From: Candidatus Bathyarchaeota archaeon
Lineage (GTDB): Archaea; Thermoproteota; Bathyarchaeia; Bathyarchaeales; Bathycorpusculaceae
Direction: 5' to 3'
NCBI GenBank assembly: GCA_963811105.1
Contig: CAWEPZ010000002.1
Span: 128,001 to 192,000, forward strand
DNA: 64,000 bases
Below are positions 1 to 64,000 of the stretch, piece after piece. Positions within the stretch are counted from its first letter, which is position 1. Every line of letters begins with the position of its first letter. A program made the translations under genes and the position numbers. Under the pieces are notes generated by a model that had not been told where the DNA came from, did no database searches, and saw only the letters and a program-made list of their open reading frames with translations.

Positions 1-1036
1 CTTTGGGTCCTTGACACTGTAACCCCACCCGGGCCAATTGTGGTGCAGTTGTAAGTATGGTTGTTTTACAGCCCTTCGACATTCGTGCTAGTAGGTACCG
101 CATGAGCTTTTCCCGCTCTTCCGGTGATAGGTCCTCTTCGTAATGTGATTTGCCTCTGCCTGCTGGAACAAAATTGAAATTGGTGAATCTTTCTGCGCCT
201 ATCTCCTCAGCTAAATCTATTATTGCTGGCATTTCTTCAAGGTTACTTTTCGTAGCTGTGGTAGCTATGCAGACACATAAATCAGCTTCTACACAATTCT
301 TCAAGCCAGCCACTGCTTGATCAAACGCGCCCCGTACACCACGGAATTCATCGTGCGTTTTGGCGGATGCCCCATCGATGCTAATGTCTAAGTAGTTTAC
401 TCCAGCTTGCTTGAGCTTCTCAACGTTTTCCTTGGTCAGCAGGGTACCGTTTGTAGCAACTGAAATGTAGAGTCCACGGTCTGCTGCGTGTCGTGCAACT
501 TGGAAGAAGTCTTCCCTGGTGAGGGGTTCGCCGCCCGAGAATGCAAGCGCCGTTAATCCAGCATCTGCAAGCTGGTCCACTACTGCCAGCGCTTCCTGGG
601 TTGTAAGTTCCTTTTCTTTGACGGCGCCGCTGTTTGAGTAGCAATGTTTGCAGTTCAAATTGCATTTATGCGTAAAATCCCAAACAATCAAAAACGGAGC
701 ATAAAGAGAAATGGGTTTCTTGATTCCCATGTAAGCAAAACTTTTGGTTAAATTCATTACTGCTCGCCGAGCGTAGGGGTCAGCTAAGAGTTTCTCAACT
801 TTTTCCCGTTTAAGGTTTAAACTGCGCCTTAAGAATTCAAGCCAGAACCCAATGATCTGAGAGTAAAGAGGACTACATTTCTCGCAGTTCAGCTTGGTTT
901 TCCCTGTGTAATTGTCTAATGCTGCTTCAAGAACAGTTCTGCCGCAGGCGGGGCATTTTTTGAGTGATAGCAGAAGCATTTTCTTTGTCATAGGCAACTT
1001 TATAACTGCATTCCAGAAGCTATCGTAACTAAGCAT
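1..1036 (-). CDS. Radical SAM (probably SPASM-type) protein, 3'-truncated by the window edge; candidate GMGT synthase (Gms)-family enzyme
   Basis: Not in the ORF track; translated by hand from ATG at 1036: MLSYDSFWNAV...CPACG...CEKC...APFLIVWDFTHKCNLNCKHCY...FSGGEPL...VATNG...ISIDG...HDEFRG...FNFVPAGRG...DLSPEERE...LTTAPQLARV. It has a CxxxCxxC motif plus an N-terminal CxxC pair, and GGAGG lies upstream. Confidence 0.85.
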   Translation of the reverse strand, partial: MLSYDSFWNAVIKLPMTKKMLLLSLKKCPACGRTVLEAALDNYTGKTKLNCEKCSPLYSQIIGFWLEFLRRSLNLKREKVEKLLADPYARRAVMNLTKSFAYMGIKKPISLYAPFLIVWDFTHKCNLNCKHCYSNSGAVKEKELTTQEALAVVDQLADAGLTALAFSGGEPLTREDFFQVARHAADRGLYISVATNGTLLTKENVEKLKQAGVNYLDISIDGASAKTHDEFRGVRGAFDQAVAGLKNCVEADLCVCIATTATKSNLEEMPAIIDLAEEIGAERFTNFNFVPAGRGKSHYEEDLSPEEREKLMRYLLARMSKGCKTTILTTAPQLARVGLQCQGPK

Positions 1037-1124
1037 GCTCAACCAAATTGCCCTCCTGACATAGTAACAGGTGTAGAGTAGGTTGTCTGATAATGTTAAG
1101 TATTTCTCTTAAACGCCTTAATGA

Positions 1125-1757
1125 CTAATCGATGTTCATTTTGAGGCGTTGTTTCATTGTCTCGTCTGCAATCTCTAAATCCTTAATAGTGTTAATGTTG
1201 AGGAGCACTTCAACTTCTTTTGTAATAATGGCGCATGTTTCAATTTTGCCTTCTTCTTGGATTCTGGCTCCGTTAATTATGTTGACCCCTGAAACAGCAT
1301 ACCACACGCCCCTGTACTCATCAGTAGAGTCAACGGACAATCCTAAGCCCTCCCGCGTTTCGATGGGCACAAAAACCGCAAAGAAATCTTTACCGCAAAC
1401 TTCAAACTGGCTGATGATTCTATCGAGGAATTTGCCTGTAACAGCTGGGGAATCAGCTGGAATCGTCAATACGGGACCCATCAAATTGGCTTGGCGAACC
1501 GCCTGTTTCAAGTCATCATGATAGCCTTTTGCGTCAGTGTGTAGCACTTTCCATCCTTTGTTTTGGCAATGCTTCTCTGTTTCAGGCGTGTTGCCACTGG
1601 TTACAACATAAAAGTCTGAAATCTTTTGTGCGCAGACAACTGCTTCCGTGACCCAATCAATCAGTGGTTTACTTTGAAGAGGCAAAAGCGGTTTCTCAAC
1701 TGGCAAACCAATACGTTTTCCTTTTCCGCCAGCCATAATCAAAGCGGGAACATTCAT
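1125..1757 (-). CDS. cobY: CobY/MobA-like NTP transferase (adenosylcobinamide-phosphate guanylyltransferase family), paralog 1
   Basis: MAGGKGKR...EKPL motif, ADSP, C-terminal NINT; overlaps the cobS-like gene by 4 bp. Confidence 0.75.
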   Translation of the reverse strand: MNVPALIMAGGKGKRIGLPVEKPLLPLQSKPLIDWVTEAVVCAQKISDFYVVTSGNTPETEKHCQNKGWKVLHTDAKGYHDDLKQAVRQANLMGPVLTIPADSPAVTGKFLDRIISQFEVCGKDFFAVFVPIETREGLGLSVDSTDEYRGVWYAVSGVNIINGARIQEEGKIETCAIITKEVEVLLNINTIKDLEIADETMKQRLKMNID

Positions 1758-2584
1758 AGTAACATCAACACGCCTGCAAGCAAAATAAGCGTAGTTGCCC
1801 TGGCCACTTCATTTGTTGCTCCAATCGTGTCGCCTGAAACTCCTCCAAAAGCATTGTTCGAAACTTTTAACATAAGAAATGCCACTGGAATACTGACCAA
1901 TGTTAACGCCACACCGATTAAGCCTAAGAATGGATTAAGCGTTAATGCAAAAAATGGGTAAGCAATTAAGATCGAAAGCAGATAGGCGACTATGTTTAGT
2001 TTCTTTTTGGCTTTCGCCAGGAAAATTGAGCCTAACCCTTTATGTGTAGGTTTCCCAACCCAGACAATTGTGACCATAGCTAATTTTGCTGAAACTTCAG
2101 CGGCTATAATTGCTCCGAAGGCAAAAAGCGGGTTAATCAAAAACAAGCCTGCGAAAGCGGTAAACTCCACAATCATCGCAAGGAGCGCCCCCCAGTAAGT
2201 GACCGTCCAAGCGTGCGCAACGGTTTTTCGGTCATGCAGATTTCTCAAGCCAAATGTGTTGCCTAAATCGATTAAGCCGTCGAAGTGTTGAAGCCCAGTT
2301 AAAACCAGCAGGAATGCCACCGTCATCGCAGAAACCGCGAGCTTAGATAGGAAATCTGTTGGCAGGGTAATGAATTGATTAGCTAGACCAAGCAATAAAT
2401 GAAGGATGTAGTTTGCGCCTAAAAAGTAGCCTGCCGCAAGTACGCCTATGAAGCCGCCGATAAGCGGAAACAGGTACATATGCTCGGCGGTGTTGAAAAT
2501 ATAATCTTCCCCTCCGCAAACAGGAATGATGGTTAGGAAAGATAGCAAATCCCTAAAAGTTTTTATAGTTTTCACAGGCGACAT
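1754..2584 (-). CDS. cobS: CobS-like membrane protein (adenosylcobinamide-GDP ribazoletransferase family), divergent paralog 1
   Basis: FLTIIP, FPLIG, LTGLQHFDGLID, GLGSIF, FGGVSGDTIGATNE motifs. Confidence 0.8.
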   Translation of the reverse strand: MSPVKTIKTFRDLLSFLTIIPVCGGEDYIFNTAEHMYLFPLIGGFIGVLAAGYFLGANYILHLLLGLANQFITLPTDFLSKLAVSAMTVAFLLVLTGLQHFDGLIDLGNTFGLRNLHDRKTVAHAWTVTYWGALLAMIVEFTAFAGLFLINPLFAFGAIIAAEVSAKLAMVTIVWVGKPTHKGLGSIFLAKAKKKLNIVAYLLSILIAYPFFALTLNPFLGLIGVALTLVSIPVAFLMLKVSNNAFGGVSGDTIGATNEVARATTLILLAGVLMLL

Positions 2585-2622
2585 ATACCCTAAACTACCT
2601 GAAACAGAATATAGGCTTTGTC

Positions 2623-3567
2623 GTGGATTATATGGGGGAATTACAGGGAAAAAAAATAGTAGTTACTGGTGGCGCAGGTTTCATCGGCTATCATCTGTGC
2701 AAAAGGCTGTCGGATTTAGTATCTGACTTGATAATATACGATAACTTATCAAGCGGCACCATGCAAAACGTGAAAGATGTTCCCAAAGTAAAATTGGTAA
2801 AGGGAGACATTTTAGACCTCAAAAAAATGCTTTCACTAGATAAGGCTGATTTAATTTATCATTTAGCTGCTCAGGTTGTTGTGCCCTATTCGATGGAAAA
2901 TCCTCTTATTGATTTTGAAACAAACGCTAAGGGGACCGTGCAGGTTCTTGAGAAAGCGCGCAAAGATGATGCTAAACTGGTTTTCGCCTCCAGCGCTGCC
3001 GTTTACGGTAACCCAACCGTTTTTCCAACTCCTGAGAGTTATGGTTTTCACCCCTTCTCATGCTACGGTTTATCCAAAGTTGTGGGTGAAGAATATTGTG
3101 ACATGTACAAGAGCCAGTATGGTTTAGACGTCACAATAATGCGGTTTGCGAATGTTTACGGGTTAAGATGCCACGGAGTCATCCACGACTTCTTAGACAA
3201 ACTTGCTGCGAACCCAGGTAAACTGGAAATAATCGGCACAGGTTTGCAGTCTAGAGATTTCGTCAATGTGTCTGATGTGGTTGATGCGCTTGTTACTGTC
3301 GGCGCTGAGGATTCTGCTAATGGTAAGGTTTACAATTTAGGGTTTGGAACAACAACAACTATAATTGACCTTGCCAAAATGATGCTGAAAATTCTGGGTT
3401 TAGAAAAGAAGACTTTCATTACAACAACCGGTGTCTCTTGGCAGGGTGATGTCACTAAGATATGGTTTGATAACTCCAAAGCAAAGAAAGAATTGAATTG
3501 GAACCCAAAAATAACTCTTGAAGAAAGTATCAAGGAAGTTATTGCTGCGAGGAAATTCTCGAAATGA
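2623..3567 (+). CDS. NAD-dependent NDP-sugar epimerase/dehydratase (extended SDR)
   Basis: TGGAGFIG, HLAA, ASSAAVYG, YGLSK catalytic motif; alternative start ATG 2632. Confidence 0.92.
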   Translation: MDYMGELQGKKIVVTGGAGFIGYHLCKRLSDLVSDLIIYDNLSSGTMQNVKDVPKVKLVKGDILDLKKMLSLDKADLIYHLAAQVVVPYSMENPLIDFETNAKGTVQVLEKARKDDAKLVFASSAAVYGNPTVFPTPESYGFHPFSCYGLSKVVGEEYCDMYKSQYGLDVTIMRFANVYGLRCHGVIHDFLDKLAANPGKLEIIGTGLQSRDFVNVSDVVDALVTVGAEDSANGKVYNLGFGTTTTIIDLAKMMLKILGLEKKTFITTTGVSWQGDVTKIWFDNSKAKKELNWNPKITLEESIKEVIAARKFSK

Positions 3568-4451
3568 CCCGTCCAGCGCCAGCAAGAGGATTGATCGCTC
3601 TGTTGCGTCTTCCCTACTGGCTGATGACTGGCGGTTTATCGCTTCTAACAGCTTTTGCCATCTCAAAAAATCCCCTCAACCTCAGCATACCTACTCTTGT
3701 GTTGATTTTCTTCTCCATGGCACTTATCACTTCAGCAGGCTTCGCAATCAACGACTACTTTGATAGAGAAAGCGACGCGGTAATCAAACCAAAACGTCCT
3801 ATCCCTTCAGGTGCCCTTTCACTTAAGCAAGTGATCACTATTTCTGGCGTGCTTTTCTCTGTAGGCTTGGTTATGGCTGCTTACATTAATTGGCTAAGCT
3901 TTGCAATTATCGCTGTGGATTCTGTATTGCTTTTGATCTATTCAATTCTTGTTAAGCGCAAATCTGGTTTTGTCGCTAACGTTTTGATTGGCATTTTAAC
4001 TGGAACTGCTTTTCTGTTTGGAGAAGCAACCATCTCCGTCCCTCCAACAATAAGCTTGATTTCCCTAAGTCTATACCCAATAGCTTTCGGAACAATCGGC
4101 GGCAACATCCTGCGCGATGTTCTTAGCCTTGAAGGCGATCAAAAAGTTAGTTATCCAACACTTCCCCAAAAAATCGGCATCACTGGTTCAACCAAAGCAG
4201 CTGCGGTTTTCTTCACATTAACCGGTGTGCTTGCGCCTCTTCCCATCTTCATAGGCAACTTTGGTATTTACTACTTGCCCTTCATTCTCTTGTGGAGTGT
4301 TCTACTAGTTTACTGTTCAATACGCCTTGTAACTGCTTCTTCAACGATAGCCAATATTCGGAAATATGAGCGGCTTGTTACTATGTCGATGATTTTGCTT
4401 CCATTAGCATTAATAATTCAGGCGATATCTCGCATACTTGGAGGGGCTTAA
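3564..4451 (+). CDS. UbiA-family prenyltransferase, digeranylgeranylglyceryl-phosphate (DGGGP) synthase type
   Basis: INDYFDRESDAVIKPKRPIPSG and LRDVLSLEGD...PTLP Asp-rich motifs, multiple TM helices; ATGA overlap with the epimerase. Confidence 0.85.
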   Translation: MTRPAPARGLIALLRLPYWLMTGGLSLLTAFAISKNPLNLSIPTLVLIFFSMALITSAGFAINDYFDRESDAVIKPKRPIPSGALSLKQVITISGVLFSVGLVMAAYINWLSFAIIAVDSVLLLIYSILVKRKSGFVANVLIGILTGTAFLFGEATISVPPTISLISLSLYPIAFGTIGGNILRDVLSLEGDQKVSYPTLPQKIGITGSTKAAAVFFTLTGVLAPLPIFIGNFGIYYLPFILLWSVLLVYCSIRLVTASSTIANIRKYERLVTMSMILLPLALIIQAISRILGGA

Positions 4452-5919
4452 CGTAAGCAAAACAAAGAGTGTCTGTCCTGAATGCCAGAAAAAAATCGAT
4501 GCCCAATTAACGCAGGCTAACGGAAAAATCAAAATTACCAAGCAATGCCTCGAACACGGCGATTTTGAAGCTACGCATTGGCAAAGCCTAAGCGTATACA
4601 ATCACATGCAAACCTACGACACCTTCCAGTATCTTGGTGACTTGAATGCACCAAAAGACCCCGAAGGCTGCCCCTACGTCTGCGAAACCTGCAACAATCA
4701 TGCTTCAGGCACGGTCATAGGCGTTATTGACGTAACTAAACGTTGCAACTTCAAATGTGCAGTTTGCTTCTCGACTTTTCCTCAGCAAGAAGTCGATTAT
4801 GAACCCACCAAAGAAGCGCTCATTGACATGCTTGTGTTCGTAAGCAAAGCTAACCCCAAGCCACCAGCAATCTTGTTTTCAGGAGGAGAACCGTTAGAAC
4901 GAGAAGATATGCCTGAAATAATTGGTGCAGCGCACAGACTAAAGTTTATGACTATTTTGGCGACCAATGGAACTCATTTGGTTGACACTCCGGGGCTAGC
5001 GAAGAAGCTTAAAGATAACGGTTTGAACATCGTTTATTTATCGTTTGATAGTTTCCATGAAGAATTCAACAAGAAAGTTAGAGGACGAGAGCTCTTAGAT
5101 ATTAAACTTAACGCTATTGAGGTTTGCCGTAAATACGACATGGAAATCATCTTAGTTAACACGTTGATGAAGAGTTTAAACGATAAAGAAGTCGGCGACA
5201 TGATAAGGTTCGCCGCCAAAAACACCGAGATTGTTCGAGGACTAATTTTCCAGCCCATAGCCTTCACTGGCCGAGCCACCGAAAACCCATTCCGTGAAAA
5301 CTTCCGTGAATGGTCCTTTGCGGAAGACGTTGAAAAACAAACCTTCGGGGAAATAAAAACCAAAGACCTGTTTCCCATGTCAGTTATGACTTCGCCAATT
5401 AAAATAATGCGAAAATTCATGCAAAAACCTTGGCCTCTCTTCTCTTGCAGTCCTCAATGCGGAATTGTAAACTGGGTTTACGTTTCTGAAGACGGCAAAA
5501 TGTTCCCAATCAACCGCTTTGTCAACTTTGACAGGTTCTTTAACTACATTCGAAAAACCGCTGAAAATGCTGAATCAAAAGGAAAATTTTCATTGCTGTC
5601 ATCACTATTCATGGCATCAATGCTTTCAATGAATATGTTCCTAGTCACCAAAGAAGTAGGTATGCTAACCTTGATGAAATCGATTATGCGCATGCATCTT
5701 GCACCATCTTACCAATCGCTGGGAAAAATCCGCAGACGCATCTTCCTCCTTGGCTGCATGGCATTTATGGACTCCTACAACTTCGACGTAAACCGAGTAA
5801 GACGATGCGTTGTGCACTATATCACGCCGAATAAGAAAATCATACCATTCTGCGCCTACAACAACATACACCGAGTCGCAATCGAGAAGCAATTCGGTGA
5901 AAGACAAAAGAAAGCTTAG
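4438..5919 (+). CDS. tes: Tetraether lipid synthase (Tes / GDGT-MAS, MJ0619 family) radical SAM enzyme
   Basis: N-terminal CPEC...CLEHG, GCPYVCETCNNH, radical SAM CNFKCAVC, FQPIAFTGR, FMDSYNFDVNRVRRCVVHY...IIPFCAYN C-terminal signature. Confidence 0.88.
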   Translation: MEGLNVSKTKSVCPECQKKIDAQLTQANGKIKITKQCLEHGDFEATHWQSLSVYNHMQTYDTFQYLGDLNAPKDPEGCPYVCETCNNHASGTVIGVIDVTKRCNFKCAVCFSTFPQQEVDYEPTKEALIDMLVFVSKANPKPPAILFSGGEPLEREDMPEIIGAAHRLKFMTILATNGTHLVDTPGLAKKLKDNGLNIVYLSFDSFHEEFNKKVRGRELLDIKLNAIEVCRKYDMEIILVNTLMKSLNDKEVGDMIRFAAKNTEIVRGLIFQPIAFTGRATENPFRENFREWSFAEDVEKQTFGEIKTKDLFPMSVMTSPIKIMRKFMQKPWPLFSCSPQCGIVNWVYVSEDGKMFPINRFVNFDRFFNYIRKTAENAESKGKFSLLSSLFMASMLSMNMFLVTKEVGMLTLMKSIMRMHLAPSYQSLGKIRRRIFLLGCMAFMDSYNFDVNRVRRCVVHYITPNKKIIPFCAYNNIHRVAIEKQFGERQKKA

Positions 5920-6005
5920 TTAAGAAGCCTTAAACTTGACAACCTTTTTGCTTAGTCTGGTTAGAAAACAGACGCTAACAAGTTGAATTGAAGTATTCTA
6001 TTTTA

Positions 6006-6527
6006 TTAACTGGAAACTTGTATGTTTAAGACGCAGTAGTTATTGGTAAACTCGTAGGTCGATGTGTCAGGGTTTAAGCGCCAGAGTTCAAAAATAACCG
6101 AGTAACTTCCCACCTGATTTTCAGTAATTGTTTGTAAGCTTTGCCAAGATTTCCCGTTCTCCAACGTTATTGTTGTGGTGTTGATAGCTGGGGTATTAAC
6201 TGGTATGGTGGACAGGTTTGGAGTGATTTTAGTTAAGACTTGAAATTGTGTAGTGGCTCCCCTGTGGTTTTCAACGGCTAGCCACACACTAAATGTGCTG
6301 TTGTAGTTAGCCACTAGCGTGGCAGGGTAATTATCAGCGGTTTTCTGGGTGTCGAGGAGGTAAATTGTGCTGTAGCCTTCTGGTTTAGCTGGGAACGCTA
6401 TAAAGTAGACTGCAGCTACTACAGAAACAATAATTAAAACAACAAAGATGGCGATTACGATGCCTTTATCATCGTTTATGCCGATTTTCCTTCCAATGCT
6501 GTTGACACGTTCTAATCGTATTTGCAT
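6006..6527 (-). CDS. DUF1616-like membrane-anchored protein
   Basis: N-terminal TM, then EGYSTIYLL...ADNYP...VENHRG; beta-rich extracellular domain. Confidence 0.6.
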   Translation of the reverse strand: MQIRLERVNSIGRKIGINDDKGIVIAIFVVLIIVSVVAAVYFIAFPAKPEGYSTIYLLDTQKTADNYPATLVANYNSTFSVWLAVENHRGATTQFQVLTKITPNLSTIPVNTPAINTTTITLENGKSWQSLQTITENQVGSYSVIFELWRLNPDTSTYEFTNNYCVLNIQVSS

Positions 6528-7230
6528 CTAGAAGCCCCTTAAATATAGTGCTAAATATCTCAATCCCTGACTTAAATGGTTTAAGCTTAGTTTTCCCATA
6601 TTTTCTGGCTTTGTAAGTGGTGGGGATTTCAACCATGTTGTAGCCTTCTTTAGCGAATCCGATAAGCATCTCCGTAGCGTAAGCCATGTCATTCTCTTTT
6701 AACTCTACTCTATCAATGGCATCATGAGATATCGCTCGAAACCCCGATTGGCTGTCACTTAAGAATTGGCTATAGAAGAAGTCAAAAGTAAACGTGATTA
6801 TTTTGTTGCCTATGAAATTTAAAAGGCCCATGGCTTTGTTTGGGTCATACATGCGTGTGGCTAAAACCATGTCGGCGTCTTTCTCAACCATCCGCTCAAT
6901 CATGCGGTTGATGTGCTTTACTTCGTAGGTTCCATCGCCGTCAACCATTACAATGATGTTGCCTTTGGCGTTTTTCATCCCTGTTTTTAGTGCTAAGCCA
7001 TAACCGCGTCTTGGTTCAATTATAAGTCTACAGAAATTTGTATCTTTAACGATTTCTATGGTTCCATCTGTTGAGTTGCTGTCAACAACAATAATTTCTT
7101 TGGGGTAGGCTAACTCTTTCTGGATGGTGGTGACAGCTTCAAGAATGTTTCCTGCTTCATTAAGTGTTGGAATGACTACCGAGACCAAATCCACTTTTGA
7201 CGTCATATGCATACCCCCAATATTTTGCAA
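6469..7230 (-). CDS. Glycosyltransferase family 2 (DPM synthase-like)
   Basis: VSVVIPTLNE, VVDSNSTDGT, GYG, VDGDGT, DSQSGFRA. Confidence 0.92.
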   Translation of the reverse strand: MQNIGGMHMTSKVDLVSVVIPTLNEAGNILEAVTTIQKELAYPKEIIVVDSNSTDGTIEIVKDTNFCRLIIEPRRGYGLALKTGMKNAKGNIIVMVDGDGTYEVKHINRMIERMVEKDADMVLATRMYDPNKAMGLLNFIGNKIITFTFDFFYSQFLSDSQSGFRAISHDAIDRVELKENDMAYATEMLIGFAKEGYNMVEIPTTYKARKYGKTKLKPFKSGIEIFSTIFKGLLDANTIRTCQQHWKENRHKR

Positions 7231-7255
7231 AGGCTATATTGTTTCCGCAACATGG

Positions 7256-8440
7256 TTAAATAAGCTCTTCGTATATCTCGATGAGTGTTTCAACGTTCTT
7301 ATCCCAACTATATTTCTCTTCCATCATCGCTCTAAGCTCTGATTTGCGTGAGCCCCAATCAGCCTCTGAAAACTCCAAAATCGACTCTGCCATCGCCTCA
7401 GGCTTGTTAGGTGCCACAAGTTTCCCAAACCTTTGATTCAAGATTTCGCTTATTCCTCCCACATTTGTTGCTATAACAGGTAATCCGCAAGACATGGCTT
7501 CAAGTGCAACCAAAGGCAAGCCTTCACCAGATTTAGATGGTAACACAAAGAAGTCTGCGGCGTTATAGTAGAACGGTAAATCTTCATCGGTCACAAACCC
7601 AGTGAGCTTAAAGTTGTTTTCTATTCCTAGTTGCTTAGTTTTGATTTGTACGCTGCTTTGGTCTGGTCCTTTTCCAACTACAAGAAAGAAAATGTTTGGT
7701 CTCTTCTTGACTGCGATATTGGCGCCTTCAATTAATGTGTCAATGCCATTTTTGTAAACCAGCCGCCTAACAGTCAGCACCACAGTTGCGTTTTGTGGAA
7801 TTCCAAGTTTTCTGCGCATTTCCTCACGTTTTCCCGCTAGAGGTCTGAAACGAGCCAAATCGACACCGTTACGTAGCACTGTAATCTTGCTTGGTTTTGC
7901 TCCTAAACTTAAAACATAATCTCTGGAAGCGTTACTTACTGCGATTATTTTGTCTGCTTGTTTAAGTGTTTCCTTTCCAACCGCAAGGTCGTTTAACCGT
8001 TCGACTGTATCAAACAAATTGTCGTATTCAATGAAAGTGTTATGCTGTGTTAAAACAAACGGCTTAGAGTACCTTCTCGCAAGTTTGCCGGCAATAAGTG
8101 AGGTTAAGTAAGGGTGACCATGAGCGTGAACTATTTTGCTTGATTTTACCGCCCTAAGAAAAGTCTTAAAGCTGCTTACTGTCGGAATGGGGTAGGGGAT
8201 TCCAAGACTGAATCCAGTGTTAAGCGAAGGATAGCATTCAACGTTGATTCCATCAAGAACATAACGTTTGGGCGTCCCAATCCTGCTGGTTACAACCATG
8301 GGTATAAAATTTCTCTGCAGAAGCCGTGTACTTTGTTCATAAACAACCTTCTCTATTCCGCCAACATGCGGCAGAAAAGTGTGTGTAACAATGCACAGTC
8401 GTGTTTGAACCATGGAAGCCCAACTGCGTAAACTCCTCAA
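7256..8440 (-). CDS. Glycosyltransferase family 4
   Basis: GGIE, NGVD, KNGID, EGLPLVALEAMSCGLPVI. Confidence 0.93.
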   Translation of the reverse strand: MRSLRSWASMVQTRLCIVTHTFLPHVGGIEKVVYEQSTRLLQRNFIPMVVTSRIGTPKRYVLDGINVECYPSLNTGFSLGIPYPIPTVSSFKTFLRAVKSSKIVHAHGHPYLTSLIAGKLARRYSKPFVLTQHNTFIEYDNLFDTVERLNDLAVGKETLKQADKIIAVSNASRDYVLSLGAKPSKITVLRNGVDLARFRPLAGKREEMRRKLGIPQNATVVLTVRRLVYKNGIDTLIEGANIAVKKRPNIFFLVVGKGPDQSSVQIKTKQLGIENNFKLTGFVTDEDLPFYYNAADFFVLPSKSGEGLPLVALEAMSCGLPVIATNVGGISEILNQRFGKLVAPNKPEAMAESILEFSEADWGSRKSELRAMMEEKYSWDKNVETLIEIYEELI

Positions 8441-8618
8441 TCAACATAGTATTATAATCTTATGGAAAAACAAATTTGAACCCAAAAAAGACTAAAAGGT
8501 CTACTTTTAGTTGCCTAAAACATAAAACAAGTAGTTTAGTTCTCCACTACCGTCAATTTAGTGGTAAAGTCATCTACAAATTGATGCTCCTACCCCCATA
8601 ATTGCAGAGGCGGAAGCG

Positions 8619-9110
8619 TTACGGTTTTATTCCTGCCTTTTTTATAGCTTGCGTATATACATTTGAAGATACGCCAGCAACCAAAGCCCCGATAGCATCA
8701 TTTGTCAAAGGAGGCAGCTTCTTTAAAATGCCTGGTTTAGCTTGGTCAAACCGCACAAACTCAAACATGCCTCTTGACCCGCCGATGTAAGTGGCAATCG
8801 CTATCCCGATCAATTCATCAGCCACAAGTCCCGGTCTGCCTAGAAACCGTTCCTTCGTCAATCCGGGAATCAAACCTTTCTCTGCATCCTCTTGAGCACG
8901 GAACGCAGCCACGATAAGTGTGGAAACGTTGACGTCTGTTAAAACATCAAGGAACTCTTCCCTGAGCATTCCCGAGGCTTTTTCCTCGTTTTCTACTCCT
9001 GGGTGAGGCACGTACATTTCAAGAGCCGCATGAATTAGGCTTTTTAGGGAAATATCGCGTTTTTCCAAGTACTCTAGCAACGGGGGCGCTTCTCTACTCA
9101 TGTTGTCCAT
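8619..9110 (-). CDS. cobZ: Archaeal alpha-ribazole-phosphate phosphatase CobZ / PgpA-like protein
   Basis: YVPHPG, DVNV, LVADELIG, IATYIGG, FEFVRFDQAKPGIL, DAIG motifs. Confidence 0.8.
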   Translation of the reverse strand: MDNMSREAPPLLEYLEKRDISLKSLIHAALEMYVPHPGVENEEKASGMLREEFLDVLTDVNVSTLIVAAFRAQEDAEKGLIPGLTKERFLGRPGLVADELIGIAIATYIGGSRGMFEFVRFDQAKPGILKKLPPLTNDAIGALVAGVSSNVYTQAIKKAGIKP

Positions 9111-9286
9111 CCTCGTTTTTTAAAGGCGAAGTGTGTTTTAAGCGTTGCGTGTTCCTGAATAGTAGCATATTTATGTTGGCTGAAAGAGCACAACTTGCCC
9201 AATTGGTCAGTAATCGTTCGCAGAGAATAATCATTTTTTGTTTTTGCACCAAGCTCAACATGGATGACAACCACTTCTGAGGACAA
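9098..9286 (-). CDS. Small hypothetical protein upstream of cobZ
   Basis: 62-aa ORF overlapping the cobZ start; no recognised motif. Confidence 0.35.
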   Translation of the reverse strand: MSSEVVVIHVELGAKTKNDYSLRTITDQLGKLCSFSQHKYATIQEHATLKTHFAFKKRGWTT

Positions 9287-9374
9287 AAGTCACCTTCTTT
9301 GCGATCCGGAATTCTCGACACTCGAACTTCTTTCTATATCAATCAAATAACAAGCCACCATCAACAGGCTGTCT

Positions 9375-9740
9375 GTGCTATAGTCACTTAATCGGATGCT
9401 TTTAGCACTATATTAAATATTACTATACACGATACATTTAAATTTTAGAACTCGGTTCTAAATATATATAAAATCGTAATATTTAATAGAGGCGAAATGT
9501 TTCACGAAATTATTCAGGAAAATTGAGCGGGGTCTTGCTGATCTTGCGATGGCTCCATTGGTGGGGCTTGAGAAGAAAGAGCGCGATAGAAGGCTTGAAG
9601 AGAGATTGAAGCGTTTAGAACAAAAGCACGGATGCAACTGAACAGTGGATTCTCTTGTTTCTATAAGAGCGTCACATTTCTAAGTTCGATTCCCATCAGA
9701 CACGATCGTCCAGAAGAGAGTTTATACTGCAAAAGTCTCC
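9375..9740 (+). pseudogene. Decayed fragment of a PIN-domain-like gene (copy 1)
   Basis: Visible nucleotide similarity to the reverse complement of 43717-44080; reads FRKIERGLADLAMAPLVGLEKKERDRRLEERLKRLEQKHGCN*TVDSLV...SDTIVQKRVY with stops and frameshifts. Confidence 0.65.
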
Positions 9741-10092
9741 AACAGCGGTCTGGATGACTCGGGTATTCCGGGAAGTTATTGAGTTAGGAAAAAGCACTAA
9801 GCAGGAAAGGAATATCGCGTTCGATCTGTGGGTGGGTTTCTGTAAATGGAATATGTCAGGCAAGGGCGTACTTAGGAGTACTTAAGCTGGGAAAAACTAC
9901 AATGGCGCAGGTAGTGTGCCGTTTAGTTAAAAAAGAAATTATGATAAATCCAGAAAATTCGATGCCTTTACGATCGCAAATTTCGTTTATTATTTACATT
10001 TTATTGTAGAATCGCGGCTTTGGGGCATTTGTTGGTTGACATATTTTGCGTCGATAGGCAAATAAGTTAAAAGTAGAGTGGAGGTTTAGTGT

Positions 10093-10461
10093 TTGTTCTT
10101 CTTTAAGGGATCTGGTTGTATGAAGCCGCGTCTGTATTTTCTTAAGAGAGAAGTTGGAAGAAGTGTTGAAAACCCGAAAACAGAGGTCCTTTTTGTAGTT
10201 GTTGATTCGGATATATCAAAGACATATCCGTTGAATTTCGTTTGCGTGTTTCCATTGTCTCAAGGATTATGTAGTGGCCATTCTGCATTTAGGAAATTAT
10301 TCGGTGAAGATACCATTCCTTTAGCTAAGAAACTTCTGAACAAAGCCTTGGCTAGAGAACATGATTCAGAAATTAAAACAGAAATTAGAAAGCGCTTGAA
10401 ACAGCTTAACCTCAAGGCAGTTGTTCAGTCTAAGCTGCCGATTTTGCTAAAATCTTTTTGA
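10093..10461 (+). CDS. Hypothetical protein
   Basis: 122-aa ORF (likely start ATG 10120); no family recognised. Confidence 0.6.
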   Translation: MFFFKGSGCMKPRLYFLKREVGRSVENPKTEVLFVVVDSDISKTYPLNFVCVFPLSQGLCSGHSAFRKLFGEDTIPLAKKLLNKALAREHDSEIKTEIRKRLKQLNLKAVVQSKLPILLKSF

Positions 10462-10533
10462 ACCGAATTATGGGAAGCTTAAGCCAACAGAGAACTTTTT
10501 TTGAACTTACTAACAGTTGATTGGAGGAATTAG

Positions 10534-10914
10534 ATGAACTGGAAAAAAAAGCGAATTCTTGTAGTAGATGATGATACCAATATCTTGAGAGTTTTTAAAA
10601 GTATTTTAGAAAAAGAAGGATATACAGTTGAGACTGCTGAGACAGGCAAAGATGCTCTCAAAAAAATAAAAAAAGTAAAGTTCAGCGTGTGCTTAGTTGA
10701 CGTCAAGCTCCCCGACATGGACGGAACAGAACTTCTCCTTAAGATACCAAATGACCCTAAAACGATCAAAATTATTGTCACAGGCTTCTCCACTGACGAG
10801 GTCGGAAAAAAAGCTGCCGATTATGGAGCAGACGATTTTCTAGTTAAACCAGTTAAAACTGAAGAACTCATCGTTGCAGTGCGACAAAGGTTAGATACAA
10901 TACAAGAACGCTAA
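10534..10914 (+). CDS. Stand-alone response regulator receiver (CheY-like)
   Basis: ILVVDDD, DVKLPDMDG, TG, KP motifs; GGAGG RBS upstream. Confidence 0.95.
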   Translation: MNWKKKRILVVDDDTNILRVFKSILEKEGYTVETAETGKDALKKIKKVKFSVCLVDVKLPDMDGTELLLKIPNDPKTIKIIVTGFSTDEVGKKAADYGADDFLVKPVKTEELIVAVRQRLDTIQER

Positions 10915-11204
10915 ATCTAAGTTCATTGTTGTAATCGTCAACTAGTAAAGCACATTTAGATTCAACAACTCTTCCCGGGAAACATGTTTTCAAAAGGTTA
11001 TGAATGCTCATAAGATGAGTGATTATGAAAATAGCGTTATTCATTAGGTTTGAGTATATTGACTCAGCCATAGTTCGGGGGTAAGCCCTGTCCGCCTCAC
11101 TTTGCCGAAGAGAGAAAATGATTCAAAGATGAAAACCTGAAAACGTGTATCAAACGTTGAAAACTAACCACTTATTTTGCAATACCCCTTTCTTACCATA
11201 CTAA

Positions 11205-11456
11205 CTAAGTTATTTGTTGAGCAATTCTTCGATTTTGTCTGAGGTGACCAAAATTATTTGAAGAAACTATTTTTTTTCCATACCCTATTCCTTTCTTTAA
11301 CAAAGCCAAAGCTTCGACGTCAGTAATTCCAAAAGGAAGAAAATCCTTATGGAAGAGTTCAAAATGTGATTTTACCTCCACTATGGCATCTTTTACGTCA
11401 TCTAAAGTGTCAAAAATATAACCGCAAGGGCATTGCCCACTTACTTTCTTTTTCAA
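11205..11456 (-). CDS. Small putative metal-binding protein (CPCG...HxxxxH)
   Basis: CPCGY...HFELFH pattern, DUF1059-like. Confidence 0.55.
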   Translation of the reverse strand: MKKKVSGQCPCGYIFDTLDDVKDAIVEVKSHFELFHKDFLPFGITDVEALALLKKGIGYGKKIVSSNNFGHLRQNRRIAQQIT

Positions 11457-11877
11457 ACAAGTTCACTTTACCAGGATTGTTAATTATATACACTTCACGT
11501 TAGAATATTAACTTTCAGTGACCGGAACACCACAGTCACAACTCGATTTCTTAATGAGGTAGTTAGAGCTTTCACATGTTTTGCAAATCTTCTCTCGGTT
11601 CTTATTCTCGAAATTACGATAGATGTAAAACCCTGATCGCTAAACTAAACGTGTATTTGACGTTCTTTCATCATAAAAATGTTCTGTGAGTAGACGCAAC
11701 AATCATTAAGGTCGGAAAGGTAAGTATTGACAGAGGCAAAGCAACAATTCAAAGCCTCAACTCGAAATGCCCTCAATTCATCTCGAACTGAAACTCAAAA
11801 TCGGTTGGTCTTTAGAGATCTTTAACTCTGCTGAATTGTAAAACAGGGAATTTTTGGGTGATTTAACATAAGAAAAA

Positions 11878-13068
11878 GTGAGCTTATTTAACATGGTTCA
11901 GAAACTCGTTTTGGATAGTAGCGCAAAGCGTGTAGGGTACTTTAGCACTTACCCCCCAAGAGAATGCGGAATTGCAAACTTCACAAAAGACTTAATCGAT
12001 GCTATAAGCGACTTAGGTGGACTTAAGCCTTCTATAATTGCCATAAACGAAAAAGGCGCACTTTATGATTACGACAGACGAGTCAAATGGAATATTGATC
12101 GAGACGATGCAGAAGACTACATTAAGGCAGCTGAATACGTAAACTCTTCAAATATCCAGCTATTAATTGTTCAACATGAGTTCGGTCTCTATGGAGGCGA
12201 CTATGGTGAACACATTAAACTCTTCCTAGATAATGTCAATAAACCAATTATCACGACCCTTCATACTGTGCAACCTAATTTTGACAAAAAAGCGATTGAA
12301 GTCCTAAAATACATAGTTGAAAGAAGCGAGTCAATTATAGTAATCGCACACCCCGCAATCGATATGCTAAAACGCCAAGGAATATTATATAAGAAATGCG
12401 TTGTCATTCCACATGGCTGCCCAAGCATAGACTGCACAGACAACAAATCAATCAAGGAATCACTTGGTCTAGAGGGTCGTTTGGTTGCTTCCACTTTCGG
12501 CCTAATAAGCAGCGGCAAAGGTATTGAATATGCTATTCAAGCTCTCCCTGAGGTTATTAAAAAAGAACCGCGAATAATTTATCTCATTATCGGAGAAACT
12601 CACCCTGAAGTGAGAAAACATGAAGGCGAAAAATACCGAAATGAACTAACGAGGCTTGTTAGTGAACTCGGATTGGAAGAACACGTCAGATTCACAAACA
12701 GATTCATTAGTAAACGTGAACTAATCAAGTTTCTTCAAGCAACTGACATTTACTTAACTCCTTATATTTCTCCCAACCAAATTAGTAGTGGCACCCTTGT
12801 CTATGCTCTGGGTGCTGGAAAAGCTGTAGTGTCTACTCCATATTACCACGCCCAAGAGGTCCTAGCCAACGATAGAGGGATATTGTGCAGATTTGAGGAT
12901 TCGGCCTCAATTGCTGAAGCCATAAACAGACTTTTAGACGAAAGATTCCGTACTGAGATTCAAAAAAGAGCTTACAAATATAGTCGACGCTTCCTCTGGA
13001 AAAACGTGGCGAGAAAATACCTAAACCTCATTAAAGCAGTAACTGAAAAACAAGTGAGCCCAAGTTGA
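11878..13068 (+). CDS. Glycosyltransferase family 4
   Basis: STYPPRECGIA, QHEFG, IPHG, FGLISSGKGIE, HP, SGTLVYALGAG. Confidence 0.92.
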   Translation: MSLFNMVQKLVLDSSAKRVGYFSTYPPRECGIANFTKDLIDAISDLGGLKPSIIAINEKGALYDYDRRVKWNIDRDDAEDYIKAAEYVNSSNIQLLIVQHEFGLYGGDYGEHIKLFLDNVNKPIITTLHTVQPNFDKKAIEVLKYIVERSESIIVIAHPAIDMLKRQGILYKKCVVIPHGCPSIDCTDNKSIKESLGLEGRLVASTFGLISSGKGIEYAIQALPEVIKKEPRIIYLIIGETHPEVRKHEGEKYRNELTRLVSELGLEEHVRFTNRFISKRELIKFLQATDIYLTPYISPNQISSGTLVYALGAGKAVVSTPYYHAQEVLANDRGILCRFEDSASIAEAINRLLDERFRTEIQKRAYKYSRRFLWKNVARKYLNLIKAVTEKQVSPS

Positions 13069-14120
13069 AAACTTTTCCTATAAACTTAGATTTTGTCAGA
13101 ACACTGACGGACGATGTAGGAATGCTTCAGCACTCGAAATATGCAACGCCAAATAGAAAAGAAGGATACACAACAGATGACAACGCAAGAGCTCTAATTG
13201 CCTGCATAAATTACTTCATGTTGTTTAATGATGTAAACGTTAAGAAACTGATTGACACTTACCTGAGCCTATTATTCTACATGCAGAGATCTGACGGCAA
13301 AATGCATAACTACCTCAGCTATGATCGCCAGCTTTTAGACGAAATAGGTTCTGAGGATTGTTTGGGCCGAACACTCTGGGCATGTGGATACTGCCTAGAC
13401 TCAAAATTGAGCGAAGAAACGAAACTTCTTTCCAAAGAAGTTTTTGACAGAGTCTTTAGATGGGTTTCAGGCTTTACTTCACCAAGAGCAAAAGCATACT
13501 CAATTATGGGGTTGTTTCATTACCAGAAAGCCCATCCGGAGGACCAAAATGTCAAACAAAATATCATATCAATCGCTGATCAATTGAATAATCAATTTGA
13601 ACTGGAATCATCTGTTGGGTGGGAGTGGTTTGAATCCTCTCTTACATACTCCAATGCCCGATTACCTCATTCGCTTTTTCTGGCTTACGAAGCCACTAGA
13701 GAAAAAAAGTACCTACAAGTAGCCTCAAAATCCATGAAATTTCTAATAAATATCCAAACTATAAACAAAGTATTCGTTCCAATAGGAAATCGTGGTTGGT
13801 ATAAGAAAGGATCTTACAGAGCAATCTACGACCAACAATCGGTTGAAGCATCGTGCACAACAGAAGCAGCAATTGCCGCTTTTAGAAACACTGGTGAAGA
13901 AGGTTACTTCCAAGCTGCGAACGAAGCCTTTGCATGGTTTTTGGGTGGGAATTTGAAAGGTCTAACGTTGTATAATCCAGAAAACGGGAGCTGCTGCGAT
14001 GGTATAACACCTCAAGGATTAAATCTAAACAAAGGCGCCGAGTCAACCCTAGCTTATCTCCAAGCTCGCTTAAACTTCGAAGAGTTAAAACAACAGGATA
14101 ATCTATTAAGGGCACCATAA
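13065..14120 (+). CDS. Six-hairpin glycosidase-like protein (C-terminal partner domain of fused GT4 proteins)
   Basis: LTDDVGMLQH, GYTTDDNARAL, WEWFE..LTYSNARLP, DQQ, WFLG.N, DG...NLNKGAES. Confidence 0.75.
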   Translation: MKTFPINLDFVRTLTDDVGMLQHSKYATPNRKEGYTTDDNARALIACINYFMLFNDVNVKKLIDTYLSLLFYMQRSDGKMHNYLSYDRQLLDEIGSEDCLGRTLWACGYCLDSKLSEETKLLSKEVFDRVFRWVSGFTSPRAKAYSIMGLFHYQKAHPEDQNVKQNIISIADQLNNQFELESSVGWEWFESSLTYSNARLPHSLFLAYEATREKKYLQVASKSMKFLINIQTINKVFVPIGNRGWYKKGSYRAIYDQQSVEASCTTEAAIAAFRNTGEEGYFQAANEAFAWFLGGNLKGLTLYNPENGSCCDGITPQGLNLNKGAESTLAYLQARLNFEELKQQDNLLRAP

Positions 14121-14225
14121 AACCCCTATTCCAAAAGTTTTGGTCGACAATTCTTCGAGTCAACACACAATTCTCATTTCATTTATTAATTCGGAAACCC
14201 AGATTAGAGCAGGAGAATAGCTGAC

Positions 14226-14600
14226 ATGATGACCCGAGACTTAATGCTAAAAGATGTAGTTACTACCTACGGAAACGTTCCCGCTAAGGAGGCAATTGAG
14301 CTCCTTTACAAAAGACATGTGGGGTGCATAGTTGTTATCGACGAAGCGGGGCATTGCATTGGTATTTTCACGGAACGGGACGCTATAAGGGTCGTGGCAC
14401 AAAATGTGCCCTTGGATGCACCAGTAGAAAAAATCATGACTAAAAACCCTTTTACTATTAACGAAGATTCCATTTTTGAAGAAGCAAAGAGTATCATCAA
14501 ATCCGCTAAGGTTCGGCATCTTCCCGTGATAGACACAAATGGAAAACTTGTTGGGTTGATATCCGTTAGACACATATTAGATGAGCTAAGTGGGCTATAA
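14226..14600 (+). CDS. CBS-domain pair protein
   Basis: GIFTERD, IMTKNP, RHLPVID...LVGLIS. Confidence 0.92.
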   Translation: MMTRDLMLKDVVTTYGNVPAKEAIELLYKRHVGCIVVIDEAGHCIGIFTERDAIRVVAQNVPLDAPVEKIMTKNPFTINEDSIFEEAKSIIKSAKVRHLPVIDTNGKLVGLISVRHILDELSGL

Positions 14601-14633
14601 CTTCAAACCAGGGGCAGAGGGGAGAGAAAACAA

Positions 14634-15527
14634 ATGAAGAGGTACCTGCATAATCCTATACTTGAGCCTGTAGGTGCACATGCTTGGGAATCGAGTTTGG
14701 TCTTCAATGCCGCAGTTTTTGCCGCTAACAATCGTGTCCACCTTCTTTATAGAGCAATGGGCACCGATAATGTTTCACGCATTGGATTAGCATCCTCTTC
14801 GGATGGCTACACTATAGATGAACGTTTACCCCTGCCAGTTTTCAGTCCGTCGAATGACACAGAAAGTCAAGGTTGCGAGGATCCAAGGCTAAGTCTATTT
14901 GGTAATTCACTAGTTTTGGCGTACACCGCATTTGGTAACCATTTTCAACATCAAGTCTACCAAATTGCCTTGACATCTATAAACTCGGAAGATTTTCTGG
15001 CAAGGAGGTGGCAATGGGGCGAAAGGATTTTGGCTTTCCCGGGAATCCACAATAAAGATGCAGTTCTATTTCCACAGAAGTTTGACGGCGACTATGTGAT
15101 GTTTCATAGATTAGAACCTGATCTTTGCATTGCGCGCTCTAACGACCTTCGCCGCTGGTACGGTTTGAAATATGTCTTAGGTCCTCGAGAGAAAGGTTGG
15201 GATTCCTGGAAAGTGGGCGCTGCTGGACCGCCTATTTTAACAAATGAAGGCTGGCTTCTTATTTATCATGGAGTGAGTGTGGACAGAGTTTACTCTTTAG
15301 GCGTTGCACTATTGGATAAGAATAATCCTGAGCAGGTTCTTTATCGATCTGAAGAAGCAATCTTGACACCGACAGAAGACTATGAACGCTATGGGAAAGT
15401 TCCCAACGTAGTTTTCAGTTGCGGGCAAGTTATGATGGACGACCAACTTCTAATCTACTATGGGGGTGCGGACAGTGTATTATGCGTAGCAACCGTTGAA
15501 CTTGCTGAACTCTTGCCAAAAAAATAG
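14634..15527 (+). CDS. Glycoside hydrolase/phosphorylase family 130
   Basis: VFNAA, LLYRA, GCEDPR, NKDAVLFP, GWLLIYHGV, PNVVF, YYGGAD. Confidence 0.9.
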   Translation: MKRYLHNPILEPVGAHAWESSLVFNAAVFAANNRVHLLYRAMGTDNVSRIGLASSSDGYTIDERLPLPVFSPSNDTESQGCEDPRLSLFGNSLVLAYTAFGNHFQHQVYQIALTSINSEDFLARRWQWGERILAFPGIHNKDAVLFPQKFDGDYVMFHRLEPDLCIARSNDLRRWYGLKYVLGPREKGWDSWKVGAAGPPILTNEGWLLIYHGVSVDRVYSLGVALLDKNNPEQVLYRSEEAILTPTEDYERYGKVPNVVFSCGQVMMDDQLLIYYGGADSVLCVATVELAELLPKK

Positions 15528-15561
15528 TAGATAGCCAACAGTAACAAAACAACTAAAGAGT

Positions 15562-15584
15562 GTTCAAATCCATTGGGCCCGTCA
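15562..15584 (+). other. Degenerate tRNA 3'-end-like fragment (possible att remnant)
   Basis: GTTCAAATCCATTGGGCCCGTCA resembles a T-loop plus acceptor 3' strand; no 5' half found. Confidence 0.3.
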
Positions 15585-15944
15585 TAACTGAAAAAATAAT
15601 CTTTTTTGAAATATCGCTGTGCTCCGGTCAATAGCACACTCTACAATATTGTATCTTATGTTACGCTATAACAACACATTAATATGAAAAGGTTGGATAA
15701 ACCAACCAAACACGGGCGTAATAATTTGCTGAACTTCCAGAAAACAAGTAATATTCCGCTCAAAAATGTATGTGCAAGCACATTAGCTGAATATTTGAAG
15801 AGTAAAACGATGTTTTCTTGGTTACATGTTTTCGGAGCCAAACAGCAAACCTTTTTTAGTAATCAAAAATTTTACATTCACCTAAAAACCAACAAAAACG
15901 AAAAAAGGTTGAGGGTGAAGTAACTTAGGGAGGATGAAACCGAT

Positions 15945-16622
15945 ATGAGAGTTATTACTTCATGGAGTGGCGGCAAAGACAGCTGCTACGCATACTATTT
16001 AGCGAGCCAGCAAGGCCATCAGGTAATGAACCTTTTAACCATGATGATGAATAAAACCAAATCAAACTTCCATATGATACCTTCCGGTATACTTGATGCA
16101 CAAGCAGACGCTATAGGAATCCCCCTGATTAGACAGCAGGCTACACCCCAAACCTACGAGAGCGACTTCAAAGAGGCATTGTTAAAGCTGAAAGCTAGAG
16201 GAGCCGAAGGATTAGTCACTGGAGACATCTACGAAGTGGCAGGACACGAGGAAGGTTGGCTAGCTCGAGTCTGCAAAGAAGTCGGTTTAATACCAGTAAA
16301 ACCTCTATGGATGGGTGACACAAAACAAATTTACCTTGACTACCTAAAAACTGGTTTCAAAGCAACGGTAGTGCGAACTAACTTGGAAAAGTTGGGCATG
16401 GAGTGGCTTGGAAGAGTGCTGGACAGGAAATTCTATGATGATATCATTAAGCTGGGCAATGTCGATGCTTGTGGGGAAGGTGGCGAATACCACACGGTAA
16501 TAACGGATGGGCCGACAATGAAGAAAAAGATTGAAATTCTAGAAACGCAAAAGCACAAGCTAGAAGGTGGCTTCGGATATTTAGAAATCGAAAAATTCGA
16601 AGTGACGCCTAAGGCAAGGTAA
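15945..16622 (+). CDS. Dph6-like PP-loop ATP pyrophosphatase (diphthine-ammonia ligase family)
   Basis: SWSGGKDS, GDI, PLW, DACGEGGEYHT. Confidence 0.88.
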   Translation: MRVITSWSGGKDSCYAYYLASQQGHQVMNLLTMMMNKTKSNFHMIPSGILDAQADAIGIPLIRQQATPQTYESDFKEALLKLKARGAEGLVTGDIYEVAGHEEGWLARVCKEVGLIPVKPLWMGDTKQIYLDYLKTGFKATVVRTNLEKLGMEWLGRVLDRKFYDDIIKLGNVDACGEGGEYHTVITDGPTMKKKIEILETQKHKLEGGFGYLEIEKFEVTPKAR

Positions 16623-16631
16623 AACAAAGTA

Positions 16632-17720
16632 ATGGATGTAATAATTGCACATAACGAGTTAAAAGCCAAAGATTTCTTGAAAGAAATTGAGGGCAAGAAA
16701 CCCCTTTTCATCTGCACTATAGCCACTACGGAAACCGGCAAAATTCCAGGATTATCCGCGGCTGGCGCAAACCCAGACTTCACAGATTTCACTCCTCCGG
16801 CAGATGCAGAACTCTTGCTATTGGGTAAATGCAAATCTATTCAAGGAGTTCCTATTACTCCAGACGGCATTCCGACACCTGGCTTGATTACGATGTCCGC
16901 TCTGCATCTTGCTGATATTCCATTGCTGGTTGTGAACGGCGGCGTGAAGGTTAAACCCCAGATTCCCTATGTTGATGTAGGTGGTAATTCAGGACGCGAT
17001 ATTCGCACAGGTAATTCTGTTGATAACGTGGAAGAAGTAATTGAACGCGCAAAAGTTTTAGGTGAACAACTGGCGAAAGCGTCGGATTATCTTGTTATAG
17101 GCGAGAGTATTCCAGGAGGCACCACAACAGCGCTTGGCGTTTTGTCGGCGTTAGGCGTTAATGCGGAAGGTAAAGTCAGTAGTACTCTACCAGAAAATCC
17201 TCACAGCCTGAAGAGTGCGGTTGTTCGAGCTGGCCTGAGGGCGGCCGGCGAAAAATTTGGAAGTCTTTCGAATAACCCAATTAAAGCTGTCTCCTGTGTA
17301 GGTGATCCAATGATGCCAGCGTTGGCTGGATTAGTTATTGGAGGAGCTAGGCAGGCGCCTGTTTTGATGGCTGGCGGAACCCAAATGACCGCGGTTTTAG
17401 CATTGATTAACACTTTGGAACGCAAGGCTCTATGCAATGTGGCTTTAGGCACGACACGGTGGGTGGTCAAAGACAAGTCATCAGATATTTGTGGGATAGT
17501 CAAGCAGTTCTGCGAAGTACCCGTTTTAGCGGCTGACTTAGATTTTGGTCCTTCCAGATATCCAGGTTTACGTATTTATGAGACTGGTCTTGTGAAGGAG
17601 GGCGTCGGTGCAGGTGGCGCTTCTATTGCAGCGATGGCTAAGCTGGGCGGTGCAGTAACAAAAGACTTATTGCTCAAGGAGATAGAGCGTAATTATGCTC
17701 TATTGATGGGTTTGAAGTAA
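16632..17720 (+). CDS. cobT: Archaeal CobT, NaMN-dependent phosphoribosyltransferase
   Basis: IPGLSAAG, TPPADAE, GESIPGGTTTA, AGGTQM, VKEGVGAGG. Confidence 0.9.
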   Translation: MDVIIAHNELKAKDFLKEIEGKKPLFICTIATTETGKIPGLSAAGANPDFTDFTPPADAELLLLGKCKSIQGVPITPDGIPTPGLITMSALHLADIPLLVVNGGVKVKPQIPYVDVGGNSGRDIRTGNSVDNVEEVIERAKVLGEQLAKASDYLVIGESIPGGTTTALGVLSALGVNAEGKVSSTLPENPHSLKSAVVRAGLRAAGEKFGSLSNNPIKAVSCVGDPMMPALAGLVIGGARQAPVLMAGGTQMTAVLALINTLERKALCNVALGTTRWVVKDKSSDICGIVKQFCEVPVLAADLDFGPSRYPGLRIYETGLVKEGVGAGGASIAAMAKLGGAVTKDLLLKEIERNYALLMGLK

Positions 17721-17722
17721 GC

Positions 17723-18477
17723 ATGGTTATTAAGCAGCTAAAAAACCTCTTGTCTTTCCTAACAATCTTTCCCATTGCTATGGACAAAGACCTGCTCACT
17801 GACTGTGCCAACAACATGTGGATTTTTCCCTTAATTGGCGCATTTATCGGTTTATTGGCTGGCGTGTTCGGTTGGTGGCTTTCCAGTTTTTGCCCGGCAT
17901 AGTTGTAGGCGCCATTGTGTTGGCTTTGCTGTTGTTGATTACTGGGCTTCACCACACCGACGGATTACTGGATTTTGGTGACGGCATCATGGCACACGGT
18001 ACACCTGAACACAAAATTGAAGTCATGCACGATCAATTAACAGGCGCAGGCGGCTTAGTCTTAGGCATGATGACCCTGTTCATTTCAGCTTTAGCTATTG
18101 GCCAACTTCATAGCAGCATAATAATTCAAAGCATAATTGTTGTTGAAGCTTCAGCTAAACTCTCGATGGTGGTGGCCGCTCGGGCTGGCAAATCAGTTCA
18201 TGAAGGCATGAACTCCCCGTTCCTCGAAGCTATGCGCAGTGGCAAAGGAGATTTTCGGTTAATCGTTTCAGTTCTGATTTCTTTTGCTTTAGCTTTGCCT
18301 CTGCTGCATTTGGCAGGTGCCTTCGTAGTTCTAGCCAGTATAGTTATGGGTTTAGTCATGGTTGCAATTGCGCACAGACACTTCAACGGAGTGACAGGTG
18401 ACGTTTTTGGCGCGACTAACGAGTTAACACGGATGATTTGCGTTATTGTGTTGTTGGCGGTGGTTGCATGGGTATAA
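17723..18477 (+). CDS. cobS: Cobamide synthase CobS (canonical paralog 2), with a 1-nt frameshift near 17872-17876
   Basis: ATG 17723 gives MVIKQLKNLLSFLTIFP...FPLIGAFIGLLAGVFGW; continues in another frame as VAFQFLPG...HHTDGLLDFGDG...MHDQLTG...FNGVTGDVFGATNE. Confidence 0.85.
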
Positions 18478-19085
18478 CAGCGCTTGTGATGGCTGGAGGA
18501 AAAGGAACCCGTATGCAATTAGCAGAAGAGAAGCCGTTGATTAATGTATGCGGCAAACCAGCAATCGAATACGTTATCGCCGCCCTAAAAAGAGCTAAAA
18601 AAATTGACTCAATCTTTGTCGCCACAACCAGCTGCACGCCTAAAACTGCTAAGCTTATGACACAATTCCCAGTCAAATTAATTCAAACGCCTGGAAATAA
18701 TTACGTTTCTGACATGGGATACGCCGCACAAAACCTCAGACTGGGGGTTTTTCTAGCCATAGCCGCTGATTTGCCGCTGGTCACGTCCAAAGCTTTGGAC
18801 ACAATCGTTGAACGCTACGAGCACTGCGGCAAACCTGCTCTAACTGTAGCCGTTCCGTTGGTAACCAAAACTAAGCTTGGTATGAGCGTTGAGTACAAGT
18901 TCAAAATGGATGACCGTGATGTGGTTCCAACAGGCATCAATGTAATTGACGGGCACAAACGCTACGGTGACGAATGGCTCGACCAAGATATTTTCCTGTT
19001 TGATTTGGAAGAGTTAGCTGTAAACGTTAACACAATAGAAGAATTGCAGCTAGCAGAACGTTTACTAGTTAAGAAACAAAATTAA
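18468..19085 (+). CDS. cobY: CobY adenosylcobinamide-phosphate guanylyltransferase (paralog 2)
   Basis: MAGGKGTRM...EKPL, ADLP, GINVI, NVNT; lies in the cobT-cobS operon. Confidence 0.85.
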   Translation: MGITALVMAGGKGTRMQLAEEKPLINVCGKPAIEYVIAALKRAKKIDSIFVATTSCTPKTAKLMTQFPVKLIQTPGNNYVSDMGYAAQNLRLGVFLAIAADLPLVTSKALDTIVERYEHCGKPALTVAVPLVTKTKLGMSVEYKFKMDDRDVVPTGINVIDGHKRYGDEWLDQDIFLFDLEELAVNVNTIEELQLAERLLVKKQN

Positions 19086-19979
19086 ACCGCAGAACCAAAT
19101 TCTTTCTGCCTAATCTGTAAAACCTCGATCAGAGTTGCCTGCATTTTTCTTGCATCCACGTCATTGATTGGTGATTCGCATATAATTGTTGGATGCATTT
19201 GGAAATCAGTAATTACCTCAGCGAGTTTGCGGAAATCTGGTCCATACCTTTTTTCGTCAAGAGGGTGATGTTGCTTTTCTCCTTGGCTGTTGAACTCGAT
19301 TGCAGAAAAATGGCAATGCATGTTTCTGAGGGTTTCTGTCCCGAGTCTCTCCTCAACTTTTTCAGCCACTGCCCGAAAATCCTCAACAGTTCTTAAAGGC
19401 GCCCAGACTTCTCGCATGCAAATGTCCCCAGTCCAGCACGAGCTGTGTGCCCTCAACTTCTTGACAGATAGTGAGGATTTCGTCTAAGCTGCCTACTTGG
19501 AATTTTCTGCCCATCGTTTCAGGTCCGAGCTTCACCTTCAAGCCAAGACTATTCATTTCGGCATTAACTTCCTTTAAGGCGTCAAGGCAGGTTTTAAAAG
19601 CAAACTCCTTTTCGAACCTACCGTAAAAGCCCATGTGAAAAACCAGCACGTAAGCTCCCATCCAGTCGGCTGCCGTCACGGCTGCAATTAACCGGCGTTT
19701 GCTCGCTTCTACAACCTCCTTTTTTCCTGACAAGTTAATGTAGTATGAACCATGCATGCTGAGCTTTACGTCGTTTTTCCTAGCTTCCTCGCCGAGTTTT
19801 ACTGCATGTTCCTGTTTTATTTGCGGTTTTTGACCCCACTGAACCGCTCCGTACTCAAAGGCGTCAAGCCCTTCCTCACGCAAAAGCCTTGGGACGTCAA
19901 GCGTTGTTGCTCCCATAAGCCTGAACATGGGTGGAACTCCTGCTGGACCAAAACGAGTATGCTCTGCCATTTTATTCAC
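19082..19979 (-). CDS. nfo: Endonuclease IV / AP endonuclease family 2 TIM barrel, with a 1-nt frameshift near 19395
   Basis: SMHGSYYINL, FHMG, PETMG, DWGHLHAR in ORF 19383-19979; HCHFS, HHPL, IICESP in ORF 19082-19456. Confidence 0.85.
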
Positions 19980-20041
19980 TCATACAATTAGGCTAGATTT
20001 ATTCAATATTCTTTCTCGTTTAAAAAGCGTAAGGATCTTAT

Positions 20042-20466
20042 TTAGAACATTTCTAACAAAAAAATTAATGCGCCGCTGATGACAGCGGCAACCCAAACAA
20101 TTAGGGTAGGCATCATGTACTTTTTGGCCGTGGCGCATCTCATTACAAACGAATAAAATGTAAGCCAAATAGCAATAAACGCAAATCCGGACAAAAATGC
20201 TGCCGAGCCTAAAATTTACATGAAGCCACGTGTTAAATGAGAATGCTATTGAAAGATCAAATATAGGATCAAAATTGTAAATTAGGTATGGAATCATAAG
20301 CACAAAAATTAGGACAGCCGGCAAAGCAAGCGAAACCGCTGTTGAGGTGCCATGCCTTTGAAGGTTCTTTTTGGCATTTAAGCCTCTTATAAGCGGCAAT
20401 CCGAGGACCAGCAAAAAACACTGCAACGATCGATAAGGCGAGAGTAATGCTTTCCATTGGTTCCAT
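20042..20466 (-). pseudogene. DUF420-like 4-TM membrane protein with two frameshifts
   Basis: Three frames join into MEPMESITLAL / QCFLLVLG...RHG...MIP...WLHV / ILGSAAFLSG...KKYMMPTLIVWVAAVISGALIFLLEMF*. Confidence 0.6.
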
Positions 20467-20574
20467 GAACAAACTTATTGCGCCTAAAAGCAAAGGCAAA
20501 TGCCACAGTCTAAATGTTTTCTCATCACATCTTTATCGATAAGCGCATCGGACAGCGGCTGCAGAAACCGTAAT

Positions 20575-21357
20575 TTACAGTAGCTGAACTATGGTTGGAA
20601 CATGCACAAAAACATAGACATAAACAGCTGTTGCTAAAATGCCGACAATTATTGCTAATAAAGCGTAGTCTCCGCGGTGAAGTTTCAATGCATAAAGATT
20701 AGTACGTTTCTTCGTGGCTCCCCATGCTCGGGACTCCATTGCTTCTGCCAACTCTAAGCTTCGGCGAATAGCACTCACAATCAAAGGAATCAGCACAGGC
20801 ACGTAATTCCTAATTCTCTTGAATATGCCCCCTTTTTCAAGCTCTAATCCTCGTGCTTTTTGTGCATCCATTATTGTCTGGGCTTCTTCCGCCAGTACAG
20901 GGACAAATCGCACGGCGGTGGTGAAGGCGAAGGCGAATTCGTATGGCACACGTGATTCTTCAAGTGCGAGGCCTAAATGGTCGGGTGAAGTGGTCAGGAA
21001 GAAAACGCTGAAAGATTCAACTAGCACCACAAAACGTAGCGTCAGAGCAACGGCGCTCTCTATACTAGCTGCTGTCAAAGTGTATCCTAAAGTGAAGTAG
21101 GTTGTTGCAACGTTAACCACAAAAATGAATGCTGCTAGAAAAGCTGCCCCTCGCAAGGATCGCAGCCACTGCCTTTGAACACGGGCCAACAAAACAAACG
21201 GAATCTGCATGCCGAACAGGATAAGCAAGGGAATAATTTGGATGAAGGTGATGGCGACTACGAATATGGCGATGACATAAGCGAATTTTATTCTAGGGTC
21301 TAGATTATGGATTGGAGAGTATACTTTCCTGAACTTTAAGCCGTCGAAAACACTCAT
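20575..21357 (-). CDS. ecfT: ECF transporter transmembrane T component
   Basis: LDPR, RFVP, AQKARG, AMESR motifs. Confidence 0.93.
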   Translation of the reverse strand: MSVFDGLKFRKVYSPIHNLDPRIKFAYVIAIFVVAITFIQIIPLLILFGMQIPFVLLARVQRQWLRSLRGAAFLAAFIFVVNVATTYFTLGYTLTAASIESAVALTLRFVVLVESFSVFFLTTSPDHLGLALEESRVPYEFAFAFTTAVRFVPVLAEEAQTIMDAQKARGLELEKGGIFKRIRNYVPVLIPLIVSAIRRSLELAEAMESRAWGATKKRTNLYALKLHRGDYALLAIIVGILATAVYVYVFVHVPTIVQLL

Positions 21358-22184
21358 ATTCGCATTTTACTCTCCTTAGACTTTAGGATTATTTGTTTGG
21401 CTTCGTAGATATCGATGATGTTTTTTGGAAAGCCAAGCTCTGAGAGTTTGGTAAAAACTTGGGCTATCTGCGGCAACACAATAGAAGATAGCTCCAGAAG
21501 TGCAGGGTTAGTTAGAATATCTTTTCCGATACCGTCGGCTACAAGTTTGCCTTCCTTCATCAAAATAACTCTTGGATTACATTCAGCCACAAACTCAACA
21601 TCGTGTGTGACAATTACAACGGTTTTCTGCTGCGTTTGCATCTGCAAAATGAATTGGCGCAACCTCTCTTTCTGTGCATGGTCTTGCCCGATTGTGGGTT
21701 CATCTAAAATCAAGGTTTTCGGATCCCAAGCTAAAACGGAAGCCAACGCCACACGTTTCCGCTCGCCTCCGCTTAGTAGGAAAGGTGAAGTTTTCCTGTA
21801 TTGAGTCAACGATAAAAGGTTCAAAGCCCAAGTTATCCGCTTCTCTATGACCTCTGCTTCAAATCCGAAATTCTTGAGGGCAAAAGCAATTTCGTCTTCA
21901 ACGGTTTCGCTGAATAGTTGGTGGTCTGGGTTCTGGAAAACAAAGCCGACGTTTCGAGCTAAGGCTGCAACACTAGTTTTAGTTGTTTCAACGCCGTCCA
22001 CACGAACTGTGCCGGTTGTGGGCTTGAGTAAGCCGTTGAAGTGTTTGACGAATGTTGATTTTCCCGCGCCGTTTTGCCCCATGATGGCGATGAATTCGCC
22101 GTCTTTTATGATTAGAGAGACGCCTTTGAGAGCTTCCACTTTGTTGGGATAAGAATAATGAATGTCTCGGGCCTCAATCACCAT
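21354..22184 (-). CDS. ecfA: ECF transporter ATPase A'
   Basis: GQNGAGKS, FQNPDHQLF, LSGGE, DEPT. Confidence 0.93.
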   Translation of the reverse strand: MVIEARDIHYSYPNKVEALKGVSLIIKDGEFIAIMGQNGAGKSTFVKHFNGLLKPTTGTVRVDGVETTKTSVAALARNVGFVFQNPDHQLFSETVEDEIAFALKNFGFEAEVIEKRITWALNLLSLTQYRKTSPFLLSGGERKRVALASVLAWDPKTLILDEPTIGQDHAQKERLRQFILQMQTQQKTVVIVTHDVEFVAECNPRVILMKEGKLVADGIGKDILTNPALLELSSIVLPQIAQVFTKLSELGFPKNIIDIYEAKQIILKSKESKMRI

Positions 22185-23029
22185 TATTTGAGCGCCTCTA
22201 AGAGTTGGTCGGCTAACTCTGCTGACGACAATGGTGTCGTGTTCCCAAGGTTTAAGCCCTCTTTCTTTAGCATTTGGTACAGCAATGTTGCTTTGGGAAT
22301 TCCTACACCGACTAAGCGGGTTTCTTCAGAGCTGAGGATTTCCCTTGGGGTTCCTTCAAATCGGACTTTTCCCTCGTCCATAACTATGAGGTGATTAGCA
22401 TATTTTGCTGTCAAATCCAATCTGTGCTCTACAAGAATAACAGTTATTCTTTGCTTTTTGTTTAAATCATAAATTACTTCAAAAATTTTCTCCGCGCTTA
22501 GAGGGTCAAGAAAAGATGTTGGTTCATCTAAAACGATGATTTCTGGCTCCATTGCCAAAACGGACGCTATAGCCACACGTTGCTGTTGTCCGCCTGAGAT
22601 TTCGTGAGGGGAGCGTTCTCGTAAATCGTAAATATCTGTTTGGTTTAATGCCCAATCAACCTTCTTGCGCATTTCGTTTCGAGGAAAACCCATGTTCTCT
22701 AACCCAAAAGCCACGTCCTTCTCAACTGAAAGTGAAAAAAGCTGATTTTCGGGGTTCTGAAATACTAAACCAACATGTTTAGCCATTTCATATGTATGAT
22801 GCTTAAGTGTATCTTCACCTGCAACAGTGATTTCACCTTTCAATTCACCCTGATAGAAATGGGGGACTAGTCCATTGAAGCATCGGCACAAGGTTGTTTT
22901 TCCACAGCCGCTTGGCCCCGTGATTAAAACAAACTCACCCTTCTCAACTTTGATTGAAATGTCTAAAATTGACGGTTTCGCCGCGCCAGGATAAGTGTAG
23001 GTAAGGTTTTTTGTTTCAATGATAGCCAT
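22184..23029 (-). CDS. ecfA: ECF transporter ATPase A
   Basis: GPSGCGKT, FQNPENQL, ISGGQQQR, DEPT. Confidence 0.93.
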   Translation of the reverse strand: MAIIETKNLTYTYPGAAKPSILDISIKVEKGEFVLITGPSGCGKTTLCRCFNGLVPHFYQGELKGEITVAGEDTLKHHTYEMAKHVGLVFQNPENQLFSLSVEKDVAFGLENMGFPRNEMRKKVDWALNQTDIYDLRERSPHEISGGQQQRVAIASVLAMEPEIIVLDEPTSFLDPLSAEKIFEVIYDLNKKQRITVILVEHRLDLTAKYANHLIVMDEGKVRFEGTPREILSSEETRLVGVGIPKATLLYQMLKKEGLNLGNTTPLSSAELADQLLEALK

Positions 23030-23080
23030 GTTTCTTGTGCCTGTATCCTTAAGCGTAAGAGTTTGCTCATTTAAGCGTAG

Positions 23081-24079
23081 CTACGCATTTTTGGACAAAT
23101 TTCGCTTCAATAATATTAGACATTGCTTTAATGTTGGCTCAATTTCTCCCATGCCGCTTACTCCTGCCGCCATAGCATGTCCTCCGCCGACTCCTCCCAG
23201 AAATTCGCCCAACGGTGACGCAACATCTTTTCCCAGGTTGACTCCTGTTTCCTCCGTAAATTGCCGTACGCAACGTAGGCTTATCTCAATTTTGCCGTTT
23301 TTCATCCCTGCCACCGCTGACACATGCGCTCCTAAATCAACAAGGGCTTTGGCCGCGGGAGCTTGATAGGCGCTGACGTGCGAGAGCGCGATTATCCAGT
23401 CCTTAATTCTTATGATTTTGGCTCGTTTGCAGGCTTTCAACTTGGCTAAACGCTCCGAAGCATCTATGGGTAAAGCAAACTGAGCTAAAGTTGCCTGAGC
23501 ATCAATGCCCTGCTTAACCAACTTAGACACAATTTGCAAGGTAGCGGAACTTGCTAATGCGAAATGCCTTGTATCAAAAGCTATGCCAACAAACAACGCC
23601 TTAGCCTCGTTAAAATCAGGTTTTGCTTTAGCTTGCCGAAACAGTTTATACACTATTTCGCAGTTAGCTGCTGCCTTGTCATCTAGAATGCACAATTTGC
23701 AGTTTTTCTTTGTTTCAGGATTTGGAAAATGATGGTCTATGATTATTTTCGGCGCCGCAGATTTCTGTATGATGTCTTCCACTAGATCAAGCTGGCCAAC
23801 TGTATTCATGTCAAGGAGAACTATGACGTCTGCGGATTCTATATTAGGCTTCAAGTTAACCGTGATTGGCATAAGCTCCAAAAGCACCTTAGACGGTTTA
23901 TTAATGCCCTGCGGACACCCAATCTCAACCACGACATTTGGCAAAAACCGCTTCAGTAAACTCTGAAGCCCATAAGCAGAACAAATAGCGTCAGCATCAG
24001 CGCTACGATGACAAAGCAAAAGGACAAAACCTGCTTGGCTATCCTTTAAAACTGTTATTAGTTTTTGAAAATCAGTCAT
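23081..24079 (-). CDS. DHH/DHHA1 family phosphoesterase
   Basis: HRSADAD, IIDHH, DT, SLR, GGGHAMAAG. Confidence 0.92.
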   Translation of the reverse strand: MTDFQKLITVLKDSQAGFVLLLCHRSADADAICSAYGLQSLLKRFLPNVVVEIGCPQGINKPSKVLLELMPITVNLKPNIESADVIVLLDMNTVGQLDLVEDIIQKSAAPKIIIDHHFPNPETKKNCKLCILDDKAAANCEIVYKLFRQAKAKPDFNEAKALFVGIAFDTRHFALASSATLQIVSKLVKQGIDAQATLAQFALPIDASERLAKLKACKRAKIIRIKDWIIALSHVSAYQAPAAKALVDLGAHVSAVAGMKNGKIEISLRCVRQFTEETGVNLGKDVASPLGEFLGGVGGGHAMAAGVSGMGEIEPTLKQCLILLKRNLSKNA

Positions 24080-24363
24080 TTTGTTTTTCTCAAATAGCTT
24101 TCACTGGCCTTATGCGCTTCAATAGTGGCTTCTTGAACCAGAGTCTTAGCATTGATTCCTTTAGCTTCCGGCGTTAGAGCAAGCTCTATTTCCACTGTTA
24201 CATTTACTGGTTTTGACCCTTCAGCTTCCACGCTGATGTTAAGTCTATCAACCATTTTGGAAGAAACTTTGGAGAGAACGTATTTTCGGGCCGCGCTCTC
24301 CGCAGTTGAACATAAAGTTTCAATTTGCTCAGTGGTTAGCTCTGGTATTCCCAGCTCTACCAC
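24076..24363 (-). CDS. DUF3194-like protein
   Basis: 95 aa, in the conserved archaeal position between pfdB and the DHH gene. Confidence 0.65.
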   Translation of the reverse strand: MVELGIPELTTEQIETLCSTAESAARKYVLSKVSSKMVDRLNISVEAEGSKPVNVTVEIELALTPEAKGINAKTLVQEATIEAHKASESYLRKTK

Positions 24364-24377
24364 AACAATGCACCTTT

Positions 24378-24752
24378 TTACGATGTTGGGGGCTGTGAAA
24401 CTGGACTTAAGTCTTCTTGGAGTTTGGTTTGCGATTCTTTAATTTGACTTCGCATTCGCTCTTCTTGTCTTGCCAAAACAGTGGTTCTTGTGTCCAAAAG
24501 CTCTTTGCGCTCAACAAGTTCTTCAGTTACCTTAGGCTTTTCTGCTTTAACCAATAATGAGCCGATTGCCTTGTAAATCACAGCCTCATCAGCTGTTTTT
24601 TGCAGTTCAGCAATGGTTTGCTCAACCTCTGTTTTTTCCATGTCAACCTGCTGTTTCTGCTGCAAAATTGTCTGTAAAGTTTGCTGCAGTTGCTGCAGTC
24701 TAAGAAGCCTTTCTTGCACGTTAGGCGGTAACTTTGAAAGTTCATCACTCAA
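24378..24752 (-). CDS. pfdB: Prefoldin beta subunit
   Basis: LPPNVQ, coiled coils, IYKAIGSLLVK hairpin. Confidence 0.95.
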   Translation of the reverse strand: MSDELSKLPPNVQERLLRLQQLQQTLQTILQQKQQVDMEKTEVEQTIAELQKTADEAVIYKAIGSLLVKAEKPKVTEELVERKELLDTRTTVLARQEERMRSQIKESQTKLQEDLSPVSQPPTS

Positions 24753-24832
24753 ATTTTATCCTTCCGTGTCTCAGCAATAAGATAAGCTCTTAATTAAGCA
24801 TTTCCAACAAACGCAATGCATAATTAAGCATG

Positions 24833-26125
24833 TTATGTGACTGTTTGGTTCCAATAGTAAACATTCTGGTAGCCACCACTAGCAACTGGATACGCTGGGT
24901 CTTCATATACTATGTCAAGGCTCACCCCATAACGAGCCAAGAGTGTACTAGTTGCTAACCCAATTTGCTGTGACCTGCCGTCGGTTAACCAGAAACCCCA
25001 AATAGTATCATTTGGAGACCGCATGCCCCACCCATAATTTTTCGGAAGCACCAACGCTGCTTCTGGCAAACTGTGGTCAACAAATTTCTTGTTGTTGATG
25101 TCGTTCCAAAATCTTTGAAGAGCAATGAACTGTTGATCCGTCATGACACCGTAATTGTTTCCCTGGACATAGGGGTAATTAAAAACTGCTATGTATTTTG
25201 CGCCTGCTTCATAAGAGGTTAACATTTGATTGTAAATTTCATCTCCACTATCAAGGTAAGGATCCTGGTTATATTTCCAAGTGATTATTGTACCCCACTC
25301 CTTGTTTTGAAGCCTTGCCGCACCTTTAACCAGAGCAATTTGTTCTGCCACACTACTGTTCCAGCCGAGCTCAGCAAACATAACATTGTAACCACCCAAA
25401 TAATTCCACCAATATAGGCAGTAGTCAGAAGTGAAGATGGGGATTCCCGCAGCAGTTAGGTTTTGGATTCCTGGATCTCCCCTAATGACGTCTTCTGTGA
25501 AGAAATGGGCTTCCAAATCATAGTTCTGCGGTTTAGTGCCGTTTTGGGCTGCGTCAAGCATTCGCAAGTAAATTTGGTATTGATCCCTTGCTGCAGGATG
25601 GTCAATTCGGGTTAAATTCTGTCCAATTATGTTAAAAACTTGTGCCCAGTTTGCATCAAGCTGAACCCCTCCAACCTCATCGTTATAGTAAACGCCAAGA
25701 AACTTGTCACCCCATCTTTCTGTCCACCGTTGCTTAATGGTATCAAGCGATTGGGTCTTCCAAAACCAAGTTAGATTTGCGCCACTTCGGTCAGTAATGT
25801 CTTTAATGCCAAGGTTAATGATTATGCTTAAGCTCTTGGAAACGGCGTAATCCCCGATTTCCTCCACTGCGGTTTGGTTTGCGCTGATTGGGTTTCTGCC
25901 AGAATCTAAAATAAACAGGTTCGTGTAGCTTTGAACTCTGTCAATCATCAGCTTGGCTTCTTGGGTGGTGTTTCCGCAGAATGCAACCCCGATGTATGCG
26001 CCTGGGTCAGGTTTGGATGTGTTTAGATTGGAATACACAAAAAATGTTGCCCCAACAGAAACCGTCAGAATGAGTATCAGCAAGGTAGGAATCAGATACT
26101 TCCTTACTTGTCTGAGACTGCTCAT
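24833..26125 (-). CDS. Membrane-anchored hypothetical protein, possibly glycoside-hydrolase-like TIM barrel
   Basis: N-terminal TM; GVYYNDEVGG, FTSDY, FAELGWN, YGWGMR. Confidence 0.7.
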   Translation of the reverse strand: MSSLRQVRKYLIPTLLILILTVSVGATFFVYSNLNTSKPDPGAYIGVAFCGNTTQEAKLMIDRVQSYTNLFILDSGRNPISANQTAVEEIGDYAVSKSLSIIINLGIKDITDRSGANLTWFWKTQSLDTIKQRWTERWGDKFLGVYYNDEVGGVQLDANWAQVFNIIGQNLTRIDHPAARDQYQIYLRMLDAAQNGTKPQNYDLEAHFFTEDVIRGDPGIQNLTAAGIPIFTSDYCLYWWNYLGGYNVMFAELGWNSSVAEQIALVKGAARLQNKEWGTIITWKYNQDPYLDSGDEIYNQMLTSYEAGAKYIAVFNYPYVQGNNYGVMTDQQFIALQRFWNDINNKKFVDHSLPEAALVLPKNYGWGMRSPNDTIWGFWLTDGRSQQIGLATSTLLARYGVSLDIVYEDPAYPVASGGYQNVYYWNQTVT

Positions 26126-26331
26126 AGGTTAAAACCTTTAACTAAAATGCAGACATCTCTCTTATCTCATTTACGTTAAATCAACCTATTAGCGCTTTAA
26201 CCTGTAAACGATCAGATTTCTGTCATGAGAGATGGTGATAATTTTCCAGGATCTTTTGTTCTAATTGACAATTCTTTTATATCTATTACTAACCCAGGTA
26301 TTGTACTAATTACGTTAAAGGACGCTTTTGA

Positions 26332-27414
26332 GTGGAAAAGGGGAACTTAGGTTCAAAAACCAGAATTATTCTTCCAGACGACATAATTCGCACCTTAGCA
26401 ATTTTTCTCGTTGTCCTCCTCCATGCATCGAACGAAGTCCTGGAAGCATCTTTAGTGCCAAGTGCATATTGGTGGACGGCAGTTGTCTACAAAAGCATAT
26501 CTCTATTCTGTGTTCCACTATTTGTTATTTTAAGCGGTGCTCTCCTGCTTCAACCAGCCAAATTAAGCGAGCCCATACGAGTCTTCCTTAAAAAACGGTT
26601 AAGCCGTCTAGGGTTAGCCTTTGTGTTTTGGAGCGCTATTTATTTGGCATGGGGATTCTTCATATCCCATACGCCTGTAACCCTCGATAATATTGGTAAA
26701 GGTATATTGTATGATTTGTTCAGCGGCGCCTATTACCATTTCTGGTTTATCTACCTTATAGTTGGCCTCTACTTGATTACGCCAATTCTAAGAGTAATAA
26801 TTTCTTGCGGAAGTGAGAAAATTCTGCGGTATCTGATTTTGCTCTGGTTTGTAGGCGTTGCAGTTGTGCCTATTTTAGAATTAGCCAGCGGATTAGCGCT
26901 GAACAGTAATGTCTTTGTATTTGGAGGTTGGATAGGGTACTATGTTTTAGGCACATACCTGCAACGAATAAAGGTGCGCTCTTCCATCCTGTTCGGGTTA
27001 TTAATTGCAGGATTTGCCACAACAATCTTTGGGGTTTGGCTAATGACTTACCCCTTAATTTCGATTGGGCAAAGTGACTTCTTTTTCGATTACCTCACTG
27101 CAAACGTAATCGTAGGCTCAGCCGCACTTTTTATGATTCTGATTAAGTTCCGTTCTGACTGGCCAGGATCCAACCACCCCGTTATCGGCAAAGTCGTCAC
27201 TGCCATCAGCAAAAACACTTTGCCTATCTTCCTCTTTCACGTCATAATTCTGGAGTCATTTCAAAGGGGGTTCTTCTTCGGCTTCAAACTAAGCTATACA
27301 ATATTAAATCCAATAATTGAAATTCCATTGATCGCTGTGTTAACGCTTTTCCTCACCCTTGGCTTGGTGCTATTGATGCGTAGAGTGCCCGTGCTCAAGA
27401 AACTTATAGGCTAA
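26332..27414 (+). CDS. Acyltransferase family 3 (membrane O-acyltransferase)
   Basis: DIIRTLAIFLVVLLH, VPLFVILSG, KKRLSR, HFWFIY; about 10 TM helices. Confidence 0.92.
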   Translation: MEKGNLGSKTRIILPDDIIRTLAIFLVVLLHASNEVLEASLVPSAYWWTAVVYKSISLFCVPLFVILSGALLLQPAKLSEPIRVFLKKRLSRLGLAFVFWSAIYLAWGFFISHTPVTLDNIGKGILYDLFSGAYYHFWFIYLIVGLYLITPILRVIISCGSEKILRYLILLWFVGVAVVPILELASGLALNSNVFVFGGWIGYYVLGTYLQRIKVRSSILFGLLIAGFATTIFGVWLMTYPLISIGQSDFFFDYLTANVIVGSAALFMILIKFRSDWPGSNHPVIGKVVTAISKNTLPIFLFHVIILESFQRGFFFGFKLSYTILNPIIEIPLIAVLTLFLTLGLVLLMRRVPVLKKLIG

Positions 27415-28098
27415 GCTTAAGATTTTATTGACTTGATATATTGTTTGTGCGATAATTTGATCGCCCTGAGCGTTAGGGTGCACTCCGTCTGAGAAATATT
27501 CCGGATAATTAGCCAGAGGCGTATAAACGTCAATTAGAGGTAAACCTAAGTCATTTGCAACTTGGTGTATACGGGGAATTATTTCTTGCGCGTAAGCGGT
27601 GCTGTTCAAACCAATTGTATTGTTAAAGATTGGCGGCGGGATAACCAGAAAAACCTGGGGTTGACTTATGAATCGTCTGGTTCCATTCATCATATGCTGA
27701 ATCATGTACTCGTAATTAGAGGTGAAATTTCCAATTGCTTCGTTAAGGTTGATTCTTGCATCGTTTGTCCCAAGCATAATAATAACTGTAGTCGGCAGAA
27801 AAGCTCTGGCATTTCTGTATTCATCGCTAAAATAGTACGTTCTGTCTGAATAGAAATTTATGGCTGCCCCATTATCGCCGAAGTTTTCCACAACCGAGTT
27901 TTTGCCAAGTAATGTCTGTAGATCCGATGGATACATTGTCATATTGGTGATGCTGTCTCCAAGGCATGCAACACGCTTTAATTTTCCAGAATCGCTAATA
28001 TTTGATTGTAGGCTTTGAGAAAAAACCGCGATTAAGCTCAAGGCTATGATTAGAATGGTTATAATCGCTGCAGAGATTGTTTTTCTTTTCGTGTTCAT
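27370..28098 (-). CDS. Membrane-anchored SGNH/GDSL esterase
   Basis: GDSIT, GTND, DGVHPN blocks; N-terminal TM. Confidence 0.92.
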   Translation of the reverse strand: MNTKRKTISAAIITILIIALSLIAVFSQSLQSNISDSGKLKRVACLGDSITNMTMYPSDLQTLLGKNSVVENFGDNGAAINFYSDRTYYFSDEYRNARAFLPTTVIIMLGTNDARINLNEAIGNFTSNYEYMIQHMMNGTRRFISQPQVFLVIPPPIFNNTIGLNSTAYAQEIIPRIHQVANDLGLPLIDVYTPLANYPEYFSDGVHPNAQGDQIIAQTIYQVNKILSLAYKFLEHGHSTHQ

Positions 28099-28279
28099 TG
28101 GGATCTTGCCATACGAGCCATTTGTTAACTTGGATGGGTTCGTGTAACTGAAAGGTTGAGGTATAGAGGTTTTTTTGCTTTGTGGTTTCTATAGATAAAA
28201 TGAAGAGAATCCTTGTCCTTGGTGAATGAAGTCTTTTTAAGCAATCCCAGTATTACCAAACATAAAGGGGACACCGCAA

Positions 28280-28651
28280 GTGGAACGTGCCAAGGTCGTA
28301 AAAGAAGAGTTGCTTCAACAAGATATGCGTTTTTTAGCAGTTTATGTTGAAGCTAAAAACTCCATCATGATAATGTTGAGCGAAAAAGAGGATAAGCTCG
28401 GAACTTTAGCAATCGCCGTTCCTAAACCCAAAGACATGATTGGCTCAGTCACTTCATCGGTGCTTTTAGGAGACAAAAATGTCATTTCGGCAAGAATGTT
28501 TGCTGAGTATGTTGCTTCTAAAAAAGGCAAAATCGCCATGGTTTCAGTCTACCTGGAAAAAATCGGCGAAATCCAAGCGCAAGAATTCTTTATGCACTTA
28601 ATTGAAAAGCTCATTAAAAGTGAAAGCCAAAAAGAGGCAACCACAACCTAA
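28280..28651 (+). CDS. Proteasome assembly chaperone 4 (PAC4)-like protein
   Basis: LGTLAIAVP...SSVLLG...ARMFAEYVASKKGKIAMVS resembles the PAC4/Poc4 core. Confidence 0.55.
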   Translation: MERAKVVKEELLQQDMRFLAVYVEAKNSIMIMLSEKEDKLGTLAIAVPKPKDMIGSVTSSVLLGDKNVISARMFAEYVASKKGKIAMVSVYLEKIGEIQAQEFFMHLIEKLIKSESQKEATTT

Positions 28652-28668
28652 CACAAGCTGAACTACTG

Positions 28669-30222
28669 ATGATTCGCAAATTAGCAATCGCCGATTTCCC
28701 GGCAATTCTCAATGTGATAAACGACGCCGCTCAGGCTTACAAAGGAAGAATTCCAAAGGACCGCTGGAAAGAACCCTACATGCCTGCCACTGAACTTGAA
28801 GAAGAAATCGATAGCGGCGTGCAATTCTACGGTTACTTTGAAAAAAGTGCCTTGATAGCTGTAATGGGGATCCAACGCATAAGCAGCGTTACTTTAGTTA
28901 GGCATGCATATGTGTTGAAAAATTACCAGCGGAAAGGGCTGGGGGAAAAACTACTCAGACACTTGCTTAGCTTAGCACAAACATCAACTATTTATGTGGG
29001 AACTTGGGAGGCGGCGTCTTGGGCTATCAAATTTTACGAAAAATACGGGTTTAAACTGCTCTCAACCGAAGAGAAGAATAAACTATTAAGAAAATATTGG
29101 AGCATTCCCAAACGACAGGTTCAAACCTCAGTAGTACTTGAACAAAACAGACAACTCCAATTGAAACAAACCCTCTTCTTAAGAGTTAATCCAAAGAACC
29201 CAGAAATGGCAAAAATACAAACAGCTGCCCAAATCATCCGAAAAGGCGGGTTAGTGGCATTTCCAACAGAAACAGTTTACGGTTTAGGCGCAAATGCACT
29301 TAACTCAGATGCTGTAGCCGCTCTTTTTGAGGCAAAAAAAAGACCGCTAGATAACCCGCCAATCGTTCATGTAGCGAGCCCCAGTGAAGTACACCGGCTA
29401 GCGAGAGAAGTTCCGAAAAAAGCTGAGTTGCTTATGGAAAAGTTTTGGCCTGGACCCTTAACTTTAGTTTTTAAACGTTCAAGAATAGTTCCAAACGTCA
29501 CGGTTGCAGGCTTAGATACGATTGCAATTCGCATGCCAAAACACAGAGTAGCTCTTGCATTAATCAAAGAAAGTGGTTGCCCAATTGCTGCTCCAAGCGC
29601 GAACCTCGCTGGGAAACCTAGCCCAACAATTGCACATCACGTTTGTGAAGATCTTGACGGAAGAATTGACGCTATCATAGACAGTGGACCTACAAACATA
29701 GGTGTTGAGTCAACCGTTGTAGACATAAGTGTTGACTCTCCGATGGTTCTTAGACCAGGCGGAACAACCCTTGAAGCTTTAGAGCAGGTTCTTGGTGAAG
29801 TGAAAGTTCACCCTTTTGTACAGGCTGAGCAGGAATTGCCCCTGGAAAAAATTAGTTCTCCTGGAATGAAACATAGACATTATGCGCCTAAGGCAGAAGT
29901 AATTCTTGTTGAAGGAGCAATTCCAGCCGTCATAAAGAAAATTCAAGAACTAACGGAATCATTCAAGTTAAAGGGCGTAAAAGTTGGAATCTTAGCTACA
30001 GACGAAACGCAAACCTCGTACAAAGCAATGGTAGTAAAATCTCTTGGCAGCCGTTTAAACCTGCCTTTAATCGCTCAAAATCTATTCCGTTTATTAAGAG
30101 AAGTTGACGAAGAAAACGTGGGCGTTATCCTAGCTGAAGGTGTTGGATCAGAAGAAATGGGGTTGGCAATTATGAACAGACTTCGCAAAGCCTCAGGTTA
30201 TCACATAATCAAGGCAGAATAG
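28669..30222 (+). CDS. sua5: GNAT acetyltransferase fused to Sua5 (threonylcarbamoyl-AMP synthase)
   Basis: N-terminal QRKGLG...FYEKYGF (GNAT); from about 29161 VAFPTETVYGLG, KKRP.DNP, PGPLT, APSAN, STVVD, PGMKHRHYAP, MNRLRKA. Confidence 0.92.
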   Translation: MIRKLAIADFPAILNVINDAAQAYKGRIPKDRWKEPYMPATELEEEIDSGVQFYGYFEKSALIAVMGIQRISSVTLVRHAYVLKNYQRKGLGEKLLRHLLSLAQTSTIYVGTWEAASWAIKFYEKYGFKLLSTEEKNKLLRKYWSIPKRQVQTSVVLEQNRQLQLKQTLFLRVNPKNPEMAKIQTAAQIIRKGGLVAFPTETVYGLGANALNSDAVAALFEAKKRPLDNPPIVHVASPSEVHRLAREVPKKAELLMEKFWPGPLTLVFKRSRIVPNVTVAGLDTIAIRMPKHRVALALIKESGCPIAAPSANLAGKPSPTIAHHVCEDLDGRIDAIIDSGPTNIGVESTVVDISVDSPMVLRPGGTTLEALEQVLGEVKVHPFVQAEQELPLEKISSPGMKHRHYAPKAEVILVEGAIPAVIKKIQELTESFKLKGVKVGILATDETQTSYKAMVVKSLGSRLNLPLIAQNLFRLLREVDEENVGVILAEGVGSEEMGLAIMNRLRKASGYHIIKAE

Positions 30223-30322
30223 AAGTTCAATGATGGATGAGCGAGAGAGAGAAAGTTTAGTGTGCTTTTCGGCTCTCAAGTGTCGATAAATGCAGTATCT
30301 TCAATAGTTGTGGCGTTGTTTG

Positions 30323-30340
30323 GTGGGAAAAATTTATATT
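30323..30340 (+). promoter_or_regulatory. BRE/TATA promoter of the thermosome gene
   Basis: GGGAAAAATTTATA about 50 bp upstream of the start. Confidence 0.5.
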
Positions 30341-30385
30341 TAAATATTCGATTGTTGAATTCCGTTATTACTCAAAAATAGGAAA

Positions 30386-32065
30386 TTGGTGAAAATTATG
30401 TCTCAAGGTGGAGGAAACATTCCAGTTCTAGTATTAAAAGAAGGTACAAACAGAAATACAGGTCGCGAAGCGCTAAAAAACAATATTATGGCGGCAAAAA
30501 TAGTTGCTGAATCAGTAAAAAGCACACTTGGTCCGTGCGGCATGGATAAAATGCTCGTTAACAGCATGGGCGATGTTTCTATTACCAATGACGGCGCAAC
30601 CATAATGAAAGAGCTTGACATTCAACATCCAGCAGGAAAAATGCTCGTGGAAGTTGCAAAAGCTCAAGACAACGAGGTTGGCGACGGAACAACAACAGCA
30701 GTGATTTTAGCAGGCGAATTACTTTCAAAAGCAGAAAGCTTGGTTGACAAAAACGTTCATCCAACAGTCATAATTGAAGGCTTTAAGAAAGCTAGTGAGA
30801 AAGCTTTAGAACTCTTAGAAAAAATGGCCATACCCGTTTCAATCGATGATGAAAAAACCCTTAAGGATATTGCAATCACGTCATTATCTAGCAAAGGCAT
30901 TAACGTTGCAGAAGATCACTTCGCAAAAATCATTGTTGAAGCAGTAAAACAGGTATCCGAAAAAATTGATGGCAAATACGTTGCAGACATTGACCTAATA
31001 AAAGTCATTAAAAAACATGGTAGAAGCTTGGACGAAACAGAACTTGTCAGAGGCATGGTTATCGACAAAGAAATTGCCAGCTCACAAATGCCCAAAATCA
31101 TTGAAGGTGCTAAAATCGCTCTTCTAAATGCTAAGATGGAGATTGAAAAAACAGAGTTTGACGCTAAAATAAACATTGAAAGTCCAAATCAAATGCAGCT
31201 TTTCCTCGATGAAGAAGAACGCATGCTTAAAGAAATGGTTACCTCAGTTACAAAAGCAGGCGCAAACGTTGTCTTCTGCGAAAAAGGCATTGACGACATG
31301 GCATTACACTTTCTTGGCAAAGCTGGAGTCTTAGCTGTTAAGAGCGTAAGTAGCAGTGACATGGAAAAACTATCCAAAGCTACAGGTGCTAAAATAGTTG
31401 CAAGCGTAAAAGACATATCAGCTGATGTTCTTGGCAAAGCTAAACGTGTCGAAGAAGTAAAAATCGGCGACGACAAACTACTATACGTTCGAGAAGCCAA
31501 AAATCCTAAAGCCGTAACCATAGTTATCAGAGGCGCATCTAACCAAGTTATCGATGAAGCAGAACGCTCACTCCATGACGGTTTATCTGTTGTAAGAAAC
31601 GTTATAGAAGACGGCAAAATCGTTGCAGGCGGCGGCGCACCAGAAGCAGAACTAGCTAAAAACCTACGAGCATACGCGGTCAAAGTCGGCGGGCGAGAAC
31701 AACTTGCAGTAGAAGCTTTTGCAGACGCAGTTGAATCAATCCCACTAACATTAGCTGAAAATGCAGGCTTAGACCCCATAGACATCATGGTCGCACTCCG
31801 AGCACAACACGAGAAACCAGACAGCCAATACTTCGGCATAGAAGTCTCAACAGGCAAAATAAAAAACATGCGTGACCTACTAGTAATTGAACCTCTCCGC
31901 GTGAAGCAACAAGTAATAAAATCAGCCACAGAAGCAACAAACATGATATTGAAAATCGACGACTTAATCAGCGTTAAAGGCGGAGGAAAAATGCCCCCAA
32001 TGCCTCCAGGAGGAATGGGAGGTATGGGCGGCATGGGCGGTATGGGCGGCGGAATGCCCTACTAA
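30386..32065 (+). CDS. ths: Thermosome (group II chaperonin) subunit
   Basis: [33 protein letters not shown]-terminal repeats. Confidence 0.97.
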
Positions 32066-32071
32066 GCCAAA

Positions 32072-32089
32072 CCTTTCTTCTTTTTTGTT
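32072..32089 (+). terminator. Oligo-T archaeal terminator after the thermosome gene
   Basis: CCTTTCTTCTTTTTTGTT immediately after the stop codon. Confidence 0.5.
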
Positions 32090-32190
32090 ATCTTCAAAAC
32101 AAATTTTGCGTTGGATTTTGTTCAGCGTCGTTTTTAAGTAAGCTTATTATTCGAACACATAGACATTATTCGGTATCTTGGAGATCTGCT

Positions 32191-32928
32191 ATGAAGCATG
32201 TCAAGGTTACAGCGTTCGATTGTCCAGACGCGTGGTTTAAAGTATTAAACAGCATTTGGAGTGAAGGCGACGCTTTCCAGGTTGGCTACGGCTCGGAAGA
32301 GACAGAGACAAAAAAACTCAACTTAACATTAGAAATCAATCATCCTGAAAACCGACCTCTCGTAAGCGACAAAGCACCCTGCGACATGAAGTATGTGCAG
32401 TGGTATGCGTTAACGTATCTTTGGTGTGGAGAAGGAAAGCAAGATGAAACTTACACTTATGGTAGCAGGCTTCGTGAACCCGTTGACCAAGTTGAAGAAG
32501 CCATCAAAAATTATGTGAAAGAGCAGCGAGATAGGCAAGTTACTATGGTTGTTAGGCTACCTGAAGATATCTACAAAACTAATCCAAAAACAAACGAAAG
32601 GCACGAACCGCCCTGCTTAAGCCTAATCGATACAGAAATTTTTGAGAACAAAATTCACCTAACATGTTACTTCCGTTCCTGGGATGCCTACGCAGGCTTA
32701 CCAGCTAACATTGCAGGGTTGCAGATGTTTAATGAAGCTTTTGTATCCGAGATTAATGAGCGGAGCAATCTCGGCTTAGAAACTGGCAAATTAATTTTCC
32801 ACTCAAAAAACTGCCACATTTATCAGCGACAATTCAAACTTGTCAAGGAACTATTGGGACCTAAGGAAACCTCCAAGAATCTGTCCTCTTCATTTAAGGT
32901 AATGAAGGAACTTGAAAAAGAGGAGTAA
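32191..32928 (+). CDS. thyA: Archaeal thymidylate synthase (ThyA-type)
   Basis: YTYGSRL, PPCL catalytic Cys, FRSWD, PANI, HIY. Confidence 0.88.
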   Translation: MKHVKVTAFDCPDAWFKVLNSIWSEGDAFQVGYGSEETETKKLNLTLEINHPENRPLVSDKAPCDMKYVQWYALTYLWCGEGKQDETYTYGSRLREPVDQVEEAIKNYVKEQRDRQVTMVVRLPEDIYKTNPKTNERHEPPCLSLIDTEIFENKIHLTCYFRSWDAYAGLPANIAGLQMFNEAFVSEINERSNLGLETGKLIFHSKNCHIYQRQFKLVKELLGPKETSKNLSSSFKVMKELEKEE

Positions 32929-32958
32929 ATCAGGAAAAGTTTTGAGGCGCTTGAGCGG

Positions 32959-34341
32959 CTATCTTTTTGTTGGGTAACCAAGGTTTGTCCAGGCAGTTGT
33001 GCCTCCGAGAACGTTGCTTACGCTTTTGAAGCCTGCCCTCTCAAGTAAGCTTGCGGCTATGCTGGAGCGGTTGCCCACTGAACACGTCACCGCTACGGGC
33101 TTGTCTTTTGGAATATTACCCGTTTTTTCGGGTAAGTCAGCGAAAAATATTTGCTTTGAGCCTTCTATGGTGCCTTCTTCTTTCCACTCGCTCGGTTCAC
33201 GCACGTCCAAAAGCATAACTTCATCTTTTTCCAGCTTGCTTTTGAGCTCAAGAACTGAGATTGTGTTTACGTTGGTAATGGGGTTGCCTGCTTCTTGCCA
33301 TTCGTTCATGCCGCCGCACAGGTAACCGCACATATTATCAAAACCTAATCTACGTAGCCGAGGAGTTACAATGTCGATGTCACTTGGTCGTTCAAGAACA
33401 AAAACGATGTATTGTTCGGGGTCTAGCAGCCAACCTGTGTAAACACTGGTTCCGCCAAGCCACATGCTCAGCGAATTAGGAATATGCGAACCTGCAAAAG
33501 CGTAAGGCATCCGAGTATCCATTACTATTACTTTTGACTCTTGCATTTCTTCCTCAAAAGCCTCCAGAGAAAGCGCAGATGGATAAGACAACTCACTAAG
33601 CAAAGTAGGCCCGTTCAGATTATAATCTTCCATCTTGCGGAAGTACCGCGGTACAACCAACTCTTCATTACAAGATTTTTGAACAAAGTCTTCTTTGTTT
33701 GGCTGTAAGTACGGGTTGGTTTTTTTCTCATAGCCAATAGTGGTTGGTTCCTGCCCGCTTATGTCGTGTCCGCAAACGCTTCCTGCACCATGTCCTGGGT
33801 AAACAAGAACGTGGTCACCAAGATTCAGCAACTTTTCGTGGAGGCTGCTGTAGAGTTTTTCTGCCTGCTCTGGTTGTGCTGTCTTGCCGTACAGGTCTGT
33901 TCTTCCCACAGAACCAGCGAAAAGCGTATCACCGCTAAAAACTATCAATGCCTCTTTACTGCCAGAAGAATAGACAACGTAGCATAGGGATTCATCTGTG
34001 TGCCCTGGCGTGTAGAGGGCTCTGATTTTAGTGCTGCCGAGGTTTAATGCGTCGCCGTCGGTTAAGTTGTGTTCTCCATATTTGAAAGCTAAGGCGTTGC
34101 TGTGGCCGATTTCGGCTTCGGTCATGTTTTGCAGTTCCAATGAGCCTACCACGTAGTCTTCGTTCCTATGTGTTTCCAAAATGTACTTAATACGTGCGCA
34201 CTCTTTTTCCGCAAACTTAGTGTAGATTTCGCAATCTCGGCGAGGATCAATAACAATGGCTTCGCCTTGATCCGACAGATAATAGCTGTTGTGGGCTAAG
34301 CCTTCCGACTTGACTATTTCAATCTTCATTTTTTCAGCCAA
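32959..34341 (-). CDS. MBL-fold persulfide dioxygenase-like protein with two rhodanese domains
   Basis: IDPRRD, ETHRNED, TPGHT, GDTLF, GRTDL, PGHG; rhodanese DVRE and CSVGNRS. Confidence 0.92.
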   Translation of the reverse strand: MAEKMKIEIVKSEGLAHNSYYLSDQGEAIVIDPRRDCEIYTKFAEKECARIKYILETHRNEDYVVGSLELQNMTEAEIGHSNALAFKYGEHNLTDGDALNLGSTKIRALYTPGHTDESLCYVVYSSGSKEALIVFSGDTLFAGSVGRTDLYGKTAQPEQAEKLYSSLHEKLLNLGDHVLVYPGHGAGSVCGHDISGQEPTTIGYEKKTNPYLQPNKEDFVQKSCNEELVVPRYFRKMEDYNLNGPTLLSELSYPSALSLEAFEEEMQESKVIVMDTRMPYAFAGSHIPNSLSMWLGGTSVYTGWLLDPEQYIVFVLERPSDIDIVTPRLRRLGFDNMCGYLCGGMNEWQEAGNPITNVNTISVLELKSKLEKDEVMLLDVREPSEWKEEGTIEGSKQIFFADLPEKTGNIPKDKPVAVTCSVGNRSSIAASLLERAGFKSVSNVLGGTTAWTNLGYPTKR

Positions 34342-34440
34342 ATTACCTATACACTAATACAGAAAAGATTTAATGATTTATTCCTTTCCAAGATCAACAT
34401 TTATAGCCTCTAAAGCTTAACTAGAACGATAGGGAAAAAC

Positions 34441-34956
34441 ATGGGTCACAACGCAACATGGAAAGTTCTTGAACAATTAATGCTAGACCTGAGAAAAAAA
34501 GGTGCAGCCATACCGCCAAATATTATTAACGACTTAAGAAGCGCAAAACTAATGATAAAGATTTCAGAATCAGGGAGCATCGAAGGTGAATCAGCGCCTA
34601 AAGTAGATGAATTCCTCGGAAACGTTGAATCAAAACTGCTGGCGGAAGCCCAAAAAACCTTCGGCGAAGAATACGTTGACCAATGGCTTAGACGTTTAGA
34701 CGCAGCCAATGTTCAATGCGAGGTATGCGAGGAAAAATCGGAAGACAACAAATTCATAACTGCCGTCCCCAGAGACCAGAAATGGGTTAGAGTTGAACCC
34801 AACGGCAAGCTCACTTCCGAACGGCTAAAACTTATCGCCAATCAAAGCAAACTCTCGGTAAATCCGCAGAAGGACGGTCGGCTAGTGGTTTTTGGTCAAC
34901 AGGAAGACATCAAAGAATTCCTCAAAAAAATGACTGCAGAAACGGCCAAAAAATAG
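34441..34956 (+). CDS. DUF2096 family protein
   Basis: WKVLEQL...DLRSAK...VES.L...F...VPR. Confidence 0.75.
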   Translation: MGHNATWKVLEQLMLDLRKKGAAIPPNIINDLRSAKLMIKISESGSIEGESAPKVDEFLGNVESKLLAEAQKTFGEEYVDQWLRRLDAANVQCEVCEEKSEDNKFITAVPRDQKWVRVEPNGKLTSERLKLIANQSKLSVNPQKDGRLVVFGQQEDIKEFLKKMTAETAKK

Positions 34957-35115
34957 ATTTCGATAGTTTGCCCAACTGGTGAGATAGGCTGAAACTTGTT
35001 TTGAGGCATTATCTTACTACTTTTACTCAAGCAATAACTAAAAATCATTGTAAAAGAGTTAAATTATACTAATGTTTTTTATTGAAGCTATAATATTTAT
35101 AAATAGTGAATAATT

Positions 35116-35361
35116 ATGAAGTTTGCTGAAATCGCTATTTTGCTGAGGGAAATTGTTGACAGGTGTCCAGGTTTAGATGGAAGCACCATCACATTGATAC
35201 CGCAGAAAGCCATGTATCCATTGTTCAAAGGATACCACATTAACATTAAGGCAAATATTTCTAAGGAAAGTATGGGTAACTTAAGAAAGATAGTTGAAGG
35301 ACACGACCTTGTTATGCAAATAAAGACTGATTCAATAACAGTCTACGAAACCAGATCCTGA
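35116..35361 (+). CDS. Small hypothetical protein
   Basis: 81-aa ORF with TTTATAAA upstream. Confidence 0.6.
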   Translation: MKFAEIAILLREIVDRCPGLDGSTITLIPQKAMYPLFKGYHINIKANISKESMGNLRKIVEGHDLVMQIKTDSITVYETRS

Positions 35362-35432
35362 TCACTTTTTTGACTAGTTACTTGTTTTCACCGGTTTTGA
35401 TTTCGATATGTTTTTTACAATAAATCGCTAGT

Positions 35433-36692
35433 GTGCTGTGTGGGACCGTTTTGGTGAAACTGAAAGGATTTCAAAAATTAACATTAATAGATCAAGCGTT
35501 GCAGAGCTGGCTAGCAGCATTGCAAATTGGGGCGCCTAAAGCGGAGACAGTGCCTTTGCAAGTTGCATTAGCGCGTGTTTTAGCTGAAGATTTATTTGCG
35601 CAAGATGATTTGCCAAGGTTTGATAAGTCAGCAGTTGATGGATATGCATTAAAATCCGCTGATTCTGTTGGTGCTTCACAATTCAAACCAGCAACTTTTC
35701 AATTGACGGAAAACCGAGCAATAAGCGACAACCAGGCTAAGCAAGTCTGGACTGGAAACCCCATCCCGATGGGTGCAGATGCAGTAGTTATGCTTGAAAA
35801 CACTGAGAAGCATGAGCGGAAACTGGAAGTTTGGAGTCAACTTGCGCCGGGCGACAACATTTCCAAAAAAGGTGAAGACATCAAAAAAGGCGATATCATT
35901 GCTAAGGCTGGCATTCGCTTGAGCCCTTACCACATTGGATTAGCCGCCGCATCAGGCTATAGCCAACTATCAGTTACCCAAAAACCGAATATTGGCATTT
36001 TAGCCACGGGAAACGAACTTACAGAAATAGGCACTTCACTGTCTGGAAACCTAATTTATGACTCCAACAAAATCATGATTTCGGCTATGTGCAGAGAACT
36101 TGGCGCAGAAACAACCGATTTTGGCATAGCCAAAGATGATGTGGATGAAATCGCAGAGAAAATCCAAAGAGCCCTGAAAAACAATGACGCAGTAATTACT
36201 ACTGGCGGGACAAGCGTCGGTGGATTAGACTTAGTGCCTGATGCAGTTAACAAGATTGGAAAACCAGGAGTGATAATTCATGGAGTTGCATTGCGACCAG
36301 CGATGCCCACTGCACTTGCGGTTCTGGAAGGAAAAAAGGTTTTGATTTTGTCAGGTAACCCGGTTGCGTCAATTATTGGTTTTGAAGTTTTCGGTAGACC
36401 AATGGTTTGTAGCCTGCTTGGAATGAGTAAAACAGAGCCTAGACCAATGTTGAAGGCTGTATTGTCAAGAAGGGTTGTTAGTGCATTGGGCAGGAAAACC
36501 TACGTGCGTGTTTATGTCATTTTGAAGAACGGTGAGTTTTATGCTGAGCCAGTTAGTGCGAAAGGTTCAGGAGCTATATCTACGATGACGCAGAGCAACG
36601 GTTTTCTGATTGTTGATGAAAACCGAGAGGGTGTAAGCGAAGGCGAAACCGTCTTGGTTCACATGTTTGGTAATTTGAAGGTTGAGGACTAA
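35433..36692 (+). CDS. moeA: Molybdopterin molybdenumtransferase MoeA (1)
   Basis: SAVDGYA, TGNPIPMGADAVVMLE, TGNEL, TTGGTSVG, LSGNP. Confidence 0.95.
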   Translation: MLCGTVLVKLKGFQKLTLIDQALQSWLAALQIGAPKAETVPLQVALARVLAEDLFAQDDLPRFDKSAVDGYALKSADSVGASQFKPATFQLTENRAISDNQAKQVWTGNPIPMGADAVVMLENTEKHERKLEVWSQLAPGDNISKKGEDIKKGDIIAKAGIRLSPYHIGLAAASGYSQLSVTQKPNIGILATGNELTEIGTSLSGNLIYDSNKIMISAMCRELGAETTDFGIAKDDVDEIAEKIQRALKNNDAVITTGGTSVGGLDLVPDAVNKIGKPGVIIHGVALRPAMPTALAVLEGKKVLILSGNPVASIIGFEVFGRPMVCSLLGMSKTEPRPMLKAVLSRRVVSALGRKTYVRVYVILKNGEFYAEPVSAKGSGAISTMTQSNGFLIVDENREGVSEGETVLVHMFGNLKVED

Positions 36693-37944
36693 GATGTTTA
36701 GGAAGCTCATGACGTTTGAAGAAGCACAAAAAACTATTGAAAAGCAGTTTAAACCTGCATTTGTTGGCGAAGAAGAAGCTGTACTGCTTGAAGCTTACAA
36801 TCGAGTTCTAAACGAAGACGTAATTTCATCAATTGACATTCCACCGTTTAACCGTTCAACCGTTGACGGATACGCTGTGAAAGCGGAGGAGACTTTTGGT
36901 GCAGAAGAAAATCAACCTGTCACTTTGAAGGTTTCTGGCGCCGTTAATGTTGGTGAAAAGCCAAAAGTTGTCTTAGAGAAGGGTGAAACAGTTGAAATTG
37001 TTACTGGTGCACCCATGCCTGAAGGAGCAAATGCTGTAGTTATGGTTGAGGATACCGAAAGAGAAGATGATATCTTGCGTGTCTTCAATGCCGTAACCGT
37101 GAATGAAAATGTTATGCAGAAAGGATCAGATATAAGGAAAGGCGTAACTGTCCTAAAAAAAGGGCAGGTTTTGGGATCTTCAGAGATTGGTGTTTTGGCA
37201 GCTTTAGGTTTGACGACTTCTAAAGTACTAAAAATCCCCATTGTTGCTGTTTTGTCTACCGGCGGGGAAATAACTGAACCAGGTAAACCCCTGCCTGAAG
37301 GAAAAATCTATGATATTAACGCTTACAGCATAAGCACAGCAGTCATAGAAAGCGGTGGAAAACCTGTCTATTTCGGAGTTGTTCCAGACGACAAAGAAGC
37401 CTTATCCAAAGTTTTGCAAACTGCTGTAGCCTCAGCAGATATGGTGATCACCTCAGGCGGAGTCTCCGTTGGTCCACGGGATTATACCCCTCAGATTGTG
37501 GATTCGCTGGGAAAGCCCGGAATTGTTGTATACGGTATCGCTGTTAAGCCTGGGAAACCGACGACTGTCGGGTTTGTTGGAGATAAACCTGTGTTTTCTC
37601 TGCCGGGTCATCCCACGTCTGCGCTGTTGATTTTTTACTTGCTTGCTAGGCCCTTGCTTCAGCGGTTAGCTGGCAGACCTGTGATTGGCATGAAGATAGT
37701 TAGGGCATTTGCTGGTGCTCGGCTTTTTAGTGCTAAAGGCAGGCGAACGTTTGTTATGGTTAAGTTAGAATTTGAAAAAGATTCCAGGTTGATTGCTCAA
37801 CCCGTTGAAACAGGCGCTTCTGGAGCAATTACCACTTTGGTTAAAGCTGATGGGTTTGTTGAAATTCCAGAAAATGAACAATTCGTTGATGAAGATCAAG
37901 AGGTTGCTGTTTTGCTTTTCCGAAGCGTCCAACGTTTAGCTTAA
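36682..37944 (+). CDS. moeA: Molybdopterin molybdenumtransferase MoeA (2)
   Basis: STVDGYA, TGAPMPEGA, SGGVSVG, KPGKP, LPGHP. Confidence 0.95.
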   Translation: MRTKMFRKLMTFEEAQKTIEKQFKPAFVGEEEAVLLEAYNRVLNEDVISSIDIPPFNRSTVDGYAVKAEETFGAEENQPVTLKVSGAVNVGEKPKVVLEKGETVEIVTGAPMPEGANAVVMVEDTEREDDILRVFNAVTVNENVMQKGSDIRKGVTVLKKGQVLGSSEIGVLAALGLTTSKVLKIPIVAVLSTGGEITEPGKPLPEGKIYDINAYSISTAVIESGGKPVYFGVVPDDKEALSKVLQTAVASADMVITSGGVSVGPRDYTPQIVDSLGKPGIVVYGIAVKPGKPTTVGFVGDKPVFSLPGHPTSALLIFYLLARPLLQRLAGRPVIGMKIVRAFAGARLFSAKGRRTFVMVKLEFEKDSRLIAQPVETGASGAITTLVKADGFVEIPENEQFVDEDQEVAVLLFRSVQRLA

Positions 37945-38298
37945 GGTCTCAGTTGGTTTTCTTTTCAATAGATTATAGTATGCGAATACCCAAGTGAGGG
38001 CGGTGTACGCAATCATTTCTATGACTATTGGTATGTTGCTGAATCCTATTGCGATCAATGTGTAAATTGAAAATGTTGATGCTCCAACAAACAGTATGAA
38101 CAATAGCCATGGTGCCCATTTTCTTTTTGTTAAGACACCGTAAGCTGTGATTAAACTGAGGATTCCTATGAAACCTACTTGAGGCGGGAAACCAGTTAAG
38201 AACAGAAATACCAGTAGGATTATTCCGCTGACGGCATAGAAGCCTGTGGATGTGAGTTCTATTCGGTTGTAACTTTTCAGTTTAGATGCTATGGACAT
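37936..38298 (-). CDS. Hypothetical 4-TM membrane protein
   Basis: Four hydrophobic segments. Confidence 0.7.
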   Translation of the reverse strand: MSIASKLKSYNRIELTSTGFYAVSGIILLVFLFLTGFPPQVGFIGILSLITAYGVLTKRKWAPWLLFILFVGASTFSIYTLIAIGFSNIPIVIEMIAYTALTWVFAYYNLLKRKPTETLS

Positions 38299-38392
38299 TT
38301 ATGCTCGCCTTTACCCTATGCAGTAGGGGTTTAACTAATAAGTTTTTGGAGTTTGGCTCCAGTAATCTAAATCTATTAAGGAGGGTTATCTA

Positions 38393-38560
38393 ATGACTTC
38401 CACAATGGTGGATTTAGGGCTTAATGCAATAACGATTTCAACCTTTGAAGATGTGGAAGCCAAGAAACTTGATCTAAACAAAACCGTTGATGAATTAGCT
38501 AAAGCTTATGAGAAAAAAGACTTAGAAAGAATTTTAAAAGAAAATGGAAACGGTGAGTAA
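38393..38560 (+). CDS. 55-aa hypothetical protein
   Basis: Below the ORF-track cutoff; AAGGAGGG RBS; MTSTMVDLGLNAITISTFEDVEAKKLDLNKTVDELAKAYEKKDLERILKENGNGE. Confidence 0.5.
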   Translation: MTSTMVDLGLNAITISTFEDVEAKKLDLNKTVDELAKAYEKKDLERILKENGNGE

Positions 38561-39251
38561 TCTCACCTTGTTTATCATTTTTGTGACTTCAATGACTTTA
38601 TATGTGCAAGAGAATACAAAACAAGTCCTCCAGTCTTTTATCTAAATACGACTTCGATCTTTTTCGGTCAATCATTGCATTCTAAAGCGACTAAAGCAAA
38701 AAACCTGTTATCTAAACATTATTGGATGAACACTCCATTAATGCAAAGTTCTTAACCATATATTTTCCCAAACCTTAACCGATCAACTACACGGACATCC
38801 AACCCCACCCATGCAACAATCCGAACACCCATAACTAACCCCAATACACCAAATCAAACCCAACACAGACCCCATTACCCCCGATGGATCAGAATCCGCG
38901 AGAAGTAACCCGAAAACAATACCCATTTTATGTAGCTATAGGTGAATGTTTGGTTTTCTAAGGAGATTGGGATTAAAGCTTGCAACTACTGGCTCCTTCA
39001 GCATATTCATGACTTGCTGTCTATCCGAGTGTACGTTCTCTATCTCCCCATAATGATTAAACGGAGTACCTAACCGTCTAAGGGGGGACACCCACAGTTT
39101 TCCCCTTTTTGAAAAACAATGAGACTTTTTCTCTCGCCTTCTCAAATTCCAAAAATCTTCCGCAAATAGCAAATAGTAGGAAACAAGTATAGCATATGGT
39201 TAGCTGATAATAGATTGGGGGTAAGCTTAGCCAAGAAGGGAAAATGAAACA

Positions 39252-41000
39252 ATGAGAATTATTCCTACAATTCTACTTCTGGTCTTACTGTTAATATCAA
39301 GTATGGGATTAGTACAATGTTGGAGTAATGGTGGTTACTCTACTGATGACCCGTCAAACCCAAAGTATGGGACACATGATTGGATTGCTCAACATGCCTT
39401 AGATTGGCTGCCAAACCAAGAGAAACAGTACATAACAGATAATCTTGCAGCTTACCTTTATGGAACGGAGCTCCCAGACAACAACGATGCTTTAGCTCCA
39501 GGACACATAGGCGATACTTCAAAACACCATATATATTTTTATTCAAACGGGACATTGCAGGATGACAGCGCTGCAGTTAGGGCATCAACTGAATACCAAA
39601 CAGCACTAAACTTACTCAACTCAGGAAACTATTCAGGCGCTGCGGAAACTGCTGGAACAATGAGCCACTACATCGCTGATGTGGCAGTGTGGGCTCACGT
39701 TATGGGTGCAACCACGGACTGGGGTGCTGAACCAGATAACGTTCATTCGAACTATGAGTCTTATGTTAACACGAGAACATCAAGCTACATAGATACCTAC
39801 AACAGCTATTTAGTCTATGATGGCAGCCTTGTTAACTTGTCTGCATATAATGCAGCGATAAACCTTGCCAACGATAGCACCTTTGACCATGGTGGAATCT
39901 ACACTTGCGTTTGGATGAACAATAGCTATAGCACATCTAACCCTACTTACTGGAACCGTGCTGGAGAATCACTTAACCTTGCAGTAAATGCCCTTGCAGA
40001 CGTCCTTCACACTCTCTACATTAACTCTATCGCTCAACCAACGCCCTCTCCAACGCCTTCACCTACGCCTACAGCATCACCAACAACAACTCCGAGCCCT
40101 CCTCCTCCTACCCCAACAGCAACAGACCATATAGTAATCAATGAAATGGAACAAAACCCTCCTGGAACCGATGCTGGAAACGAATATATTGAACTTTATA
40201 ACCCCACCGCAAACAGCGTAGATATAAGCGGTTGGACTGTATCCACTACAGCTGGAGACATTGTTACCCTGACAATTTCGTCAGGAACAATAATTCAATC
40301 TAATGGATATTATTTGGTGGTGTCTGGTTCACAATGGTTAGATAACCAAGGTGAATCTGCCATTTTAAGAGGTTTTAGTGGGACTGAAGTAGACCGAACT
40401 CCTTCTTTTAGTGATACGTATGATGACAGCAGGAGTTGGCAGAGATATCCAAATGGTCAAGATACAGATTTAGCAGCCGATTGGGCGTTCTTGTCATCTA
40501 CAAAAGGAGCTTCTAACGGCGGGATACCAATTCCAACACCTTCGCCTACTCCGACAGCGACTCCAACTCATACACCTACTCCAACTCCAAGTCCTACGCA
40601 AACGCCAACCCCAAGTCCTACTCCTTCACCTTCTCCGACTCCAACTCCTTCACCTTCTCCGACTCCAACTCCTTCACCTTCTCCGACTCCAACCCCTTCA
40701 CCTACACCAACAGCGACTCCAACACCTACCCCAACGCCAACACCCACAGCAACTCTTGCACCTACCAATGCACCTACACAAGCACCAATAGCAACGGCTT
40801 CACCAACTCCACACGCAATCTCAACACCAACACAAGCTCCGACAGCTACGCCTTCTTCTTCCTCGAACCCAACTCCTACGCCCACAGTTCCAGAGATTCC
40901 AACTTTAATTCTGTCACTTTTTGCAGTAGCAATTCTTCTATCCGTTGTATTTATCAAAAAGAAAACTACAAAAAAAGCACCCATCCTTCTGTTTTTTTAA
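39252..41000 (+). CDS. Secreted Zn-dependent phospholipase C/P1-nuclease-fold protein with lamin-tail domain, PT linker and PEF-CTERM-like anchor
   Basis: Signal peptide then WSNGG...GTHDWI, ELPD, SHYIAD, HSNYE; [10 protein letters not shown]...EYIELYNPT...DISGW; VPEIP-TM-KKK. Confidence 0.82.
40620..40702 (+). repeat. 24-bp coding tandem repeat (ACTCCTTCACCTTCTCCGACTCCA x3 plus a partial copy)
   Basis: Read directly; encodes TPSPSPTP linker units. Confidence 0.9.
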
Positions 41001-41577
41001 CTTTTTCAAGCCTTTTCTTTTTTTAATAGTGATCAACGTTATAATTGGAATGCTTGAATATGAAATGATATTATGTCAATCGCATTTGGACAGCACTATT
41101 ATAGCGGTTATTGTTTCAGCGATTATTTCCGTGGCAGTACTATTAGTTTCAAACTATTTTATCCAACCCAGAGGGTTTAGATATAACTTGATGGTTGAAA
41201 ATTTAGAGAAAAGGCTCGAAGTATATGGAACATTAATTACCATTATTGATTCTATGCAAGCAAAAAGACAACGTTTTCCAGCAGATAAAATTCCTGAAGA
41301 AGCGAAAAAATTTGCTTACGAAATGGAAAGTCCATTTGATTATAATCGACTCTTGGCGATCTTAGAAAAGAAGAATTATCTTTTTTCAAAAGAAATATCA
41401 CGCTTATGGTTTAAAGTGTTAAAGGAAGATGGTAATTTTCTTATTTTTTCATCCTTGAAGAAACCTGACAATCTAATATCTGTTGACTTCAAAGAAATGC
41501 AAGAGAAAGCTAAAATGGAATATTCAGAATTAAAAGCACAATATGAAAAGCTAACTTGTGTTAAATTGCCTAACTAA
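40945..41577 (+). CDS. Hypothetical membrane-anchored protein (true start probably about 41050-41065)
   Basis: TM segment followed by a helical domain (EKRLEVYG). Confidence 0.6.
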
Positions 41578-42210
41578 TGGTTAAAAATAATAACCCCCCT
41601 AAACTAAGCCCAATAACGCAGAATCAACAATATTGACGTTTATTACCTAAAATAGTGAGAGTGTTATGCCAGAATTGCCTTCCAAACTGTAAAACTTGCG
41701 GAATTAGTGAATAGGGCTTAAAATAGGCTTATTTTTACAACTTCCTGTGGCTTAAACCTTCGATTTTTAGCGGGGCGGTTTGAATCCGTGCCTAAAAAGC
41801 CGATGCCACACAGCGCACATAGTCTATAATATATGCAAGTGGAATCCGCATGTTTCTTTGCTTCTTTCGCAATTCGAGAAGAAATCCATGAAAAAAAGCG
41901 TGACAGTGTCTTGTCATGGTGTCAAATACTTACATTGAAAACCACTCGAAAAAGTTTTTGAAGATCACGAATTTTGAATCTTGGATTCATCTTGTTTGCA
42001 ATGTTTCCTTCAGCATTTTGCGCGCTTGAATCTTAATTCCGCCACTTGGTTTAATTGGGGTATTATCATATTGTGTCCAAAACAATATTTTTGATTAGCT
42101 TTGGATTGGGATGGTTGAATCCTTTTTGAATACGCCTAAGTGACTATTGTTAATATTTTATAAGCTAATAGAGACAATAACAATGTTTTGAATGCGAGGA
42201 TGTGCTGTTT

Positions 42211-43623
42211 TTGGCAAACGAGGATCATCTTGCGATTCTGAAAAAGGGAGTTGCGGTTTGGAACCAGTGGAGACAAGAAAATCCTTCCATTAAACCAGAC
42301 CTTAGCTATGCAAGACTTATTCAAGCAGATCTTATTGGAGCAGATCTTAGCAATTCAGATCTTGCCTATGCGATCCTTACGGAAGCAAACCTTGTCGATG
42401 CAGACCTGAGAGAAGCCCAGCTTTTCGGAGCACACCTCAGCAAAGCAAACCTTACCAGAGCAAACCTCACTAAATCAAACATTGGCGACGCAGACCTTAG
42501 GAAGGCAAATCTCACTCAAGCACACCTTGAGGAAGCAGACTTTGGATATGCAAACCTTAGTGAAGCAAACCTCAGCGGAGCATACCTTTATGGGGCATAC
42601 CTTGGTGGAGTAGACGAAGGATTAACAAACCTAAGAAAGATAAACCTTAGCAAAGCCTCGCTTGACGGAGCAGACCTTAGCGGGTCAGATCTTACGTATG
42701 CAAACTTTACTGAAGCAAAGGTTAGAGACGCACGTCTTTTTGGAGTAAACCTTAGGAAAGCAAACCTTACCAAAGCAGACCTTAGCGGGTCAGATCTTAC
42801 TGATGCTTGCCTTGTAGAGGCGGACCTTACAAAAGCTAACCTTACCGAAGTAAACCTTAACGGAGCAAACCTTAACAGAGCAAACCTTAACAGAGCAAAT
42901 CTAACCAAAGCAGACCTTAGCAAAGCATACCTTAGATATGCAAACCTCAGTAAAGCCAATCTAATTGGGACAGTAATAGTTGGAGCAAAATTGAACGGGG
43001 CAAAACTAACTGGTTGCAAAGTTTTTGGCATTTCTGCATGGGGGCTAAGAGGTTTGGAAGAGGCAGAGCAATCAAATCTTGTCATCACCCCTGTCGGCGA
43101 GCCTAAAATTACTGTTGATAATCTTGAAGTGGCTCAGTTTATCTACATAATGCTTCATAGCGAAAAAATTCGTTCAGTACTTGATACAATAACATCCAAA
43201 GTTGTTCTTATACTTGGTCGCTTCACTCCAGAACGAAAAGCGATATTAGAAGCAATTAGAATCGAGCTTCGCAAGAGAAACTATTTGCCTATATTGTTTG
43301 ATTTTGAGAAACCTAAAAGCAGGGACTTAACTGAAACAGTCTCAACTTTAGCTCATATGGCTCGGTTTGTTATTGCTGATATTACAGATGCGGCAAGCGT
43401 ACGTGAGGAATTGGGAAGAATTGTTCCTGATCTTCCATCGGTTCCAGTTCAGCCGATTCTTCGGTTTTCTGACAAAAAATACGCTATGTTTGAACACTAT
43501 GAGCGATACCCTTGGGTTCTTAAAATACATCGATACAATGACTTGGCTGATCTGCTTAATTCTCTTGTAGAAAAAGTCATTGCTCCTGCCGAAGAAAAAG
43601 CAAAGGAACTGCAAAAACGATGA
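42211..43623 (+). CDS. Pentapeptide-repeat protein with C-terminal TIR/NDT-like alpha-beta domain
   Basis: MANEDHLAILKKGVAVWNQWR start, A(D/N)Lxx repeats, then VLILGRF...FDFEKP...FVIADIT...EELG. Confidence 0.88.
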   Translation: MANEDHLAILKKGVAVWNQWRQENPSIKPDLSYARLIQADLIGADLSNSDLAYAILTEANLVDADLREAQLFGAHLSKANLTRANLTKSNIGDADLRKANLTQAHLEEADFGYANLSEANLSGAYLYGAYLGGVDEGLTNLRKINLSKASLDGADLSGSDLTYANFTEAKVRDARLFGVNLRKANLTKADLSGSDLTDACLVEADLTKANLTEVNLNGANLNRANLNRANLTKADLSKAYLRYANLSKANLIGTVIVGAKLNGAKLTGCKVFGISAWGLRGLEEAEQSNLVITPVGEPKITVDNLEVAQFIYIMLHSEKIRSVLDTITSKVVLILGRFTPERKAILEAIRIELRKRNYLPILFDFEKPKSRDLTETVSTLAHMARFVIADITDAASVREELGRIVPDLPSVPVQPILRFSDKKYAMFEHYERYPWVLKIHRYNDLADLLNSLVEKVIAPAEEKAKELQKR

Positions 43624-43716
43624 AAAAGTGATTGCAATACAATGATGTTGTTTGTATCCTCAAAAAAATCAATGAAGAAAATGTTAGATCTCGAAAGAAA
43701 AGTGATTGTTTGAGCC

Positions 43717-44312
43717 TTAGAACTTTTGCGCGTAGATTCTCTTCTGTAGAGGTGTGTCTGCTTAGAATTGAATTTAAGAATGTGCCGCCGAAAAAACAAG
43801 AGAATCTGCTTTTCAGTTGCGACTATGCTTTTGTTCTGAACGTTTTAATCGATCTTCAAGTTTTCTTTCCCGTTATTTCTTCTCAAGCCCAGCTAATGGA
43901 GCCATAGCAAGAACAGTAAGACCCCGCTCAATTTTCTTGAATACGTCCATTTGCATTGCGCCTCTGTCAAATCTTACGATTTCAAATTCATAAAGCAAGT
44001 TTCCAAAATTGAAATATATATCAAGAATCGGAATATCCCGTTAGAGTCCTCAATCGATGAAGACGAAATAGCAAAATCTACCGATGAGCATCCTCAAGCG
44101 CGCCTAAACAACTTTAGAAAACAAAAATTACTCTTCTAGAGACTTTCCCATTAGCTTTTTTCTGCTAGCGAAAATCAAAACCCTACGTCTCTAAGAAATT
44201 GCTATCTTGACTATTAATTCAATGTGCTAAGACATAAACTCTCACTACTTATAATTCGTTGAGGATACGAAAAATAAATCCCTGCATCAATCACTACATT
44301 TTGTCTACCCAT
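43717..44312 (-). pseudogene. Decayed PIN-domain-like gene (copy 2)
   Basis: Starts MGRQNVVIDAGI; later FEIVRFD...FKKIERGL...KADSLVFSAAH...ADTPLQKR with several stops. Confidence 0.6.
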
Positions 44313-44630
44313 TATAACCCAAGACGTTTAGCATAAGTTGAAGCACTTAAGCAAAGTACGAATGACAAATAGGAAAGAAAGTGGAAATTAGATAATATTA
44401 CGAAGATGCGCAAATTGGAAACGTTGCACCTGACATTCAAGAACATTTTGGTTGGTTATCGTTTCGACAAAACGGTTGGAACGATCCTTGAAGAGAGTCA
44501 TGTTATGTCCATTGCCTAGTTAAGGGAAAGATATGCTTACCATAAGACTTTACGACACCAGACAATGTTGCGTGTTCATTTTTGCAGAAGGTTAAGGCAG
44601 ACCCATCGTTGCACTAATCTGCATGATTTG

Positions 44631-45413
44631 CTAACGATTCGTTTTTTTTGCAGGAACAGCATTTAGGTTTTGTGCTGCACTCCCACTTTCAGTTTCTGTT
44701 TTTCCTATTTTTATTAATGCTGAAACTTGGTTAAGCAAATTAATTGCCCATACTGCACTATATCCACCAAGTCCGCATAACAGCATTACAAAGTACAGTT
44801 GTTGGTCTTGCGCAAACTGTGATTGCCCTGTAGCTGCAATAAACCCAGCATAGAAAATAAAGTATACTAATGCCCCCAATATGGCACCAATGAGTGGTAA
44901 TGAAATATACCAAGTATACCATACTCTTCTGAAAGCTTGGTTGTTTATGTTCTGCCAGTGATACCAGAACCCTTGCAAAACACCTCCTGTGGAACCCCAG
45001 ATAAACGCCCACGTTGGAACCCAAAGTATTGAACTGGATAGCATCCAATTCGTCCAACCAAACCAAATTACTAAGTTAAAAATAAATACTGAAATTAGGT
45101 ACGTCAATGCAAGTCCCCCATAATACTCCACGAATCGCCACCAAAAACCCTTACCGTCTATAGCCTGACTGAATTCCATGCGCGCAGAACTGTACGCCAT
45201 AGAGGCATTGTCAATATCTGGGGGGTCCGTGCGTAAGAACTTGAAAGCTGCGATTATGTTTGTTTGAATATTATCGTGCATGGCGGTAGTGGAGCATCCT
45301 TGCTTTGGTTTGTTTGCAGCACAAAATAATCCATTCTCAGTGGAAGTGTCAAAATGAGTTTGTAAATCCGTAATTTGAGAATATAAATAATCGAACTGAG
45401 GCTGTTTAGACAA
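44631..45413 (-). CDS. Hypothetical membrane protein (N-terminal helical domain plus 4 TM)
   Basis: GSTGG...WYTWYISLPLIGAILG motif; four TM helices. Confidence 0.7.
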   Translation of the reverse strand: MSKQPQFDYLYSQITDLQTHFDTSTENGLFCAANKPKQGCSTTAMHDNIQTNIIAAFKFLRTDPPDIDNASMAYSSARMEFSQAIDGKGFWWRFVEYYGGLALTYLISVFIFNLVIWFGWTNWMLSSSILWVPTWAFIWGSTGGVLQGFWYHWQNINNQAFRRVWYTWYISLPLIGAILGALVYFIFYAGFIAATGQSQFAQDQQLYFVMLLCGLGGYSAVWAINLLNQVSALIKIGKTETESGSAAQNLNAVPAKKTNR

Positions 45414-45543
45414 AATTTTCCCTCGGCCGTATTTTAGCTATTACAACTTTTTTTATAGCTTAATATGTGTACTTTTCTTTTTAACTTTTGTCCTACGACA
45501 GAAGATGGATACTTTAGCGAAGTGTAACTTTAGCAATAAAAGA

Positions 45544-45606
45544 ATAATTGGAGTAAAATTGAATGGAGCAACTCTTACTGATCATAAAGTCTTTGCTATT
45601 TCTGCT
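45544..45606 (+). pseudogene. Remnant of a second pentapeptide-repeat gene
   Basis: IIGVKLNGATLTDHKVFAISA versus IVGAKLNGAKLTGCKVFGISA in the intact gene (about 42976-43038). Confidence 0.6.
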
Positions 45607-45827
45607 GTCGCCAAGCTGCAAAATCCAAGAATACCGTTAAACAAATTAGGTGCCTTCTTTAGTTAGTCTCAAATACGGTTACGCGCATACTCAGAGTTAC
45701 AAAATATAGCGAAGAAGAAAGGGGATTATAGCTCCAAAAAGAAGCACAATGATTCAGAATGTCATGTTTCAAGGCTTAATGACAGAACAACAAGTGAATT
45801 AGGGATACGCAAACTTAAAAAAATCAA

Positions 45828-46193
45828 TTGAGATTGTCGATATTTGGAGCGACGAGTTTGACCGAGCAAGAAAAAGTAGCTTATTTGCAAAAGAAAATCA
45901 AAGAAGCAAAAAAATGGAAGACAACTGGGACAATAGTTATCCTTATAGGAATTGTCAGTATTTTTCTTGGAATAATGCTTGATAGTTTCTCGGAATTTAC
46001 TATTGTTGCATTTTGTCTTGCTTATGGAATTTATCTTTTTGTGCGCCATACTGGACAATCCAATAATCTAGTAAAAGAACTGGAAAAAATGAATCGAACA
46101 ATCCCTAACCCACCATGCCTTAACTGTGGAAAGGAACTACCAAACAAAAACTATGGATTTTGTCCATTCTGCGGAGCATCACTCAAACACTGA
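45828..46193 (+). CDS. 2-TM membrane protein with C-terminal zinc ribbon
   Basis: CLNCG...FCPFCG. Confidence 0.75.
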   Translation: MRLSIFGATSLTEQEKVAYLQKKIKEAKKWKTTGTIVILIGIVSIFLGIMLDSFSEFTIVAFCLAYGIYLFVRHTGQSNNLVKELEKMNRTIPNPPCLNCGKELPNKNYGFCPFCGASLKH

Positions 46194-46245
46194 ACCTTTC
46201 AAATTCCGAAATATCCATCTATCTCATTTCAGTCGGTTACTAACT

Positions 46246-46428
46246 TTAAAAATATTCAAATTTTCCACCGCACATAAGGCATTCAGTTGGAAACGCCTTT
46301 TGACTACGCATCAGTTGATATGAGCACAAAAAGCAGAAGTAAATCTGGCATTTGTAACAGCATTTGAAGCCTCCTGCAATCATCCTACCGCAAGCATCGC
46401 ATGGTCGAGTTAAATCAACCATAATTGC
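46246..46428 (-). CDS. Small C4C4 RING-like zinc-finger protein
   Basis: CDAC-x10-CYKC-x4-CFLC-x14-CLMC. Confidence 0.65.
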   Translation of the reverse strand, partial: AIMVDLTRPCDACGRMIAGGFKCCYKCQIYFCFLCSYQLMRSQKAFPTECLMCGGKFEYF

Positions 46429-46602
46429 CATATAGCTAAAAATGCGCATAAAAGGCAAATGTTGAAGAGACATCTTGGATTAGTGGAGGGCTAAATTAAA
46501 GTGATCAGAAGAAAAGTAACAAATCTTAAGAACAAATTCAACCTTTAATGCTTACTCATACTATTTGATGATAGCGCCGAGCAAATTTGAAGGAAAAGAT
46601 GA

Positions 46603-47475
46603 ATGACCGATTTTACTTATAAATTACCCGATTCTTCAAGTTTTCTTGAAGCACTTTTAATTTTGTTAAGAGAAAAAAACAATTACACAATTGCCAATTG
46701 GCTTTCTGAGACTAAGTTATCGCTTACAAACACAGGTACATTTTCACGGTATAAAGGAGGAAAAATTTGGAATGCATATGCCATAATTGCAGATTTTGCC
46801 ATATATCGCTTTGAGTATCTTGACCTAATAAAATACTTCAAAGAAGAGGAAATGGAAATCGTAAAGTTAAGATGCAATGAAGTTATGCCCCAAGATTCTG
46901 GATATGAGGTAACAGAAGTTAAGCTATCAATTTCTGTGGAAGATAGAAAGCAAGGTCGAGATGCAATGCAGGATATAAAGAAAATCACCGAGGAATTGCC
47001 ACAGAAGATGATGGTTGCAGTAATACCCGATGAAATTGAAGTTAAAGCTAAGGAAATGTCTGAAGTCTATCTTTTTACCTATTGCATTGAAAATTCTTTG
47101 AGGGCATTCATCGAAAAAATTGCTTTGGATAACTATGGTGATAAATATCTTGAGTCTTTGATTTTATCAAAAGAAATGAAGGATAAAATCAGAAAAAGAA
47201 AAGAATCAATAGGAAAGAAGAAATGGCTTAGTGCAAGAGGAACCTCTGACATATTCTATTTGGATATTGAAGACTTAGGTAATCTGATTCAAAATAATTG
47301 GACCATTTTCAAGGATTACTTTGAAAGCATTCAATGGATTACAACAAACATTAGTGAAATTGCGGATTGCAGAAATACAGTTGCACATCATGGATATTTG
47401 CAAGCACACGAGCGAGATATAATCAGAATAAACTTCATAAAAATACTTAAACAAATAAGTGACACTTTCAAATGA
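46603..47475 (+). CDS. Swt1-like HEPN domain protein
   Basis: YCIENSLRAFI, DLGNLIQNNWTIFKDYF, RNTVAH (RxxxxH). Confidence 0.8.
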   Translation: MTDFTYKLPDSSSFLEALLILLREKNNYTIANWLSETKLSLTNTGTFSRYKGGKIWNAYAIIADFAIYRFEYLDLIKYFKEEEMEIVKLRCNEVMPQDSGYEVTEVKLSISVEDRKQGRDAMQDIKKITEELPQKMMVAVIPDEIEVKAKEMSEVYLFTYCIENSLRAFIEKIALDNYGDKYLESLILSKEMKDKIRKRKESIGKKKWLSARGTSDIFYLDIEDLGNLIQNNWTIFKDYFESIQWITTNISEIADCRNTVAHHGYLQAHERDIIRINFIKILKQISDTFK

Positions 47476-47679
47476 AGACTAAACTTAGACTGAAGTGCAA
47501 ATCTTGCGGTCACTGGAATAGAACAGAAGTTGAAAAGTTATTCTTTAACATAGATAGCCAAGAGCCTTAAGGTGCAATTGTTTTTGCCTTCATATTTATC
47601 TCTTAAAACTGAAACATGCTCTAAGTGCAAAAGTGTGATGGCAGAACCAAAAATAGCAATCAAGATTGTGAAAAATTGA
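47472..47679 (+). pseudogene. Small zinc-ribbon protein with a 1-nt frameshift near 47568
   Basis: MKTKLRLKCKSCGHWNR...SQEP / KVQLFLP...TCSKCKSVMAEPK...KN*; ATGA overlap with the HEPN gene. Confidence 0.65.
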
Positions 47680-48401
47680 GCAAACAAGAGAAAAGGGCAA
47701 AAGCAATTGCCAACCTTAAAATGGAATTTTGCAAGATCATAAAAGGTATATTTGAATTTAAGAAGGCTTTTTTATTTTACTTCATTGTTTTGCTCATTAG
47801 CGTAATTATTTTTGGCATCTCTCAGTTTTACTCTAATTTAGAGAACATACTTTCAGCATCCAGAGCAACTCAATGGGGTATCATTACCTCTATTTTTGTT
47901 CACTCTAACCTTGCGCATTTGGCTTTTAATATGGGAAGTTTATTTGCATTTATTTTTTTCTTTGCATTTTGCAATTCTACATTCAGTCTTCAAATCAAGA
48001 GGAGAATAGAAAACTTTTTTTTAGTTTCAGTTTTTGTATTTGCTGTAACCTCTAATATCTTATGGATAGCTCTTGCTTCAAAGGGCACAATTGGGGCTTC
48101 AGGATTAGTTTACGCAGTTGAAGGTGACCTCATAGGCTTTTCACTTGTCAATAGCTTGCAGTTGCACAGTCTTTCTAAATTTAAGGTTCTGAACATTACA
48201 ACAAGGTTAGTAGTTTTTATGAATATTGTTGTTTGTTTTGCTGTGATAGCTGAAGTTTTCCTAAATACAGATATTTTTCTTGGTGTTGGACAAGGTGTGA
48301 ACATAATTTCTCATGGTTTGTCTTTTCTATTGGGACTTTTTATTAGCTTTATCTGGTGTTACGCTATTGCAAAGGTATCTATTCTGAACCGAATGGCTTA
48401 A
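47676..48401 (+). CDS. Rhomboid family intramembrane serine protease
   Basis: TSIFVH...HLAFNM, GASG, SHGLSFLLG; likely TTG start at 47676. Confidence 0.85.
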   Translation: MSKQEKRAKAIANLKMEFCKIIKGIFEFKKAFLFYFIVLLISVIIFGISQFYSNLENILSASRATQWGIITSIFVHSNLAHLAFNMGSLFAFIFFFAFCNSTFSLQIKRRIENFFLVSVFVFAVTSNILWIALASKGTIGASGLVYAVEGDLIGFSLVNSLQLHSLSKFKVLNITTRLVVFMNIVVCFAVIAEVFLNTDIFLGVGQGVNIISHGLSFLLGLFISFIWCYAIAKVSILNRMA

Positions 48402-48444
48402 ACTTTTATGTGCATACAAATCAAATACCAACGTAGGTAAGAAT

Positions 48445-48888
48445 ATGAGTGAATTAATTGGTCCTCTTGCAGGTATCCTTATTGGATTTGGTCTAGATAG
48501 AACATACACTGGCTATAAAGACCGCAAGCATAGGCGAGAGTTAAAAGTAAACTTGGAAACGGAATTAAAGAAATGCAAAGAACTCTTAACTGGAAAAGGT
48601 AACTTATTGCCTACAGTAATGTGGAATTCAGCTATTTCAAGTGGCGATATTGGGCTTCTTTCTTTTACTGATAGAACTAAACTATCATCACTTTATTTTG
48701 AAATCGACAATTTTAATTATGAAGCAAAGAGAGTAAGAGATGTTGCAGTTATAGTAAATTCTTCACATGGCAATGATGCCATAGCATATTGGAAAGGTCT
48801 AACCGTTTCTATTATGAATAATGAGTTACTATTAAAAGAAAAAATAGATAAAATGCTTGAGGAACAACTTTGGAACAATAGAAGTTAG
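48445..48888 (+). CDS. Hypothetical protein with N-terminal membrane anchor
   Basis: 147-aa ORF. Confidence 0.65.
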   Translation: MSELIGPLAGILIGFGLDRTYTGYKDRKHRRELKVNLETELKKCKELLTGKGNLLPTVMWNSAISSGDIGLLSFTDRTKLSSLYFEIDNFNYEAKRVRDVAVIVNSSHGNDAIAYWKGLTVSIMNNELLLKEKIDKMLEEQLWNNRS

Positions 48889-49548
48889 ACTTAAAAGAAT
48901 AGTTGAATTAGGTTTTACGTCTCAATGTCTGTGTATGACACTTTTTCTCCTTGACAGGGAGTGAAGATTGCTAAGCCAATTCTGTTATCTATGATTGCTA
49001 ATGAATGGTTCTTTACAATTATCTAATTTGCTCTATGCAATATTTGGATAAACCTTTGAATTGTATTGCATAACCTGTTTGTGGGGATTATTGGGTTCAT
49101 TTTCTATTGTAGACATGGCTTGAGATCCCAACTCTGGACTTTTGAATGCAATTTCTTTAAGAAGATTCATAGCTGAACTTTATTCAAGGAAAATAACCCT
49201 TCTTGCTTTAGCGTTGCTAATTCTCCTTAGTTTTTGACAGTTTTTTGTTCATGAAATAAATGTAGATGTCAACGTTGTAGCTTTTGTTTTCAATAGGAGT
49301 TTTATGGGTGTTCATACTTTTACTTTGCATAATTTACCTTCTATGCGTACAGTTAAAAGAAAGTAATCCTTATTGCCAAATAACACTTTTTGAGTACACT
49401 AATTCGTTAATTAAACCAAGTACAGTTTGCTTTTCGAGAATTTCACTCCTGCAGGCTTAGAAACTTTTCTTTCCTTCAAAGCAGACTGGTTCAATCAAAC
49501 TTGGACATAAAATGTAAGGACATAGGATTAAGTGGTCAAAAACAGGCA

Positions 49549-50517
49549 TTAGACGGAATGTCTTTTTCTCAAAATCCATGTTCCTTTTAGGGTACCAGAT
49601 TCAGGGGGTTTAATACGCATTGCGGATATTTTTTTATTGCCATTAACTCTATTTATGCTCATTGAGGGTTCATTTGAGAAACTGCTAACTTTTAGGAAAA
49701 TCCTTGATGGTCCTGAAAAGGAAACATCTGAAGAATTAGAATCTAAAATGAAGTGAATAGTCTCACTTGGGTCTATATTTGAGAGTAAAAGGAAAATAAT
49801 CTTATAACCCTTTTTGTCTAGAAAGTCAATTCTAAGTACGTCTCCTGAAAATACAATGTTACCCATGCCAATGTCTAAAAGGTCCCTTGGTTTAGCCAAA
49901 TTAACTCTAATTTGATTATAAGTAATTGATGGTTCTTCAAAAGTCAATTTTACCCAGATTTGAAAGTAACAGTTTTCAGACCTGTTATAGACACTGAATT
50001 GAGTCCTTACATTCCATTGTGAAAAGTTGAGTGTTATACTCTCAGGCACTACAATTATTGGGTCGTTTTTAAAGATGTCCTTTTTTTTCCTAGCTTCCTC
50101 AAGAAGTTTTCCAACTATTGCTACAAACTCTTTGTCCACAAATTTAGGTTCAGATAGTATTAGCTCACCATTAATCATATCAGGTATTTGTACTCCACGT
50201 TGTATTTCACTCATCTTTGACTTAACAAATTCTCTACACAATCTCTCTTTGTGCAAGATTTCAGGGTTGACAATTACTATTTTTATGTCTGCTGGAGAAT
50301 TATGCATGATAATAAGGTCATGTTCAAAATCTGCTTTCCATATGACTTCAACAAAAATCTTGATATTATCAGGTGTTAAAACACAAATGTCATTTACTTG
50401 TCCACCATCAGCATACTCTGTAAGACCTGTTCCATAAACTTCTTTCAGCTTGCTTAGGACAATCTCTTTTATCTTTTTATGCTGGCTTGTTTCGTGAGAC
50501 ATGTCTTTATTCAACAT
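49549..50517 (-). CDS. Putative PD-(D/E)xK-like nuclease domain plus beta-rich C-terminal domain
   Basis: ETSQHKKIK...E...NDI...IFVEV pattern. Confidence 0.55.
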   Translation of the reverse strand: MLNKDMSHETSQHKKIKEIVLSKLKEVYGTGLTEYADGGQVNDICVLTPDNIKIFVEVIWKADFEHDLIIMHNSPADIKIVIVNPEILHKERLCREFVKSKMSEIQRGVQIPDMINGELILSEPKFVDKEFVAIVGKLLEEARKKKDIFKNDPIIVVPESITLNFSQWNVRTQFSVYNRSENCYFQIWVKLTFEEPSITYNQIRVNLAKPRDLLDIGMGNIVFSGDVLRIDFLDKKGYKIIFLLLSNIDPSETIHFILDSNSSDVSFSGPSRIFLKVSSFSNEPSMSINRVNGNKKISAMRIKPPESGTLKGTWILRKRHSV

Positions 50518-50695
50518 TTCTTGGTATTCAAAGATATTAAAGAAACTAGCTATTGTTTCACCTATTCTTTGATGTAAGTTAGTCTTTACCTCATAGTAAC
50601 CTTCATTCAGCTCCTAAATTTACCAACATTTTCCTTGAAATAGTGCCCCGCAAATCCTTAATCAAGGCTTCTTATTTCCGTCAAGGTCTTACGTC

Positions 50696-51418
50696 TCAAT
50701 ATCGTTCAAGATACTTTTTCGTATTTGACCTTAAGCTCTGAATTCTTGATTCTGTTGAGATGGCAGTGCTAAACCGATTTATCTTAACAAAGGGGAATTT
50801 ATCATTGCTTTTTGGTGGATAATCAAAAGTTGGATCATGTAAAATATCATCCATCACGTAAGGTTCACTCGATACGCTTTTTTTGTTCTCGAAAAAGCTG
50901 AAGCTATCGTAGGTTTCCCGTGCACGTTTAAGATCAGCTTGCAGCAGCTTAGAGACTTTGTCTCTTGTTAGCTTAACGGGTTTCTCACTCCAAAACCCTA
51001 ACGGCAAACTTAACGCTGCTTTGTTTTTTGTTTTTGAGCGTGTGCTTAACTTCAATACGTGTGGTGAAAGGAAATTCGGGTTTATTCCATAAGCGAAAAT
51101 AGTCCTCAATAAAGTAATGCAAGCATGCCTTCCATAAACGCGGATAGGTTTCCCTTCTTCACGCATCATGTAAGTTTTTGCTCTAAAACTTGCAAGCTCG
51201 CCTTTCCCCTTCACTTCCATAATAACAGGTAGACTAAACTCGCCATTAGATAATTCCGCATGTTTCCCTGACATATCCGATTCGCTAAAGATTGAATCGG
51301 TGGCGAGGAGGCAAAAGTAATCTCTGAAATGCTCTGTAAACTGTAAAAACCCACGCAAAATTAGGTTTGTAACACTCCTTTTTGCGACAAAAGTCGTTGA
51401 TTTCTTATATTTTGTCAT
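50696..51418 (-). CDS. Hypothetical protein
   Basis: 240-aa ORF; weak D...MEVK motif. Confidence 0.55.
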   Translation of the reverse strand: MTKYKKSTTFVAKRSVTNLILRGFLQFTEHFRDYFCLLATDSIFSESDMSGKHAELSNGEFSLPVIMEVKGKGELASFRAKTYMMREEGKPIRVYGRHACITLLRTIFAYGINPNFLSPHVLKLSTRSKTKNKAALSLPLGFWSEKPVKLTRDKVSKLLQADLKRARETYDSFSFFENKKSVSSEPYVMDDILHDPTFDYPPKSNDKFPFVKINRFSTAISTESRIQSLRSNTKKYLERY

Positions 51419-51434
51419 TGCATAATAAGAACTA

Positions 51435-52031
51435 TTGAAGGCACGTAATTTGGGTCAGACTTCGGAATTAATTATCTACACAATCGGGCACTCAATAAGA
51501 ACTATTACTGAATTCACCGAGTTGCTCAAAACCTACGGTATAACCTTAGTTATTGATGTGCGCACAGTTCCAAGAAGCAGACATAACCCCCAGTTTAATA
51601 AGGAAACCCTGCCCAGCAGCCTCAAAACCCACGCAGTAAAATACATTCACATTCCAGACATCGGCGGTTTACGCCGACCCAAACACGACTCCATAAACCT
51701 AGCATGGAGAAACAGCAGCTTTCGAGGCTACGCAGACTATATGCAGACCAAAGAATTCAACGACAACCTACTAAAAATTACCGCGTTGGCACGAGAGAAC
51801 TGTTTGGCGTTAATGTGTGCTGAAGCCTTGCCTTGGCGGTGCCACCGAAGCCTCATATCAGATGCCCTCGTGATTCGAAACGTTAAGGTGCAGCACATCA
51901 TAAGCTCGAATAGTTGTATTAATCATGCACTTAATGAGATGGCGCATGTGGAAGGAAACCAAATCACATACCCATTATTCACCAAAGAAACACCCCAGAG
52001 AACGCTTGGGGATTTTGGTTCAACCGAATAG
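51435..52031 (+). CDS. DUF488 family protein
   Basis: YTIGHS, DVRTVPRSR, GGLR, LMCAE...CHR. Confidence 0.92.
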   Translation: MKARNLGQTSELIIYTIGHSIRTITEFTELLKTYGITLVIDVRTVPRSRHNPQFNKETLPSSLKTHAVKYIHIPDIGGLRRPKHDSINLAWRNSSFRGYADYMQTKEFNDNLLKITALARENCLALMCAEALPWRCHRSLISDALVIRNVKVQHIISSNSCINHALNEMAHVEGNQITYPLFTKETPQRTLGDFGSTE

Positions 52032-52036
52032 TTGCA

Positions 52037-53383
52037 TTATTGTTTTTGGAGTTTTGCTATGAAGAAGCCGTTGCATTGGTGAATGTGCGGATAGAGTCGC
52101 TGACACTTGTTTAAGTCTCGCATTCCTGGTAACCCAATTCTCGGTTCAATTTCCGCTAATGAGAATTCTGGATGCACTTTTAGGAACCGCTCAATAATCA
52201 TCTCATTCTCTTCTAAAGTAATGCTGCATGTGGAGTAGGTTAATTCTCCTCCAGCCGCCACTTTTTCGGCGCAGCTGTTAATCATCTGCCATTGAATAGC
52301 CGCCATTTTCTCAACTGAGCTGGGTCTTAGACGCCATTTTGCTGAAGGTTGCTTGGCGAAGACACCGGTGCTTGTGCACGGAGGATCCAAAATCACCAAA
52401 TCTGCTTGCGGTTTGAAGGGTAAAGGCGCGCATGCATCAGCGATTACTGGTTCTGCAATTTTGGCTCCCATGCGAGCAGTCTCTTTTTTCCACACTTTCA
52501 TCCTTCGGTTAGAAAAATCAACCGAGACTATGGTCCCTTCGTTTTGCATAAGTTGGGCTAAATAGGTTGTTTTTGCTCCAGGTGCAGAACAAACATCAAA
52601 AACGATGTTGCCCGGCTTGGGGTTTGCAGCTTGGGCGGCGAAGCAGGATGCTTTATCTTGGATGTAGAATAAGCCTCCTTTGTAGCTGGGCAAGGTGTTT
52701 AATGGCTGTTTTGCCTGTATGATTTTGTAAGTGTGTTTTAGCGGTGGGGCTTTTTCTGCTTTGACGCCTTCTATTTCAAGTTTTTGCACGATTGCCTCTT
52801 CTGTCGTGGCAATGGTGTTTACTCGGATGTAGGTGGGTGGGGGAGTTATACTTCCCTCTAAGAAAGCGATGGCTTCATTGCGTCCCATTAATCTAAAACA
52901 GTATTTAACGAACCATGAGGGGTGGAAAGTCCGAAGGCTAACCTGCTGCTCATCGGGTGCCGCCTTTAAAATTGGCTCCAGCGGTCGTGTAAGGAAAAAG
53001 CCCAGAAATTGCTCAACTTCACGAAGGGTTTCCCAGCCTAGAATTGCCCTGCCTAAGCTGGCGATGTGTGTTGCTTCTTGAAAGTTAATTTTACTCCAGT
53101 TCTTAGACACCCTTGTTTGGTAAACGTAAAGCCTTAGGAAAGATTGGATGCCTAGGTTGTACTCGGTAATTTTTTTGGGTACTATGATAGTATTTACGAA
53201 TTTGTCTATGAGGTTTTTGCGTCTTGTGGTTTCAAGCACTAAACCGTATCCGTAGCGTATGGCGTTTGCATCATTTATACGGACTTCCGTAAGGGTTCTT
53301 GCTAACGCTAAGCGCTCACTTAGTTTCTCCATATCCATCCAGCTTAGGGTTTCAATAGCTATTGTCCAAGCATCCTTAAGCAA
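52037..53383 (-). CDS. RsmB/NOP2 RNA m5C methyltransferase
   Basis: IQDKAS, DVCSAPGAKT, DPPCTSTG, YSTCS...EENE, GFFIA. Confidence 0.93.
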   Translation of the reverse strand: MLKDAWTIAIETLSWMDMEKLSERLALARTLTEVRINDANAIRYGYGLVLETTRRKNLIDKFVNTIIVPKKITEYNLGIQSFLRLYVYQTRVSKNWSKINFQEATHIASLGRAILGWETLREVEQFLGFFLTRPLEPILKAAPDEQQVSLRTFHPSWFVKYCFRLMGRNEAIAFLEGSITPPPTYIRVNTIATTEEAIVQKLEIEGVKAEKAPPLKHTYKIIQAKQPLNTLPSYKGGLFYIQDKASCFAAQAANPKPGNIVFDVCSAPGAKTTYLAQLMQNEGTIVSVDFSNRRMKVWKKETARMGAKIAEPVIADACAPLPFKPQADLVILDPPCTSTGVFAKQPSAKWRLRPSSVEKMAAIQWQMINSCAEKVAAGGELTYSTCSITLEENEMIIERFLKVHPEFSLAEIEPRIGLPGMRDLNKCQRLYPHIHQCNGFFIAKLQKQ

Positions 53384-53666
53384 ATTCTTTCACGTATTAG
53401 AGAAGATGTAGTGCTTCTAAATAAGAATTCAAATTGGACGGTTGTACATAAATGACAACAGCCACATATCTTTAAGAATCATTCATCAGTGCGGATTATC
53501 TGGTATCTAACCAAAACAAATTTCATGATAGAGGAAGGCTTCACATGGAAAATATCTGAAGAAGCTCATGCAAATATACCCAAAAAATTATTTTAGAACA
53601 CACTATCTTTCAAATAAAAGACATATTAGATTGATAGTTTTTTGTCACTAAAGATTTTTAGTCTCC

Positions 53667-56399
53667 ATGTGCCTTAGAGAAGCTAAGGTCATATTGGGGA
53701 TGGCGCGAACTCTATTAGACTACTGCGACAGGGAACAAACTAAACCTGCCATAACAGAACAAGCCAAAGCGGAAGCTTCAACATCTCCAACACAAATTAA
53801 CATCGAAAAAATTAAGCAGAAAAAGAAGCCTCGGGTATTTCCGCCAGTAGCTCCTAAAAATCTGCCCCCGTCATATTTTGTTTCAGCTTCTTATGATGGT
53901 CGACAAAAAAAAGTTATAATCAAATTATATGAGCCAGAATCAGAACAACTTTATTTTTGGTACGATAACACTGGCCATAAGCCCTACTGTTTGACAAATC
54001 TGTCCCAAGCGGAACTGCAGAAGATAGAGCGCTTAGTTAGGCATGAAGGTTTTGACCGTTTTGAAATTCTGGATAAGTTTGACCCTTTAAACGATGAAAA
54101 AATTCAGGTTACCAAAATAATTGCAAATGACCCCCTAGCCATCGGAGGTAGACCGCAAGGTACTATCAGAGACATAATCCCTGAAGATGCACCAAAAATC
54201 TGCAATACGCCTGCTGAAGTTATCAAGGTTTGGGAGTCAAAAATAAAATATTATCAATCGTACATTTATGATCGCCAGCTTCTTCCGGGGATGATATACG
54301 AAGTCAAAGATGGTAATCTGGTATATAGAGTGCTTGAAGAAGCAACTGAAAACCTGGACAAAATTAAAGGTTTATTTAAGGACTGCACAAGCGAAGAACG
54401 TGACTATGCTGAAATGTGGGCCAAACTCCTAGAGTATCCCGCGCCAAAGTTTCGTAGGGCAGCCATCGATATAGAAGTATATTCACCATTATCGACAAGG
54501 ATGCCTGATGCTCGGGAAGCAGCATGCCCAATTATCGCAGTTTCTGTTTACAGTTCAGATGGGGAAAAAAGAGTAATTATTCTTAAACGTGAGGGCGTTA
54601 GAGAAGGCAACCAGCACCTGACTCTGGACACCAAAATCGACTATTGTCAAACAGAGGAAGAGTTGCTCAGAAAAACCTTTGATGTCCTGGTAGATTACCC
54701 TTTCATTTTAACTTTCAACGGCGACGACTTTGACCTTCGATACCTTACTCACAGAGCTATGAATTTAGGCTTTGGCAGACGTGAAATTCCAATAGAAGTA
54801 GGCAAACAAGTTTGTCTGCTGAAATACGGTATTCACATTGACCTGTACAAGTTCTTTTTTAACCGATCCATTCAAATTTATGCTTTCAACAACCGATACC
54901 GCGACGTAACCCTCAACGATGTAGGTAATGCGCTGATAGGATCAGAAAAAATCCATTTAGAAAAAACATTCGGAGACCTATCCTACACAGAACTTGCACA
55001 ATACTGTCTGCGCGACTCAGAAATCACCTTCAAACTGACCAGTTTCGAAGACGACTCAGCAATGAAACTAATCCTTGTCTTGGCAAGAATAAGTAGCATG
55101 CCTATGGAAGACGTAAGTCGCCAAGGCGTAAGCCGCTGGATACGCAACTTCATGCACCGTGAACATCGAAAAAGAAACCTTCTCATACCGAACGCAGATG
55201 ATATACTAAAGAAAAAAGGCAAAACTTCTACAACCGCTATAATAAAAGGCAAAAAATACAAGGGCGCCATAGTCGTCGAACCCACGCCAGGAGTGCACTT
55301 CAACGTTGCCGTCATGGACTTTCCTAGCCTGTACCCTTCTATCATCAAGGTTTGGAATTTGGGCTATCAATCCATCTGCTGTAGCCACCCTGGATGCAAG
55401 GGGCACCTTGTTCCAGACACTCAGCATTGGGTCTGTACAGAAAAACGGGCACTCGAAAGCCTTCTTATCGGTTCATTACGCGATTTGCGTGTGCGATGGT
55501 ACAAGAGTCGATCTAAAGACAAAACTTTGTCTCCAGAGCTTAGAAGTTGGTATAACATCACACAGGGAGCACTCAAAGTTATTTTAAACGCCAGCTACGG
55601 GGTATTCGGCGCCGATAGTTTCGACCTTTATTGTCCCCCAGTAGCCGAAGCAACAGCAGCCATCGGCAGATACTCTATCACCCAAATACTCAAACACGCT
55701 GAATCAGTGGGTATTCAGGTTCTATACGGCGACACTGACAGTCTCTTCCTTAAGAACCCATCTAAGGAGCAAATTGAAGACGTTGTCCATTATACCGAGC
55801 ATGAATTAAACATGGGGATAGACGTTGACAAAGTCTACCGCTATGCCGTTTTTAGTTCCCGCAAAAAAAACTATCTTGGCGTATTGGAAGACGGCACCGT
55901 TGACGTAAAAGGCTTAACGGGGAAGAAAAAACACATACCCATTTTCATTAAAGAGGCTTTTAACAAAATGAAGGTGGCTCTTGCAAAGGTTAAAAGTCCA
56001 GCTGACTTCGAAAAAGCAAGGAAAGAAATTGCAGACATAATTCGTGAGCGCTATACCCGCCTAAAACGTAGAGAATGGGCTGATATTAGTGAGCTTGCGT
56101 TCCATGTAGCTTTGGGCGATGAACTTGCAAGTTATACTAAAACGACTCCTCAACACGTTAAGGCGGCCCGAATCCTTCAGGACAGCGGAAGAGAACTGCA
56201 TACGGGCGATTTGATTAGTTTTGTCAAAGTTATAAGAGAGCCGCGCGTGAAACCAGTTGAGTTGACTTCAAGAAACGAGGTTGATGTTGATAAATACATT
56301 GCCTATTTGCATTCTACTTTCGATCAGGTTTTGGATGCTTTGAGCTTAAGCTTTGACGAAATTATTGGGTTAACGAAACTTGAAAGGTTCCTAGCTTGA
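53667..56399 (+). CDS. polB1: Family B DNA polymerase, PolB1 type (likely start ATG 53700)
   Basis: GHKPY, DIEV, FNGDDFD, YCLRDS, DFPSLYPSII, KVILNASYG, YGDTDS, KKNY, KGL. Confidence 0.95.
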   Translation: MCLREAKVILGMARTLLDYCDREQTKPAITEQAKAEASTSPTQINIEKIKQKKKPRVFPPVAPKNLPPSYFVSASYDGRQKKVIIKLYEPESEQLYFWYDNTGHKPYCLTNLSQAELQKIERLVRHEGFDRFEILDKFDPLNDEKIQVTKIIANDPLAIGGRPQGTIRDIIPEDAPKICNTPAEVIKVWESKIKYYQSYIYDRQLLPGMIYEVKDGNLVYRVLEEATENLDKIKGLFKDCTSEERDYAEMWAKLLEYPAPKFRRAAIDIEVYSPLSTRMPDAREAACPIIAVSVYSSDGEKRVIILKREGVREGNQHLTLDTKIDYCQTEEELLRKTFDVLVDYPFILTFNGDDFDLRYLTHRAMNLGFGRREIPIEVGKQVCLLKYGIHIDLYKFFFNRSIQIYAFNNRYRDVTLNDVGNALIGSEKIHLEKTFGDLSYTELAQYCLRDSEITFKLTSFEDDSAMKLILVLARISSMPMEDVSRQGVSRWIRNFMHREHRKRNLLIPNADDILKKKGKTSTTAIIKGKKYKGAIVVEPTPGVHFNVAVMDFPSLYPSIIKVWNLGYQSICCSHPGCKGHLVPDTQHWVCTEKRALESLLIGSLRDLRVRWYKSRSKDKTLSPELRSWYNITQGALKVILNASYGVFGADSFDLYCPPVAEATAAIGRYSITQILKHAESVGIQVLYGDTDSLFLKNPSKEQIEDVVHYTEHELNMGIDVDKVYRYAVFSSRKKNYLGVLEDGTVDVKGLTGKKKHIPIFIKEAFNKMKVALAKVKSPADFEKARKEIADIIRERYTRLKRREWADISELAFHVALGDELASYTKTTPQHVKAARILQDSGRELHTGDLISFVKVIREPRVKPVELTSRNEVDVDKYIAYLHSTFDQVLDALSLSFDEIIGLTKLERFLA

Positions 56400-56405
56400 T
56401 TGAGT

Positions 56406-57278
56406 CTACAATAGGGTAAGAAAGCCAAGAAACGTGAAAAGGGCAACAAGCCCAGCAATTATTATAACCACTTGCCGCTCAGTTAAAGGGCGGTGGTAGG
56501 TTATCAGAGTAATCAAGCTTTTTCTATGGTCAGATGAAAGCCTTTTCCCATCATAGGAAACTTTAGCTCTTTTTCGGGTAAAGAAAATTGTAAGTAATAT
56601 TAGTGATGAATTAAAAATAAAAGGTAGGATAGAAACTAGAAGGCTCGATTTTAAATCTGAGATGACAGCGAAAGAGGCTACAGTTATTCCTATGGCAAAG
56701 GATCCTGAGTTTCCTACAAAAATTTTGCCTCTAAAGTTCAAGTATCCCAGAATTAGCCAAAACATTAAAGGTCCAATCATTAGAATATATGCTGGTGACA
56801 ACTGGTAAAGTGAACCAGCCATTAATCCTAAGATAACTATAGCTGGACATAGTGTTTCTAAACCATTCAAGCCACCAAGCATGTTTACCGTGTTTGTGAC
56901 AATCATGACGATTAGCGGAATAATTACATAGAAGTAAAGTGCACCGAAATGTATCGTTCCAATGAATGGTAATGCTATATCGGTTCTTGCTTGAGCTGCA
57001 AGGGCATAAGATATGAGCGGCAAAGCTGCTATTAAAGGCATGAATGCTTTGTAACGCCATTTTAAGTCCATCCAGTCGTCTAGTAAGCCCATGAAGCCGC
57101 CGAAAAGAATGCATGCTGCAAGGGTTAGTGCTGCTGACAGGTTAGATGGGTTTTCACCAAGTTTAAGGAAATAGAGGACAAAAAGGTAAACGGTCGTAAA
57201 TAGGACGTAAAGTACGCCTAGACCGTTGCGAATTAAAGGTTGACCAACTTTGTGCTGATCTGGAACCTTTGGGAACAC
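56406..57278 (-). CDS. aglH: UDP-GlcNAc:dolichyl-phosphate GlcNAc-1-phosphotransferase (AglH/MraY family)
   Basis: GLLDD, NTVNMLGGLNGLE, KIFVGNSG; adjacent to aglB. Confidence 0.75.
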   Translation of the reverse strand: MFPKVPDQHKVGQPLIRNGLGVLYVLFTTVYLFVLYFLKLGENPSNLSAALTLAACILFGGFMGLLDDWMDLKWRYKAFMPLIAALPLISYALAAQARTDIALPFIGTIHFGALYFYVIIPLIVMIVTNTVNMLGGLNGLETLCPAIVILGLMAGSLYQLSPAYILMIGPLMFWLILGYLNFRGKIFVGNSGSFAIGITVASFAVISDLKSSLLVSILPFIFNSSLILLTIFFTRKRAKVSYDGKRLSSDHRKSLITLITYHRPLTERQVVIIIAGLVALFTFLGFLTLL

Positions 57279-57300
57279 AGAGTCTCTTCCTGCGTCATTT

Positions 57301-59607
57301 TTAGCCTGAACCAGTTGCGCCTGTTGCTGCGTAGTATTCTGCGTAGTTGATTTTGTAGATGGCTACGATTGGTACTAATCCGCCGTACTGGAATGGATTT
57401 GTTTGTTCGCCAGAGAAGTATTCCTTGGTGAAGTATGTGGGGATTGTTGTCGATGCATCTGGTGTAATGCTGTATCCTACTCCCATCTGGTTTATAGTAT
57501 TGCAATAGTCTACTTCTGCGAAGTTCAATAGCTCGTAAATTGTGCTGTTTTGCCCTTGGTCATTCCATACCCATCTTGAAGTTTGGTTGTCTGCCGCGCC
57601 GAATGTTGTTTCATCAGTCCATGCGGTTGCTGGATTCATGTACCCTTCTTGTATCAGTCTGTTTTTTGCTTCTCCTGAAATTCTTGCCATCCAGCTCCAT
57701 TTTCCTTCGTCCCCGTATCCTGATGGGCTTGCGATATATGTTGATGTGCCGGTGCTTGATTGGCTAATTTGGAGGACAGTGAATATCATGATGTATTTGA
57801 CTTGTCCAGGATTATTGTAGCTGTCATAAGTGTTGAGCATATGCATTGATTCGTTTTCATTGCCCATGAACATGAAGCCCAAGTTTTCAAGTTGGGTGCT
57901 ATTAACTGTAGTGTTATCGGCAAATGATGTGACGTTGCCAAGGTCAGCTAGCCAGTTTCCGTAGTCCCACCAAGCTACTACTACATCTGTTGAATGAAGA
58001 TTTGTGTTAAGATAGCTTATTGCATTAAGCCATGCATCTACTGGTTGAGTTAGTTGTGATCCACCTAATGGAAGGCTCGAATCACTAATTGCTGTTGGTA
58101 TGTAAGCCTGACCGATGGATCTTGGTACTCCACCCGTTTGTGGTGAGAAAGCAAAGTTTGTCACTAATATCATAAATATCAGAAAGACCGCGACACCGCT
58201 GTATTCTTTACTTACGCGAGCAAGCTTGCGTTTTGTTTTTGCGAGGTTACGCGGTGTTTCTTGTAGCAAAGTATAGAATGGTTTTATGACGCTTATGATT
58301 CCTATTCCTGCTATGATTGCGTAGGCTGGAGCAAAAATTACTAGTAACCGTATCATTGAAGCTGAGAAGTATAATGAAGTAACCGTGAAGAGAAGCAAGA
58401 AAATGTTCCTATTTGTGGGATTTCTCAATGTGAAGTATAAGCCCATAAGGAAGAACAATATTGCTATGCCTAATTCAGTGTAAATGTTGCCCCAAGCTGA
58501 AATTCTTTGCTCAGCTACTGAATTAATAAGTGGTGACGTAGCTCGAATAAAAGGATCCAAGACTGTGTTGAATTTTCCAGCCAACCCTTCAAATAATCCA
58601 GTTAGTCCTAATGCAGCAAAAACGACTACAGCGGCAACTATTGCTGTAACAGCGACAGTAGCTTTGTTTTTCACTGATATGTTGTTCCGTAGAACTTCTG
58701 CGATAAGTAGAACTACGAATACTCCCGCGACTGGAATTACTGCGCCGTCAAATACATAGTTAATTCCAATGTAAGGCACCTTTGTTGCAATAAATAACGA
58801 TAAGCCAAAGGTTATGCTGTAACTAATCAATAGACGTTGACTATATCTTCGCATAATCACCATTACAAAGATGAATAGTGCAGCCAAGTCAAGCATATAG
58901 TAGGATGCACCCCAGCCGGCTATGAAGTAGGCTAAAGAAGCGGCTGCCCCTAAAGAGTAGATTAGGGATGCACGCAAGGACCTCTTGCTATCGATTGACC
59001 TTAGAAATAGGAACATAAATAAAAGAAGACCAAGAACCCCTGGAACTTCCGTGTCAAAGAATCCAAGGGAGCTTCTTTGCAGAAAAGATGGTGCTAACGC
59101 CAAGAATAATGCGGCGAATAAACCGATCGCTTTTCCTCCATAATCCTTGCCGATGAAATAAATTATTATGCAATCAACCACTGCAATTATTGCAGGTAGC
59201 ACTGAACAGAACGTCATTAAATCAATGTTTACGCCAAACAAATTGACTGTTTCATATAGTACTGCTGCTGTCAATGGCAAAGATGGTAGGGCGCCTTGCA
59301 TATTAAGGCCCCACGGATACCATTTTTGCATGTTTACCCACCCTGAACCTAAAAAGGGTGAAAGCAAACCATCGCTAATCATGTGCTTTACAATACTAAA
59401 TTGGTAATATGGATCAAATTCGTTGAGAAACGCTGTCCCGCCGGATAGATTTTCCCAGCGTAAAGGTAGAATACGTACAACAAACGCAACAAAGAGGATT
59501 AAAGCTAACGCGGATATTGCGATTATCGATCCGTGAGTTACTTGTATGCGTAATCTACCGAAAGGTTCTAAGCGATTACTGAGCTTTTCTTTAATTCCTT
59601 CCCCCAC
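57301..59607 (-). CDS. aglB: Oligosaccharyltransferase AglB/STT3
   Basis: EFDPY, FFDTE, SVAEQ, WWDYG, DNTT, DEGK. Confidence 0.95.
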   Translation of the reverse strand: MGEGIKEKLSNRLEPFGRLRIQVTHGSIIAISALALILFVAFVVRILPLRWENLSGGTAFLNEFDPYYQFSIVKHMISDGLLSPFLGSGWVNMQKWYPWGLNMQGALPSLPLTAAVLYETVNLFGVNIDLMTFCSVLPAIIAVVDCIIIYFIGKDYGGKAIGLFAALFLALAPSFLQRSSLGFFDTEVPGVLGLLLFMFLFLRSIDSKRSLRASLIYSLGAAASLAYFIAGWGASYYMLDLAALFIFVMVIMRRYSQRLLISYSITFGLSLFIATKVPYIGINYVFDGAVIPVAGVFVVLLIAEVLRNNISVKNKATVAVTAIVAAVVVFAALGLTGLFEGLAGKFNTVLDPFIRATSPLINSVAEQRISAWGNIYTELGIAILFFLMGLYFTLRNPTNRNIFLLLFTVTSLYFSASMIRLLVIFAPAYAIIAGIGIISVIKPFYTLLQETPRNLAKTKRKLARVSKEYSGVAVFLIFMILVTNFAFSPQTGGVPRSIGQAYIPTAISDSSLPLGGSQLTQPVDAWLNAISYLNTNLHSTDVVVAWWDYGNWLADLGNVTSFADNTTVNSTQLENLGFMFMGNENESMHMLNTYDSYNNPGQVKYIMIFTVLQISQSSTGTSTYIASPSGYGDEGKWSWMARISGEAKNRLIQEGYMNPATAWTDETTFGAADNQTSRWVWNDQGQNSTIYELLNFAEVDYCNTINQMGVGYSITPDASTTIPTYFTKEYFSGEQTNPFQYGGLVPIVAIYKINYAEYYAATGATGSG

Positions 59608-59707
59608 GTCAAGCCATCTCTTTTAATTGAGTTTTTATCGATTAATCTTAGTTTATACACATTGGAGGTTTATTTATGGCTTTCCAAAATGAATTGGTAT
59701 GGAGTAG

Positions 59708-60433
59708 CTACGAAAGTTTAGTTATTTGCATGATTACCCAAGGGCTAAACCTTGGAATTCTTCTTAATCCAAAAACTTTCTCAATACCTGCCAAGACTGG
59801 TACTAGATTATTCTGAGAAGTTCTCCCGAAAGGCAACCAACTGTACCCAGTTTTCTTCTTTATAGAAAATCCTGTTTTAGTTAAAGTCTCAATAACGTTT
59901 TTGTAAGAATGCATATAGGATTGTCCACGCATCTGCCTAAGTTTAGCTTTAATGCTAGACTTATTTCCGAAAGACAAAAAGCATGGAGCGTTCGGTTTAA
60001 GCGTTCGCTTGCATTCTTCAAAGGCTGATTCCAACTCGAGAATATAGTCTAAGACCTCAATCATGAAGACGGCATCAAATACTTCATCTTTCAGTGGTAG
60101 TTTTCTTGCATCAGCCTGAATAATATTTACTTCTCTGTTTTTAGACTTCAACCTTTTCAAAGAATAAGAATCGATGTCCAAGCTTACGACAGTACCTTTG
60201 CTTCTTGTTGCCAATAATGAAAAACGACCTGCTTCAGCGCCGACATCCAGTATAGTAGTTTTTTCTTGTTGTATGTTGAACGATTTAGAAATAAAATCCG
60301 TTTCAATTCGGGTTAGATACTTACCCATTTTGGTCTTGGCTGCTTTTTCCCAATGGGTTTCTTCCTGAGTATCAATTGACGGCTTCATCGGTCTGCCCAA
60401 TTTTTTAACGTTTACTTGCAGGCTTAACGTCAA
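59708..60433 (-). CDS. Class I SAM-dependent methyltransferase
   Basis: ILDVGAEAG, LDID, ADARKLP, FDAV. Confidence 0.88.
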   Translation of the reverse strand: MTLSLQVNVKKLGRPMKPSIDTQEETHWEKAAKTKMGKYLTRIETDFISKSFNIQQEKTTILDVGAEAGRFSLLATRSKGTVVSLDIDSYSLKRLKSKNREVNIIQADARKLPLKDEVFDAVFMIEVLDYILELESAFEECKRTLKPNAPCFLSFGNKSSIKAKLRQMRGQSYMHSYKNVIETLTKTGFSIKKKTGYSWLPFGRTSQNNLVPVLAGIEKVFGLRRIPRFSPWVIMQITKLS

Positions 60434-60695
60434 TCTCTATAGGTAACAATGAAAGCTTTCGGCTGCAGTTTGGGCATTTCCCACCATGTTGCGAAATAAT
60501 TTCATCTGGCGGTCTAAGCTCAGGGCCTTCATATAAAACATGATTGCACCCATGACAAATAACGCGTTGCGGCATCCCAAATCCCCCGAATTATACATGA
60601 CTCTGGAATATTTATTGATTGCTAACAAACTAACTTTCCTTTTGAGATAATGGATTTGAACTTTAAGTAAAGGTTATTCTGGGAGAAGAATACTT

Positions 60696-62802
60696 TTGGA
60701 TATTCAAGTGTGTTCACTTTTGTCTTTAGGAAAATACACGCTGATTATAACAGAAAAACCTGATGCCGCAAAAAGAATAGCGGCCGCTTTAGATAATGAT
60801 GGGAATGCCAAAAAATTAATTGATAATGGTGTTCCATTTTATCAGGCTAATCGAAACGGCGAAATTATCGTTGTGCCAGCGCTCGGGCATCTATATACAA
60901 TTGATAGTAAAGAGCGAAATAGTCGGGACTACCCAGTTTTTGATTATCAGTGGGTCCCAAGGTATTTAGTTGAACGAGGGGCATCAAGGATCCGGGTTTG
61001 GTTAAAAGTAATTGCTAAGCTAGCCAAAAATGCTGAAGTTTTCATAGATGCCTGCGATTTTGATATTGAAGGCAGCATTATCGGATATTGTATCCTCAAA
61101 TATGCATGCGGGAGCAAAGAAGAAACTGCCAAACGGATGAAATATTCAACGTTAACAAGAGAAGAACTTCAAGAATCATACGATCAAGTGTTGCCGCATT
61201 TGGACTTTCCTTTGATTAATGCTGGTTTGGCAAGGCATGAAATCGATTGGCTTTATGGAATAAACTTGTCCAGAGCCTTGACGACAGCTGTCAAAAGCAA
61301 CAGTGGGCAATACGCTACAATCAGCACTGGCAGAGTTCAAGGGCCAACTCTCAAATTTCTAGAACACCGCGAAAAAACCATAAAATGTTTCGTCCCTACC
61401 CCTTATTGGAATATAGTAGCCAAAATCGCGATAAACAATACAATCATCGCGGTTGAATATGAAAAAATTCTTGAAAGCAAGCCAGAAGCAACCCTAGTTT
61501 TGGATTCTTGTAAAACCAAGGAAGCGAATGTGGAAGAAGTTGAGGTAAGAGAGTTTAAGTTGAGTCCACCTTTCCCCTTTGACTTGGGCGCCTTGCAAAA
61601 TGAAGCGTACCGAATTTTCCATTACACGCCAATACGCACTTTAAACATAGCTCAACATCTGTACCTAGACGCATTAATCTCATATCCAAGAACAAGCAGT
61701 CAAAAACTTCCACCAGCAATTGGCTATATGGACATTTTGAGAAAGATAGGTAAAGCTTCTCTTTATTCGAAACATGCCTGTAAATTACTTTCTAAACCAA
61801 CGTTAGAGCCAAATGAAGGCGAAAAATCCGATCCAGCGCATCCTGCCATTTATCCCACAGGAAACCTGCCTGAAAAACCAATTGGCATTCCTGAAAGAAA
61901 CATTTTTGATCTTGTCGTGCGTAGGTTCATCGCCGTTTTCGGTGAGCCAGCAATTAGATCAAACAGTGACATTAGTTGTAAGCATTAATGGAAACCATTT
62001 TCAACTAACTGCAATACGAACATTAAGTGATGGGTGGCTTGAATTTTACAAACCCTATGTTGAGCTAAAAGACGTAACTCTGCCAGCCTTAACAAAGGGA
62101 CAAAAAGTAGCTGTTAAGAGGGTTGTCCTGAAGGATAATTTTACTAAACCGCCTCCACGGCATAATCCTCGCAGCTTGCTTATGAAAATGGAAAAAGAAG
62201 AAATTGGAACTAAAGCAACTAGAGCAGGAATCATACAAACATTATGCGACCGCAAATATCTCAACGGAACTAGTAGTCTTGTTGTTTCTGACCTTGGTTT
62301 TGAAGTCATCGAAATATTGGAGCGGTTTTGTCCAACAGTTGTATCCTCTGAGTTGACAAGGGAACTGGAGCAGGAAATGAATCAAATTCAGTTAGGAGCA
62401 CAAACGAAACAAACAGTTCTACAAAATGCGATTAAAATTCTAAAACCAGTTATATCAGAACTTAAAGCAAAACAATCAGCAATTGGTTCACAACTAAGCG
62501 ATGCATTGAAAAAATCACGGATAGATGAAAAAACAATTGGTGCATGTACCAAATGTGCTGACGGAAAACTAGTGATTTTGCGTTCGAAAAAAACGGGAAA
62601 ACGCTTTGTTGGCTGCACAAACTATTTTGAAAAAAAATGCAACCTTACTTTTCCGCTACCACAAAATGGTACAGTAAAACCCTTATATAGCGCCTGTAAA
62701 ATCTGCGGTTCACCTACAATTTACTTGCTGACAAGATTGAAAAAGCCCTTGAAATTGTGCATTAATCCTAATTGTTTATCAAAAGGAGTTAGGAAGGGAT
62801 GA
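60696..62802 (+). CDS. topA: Type IA DNA topoisomerase, with an apparent 1-nt insertion at about 61959
   Basis: TEKP, GHL, DACDFDIEG, GRVQ, ISYPRT, AHPAI; second frame IGTKATR, LTRELE, C-terminal zinc ribbons. Confidence 0.93.
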
Positions 62803-63023
62803 AATGCAAGATTTGCAACAAAACTGCGATTAAGCAGGAATTTTGCCTTTTACATTTGCAAGCATACCAAAATATTTTGGAGAAATTTGAGAAGTGGAAG
62901 ATTGCATCTGATGTTTCTTGGACTGAGTATTTGGGTATGATTCAGAAAAATTCATTAACAGGAGAATGGGCTAAAGATGTAGCAAAGCACTTAATGATGG
63001 AAGGGAAAGAGAATGTCAAATAA
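62799..63023 (+). CDS. Small Cys/His hypothetical protein
   Basis: CKIC...FCLLH; ATGA overlap with topA. Confidence 0.7.
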   Translation: MKCKICNKTAIKQEFCLLHLQAYQNILEKFEKWKIASDVSWTEYLGMIQKNSLTGEWAKDVAKHLMMEGKENVK

Positions 63024-63438
63024 AATCAAGAAAAGTTCTTCATCTTTATCCTTTTCGCTGAGCCGATGGTTCCGCAGAATCTCTTCAAATGCTCCTTCAA
63101 TAACCATAATTACAGTAGCCACAATTTCATATGTTATTTTCATTCTTGGTGGGGGTTTGTACACTCTTATTAATCGTCCTCTTCCATCTGCTTACGTTAA
63201 CAATAAATTCTATTTCCTTTACCCACAACTCAGTAATCAATTCATTTCAGACACTGTAATTGCAATCATTTTGTACGCTCTAGGCTTCGCCGGTCTGCTA
63301 ATTATTTACCAAAGTACAAAAAGTGCTTATAATCCAAGACAAGCTTATATGATGCTGGTCATTGGTGTAACATTCATGCTGCTATCATACATATTCTTGG
63401 AAGGCGCGATATCCTTCAAATCAACTGGTGGGCAGTAA
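63013..63438 (+). CDS. OST3/OST6 (DC2/OSTC)-like oligosaccharyltransferase accessory subunit
   Basis: 3 TM helices; PS...SY...GGGLY.LI..P...FLY.QLSNQF..D...LYALG..GL. Confidence 0.65.
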   Translation: MSNKIKKSSSSLSFSLSRWFRRISSNAPSITIITVATISYVIFILGGGLYTLINRPLPSAYVNNKFYFLYPQLSNQFISDTVIAIILYALGFAGLLIIYQSTKSAYNPRQAYMMLVIGVTFMLLSYIFLEGAISFKSTGGQ

Positions 63439-63805
63439 ACCCGCCTTTTTCCTTTTTCAAATTCATGCCACCGAGGTTTCAGTCTCTGTCTCTAAATGCT
63501 TTTTGATAGAACTTTAGGTTGTAAACAACATCAGTTATGAACTTTCCAATACTTTTGGTTTATGAAATGTTGCCTTCTGTCTGAATCGTCCACTTGAAAC
63601 CTAACATTAGAGTTAGCTCAACTTGAACTGTATTTTTCCAGACCCTTTGTTTACGCTTTGAGGGTACATTAAAGTAATTTTGGTAGACAACCTGCAAACA
63701 CTTCAAACCCGATTTTGTAAAATCTTAGGGTAATAAAAGTTAAATAGGAACGACAAAACTTTTTAGCTGTAAAAGTTTAGGAAAAAACTAAAATTTGCTT
63801 AAGGA

Positions 63806-64000
63806 ATGCCTTTGAAACCGTTTGATGTGTGGATGTGTACCCATAATAGCGAAGAATTGTTACCTGTAGTTCTACCTCAGATTAGTCGAGTTATCCCAAT
63901 CATAAACAGAAAGTTCATCGTTGATGATTTTTCTACCGATAACACAAAAACAGTTGCGAAAAGTTTAGGCTGGCAAGTTTTTGGCAATATGAAGAGAGGA
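63806..64000 (+). CDS. Glycosyltransferase family 2, 3'-truncated by the window edge
   Basis: Translated by hand: MPLKPFDVWMCTHNSEELL...IVDDFSTDNT. Confidence 0.8.
   Translation, partial: MPLKPFDVWMCTHNSEELLPVVLPQISRVIPIINRKFIVDDFSTDNTKTVAKSLGWQVFGNMKRG

Follow-up and report, generated by a model that had tools for sequence, protein, structure and literature searches.

A rewritten, extra copy of CobS, the enzyme that joins the loop of vitamin B12, is kept inside a tetraether-lipid and sugar-transfer gene cluster by one order of Bathyarchaeia. The copy, termed CobS_L, is found in a window of 64,000 nucleotides from Candidatus Bathyarchaeota archaeon (GCA_963811105.1, CAWEPZ010000002.1:128,001-192,000, forward strand). 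On the minus strand, a radical SAM/SPASM gene (2-1042), a CobY-like gene (1125-1757) and the CobS-like gene (1754-2584) form one run, the last two overlapping by 4 nt. The plus strand carries a second run of an SDR epimerase (2623-3567), a UbiA (3564-4451) and a Tes-like gene (4438-5919), and the overlaps of 4 and 14 nt between them bear out the operon described in an initial annotation of this DNA. That annotation also placed the two runs back-to-back across less than 50 bp; the divergent gap between the CobS-like gene and the epimerase is 38 nt, or 47 nt when measured from the ATG at 2632, which is probably the conserved epimerase start. Downstream follow the GT2, GT4 and CobZ/PgpA genes that it listed, located at 6469-7230 (plus the two others at 7256-8440 and 8619-9110). 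Past the window start, the cluster continues with genes for DUF362, a GT4, two GT2, a 184-aa membrane protein, a CobD-like protein and B12-radical SAM proteins. DUF362 and the radical SAM/SPASM gene come after CobS_L and CobY on the same strand, and the source genome has five B12-radical SAM genes and another CbiB directly upstream. The gene layout is therefore as first described, while the interpretation placed on it is partly supported.

Within the divergent gap, a conserved block reading ACAAAGYCTATAT on the minus strand (2609-2621) lies 25-37 nt upstream of the CobS_L ATG and is found in the window and in 42 of 43 related loci. It sits where the BRE/TATA of a leaderless CobS_L transcript is expected and is a putative promoter.

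CobS_L is a polytopic membrane protein assigned to the CobS family by PF02654 (92.9 bits against a cut-off of 23.2, model positions 2-206 of 207). It falls under the TIGR00317 equivalog cut-off (105.4 versus 110 bits), whereas the canonical copy of the same window, to which it is 31% identical, reaches 127 bits though truncated. In the CobS tree, the CobS_L clade has an SH-aLRT of 99% and a stem length of 0.54. Matches of the CobS_L type are limited to families f1 and f5 among 401 phylum genomes, and a canonical CobS is always present elsewhere in the genomes that carry one. As read from the sequences, the CobS_L proteins are a clade of paralogs found only in a single order of Bathyarchaeia, from soil and peat.

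The motifs of 25 CobS_L clade members were compared with those of 124 canonical CobS proteins, in which 42 positions are at least 75% conserved. Most of these positions are retained in CobS_L; cytoplasmic loop 2 is altered. The loop-2 motif HxDxxxDxxD reads HxDxxxDxxN in 25 of 25 members, with Asp in 99% of the canonical proteins. As an amino acid change D to N is mild, and the Salmonella work tested D89A only (PMC8092220). At the end of the loop, in the Met104 region of Salmonella CobS, Met is Ala in 25 of 25, a nearby Asp (97% in canonical proteins) is A, V or E, and a Gly (100%) is T, N or S, so that the M-x-D-x3-G end is rewritten in every member. For Salmonella CobS, AdoCbi-GDP binding was assigned to loop 2 by the authors, and each Asp of HxDxxxDxxD is essential; with D89A, growth on cobinamide and DMB was lost, and M104A impaired it when cobinamide was low (PMC8092220). 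Judged by these equivalences, CobS_L lacks residues that a working cobamide synthase needs, and its product is probably something other than ordinary B12. The loop-6 motif GxxGDxxG is present, with G248, G251, D252 and G255 retained in 92-100% of the clade, and H100, D102, D106, E163, K167, G251, D252, G255, E259 and R262, among others, are 100% conserved although identity within the clade is down to 40%.

The company that CobS_L keeps is equally constant. A synteny survey had been proposed for the linkage between the CobS/CobY pair and tes, and every relative with either the CobS_L/CobY unit or the UbiA_L/Tes_L unit keeps the linkage, despite rearrangement and 40-46% identity: in 64 loci (44 + 20), contig ends excepted, CobS_L and CobY lie at most 5 kb from UbiA_L and Tes_L. 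Of the 44 loci retrieved with CobS_L, 41 contain Tes_L, 42 UbiA_L and 43 the epimerase, the misses being at contig ends. All 20 further loci have Tes_L, UbiA_L and CobY, and five of them, from genera g9, g31 and g32, have no epimerase. In genus g42 of the sister family f5, at 40-46% identity, the gene order is rearranged and the set still falls within 20 kb, with the canonical CobS 47 kb and CobT 220 kb from the island. The arrangement recurs far more than by chance. Co-occurrence is likewise near perfect across 401 class genomes, 75 of which hold both CobS_L and Tes_L, 4 only one of the two (CobS_L in three, Tes_L in one) and 322 neither; a canonical-level CobS alone is found in 69, and the four g9 genomes without the island are also without any CobS. 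Since these are linked genes in close relatives, block inheritance alone could yield such co-occurrence.

The lipid genes of the island are themselves paralogs. Tes_L passes the tetraether lipid synthase model NF045702 over its full length (454.8 bits against a cut-off of 450, residues 8-487) and aligns end-to-end with GDGT-MAS (7TOL, E 5e-109), so the first identification as Tes stands at the level of the model. It is nevertheless a paralog, for the source genome has another Tes that scores 668 bits and is 37% identical to it; the high-scoring Tes is present in 5 of 5 genomes checked, and among them Tes_L is restricted to island carriers. The prenyltransferase UbiA_L (PF01040, 118.5 bits) had been called a DGGGP synthase, a name that its scores do not sustain: it is under the DGGGPS-type cut-offs of NF009523 (166 versus 269 bits), NF009521 (164.2 versus 296) and NF009522 (105.4 versus 353). 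The genome has five UbiA genes in all, and a better DGGGPS-like copy, 28% identical to UbiA_L, lies on contig C9. By these scores Tes_L and UbiA_L are extra copies, not housekeeping genes. The epimerase is an NAD-dependent, GalE-like SDR epimerase/dehydratase (PF01370, 176.9 bits; GalE model 171 against a cut-off of 262).

At the other end of the minus-strand run, the window holds the N-terminal 347 amino acids of a 474-aa radical SAM protein (contig C2:127618-129042). The protein matches Pfam Radical_SAM and SPASM, is AhbD/NirJ-like and scores 309.6 bits against the AhbD model (cut-off 500) over residues 118-467. In front of this region is an extension of about 115 aa with an invariant CxxC...CxxC (four Cys), conserved in 20 orthologs across both families; the extension has no Pfam match and is shared with no other protein of the source genome. 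Published accounts of the GMGT synthase Gms describe a radical SAM/SPASM protein that resembles AhbD and has about 100 aa added at the N terminus as a further domain, given as COG4001 in PMC11214058 (also PMC11186832); gms is reported to cluster with tes (PMC11214058). Likened by description, the second radical SAM protein fits the published account and is a Gms candidate. The accession of an ortholog, MCW4019016.1, is absent from the supplements of PMC11214058 and PMC11186832, and the passages on gms clusters in these two papers do not mention cob genes.

Sugar-transfer genes extend the cluster on the minus strand. A DUF1616-type protein (6006-6527; PF07760, 54.5 bits) with one transmembrane segment by hydropathy stays beside the GT2 gene in relatives. 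The GT2 protein resembles AglJ and dolichyl-phosphate hexose transferases (PF00535, 93.7 bits; TIGR04182, 163 against a cut-off of 325). Among named proteins, the GT4 product (PF00534, 142.6 bits) is most like lipid and sugar-phosphate glycosyltransferases, with every score under its cut-off. In genera g3, g7 and g13, the block of Gms-like, glycosyltransferase and CobD genes is absent from about 9 kb around CobY.

The cob genes of the island call for a different description from that of CobS_L. CobY_L, the CobY-type NTP:phosphoalcohol nucleotidyltransferase adjoining CobS_L, is under both model cut-offs (TIGR00454, 118.7 versus 174.7 bits; NF045495, 99.5 versus 250), as is the second CobY of the window (136.5 and 120.1 bits), to which it is 34% identical; in fact, none of the 201 genomes of the order reaches the CobY cut-off. 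It matches the solved CobY of M. jannaschii (2MZB/3RSB, E 4e-16), scores 118-147 bits across the clade with no special divergence, and groups in the tree with the single-copy CobY of g42 and g9. The CobY adjoining CobS_L is the sole CobY in 21 of 21 g42 genomes with a match and in g9 genomes G327 and G264, and the g42 and g9 genomes with a single CobY also hold CbiB, CobD, CobS and CobT. The island CobD is similarly the sole CobD in G095, G207 and G327 (283-306 bits). Because they are sole copies in the basal genera g42 and g9, CobY and CobD are the lineage's own B12 genes, and CobS_L is the only consistently extra gene. Phylogeny of both CobS/CobY pairs, proposed as a check, thus gives a divided answer: CobS_L forms a separate clade (99% SH-aLRT), but CobY_L is the vertically inherited, ancestral CobY of the order and the canonical-block CobY a later addition. 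Of the extra, repurposed pair that the initial annotation had envisaged, the CobS half holds, being extra and altered in loop 2 in 25 of 25 members, and the CobY half does not, being the order's own and the sole copy in 21 of 21 g42 genomes.

A separate canonical block had been noted at 16.6-19 kb, and its three genes are present on the plus strand as cobT (16632-17720; 406-418 bits), cobS (17724-18477; 127 bits) and a second cobY (18438-19085; 136.5 bits). The cobS is not intact in this assembly, in which a frameshift near 17873-17899 splits it into pieces at 17724-~17899 and 17818-18477; both of the two covering contigs from other runs have one more base at the site. CobZ, a PgpA-family, alpha-ribazole phosphatase-like protein on the minus strand (TIGR03161, under the cut-off at 129.2 versus 152.5 bits, positions 3-139 of 140), is single-copy in the source genome by tblastn and occurs at none of 9 g42 island loci. 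It keeps to the canonical cob genes and is probably part of the ordinary cobamide set, outside the lipid unit.

The explanation that we favor, tentatively, is that CobS_L may be a membrane phosphotransferase that has been repurposed and is linked to the lipid island. The island would be a composite, inherited or lost as a block by one Bathyarchaeia order and consisting of two kinds of genes. One kind would serve tetraether-lipid tailoring and glycosylation, and includes the Tes and UbiA paralogs, the Gms-like radical SAM protein with DUF362, the epimerase and five glycosyltransferases. The other would comprise the CobD and CobY of the lineage itself, from the late part of cobamide synthesis, together with the lineage-specific paralog CobS_L. 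The adjacent, translationally coupled CobY would make a GDP-activated phospho-alcohol that is most likely used by CobS_L, which in turn could attach the activated group to some acceptor in place of alpha-ribazole phosphate. This acceptor may be tied to the membrane lipids or glycolipids from the neighboring genes. The island might also encode the pathway, dedicated to an unusual tetraether lipid, that was initially suggested.

Several observations sit uneasily with a lipid role for CobS_L. In family f1, canonical cobT-cobS(-cobY) and cobZ are also within the island, joined in g9 by cbiB, so cobamide genes in general, beyond CobS_L, neighbor the lipid genes. The sole copies of CobY and CobD in g42 and g9 tie the unit to B12 synthesis, and the g1 genomes, with CbiB, CobD, CobY and CobS each in two copies, look like they run two parallel corrinoid routes. 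It is accordingly plausible, if rather unlikely, that CobS_L has remained a corrinoid enzyme and makes, as a second cobamide synthase, an additional cobamide that differs in linker, lower ligand or ring. Its position beside the lipid genes would in that case come from history, from block inheritance or from shared regulation, perhaps for cofactor supply to B12-dependent lipid-modifying radical SAM enzymes. Besides the features just named, its constant operon with CobY and the five B12-radical SAM genes and second CbiB upstream in the source genome favor such a role. Against it, CobS_L lacks two residues that Salmonella CobS needs (PMC8092220), the third Asp in HxDxxxDxxD and the Met of loop 2. 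Each genome has one CobT and one CobZ, so a second route of lower-ligand activation is not visible. In g42, moreover, distances of 14 kb to about 1 Mb separate the canonical CobS, CobT and both CbiB from CobD-CobY-CobS_L, which keeps lipid and glycosyltransferase genes on both sides, and the conserved core lipid genes are B12-independent by domain content.

It is improbable that CobY_L and CobS_L form an extra pair outside cobamide synthesis, dedicated to activating a lipid headgroup or backbone and attaching it. The two CobY and two CobS of the source genome and most of f1, a chemistry formally that of Kennedy-type headgroup transfer and the lasting linkage to Tes_L and UbiA_L all agree with such a pair. 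Without a second CobY or CobD in g42 and g9, however, a pair independent of cobamide synthesis is not possible in those genera; CobY_L is, by its placement, an ancestral ortholog rather than a derived copy, and its scores show no special divergence. Equally doubtful is a non-catalytic CobS_L, whether retained next to CobY as a scaffold, sensor or regulator in the membrane or present as a duplicate in slow decay: residues essential in Salmonella CobS are replaced, yet the frame is unbroken in nearly all of about 78 genomes, many positions are invariant despite the divergence, and the replacements are themselves fixed, which suggests selection for a new state, not decay.

Set beside known systems, CobS_L and its neighbors are each familiar in part. 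The Gms candidate fits Gms as described in its architecture and, as in the gms-tes and gms-gmm clusters of PMC11214058 and PMC11186832, has a tes homolog nearby and B12-radical SAM genes in the source genome; at 474 aa it is unlike the two Bathyarchaeota homologs of 526-528 aa given in the Nat Commun supplement. Tes_L resembles Tes and GDGT-MAS (NF045702; 7TOL) in its radical SAM core and its N-terminal zinc ribbon, but is a second, weaker copy with a putative tetraether activity. UbiA_L resembles DGGGP synthase in its UbiA fold family, its multi-pass membrane topology and its best named models, which are DGGGPS-type, and differs in its score (164 bits against the 296 of NF009521) and in being one of five UbiA genes. 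In Kennedy-type and LicC/LicD-type transfer, an NTP and a phospho-alcohol yield an NDP-alcohol, from which a phosphodiester is formed to the hydroxyl of a membrane or glycan acceptor. CobY and CobS follow the same formal logic, but are of unrelated families and use GDP rather than CDP. We know of no CobS-family protein with a demonstrated lipid or glycan substrate, and a literature search found none tied to headgroup transfer of these types. With CobS of Salmonella enterica and of archaea (PF02654/TIGR00317), CobS_L shares its family, size class, polytopic form and position beside a CobY gene, and it retains H, D and D of loop 2, GxxGDxxG of loop 6 and other family-wide residues. Unlike them, it forms a separate clade confined to one order, has Asn in place of the third Asp of loop 2, and is always linked to Tes-like and UbiA-like genes.

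The island at the start of the window is organized as two divergent units separated by 38-47 nt. On the minus strand lie a radical SAM/SPASM gene (2-1042, the whole gene encoding 474 aa and reaching position 127618 of the contig, C2), a CobY-type gene (1125-1757), and a CobS-family gene, CobS_L (1754-2584), that overlaps the CobY-type gene by 4 nt. The plus-strand unit begins with an SDR epimerase gene (2623/2632-3567), which overlaps a UbiA prenyltransferase gene (UbiA_L, 3564-4451), itself overlapped by a Tes-like radical SAM gene (Tes_L, 4438-5919). Convergent to this unit are DUF1616, GT2, GT4 and CobZ-like genes (6006-9110), and a canonical cobT-cobS-cobY block is found at 16632-19085. 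The gene arrangement reported in the initial annotation is thus confirmed, with every named gene found at its place. Past the window start, the minus-strand unit goes on with DUF362, a GT4 gene, two GT2 genes, a 184-aa membrane protein, a CobD/HisC-like aminotransferase, a methyltransferase and four B12-binding radical SAM genes; one more B12-radical SAM gene and a second CbiB gene lie at 107-109 kb of C2. The genome (G000) comprises 3.49 Mb in 15 contigs and is 96.65% complete.

Several features of the canonical block and its surroundings deserve comment. In this assembly its cobS gene (17724-18477) is broken by a change of frame within a T-run near 17873-17899. Both contigs covering this break from two other sequencing runs (X9 and X12, 95-99% alike) carry one extra base at 17873/17875 that would keep the frame open; an assembly error or a lesion in the strain probably explains the frameshift. 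The archaeal DNA topoisomerase I gene (topA) is likewise split into overlapping ORFs at 60696-61988 and 61813-62802, the N-terminal and C-terminal parts scoring 489 and 205 bits on TIGR01057. Being the second apparent frameshift and falling in an essential gene, it suggests that the assembly contains indel errors. Two genes for Dph6-like/DUF71 ATP pyrophosphatases are present, one directly upstream of cobT (15945-16622) and the other at 112440-113090 of C2; a B12-salvage role has been predicted for part of this family (PMC3541065). Adjoining the cob block, an ECF transporter T component (CbiQ-like) and two ECF ATPase genes (20575-23029) possibly form a cobalt or corrinoid uptake system.

The linkage between CobS/CobY and tes is conserved in relatives. 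When 44 loci were fetched by similarity to CobS_L (61-95% identity) and their neighbors sought by tblastn with the window proteins, Tes_L was found in 41, UbiA_L in 42 and the epimerase in 43; the absences fall at contig ends, and a stricter coverage rule gave 40, 42 and 43, respectively. In 20 further loci from more distant genera, Tes_L, UbiA_L and CobY each accompany CobS_L without exception, and the epimerase does so in 15. The linkage also extends to a genus (g42) of the sister family f5, where the island proteins are only 40-56% identical and the gene order is changed, with everything within 20 kb. There, a run of Gms-like, DUF362, GT4, GT2, GT2, membrane protein, CobD, CobY and CobS_L genes is followed, after 2-4 kb of other genes, by Tes_L, UbiA_L, epimerase, DUF1616, GT2 and GT4. 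In a complete genome of this genus (G095), the canonical CobS and CobT genes lie at distances of 47 and 220 kb, respectively. Among the intervening genes of two such loci (L062 and L066), a pyridine-nucleotide disulfide oxidoreductase gene occurs in both and a HemN-like radical SAM gene in only one; these look unrelated and were set aside. Since the Gms-like/GT/CobD block was not seen within about 9 kb in three other genera (g3, g7 and g13), the most constant core consists of CobS_L, CobY, UbiA_L and Tes_L.

The distribution of the core is narrow. Among 401 sampled genomes of the class, 78 have a CobS_L-type match and 76 a Tes_L-type match; 75 have both, 322 have neither, and 69 have a canonical-level CobS only. 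The three genomes with CobS_L and no Tes_L consist of two cases at contig ends and one fragmented genome, and the single genome with the reverse pattern is fragmented. All carriers belong to families f1 and f5, to which CobS_L-type matches are also restricted in a 401-genome phylum sample. Because the carriers are kin and the genes are neighbors, these counts show inheritance of a block rather than independent association. One genus (g9) includes three genomes with everything and four without CobS of any kind. The core of CobS_L, CobY, epimerase, UbiA_L and Tes_L is also seen in a record titled Methanocella sp. MAG113 (L051), whose CobS_L nests in the Bathyarchaeia clade; misbinning seems a likelier cause than transfer.

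The Tes and UbiA genes of the island are second copies. The better-scoring Tes of the genome (C2, 32648-34069) reaches 668 bits; Tes_L is 37% identical to it and passes the cut-off of 450 with 454 bits, aligning end to end with the solved GDGT-MAS. A high-scoring Tes is present in all five genomes checked, and the second is restricted to island carriers. UbiA_L is one of five UbiA genes, is 28% identical to the better copy on contig C9, and scores 164-166 bits on DGGGPS-type models with cut-offs of 269-296. A third Tes-family paralog, partial or split and scoring 334-354 bits, occurs in island-free relatives (G150, contig C1, 62752-63696; G013, contig C55, 22674-24094). Several Tes lineages exist within this archaeal family.

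The 474-aa radical SAM protein is AhbD-like, scoring 309.6 bits against a cut-off of 500, and carries a 115-aa N-terminal extension with four invariant cysteines that is kept across the order and is absent from all other proteins of the genome. A protein-cluster search with its N-terminal 118 aa gave sub-threshold, unnamed clusters only. COG4001, to which the extra N-terminal domain of Gms has been assigned, denotes a 'predicted metal-binding protein'. Homolog searches with this protein and with CobS_L returned close relatives under generic names, and neither a Gms nor a CobS structure was found in the PDB. Published accounts describe the GMGT synthase Gms as a homolog of AhbD that is extended at its N terminus by about 100 aa and is common in Bathyarchaeota; its gene often clusters with those of B12-radical SAM methylases and, among bacteria, with tes (PMC11214058). 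Its domains are N-terminal helical, radical SAM and SPASM (PMC11186832). Judged by sequence, the second radical SAM protein of the island fits this description and is a Gms-like candidate. An ortholog, MCW4019016.1, was not found in the supplements examined for the two papers. Between CobY and the Gms-like gene, inserts of about 1.2-3.6 kb occur in five loci (L016, L018, L031, L037 and L041). Upstream of the window, five B12-binding radical SAM genes and a SAM methyltransferase gene stand in a row (C2, 107109-121776; L012, 1903-9776). They are candidates for lipid tailoring of the GDGT/GMGT methylase, ring synthase or desaturase type, and such enzymes have been described for Bathyarchaeota (PMC11214058; bioRxiv 10.1101/2025.10.20.683597).

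Turning to CobS_L, a tree of 150 CobS sequences places it in a separate clade (SH-aLRT support 99%, stem length 0.54), and its identity to the canonical CobS of the window is 31%. Because the backbone is a polytomy, the tree does not separate duplication from transfer, and cluster look-ups of deeper CobS_L representatives gave no indication of origin. An alignment with 124 canonical CobS proteins has 42 positions at which the latter are conserved to 75% or more, and the 25 clade members keep most of these residues, including H100, D102, D106, E163, K167, E259 and R262, together with the loop 6 motif GxxGDxxG. The replaced residues lie in one stretch, on which a pairwise alignment with canonical CobS agrees: D109 (99% in canonical proteins) is N and M123 is A in all 25, D125 (97%) is A, V or E, and G129 (100%) is T, N or S. 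The Salmonella enzyme has the motif 80-HxDxxxDxxD-89 in cytoplasmic loop 2. Growth on cobinamide plus DMB is lost with any one of D82A, D86A and D89A, and M104A impairs growth at low cobinamide; the authors suggested that loop 2 binds AdoCbi-GDP (PMC8092220). Upstream of the CobS_L start, at a distance of 25-37 nt, the window and 42 of 43 loci share a ACAAAGYCTATAT block, positioned as a BRE/TATA element would be. A single TATA box shared by both operons was considered and dropped, since the conserved block is only about 18 nt from the epimerase ATG.

What CobS_L makes may be approached through its neighbors. As translational coupling links CobS_L to CobY throughout the order, the simplest reading would be that the GDP-activated product of CobY feeds CobS_L. 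In one route, CobY would also activate a smaller phospho-alcohol, such as an amino-alcohol phosphate from the neighboring CobD, and CobS_L would transfer it to a lipid or glycolipid; in another, CobS_L would take AdoCbi-GDP and a new, possibly lipid-linked acceptor. The CobS_L unit has lipid and glycosyl genes on either side, also in genomes whose ordinary cob genes are located elsewhere, and it is tentatively proposed, at a little short of an even chance, that the product by either route is tied to these flanking genes. A sharper proposal, in which CobS_L would be the first member of the CobS family to make something other than a cobamide, is unlikely and can be stated in two forms. In form (a), the enzymes of B12 loop assembly would make up a Kennedy-like, GDP-dependent route to headgroups, with CobS_L transferring a CobY-activated phospho-amino-alcohol, derived from the CobD product, to a tetraether lipid or a glycolipid. 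In form (b), the UbiA-like and GT genes would provide a lipid-linked sugar or alcohol to which CobS_L joins adenosylcobinamide-GDP, and the product would be a base-off corrinoid anchored in the membrane.

The main rival, itself somewhat doubtful, holds that a second corrinoid is the product of CobS_L and that the gene neighborhood is historical or serves B12-dependent lipid enzymes. The doubled CbiB, CobD and CobY of genus g1 match it well; the loop 2 changes and the g42 layout match it less well. Genomes of g1 have two copies each of CbiB, CobD, CobY and CobS but one CobT and one CobZ. In G000, the two CbiB genes score 233 and 275 bits, one at C2, 108557-109492, beside the B12-radical SAM row and the other with a CobD gene within C2, 322796-324928, far from the island. 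The island CobD scores 258 bits, its partner beside CbiB (C2, 323798-324928) 300 bits, and a separate hisC is present.

The initial annotation had proposed a dedicated, atypical extra CobS/CobY pair. CobS is indeed extra, with two CobS genes in every carrier checked; CobY is not, and a dedicated pair is contradicted by single-copy CobY and very unlikely. Exactly one CobY is present in all 21 g42 genomes with a match, and it adjoins CobS_L, as does the single CobY of two g9 genomes (G327 and G264). In the CobY tree, the supposedly atypical CobY groups with these single copies in a clade that follows genus order, and the canonical CobY falls in a separate, long-stemmed clade found in part of f1 only. 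The island CobD is the only CobD-type gene (283-306 bits) in G095, G207 and G327. CobY and CobD of the island are therefore the lineage's own B12 genes, and CobS_L alone is consistently supernumerary. CobZ goes with the canonical genes and is held by none of nine g42 island loci. In eight Bathycorpusculum-type loci (L036, L037, L039, L041-L043, L050 and L052), the CobY beside CobS_L comes from the other clade (65-73% to the window's second CobY); the neighbor has been replaced with adjacency kept, and these genomes still hold two CobY genes. That CobS_L is a dead copy is contradicted by its conservation and highly improbable.

Bathyarchaeia rank among the most abundant archaea of peat, soil and sediment, and their lipids serve as biomarkers; the organisms are uncultured and their lipid pathways largely inferred. 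If CobS_L has left cobamide synthesis, it would bring a new activity to a family so far credited with one function and would caution against scoring every CobS match in metagenome surveys as B12-making capacity. A lipid headgroup or lipid-bound corrinoid as product would add a route in archaeal membrane chemistry and a candidate biomarker for the order. Should CobS_L be a second cobamide synthase, the island would still couple late B12 steps with tetraether tailoring genes, which is unusual. The literature search found no paper linking CobS-family genes with tetraether genes and none on CobS/CobY in Bathyarchaeia, and cob genes go without mention in the available portions of the Gms and Ted papers (including PMC11214058 and PMC11186832). 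Compared with cobamide synthase, CobS_L fails on two defining sequence features yet keeps strong constraint; this combination points to an altered substrate rather than decay, and if loop 2 binds the corrinoid donor, the change may be on the donor side.
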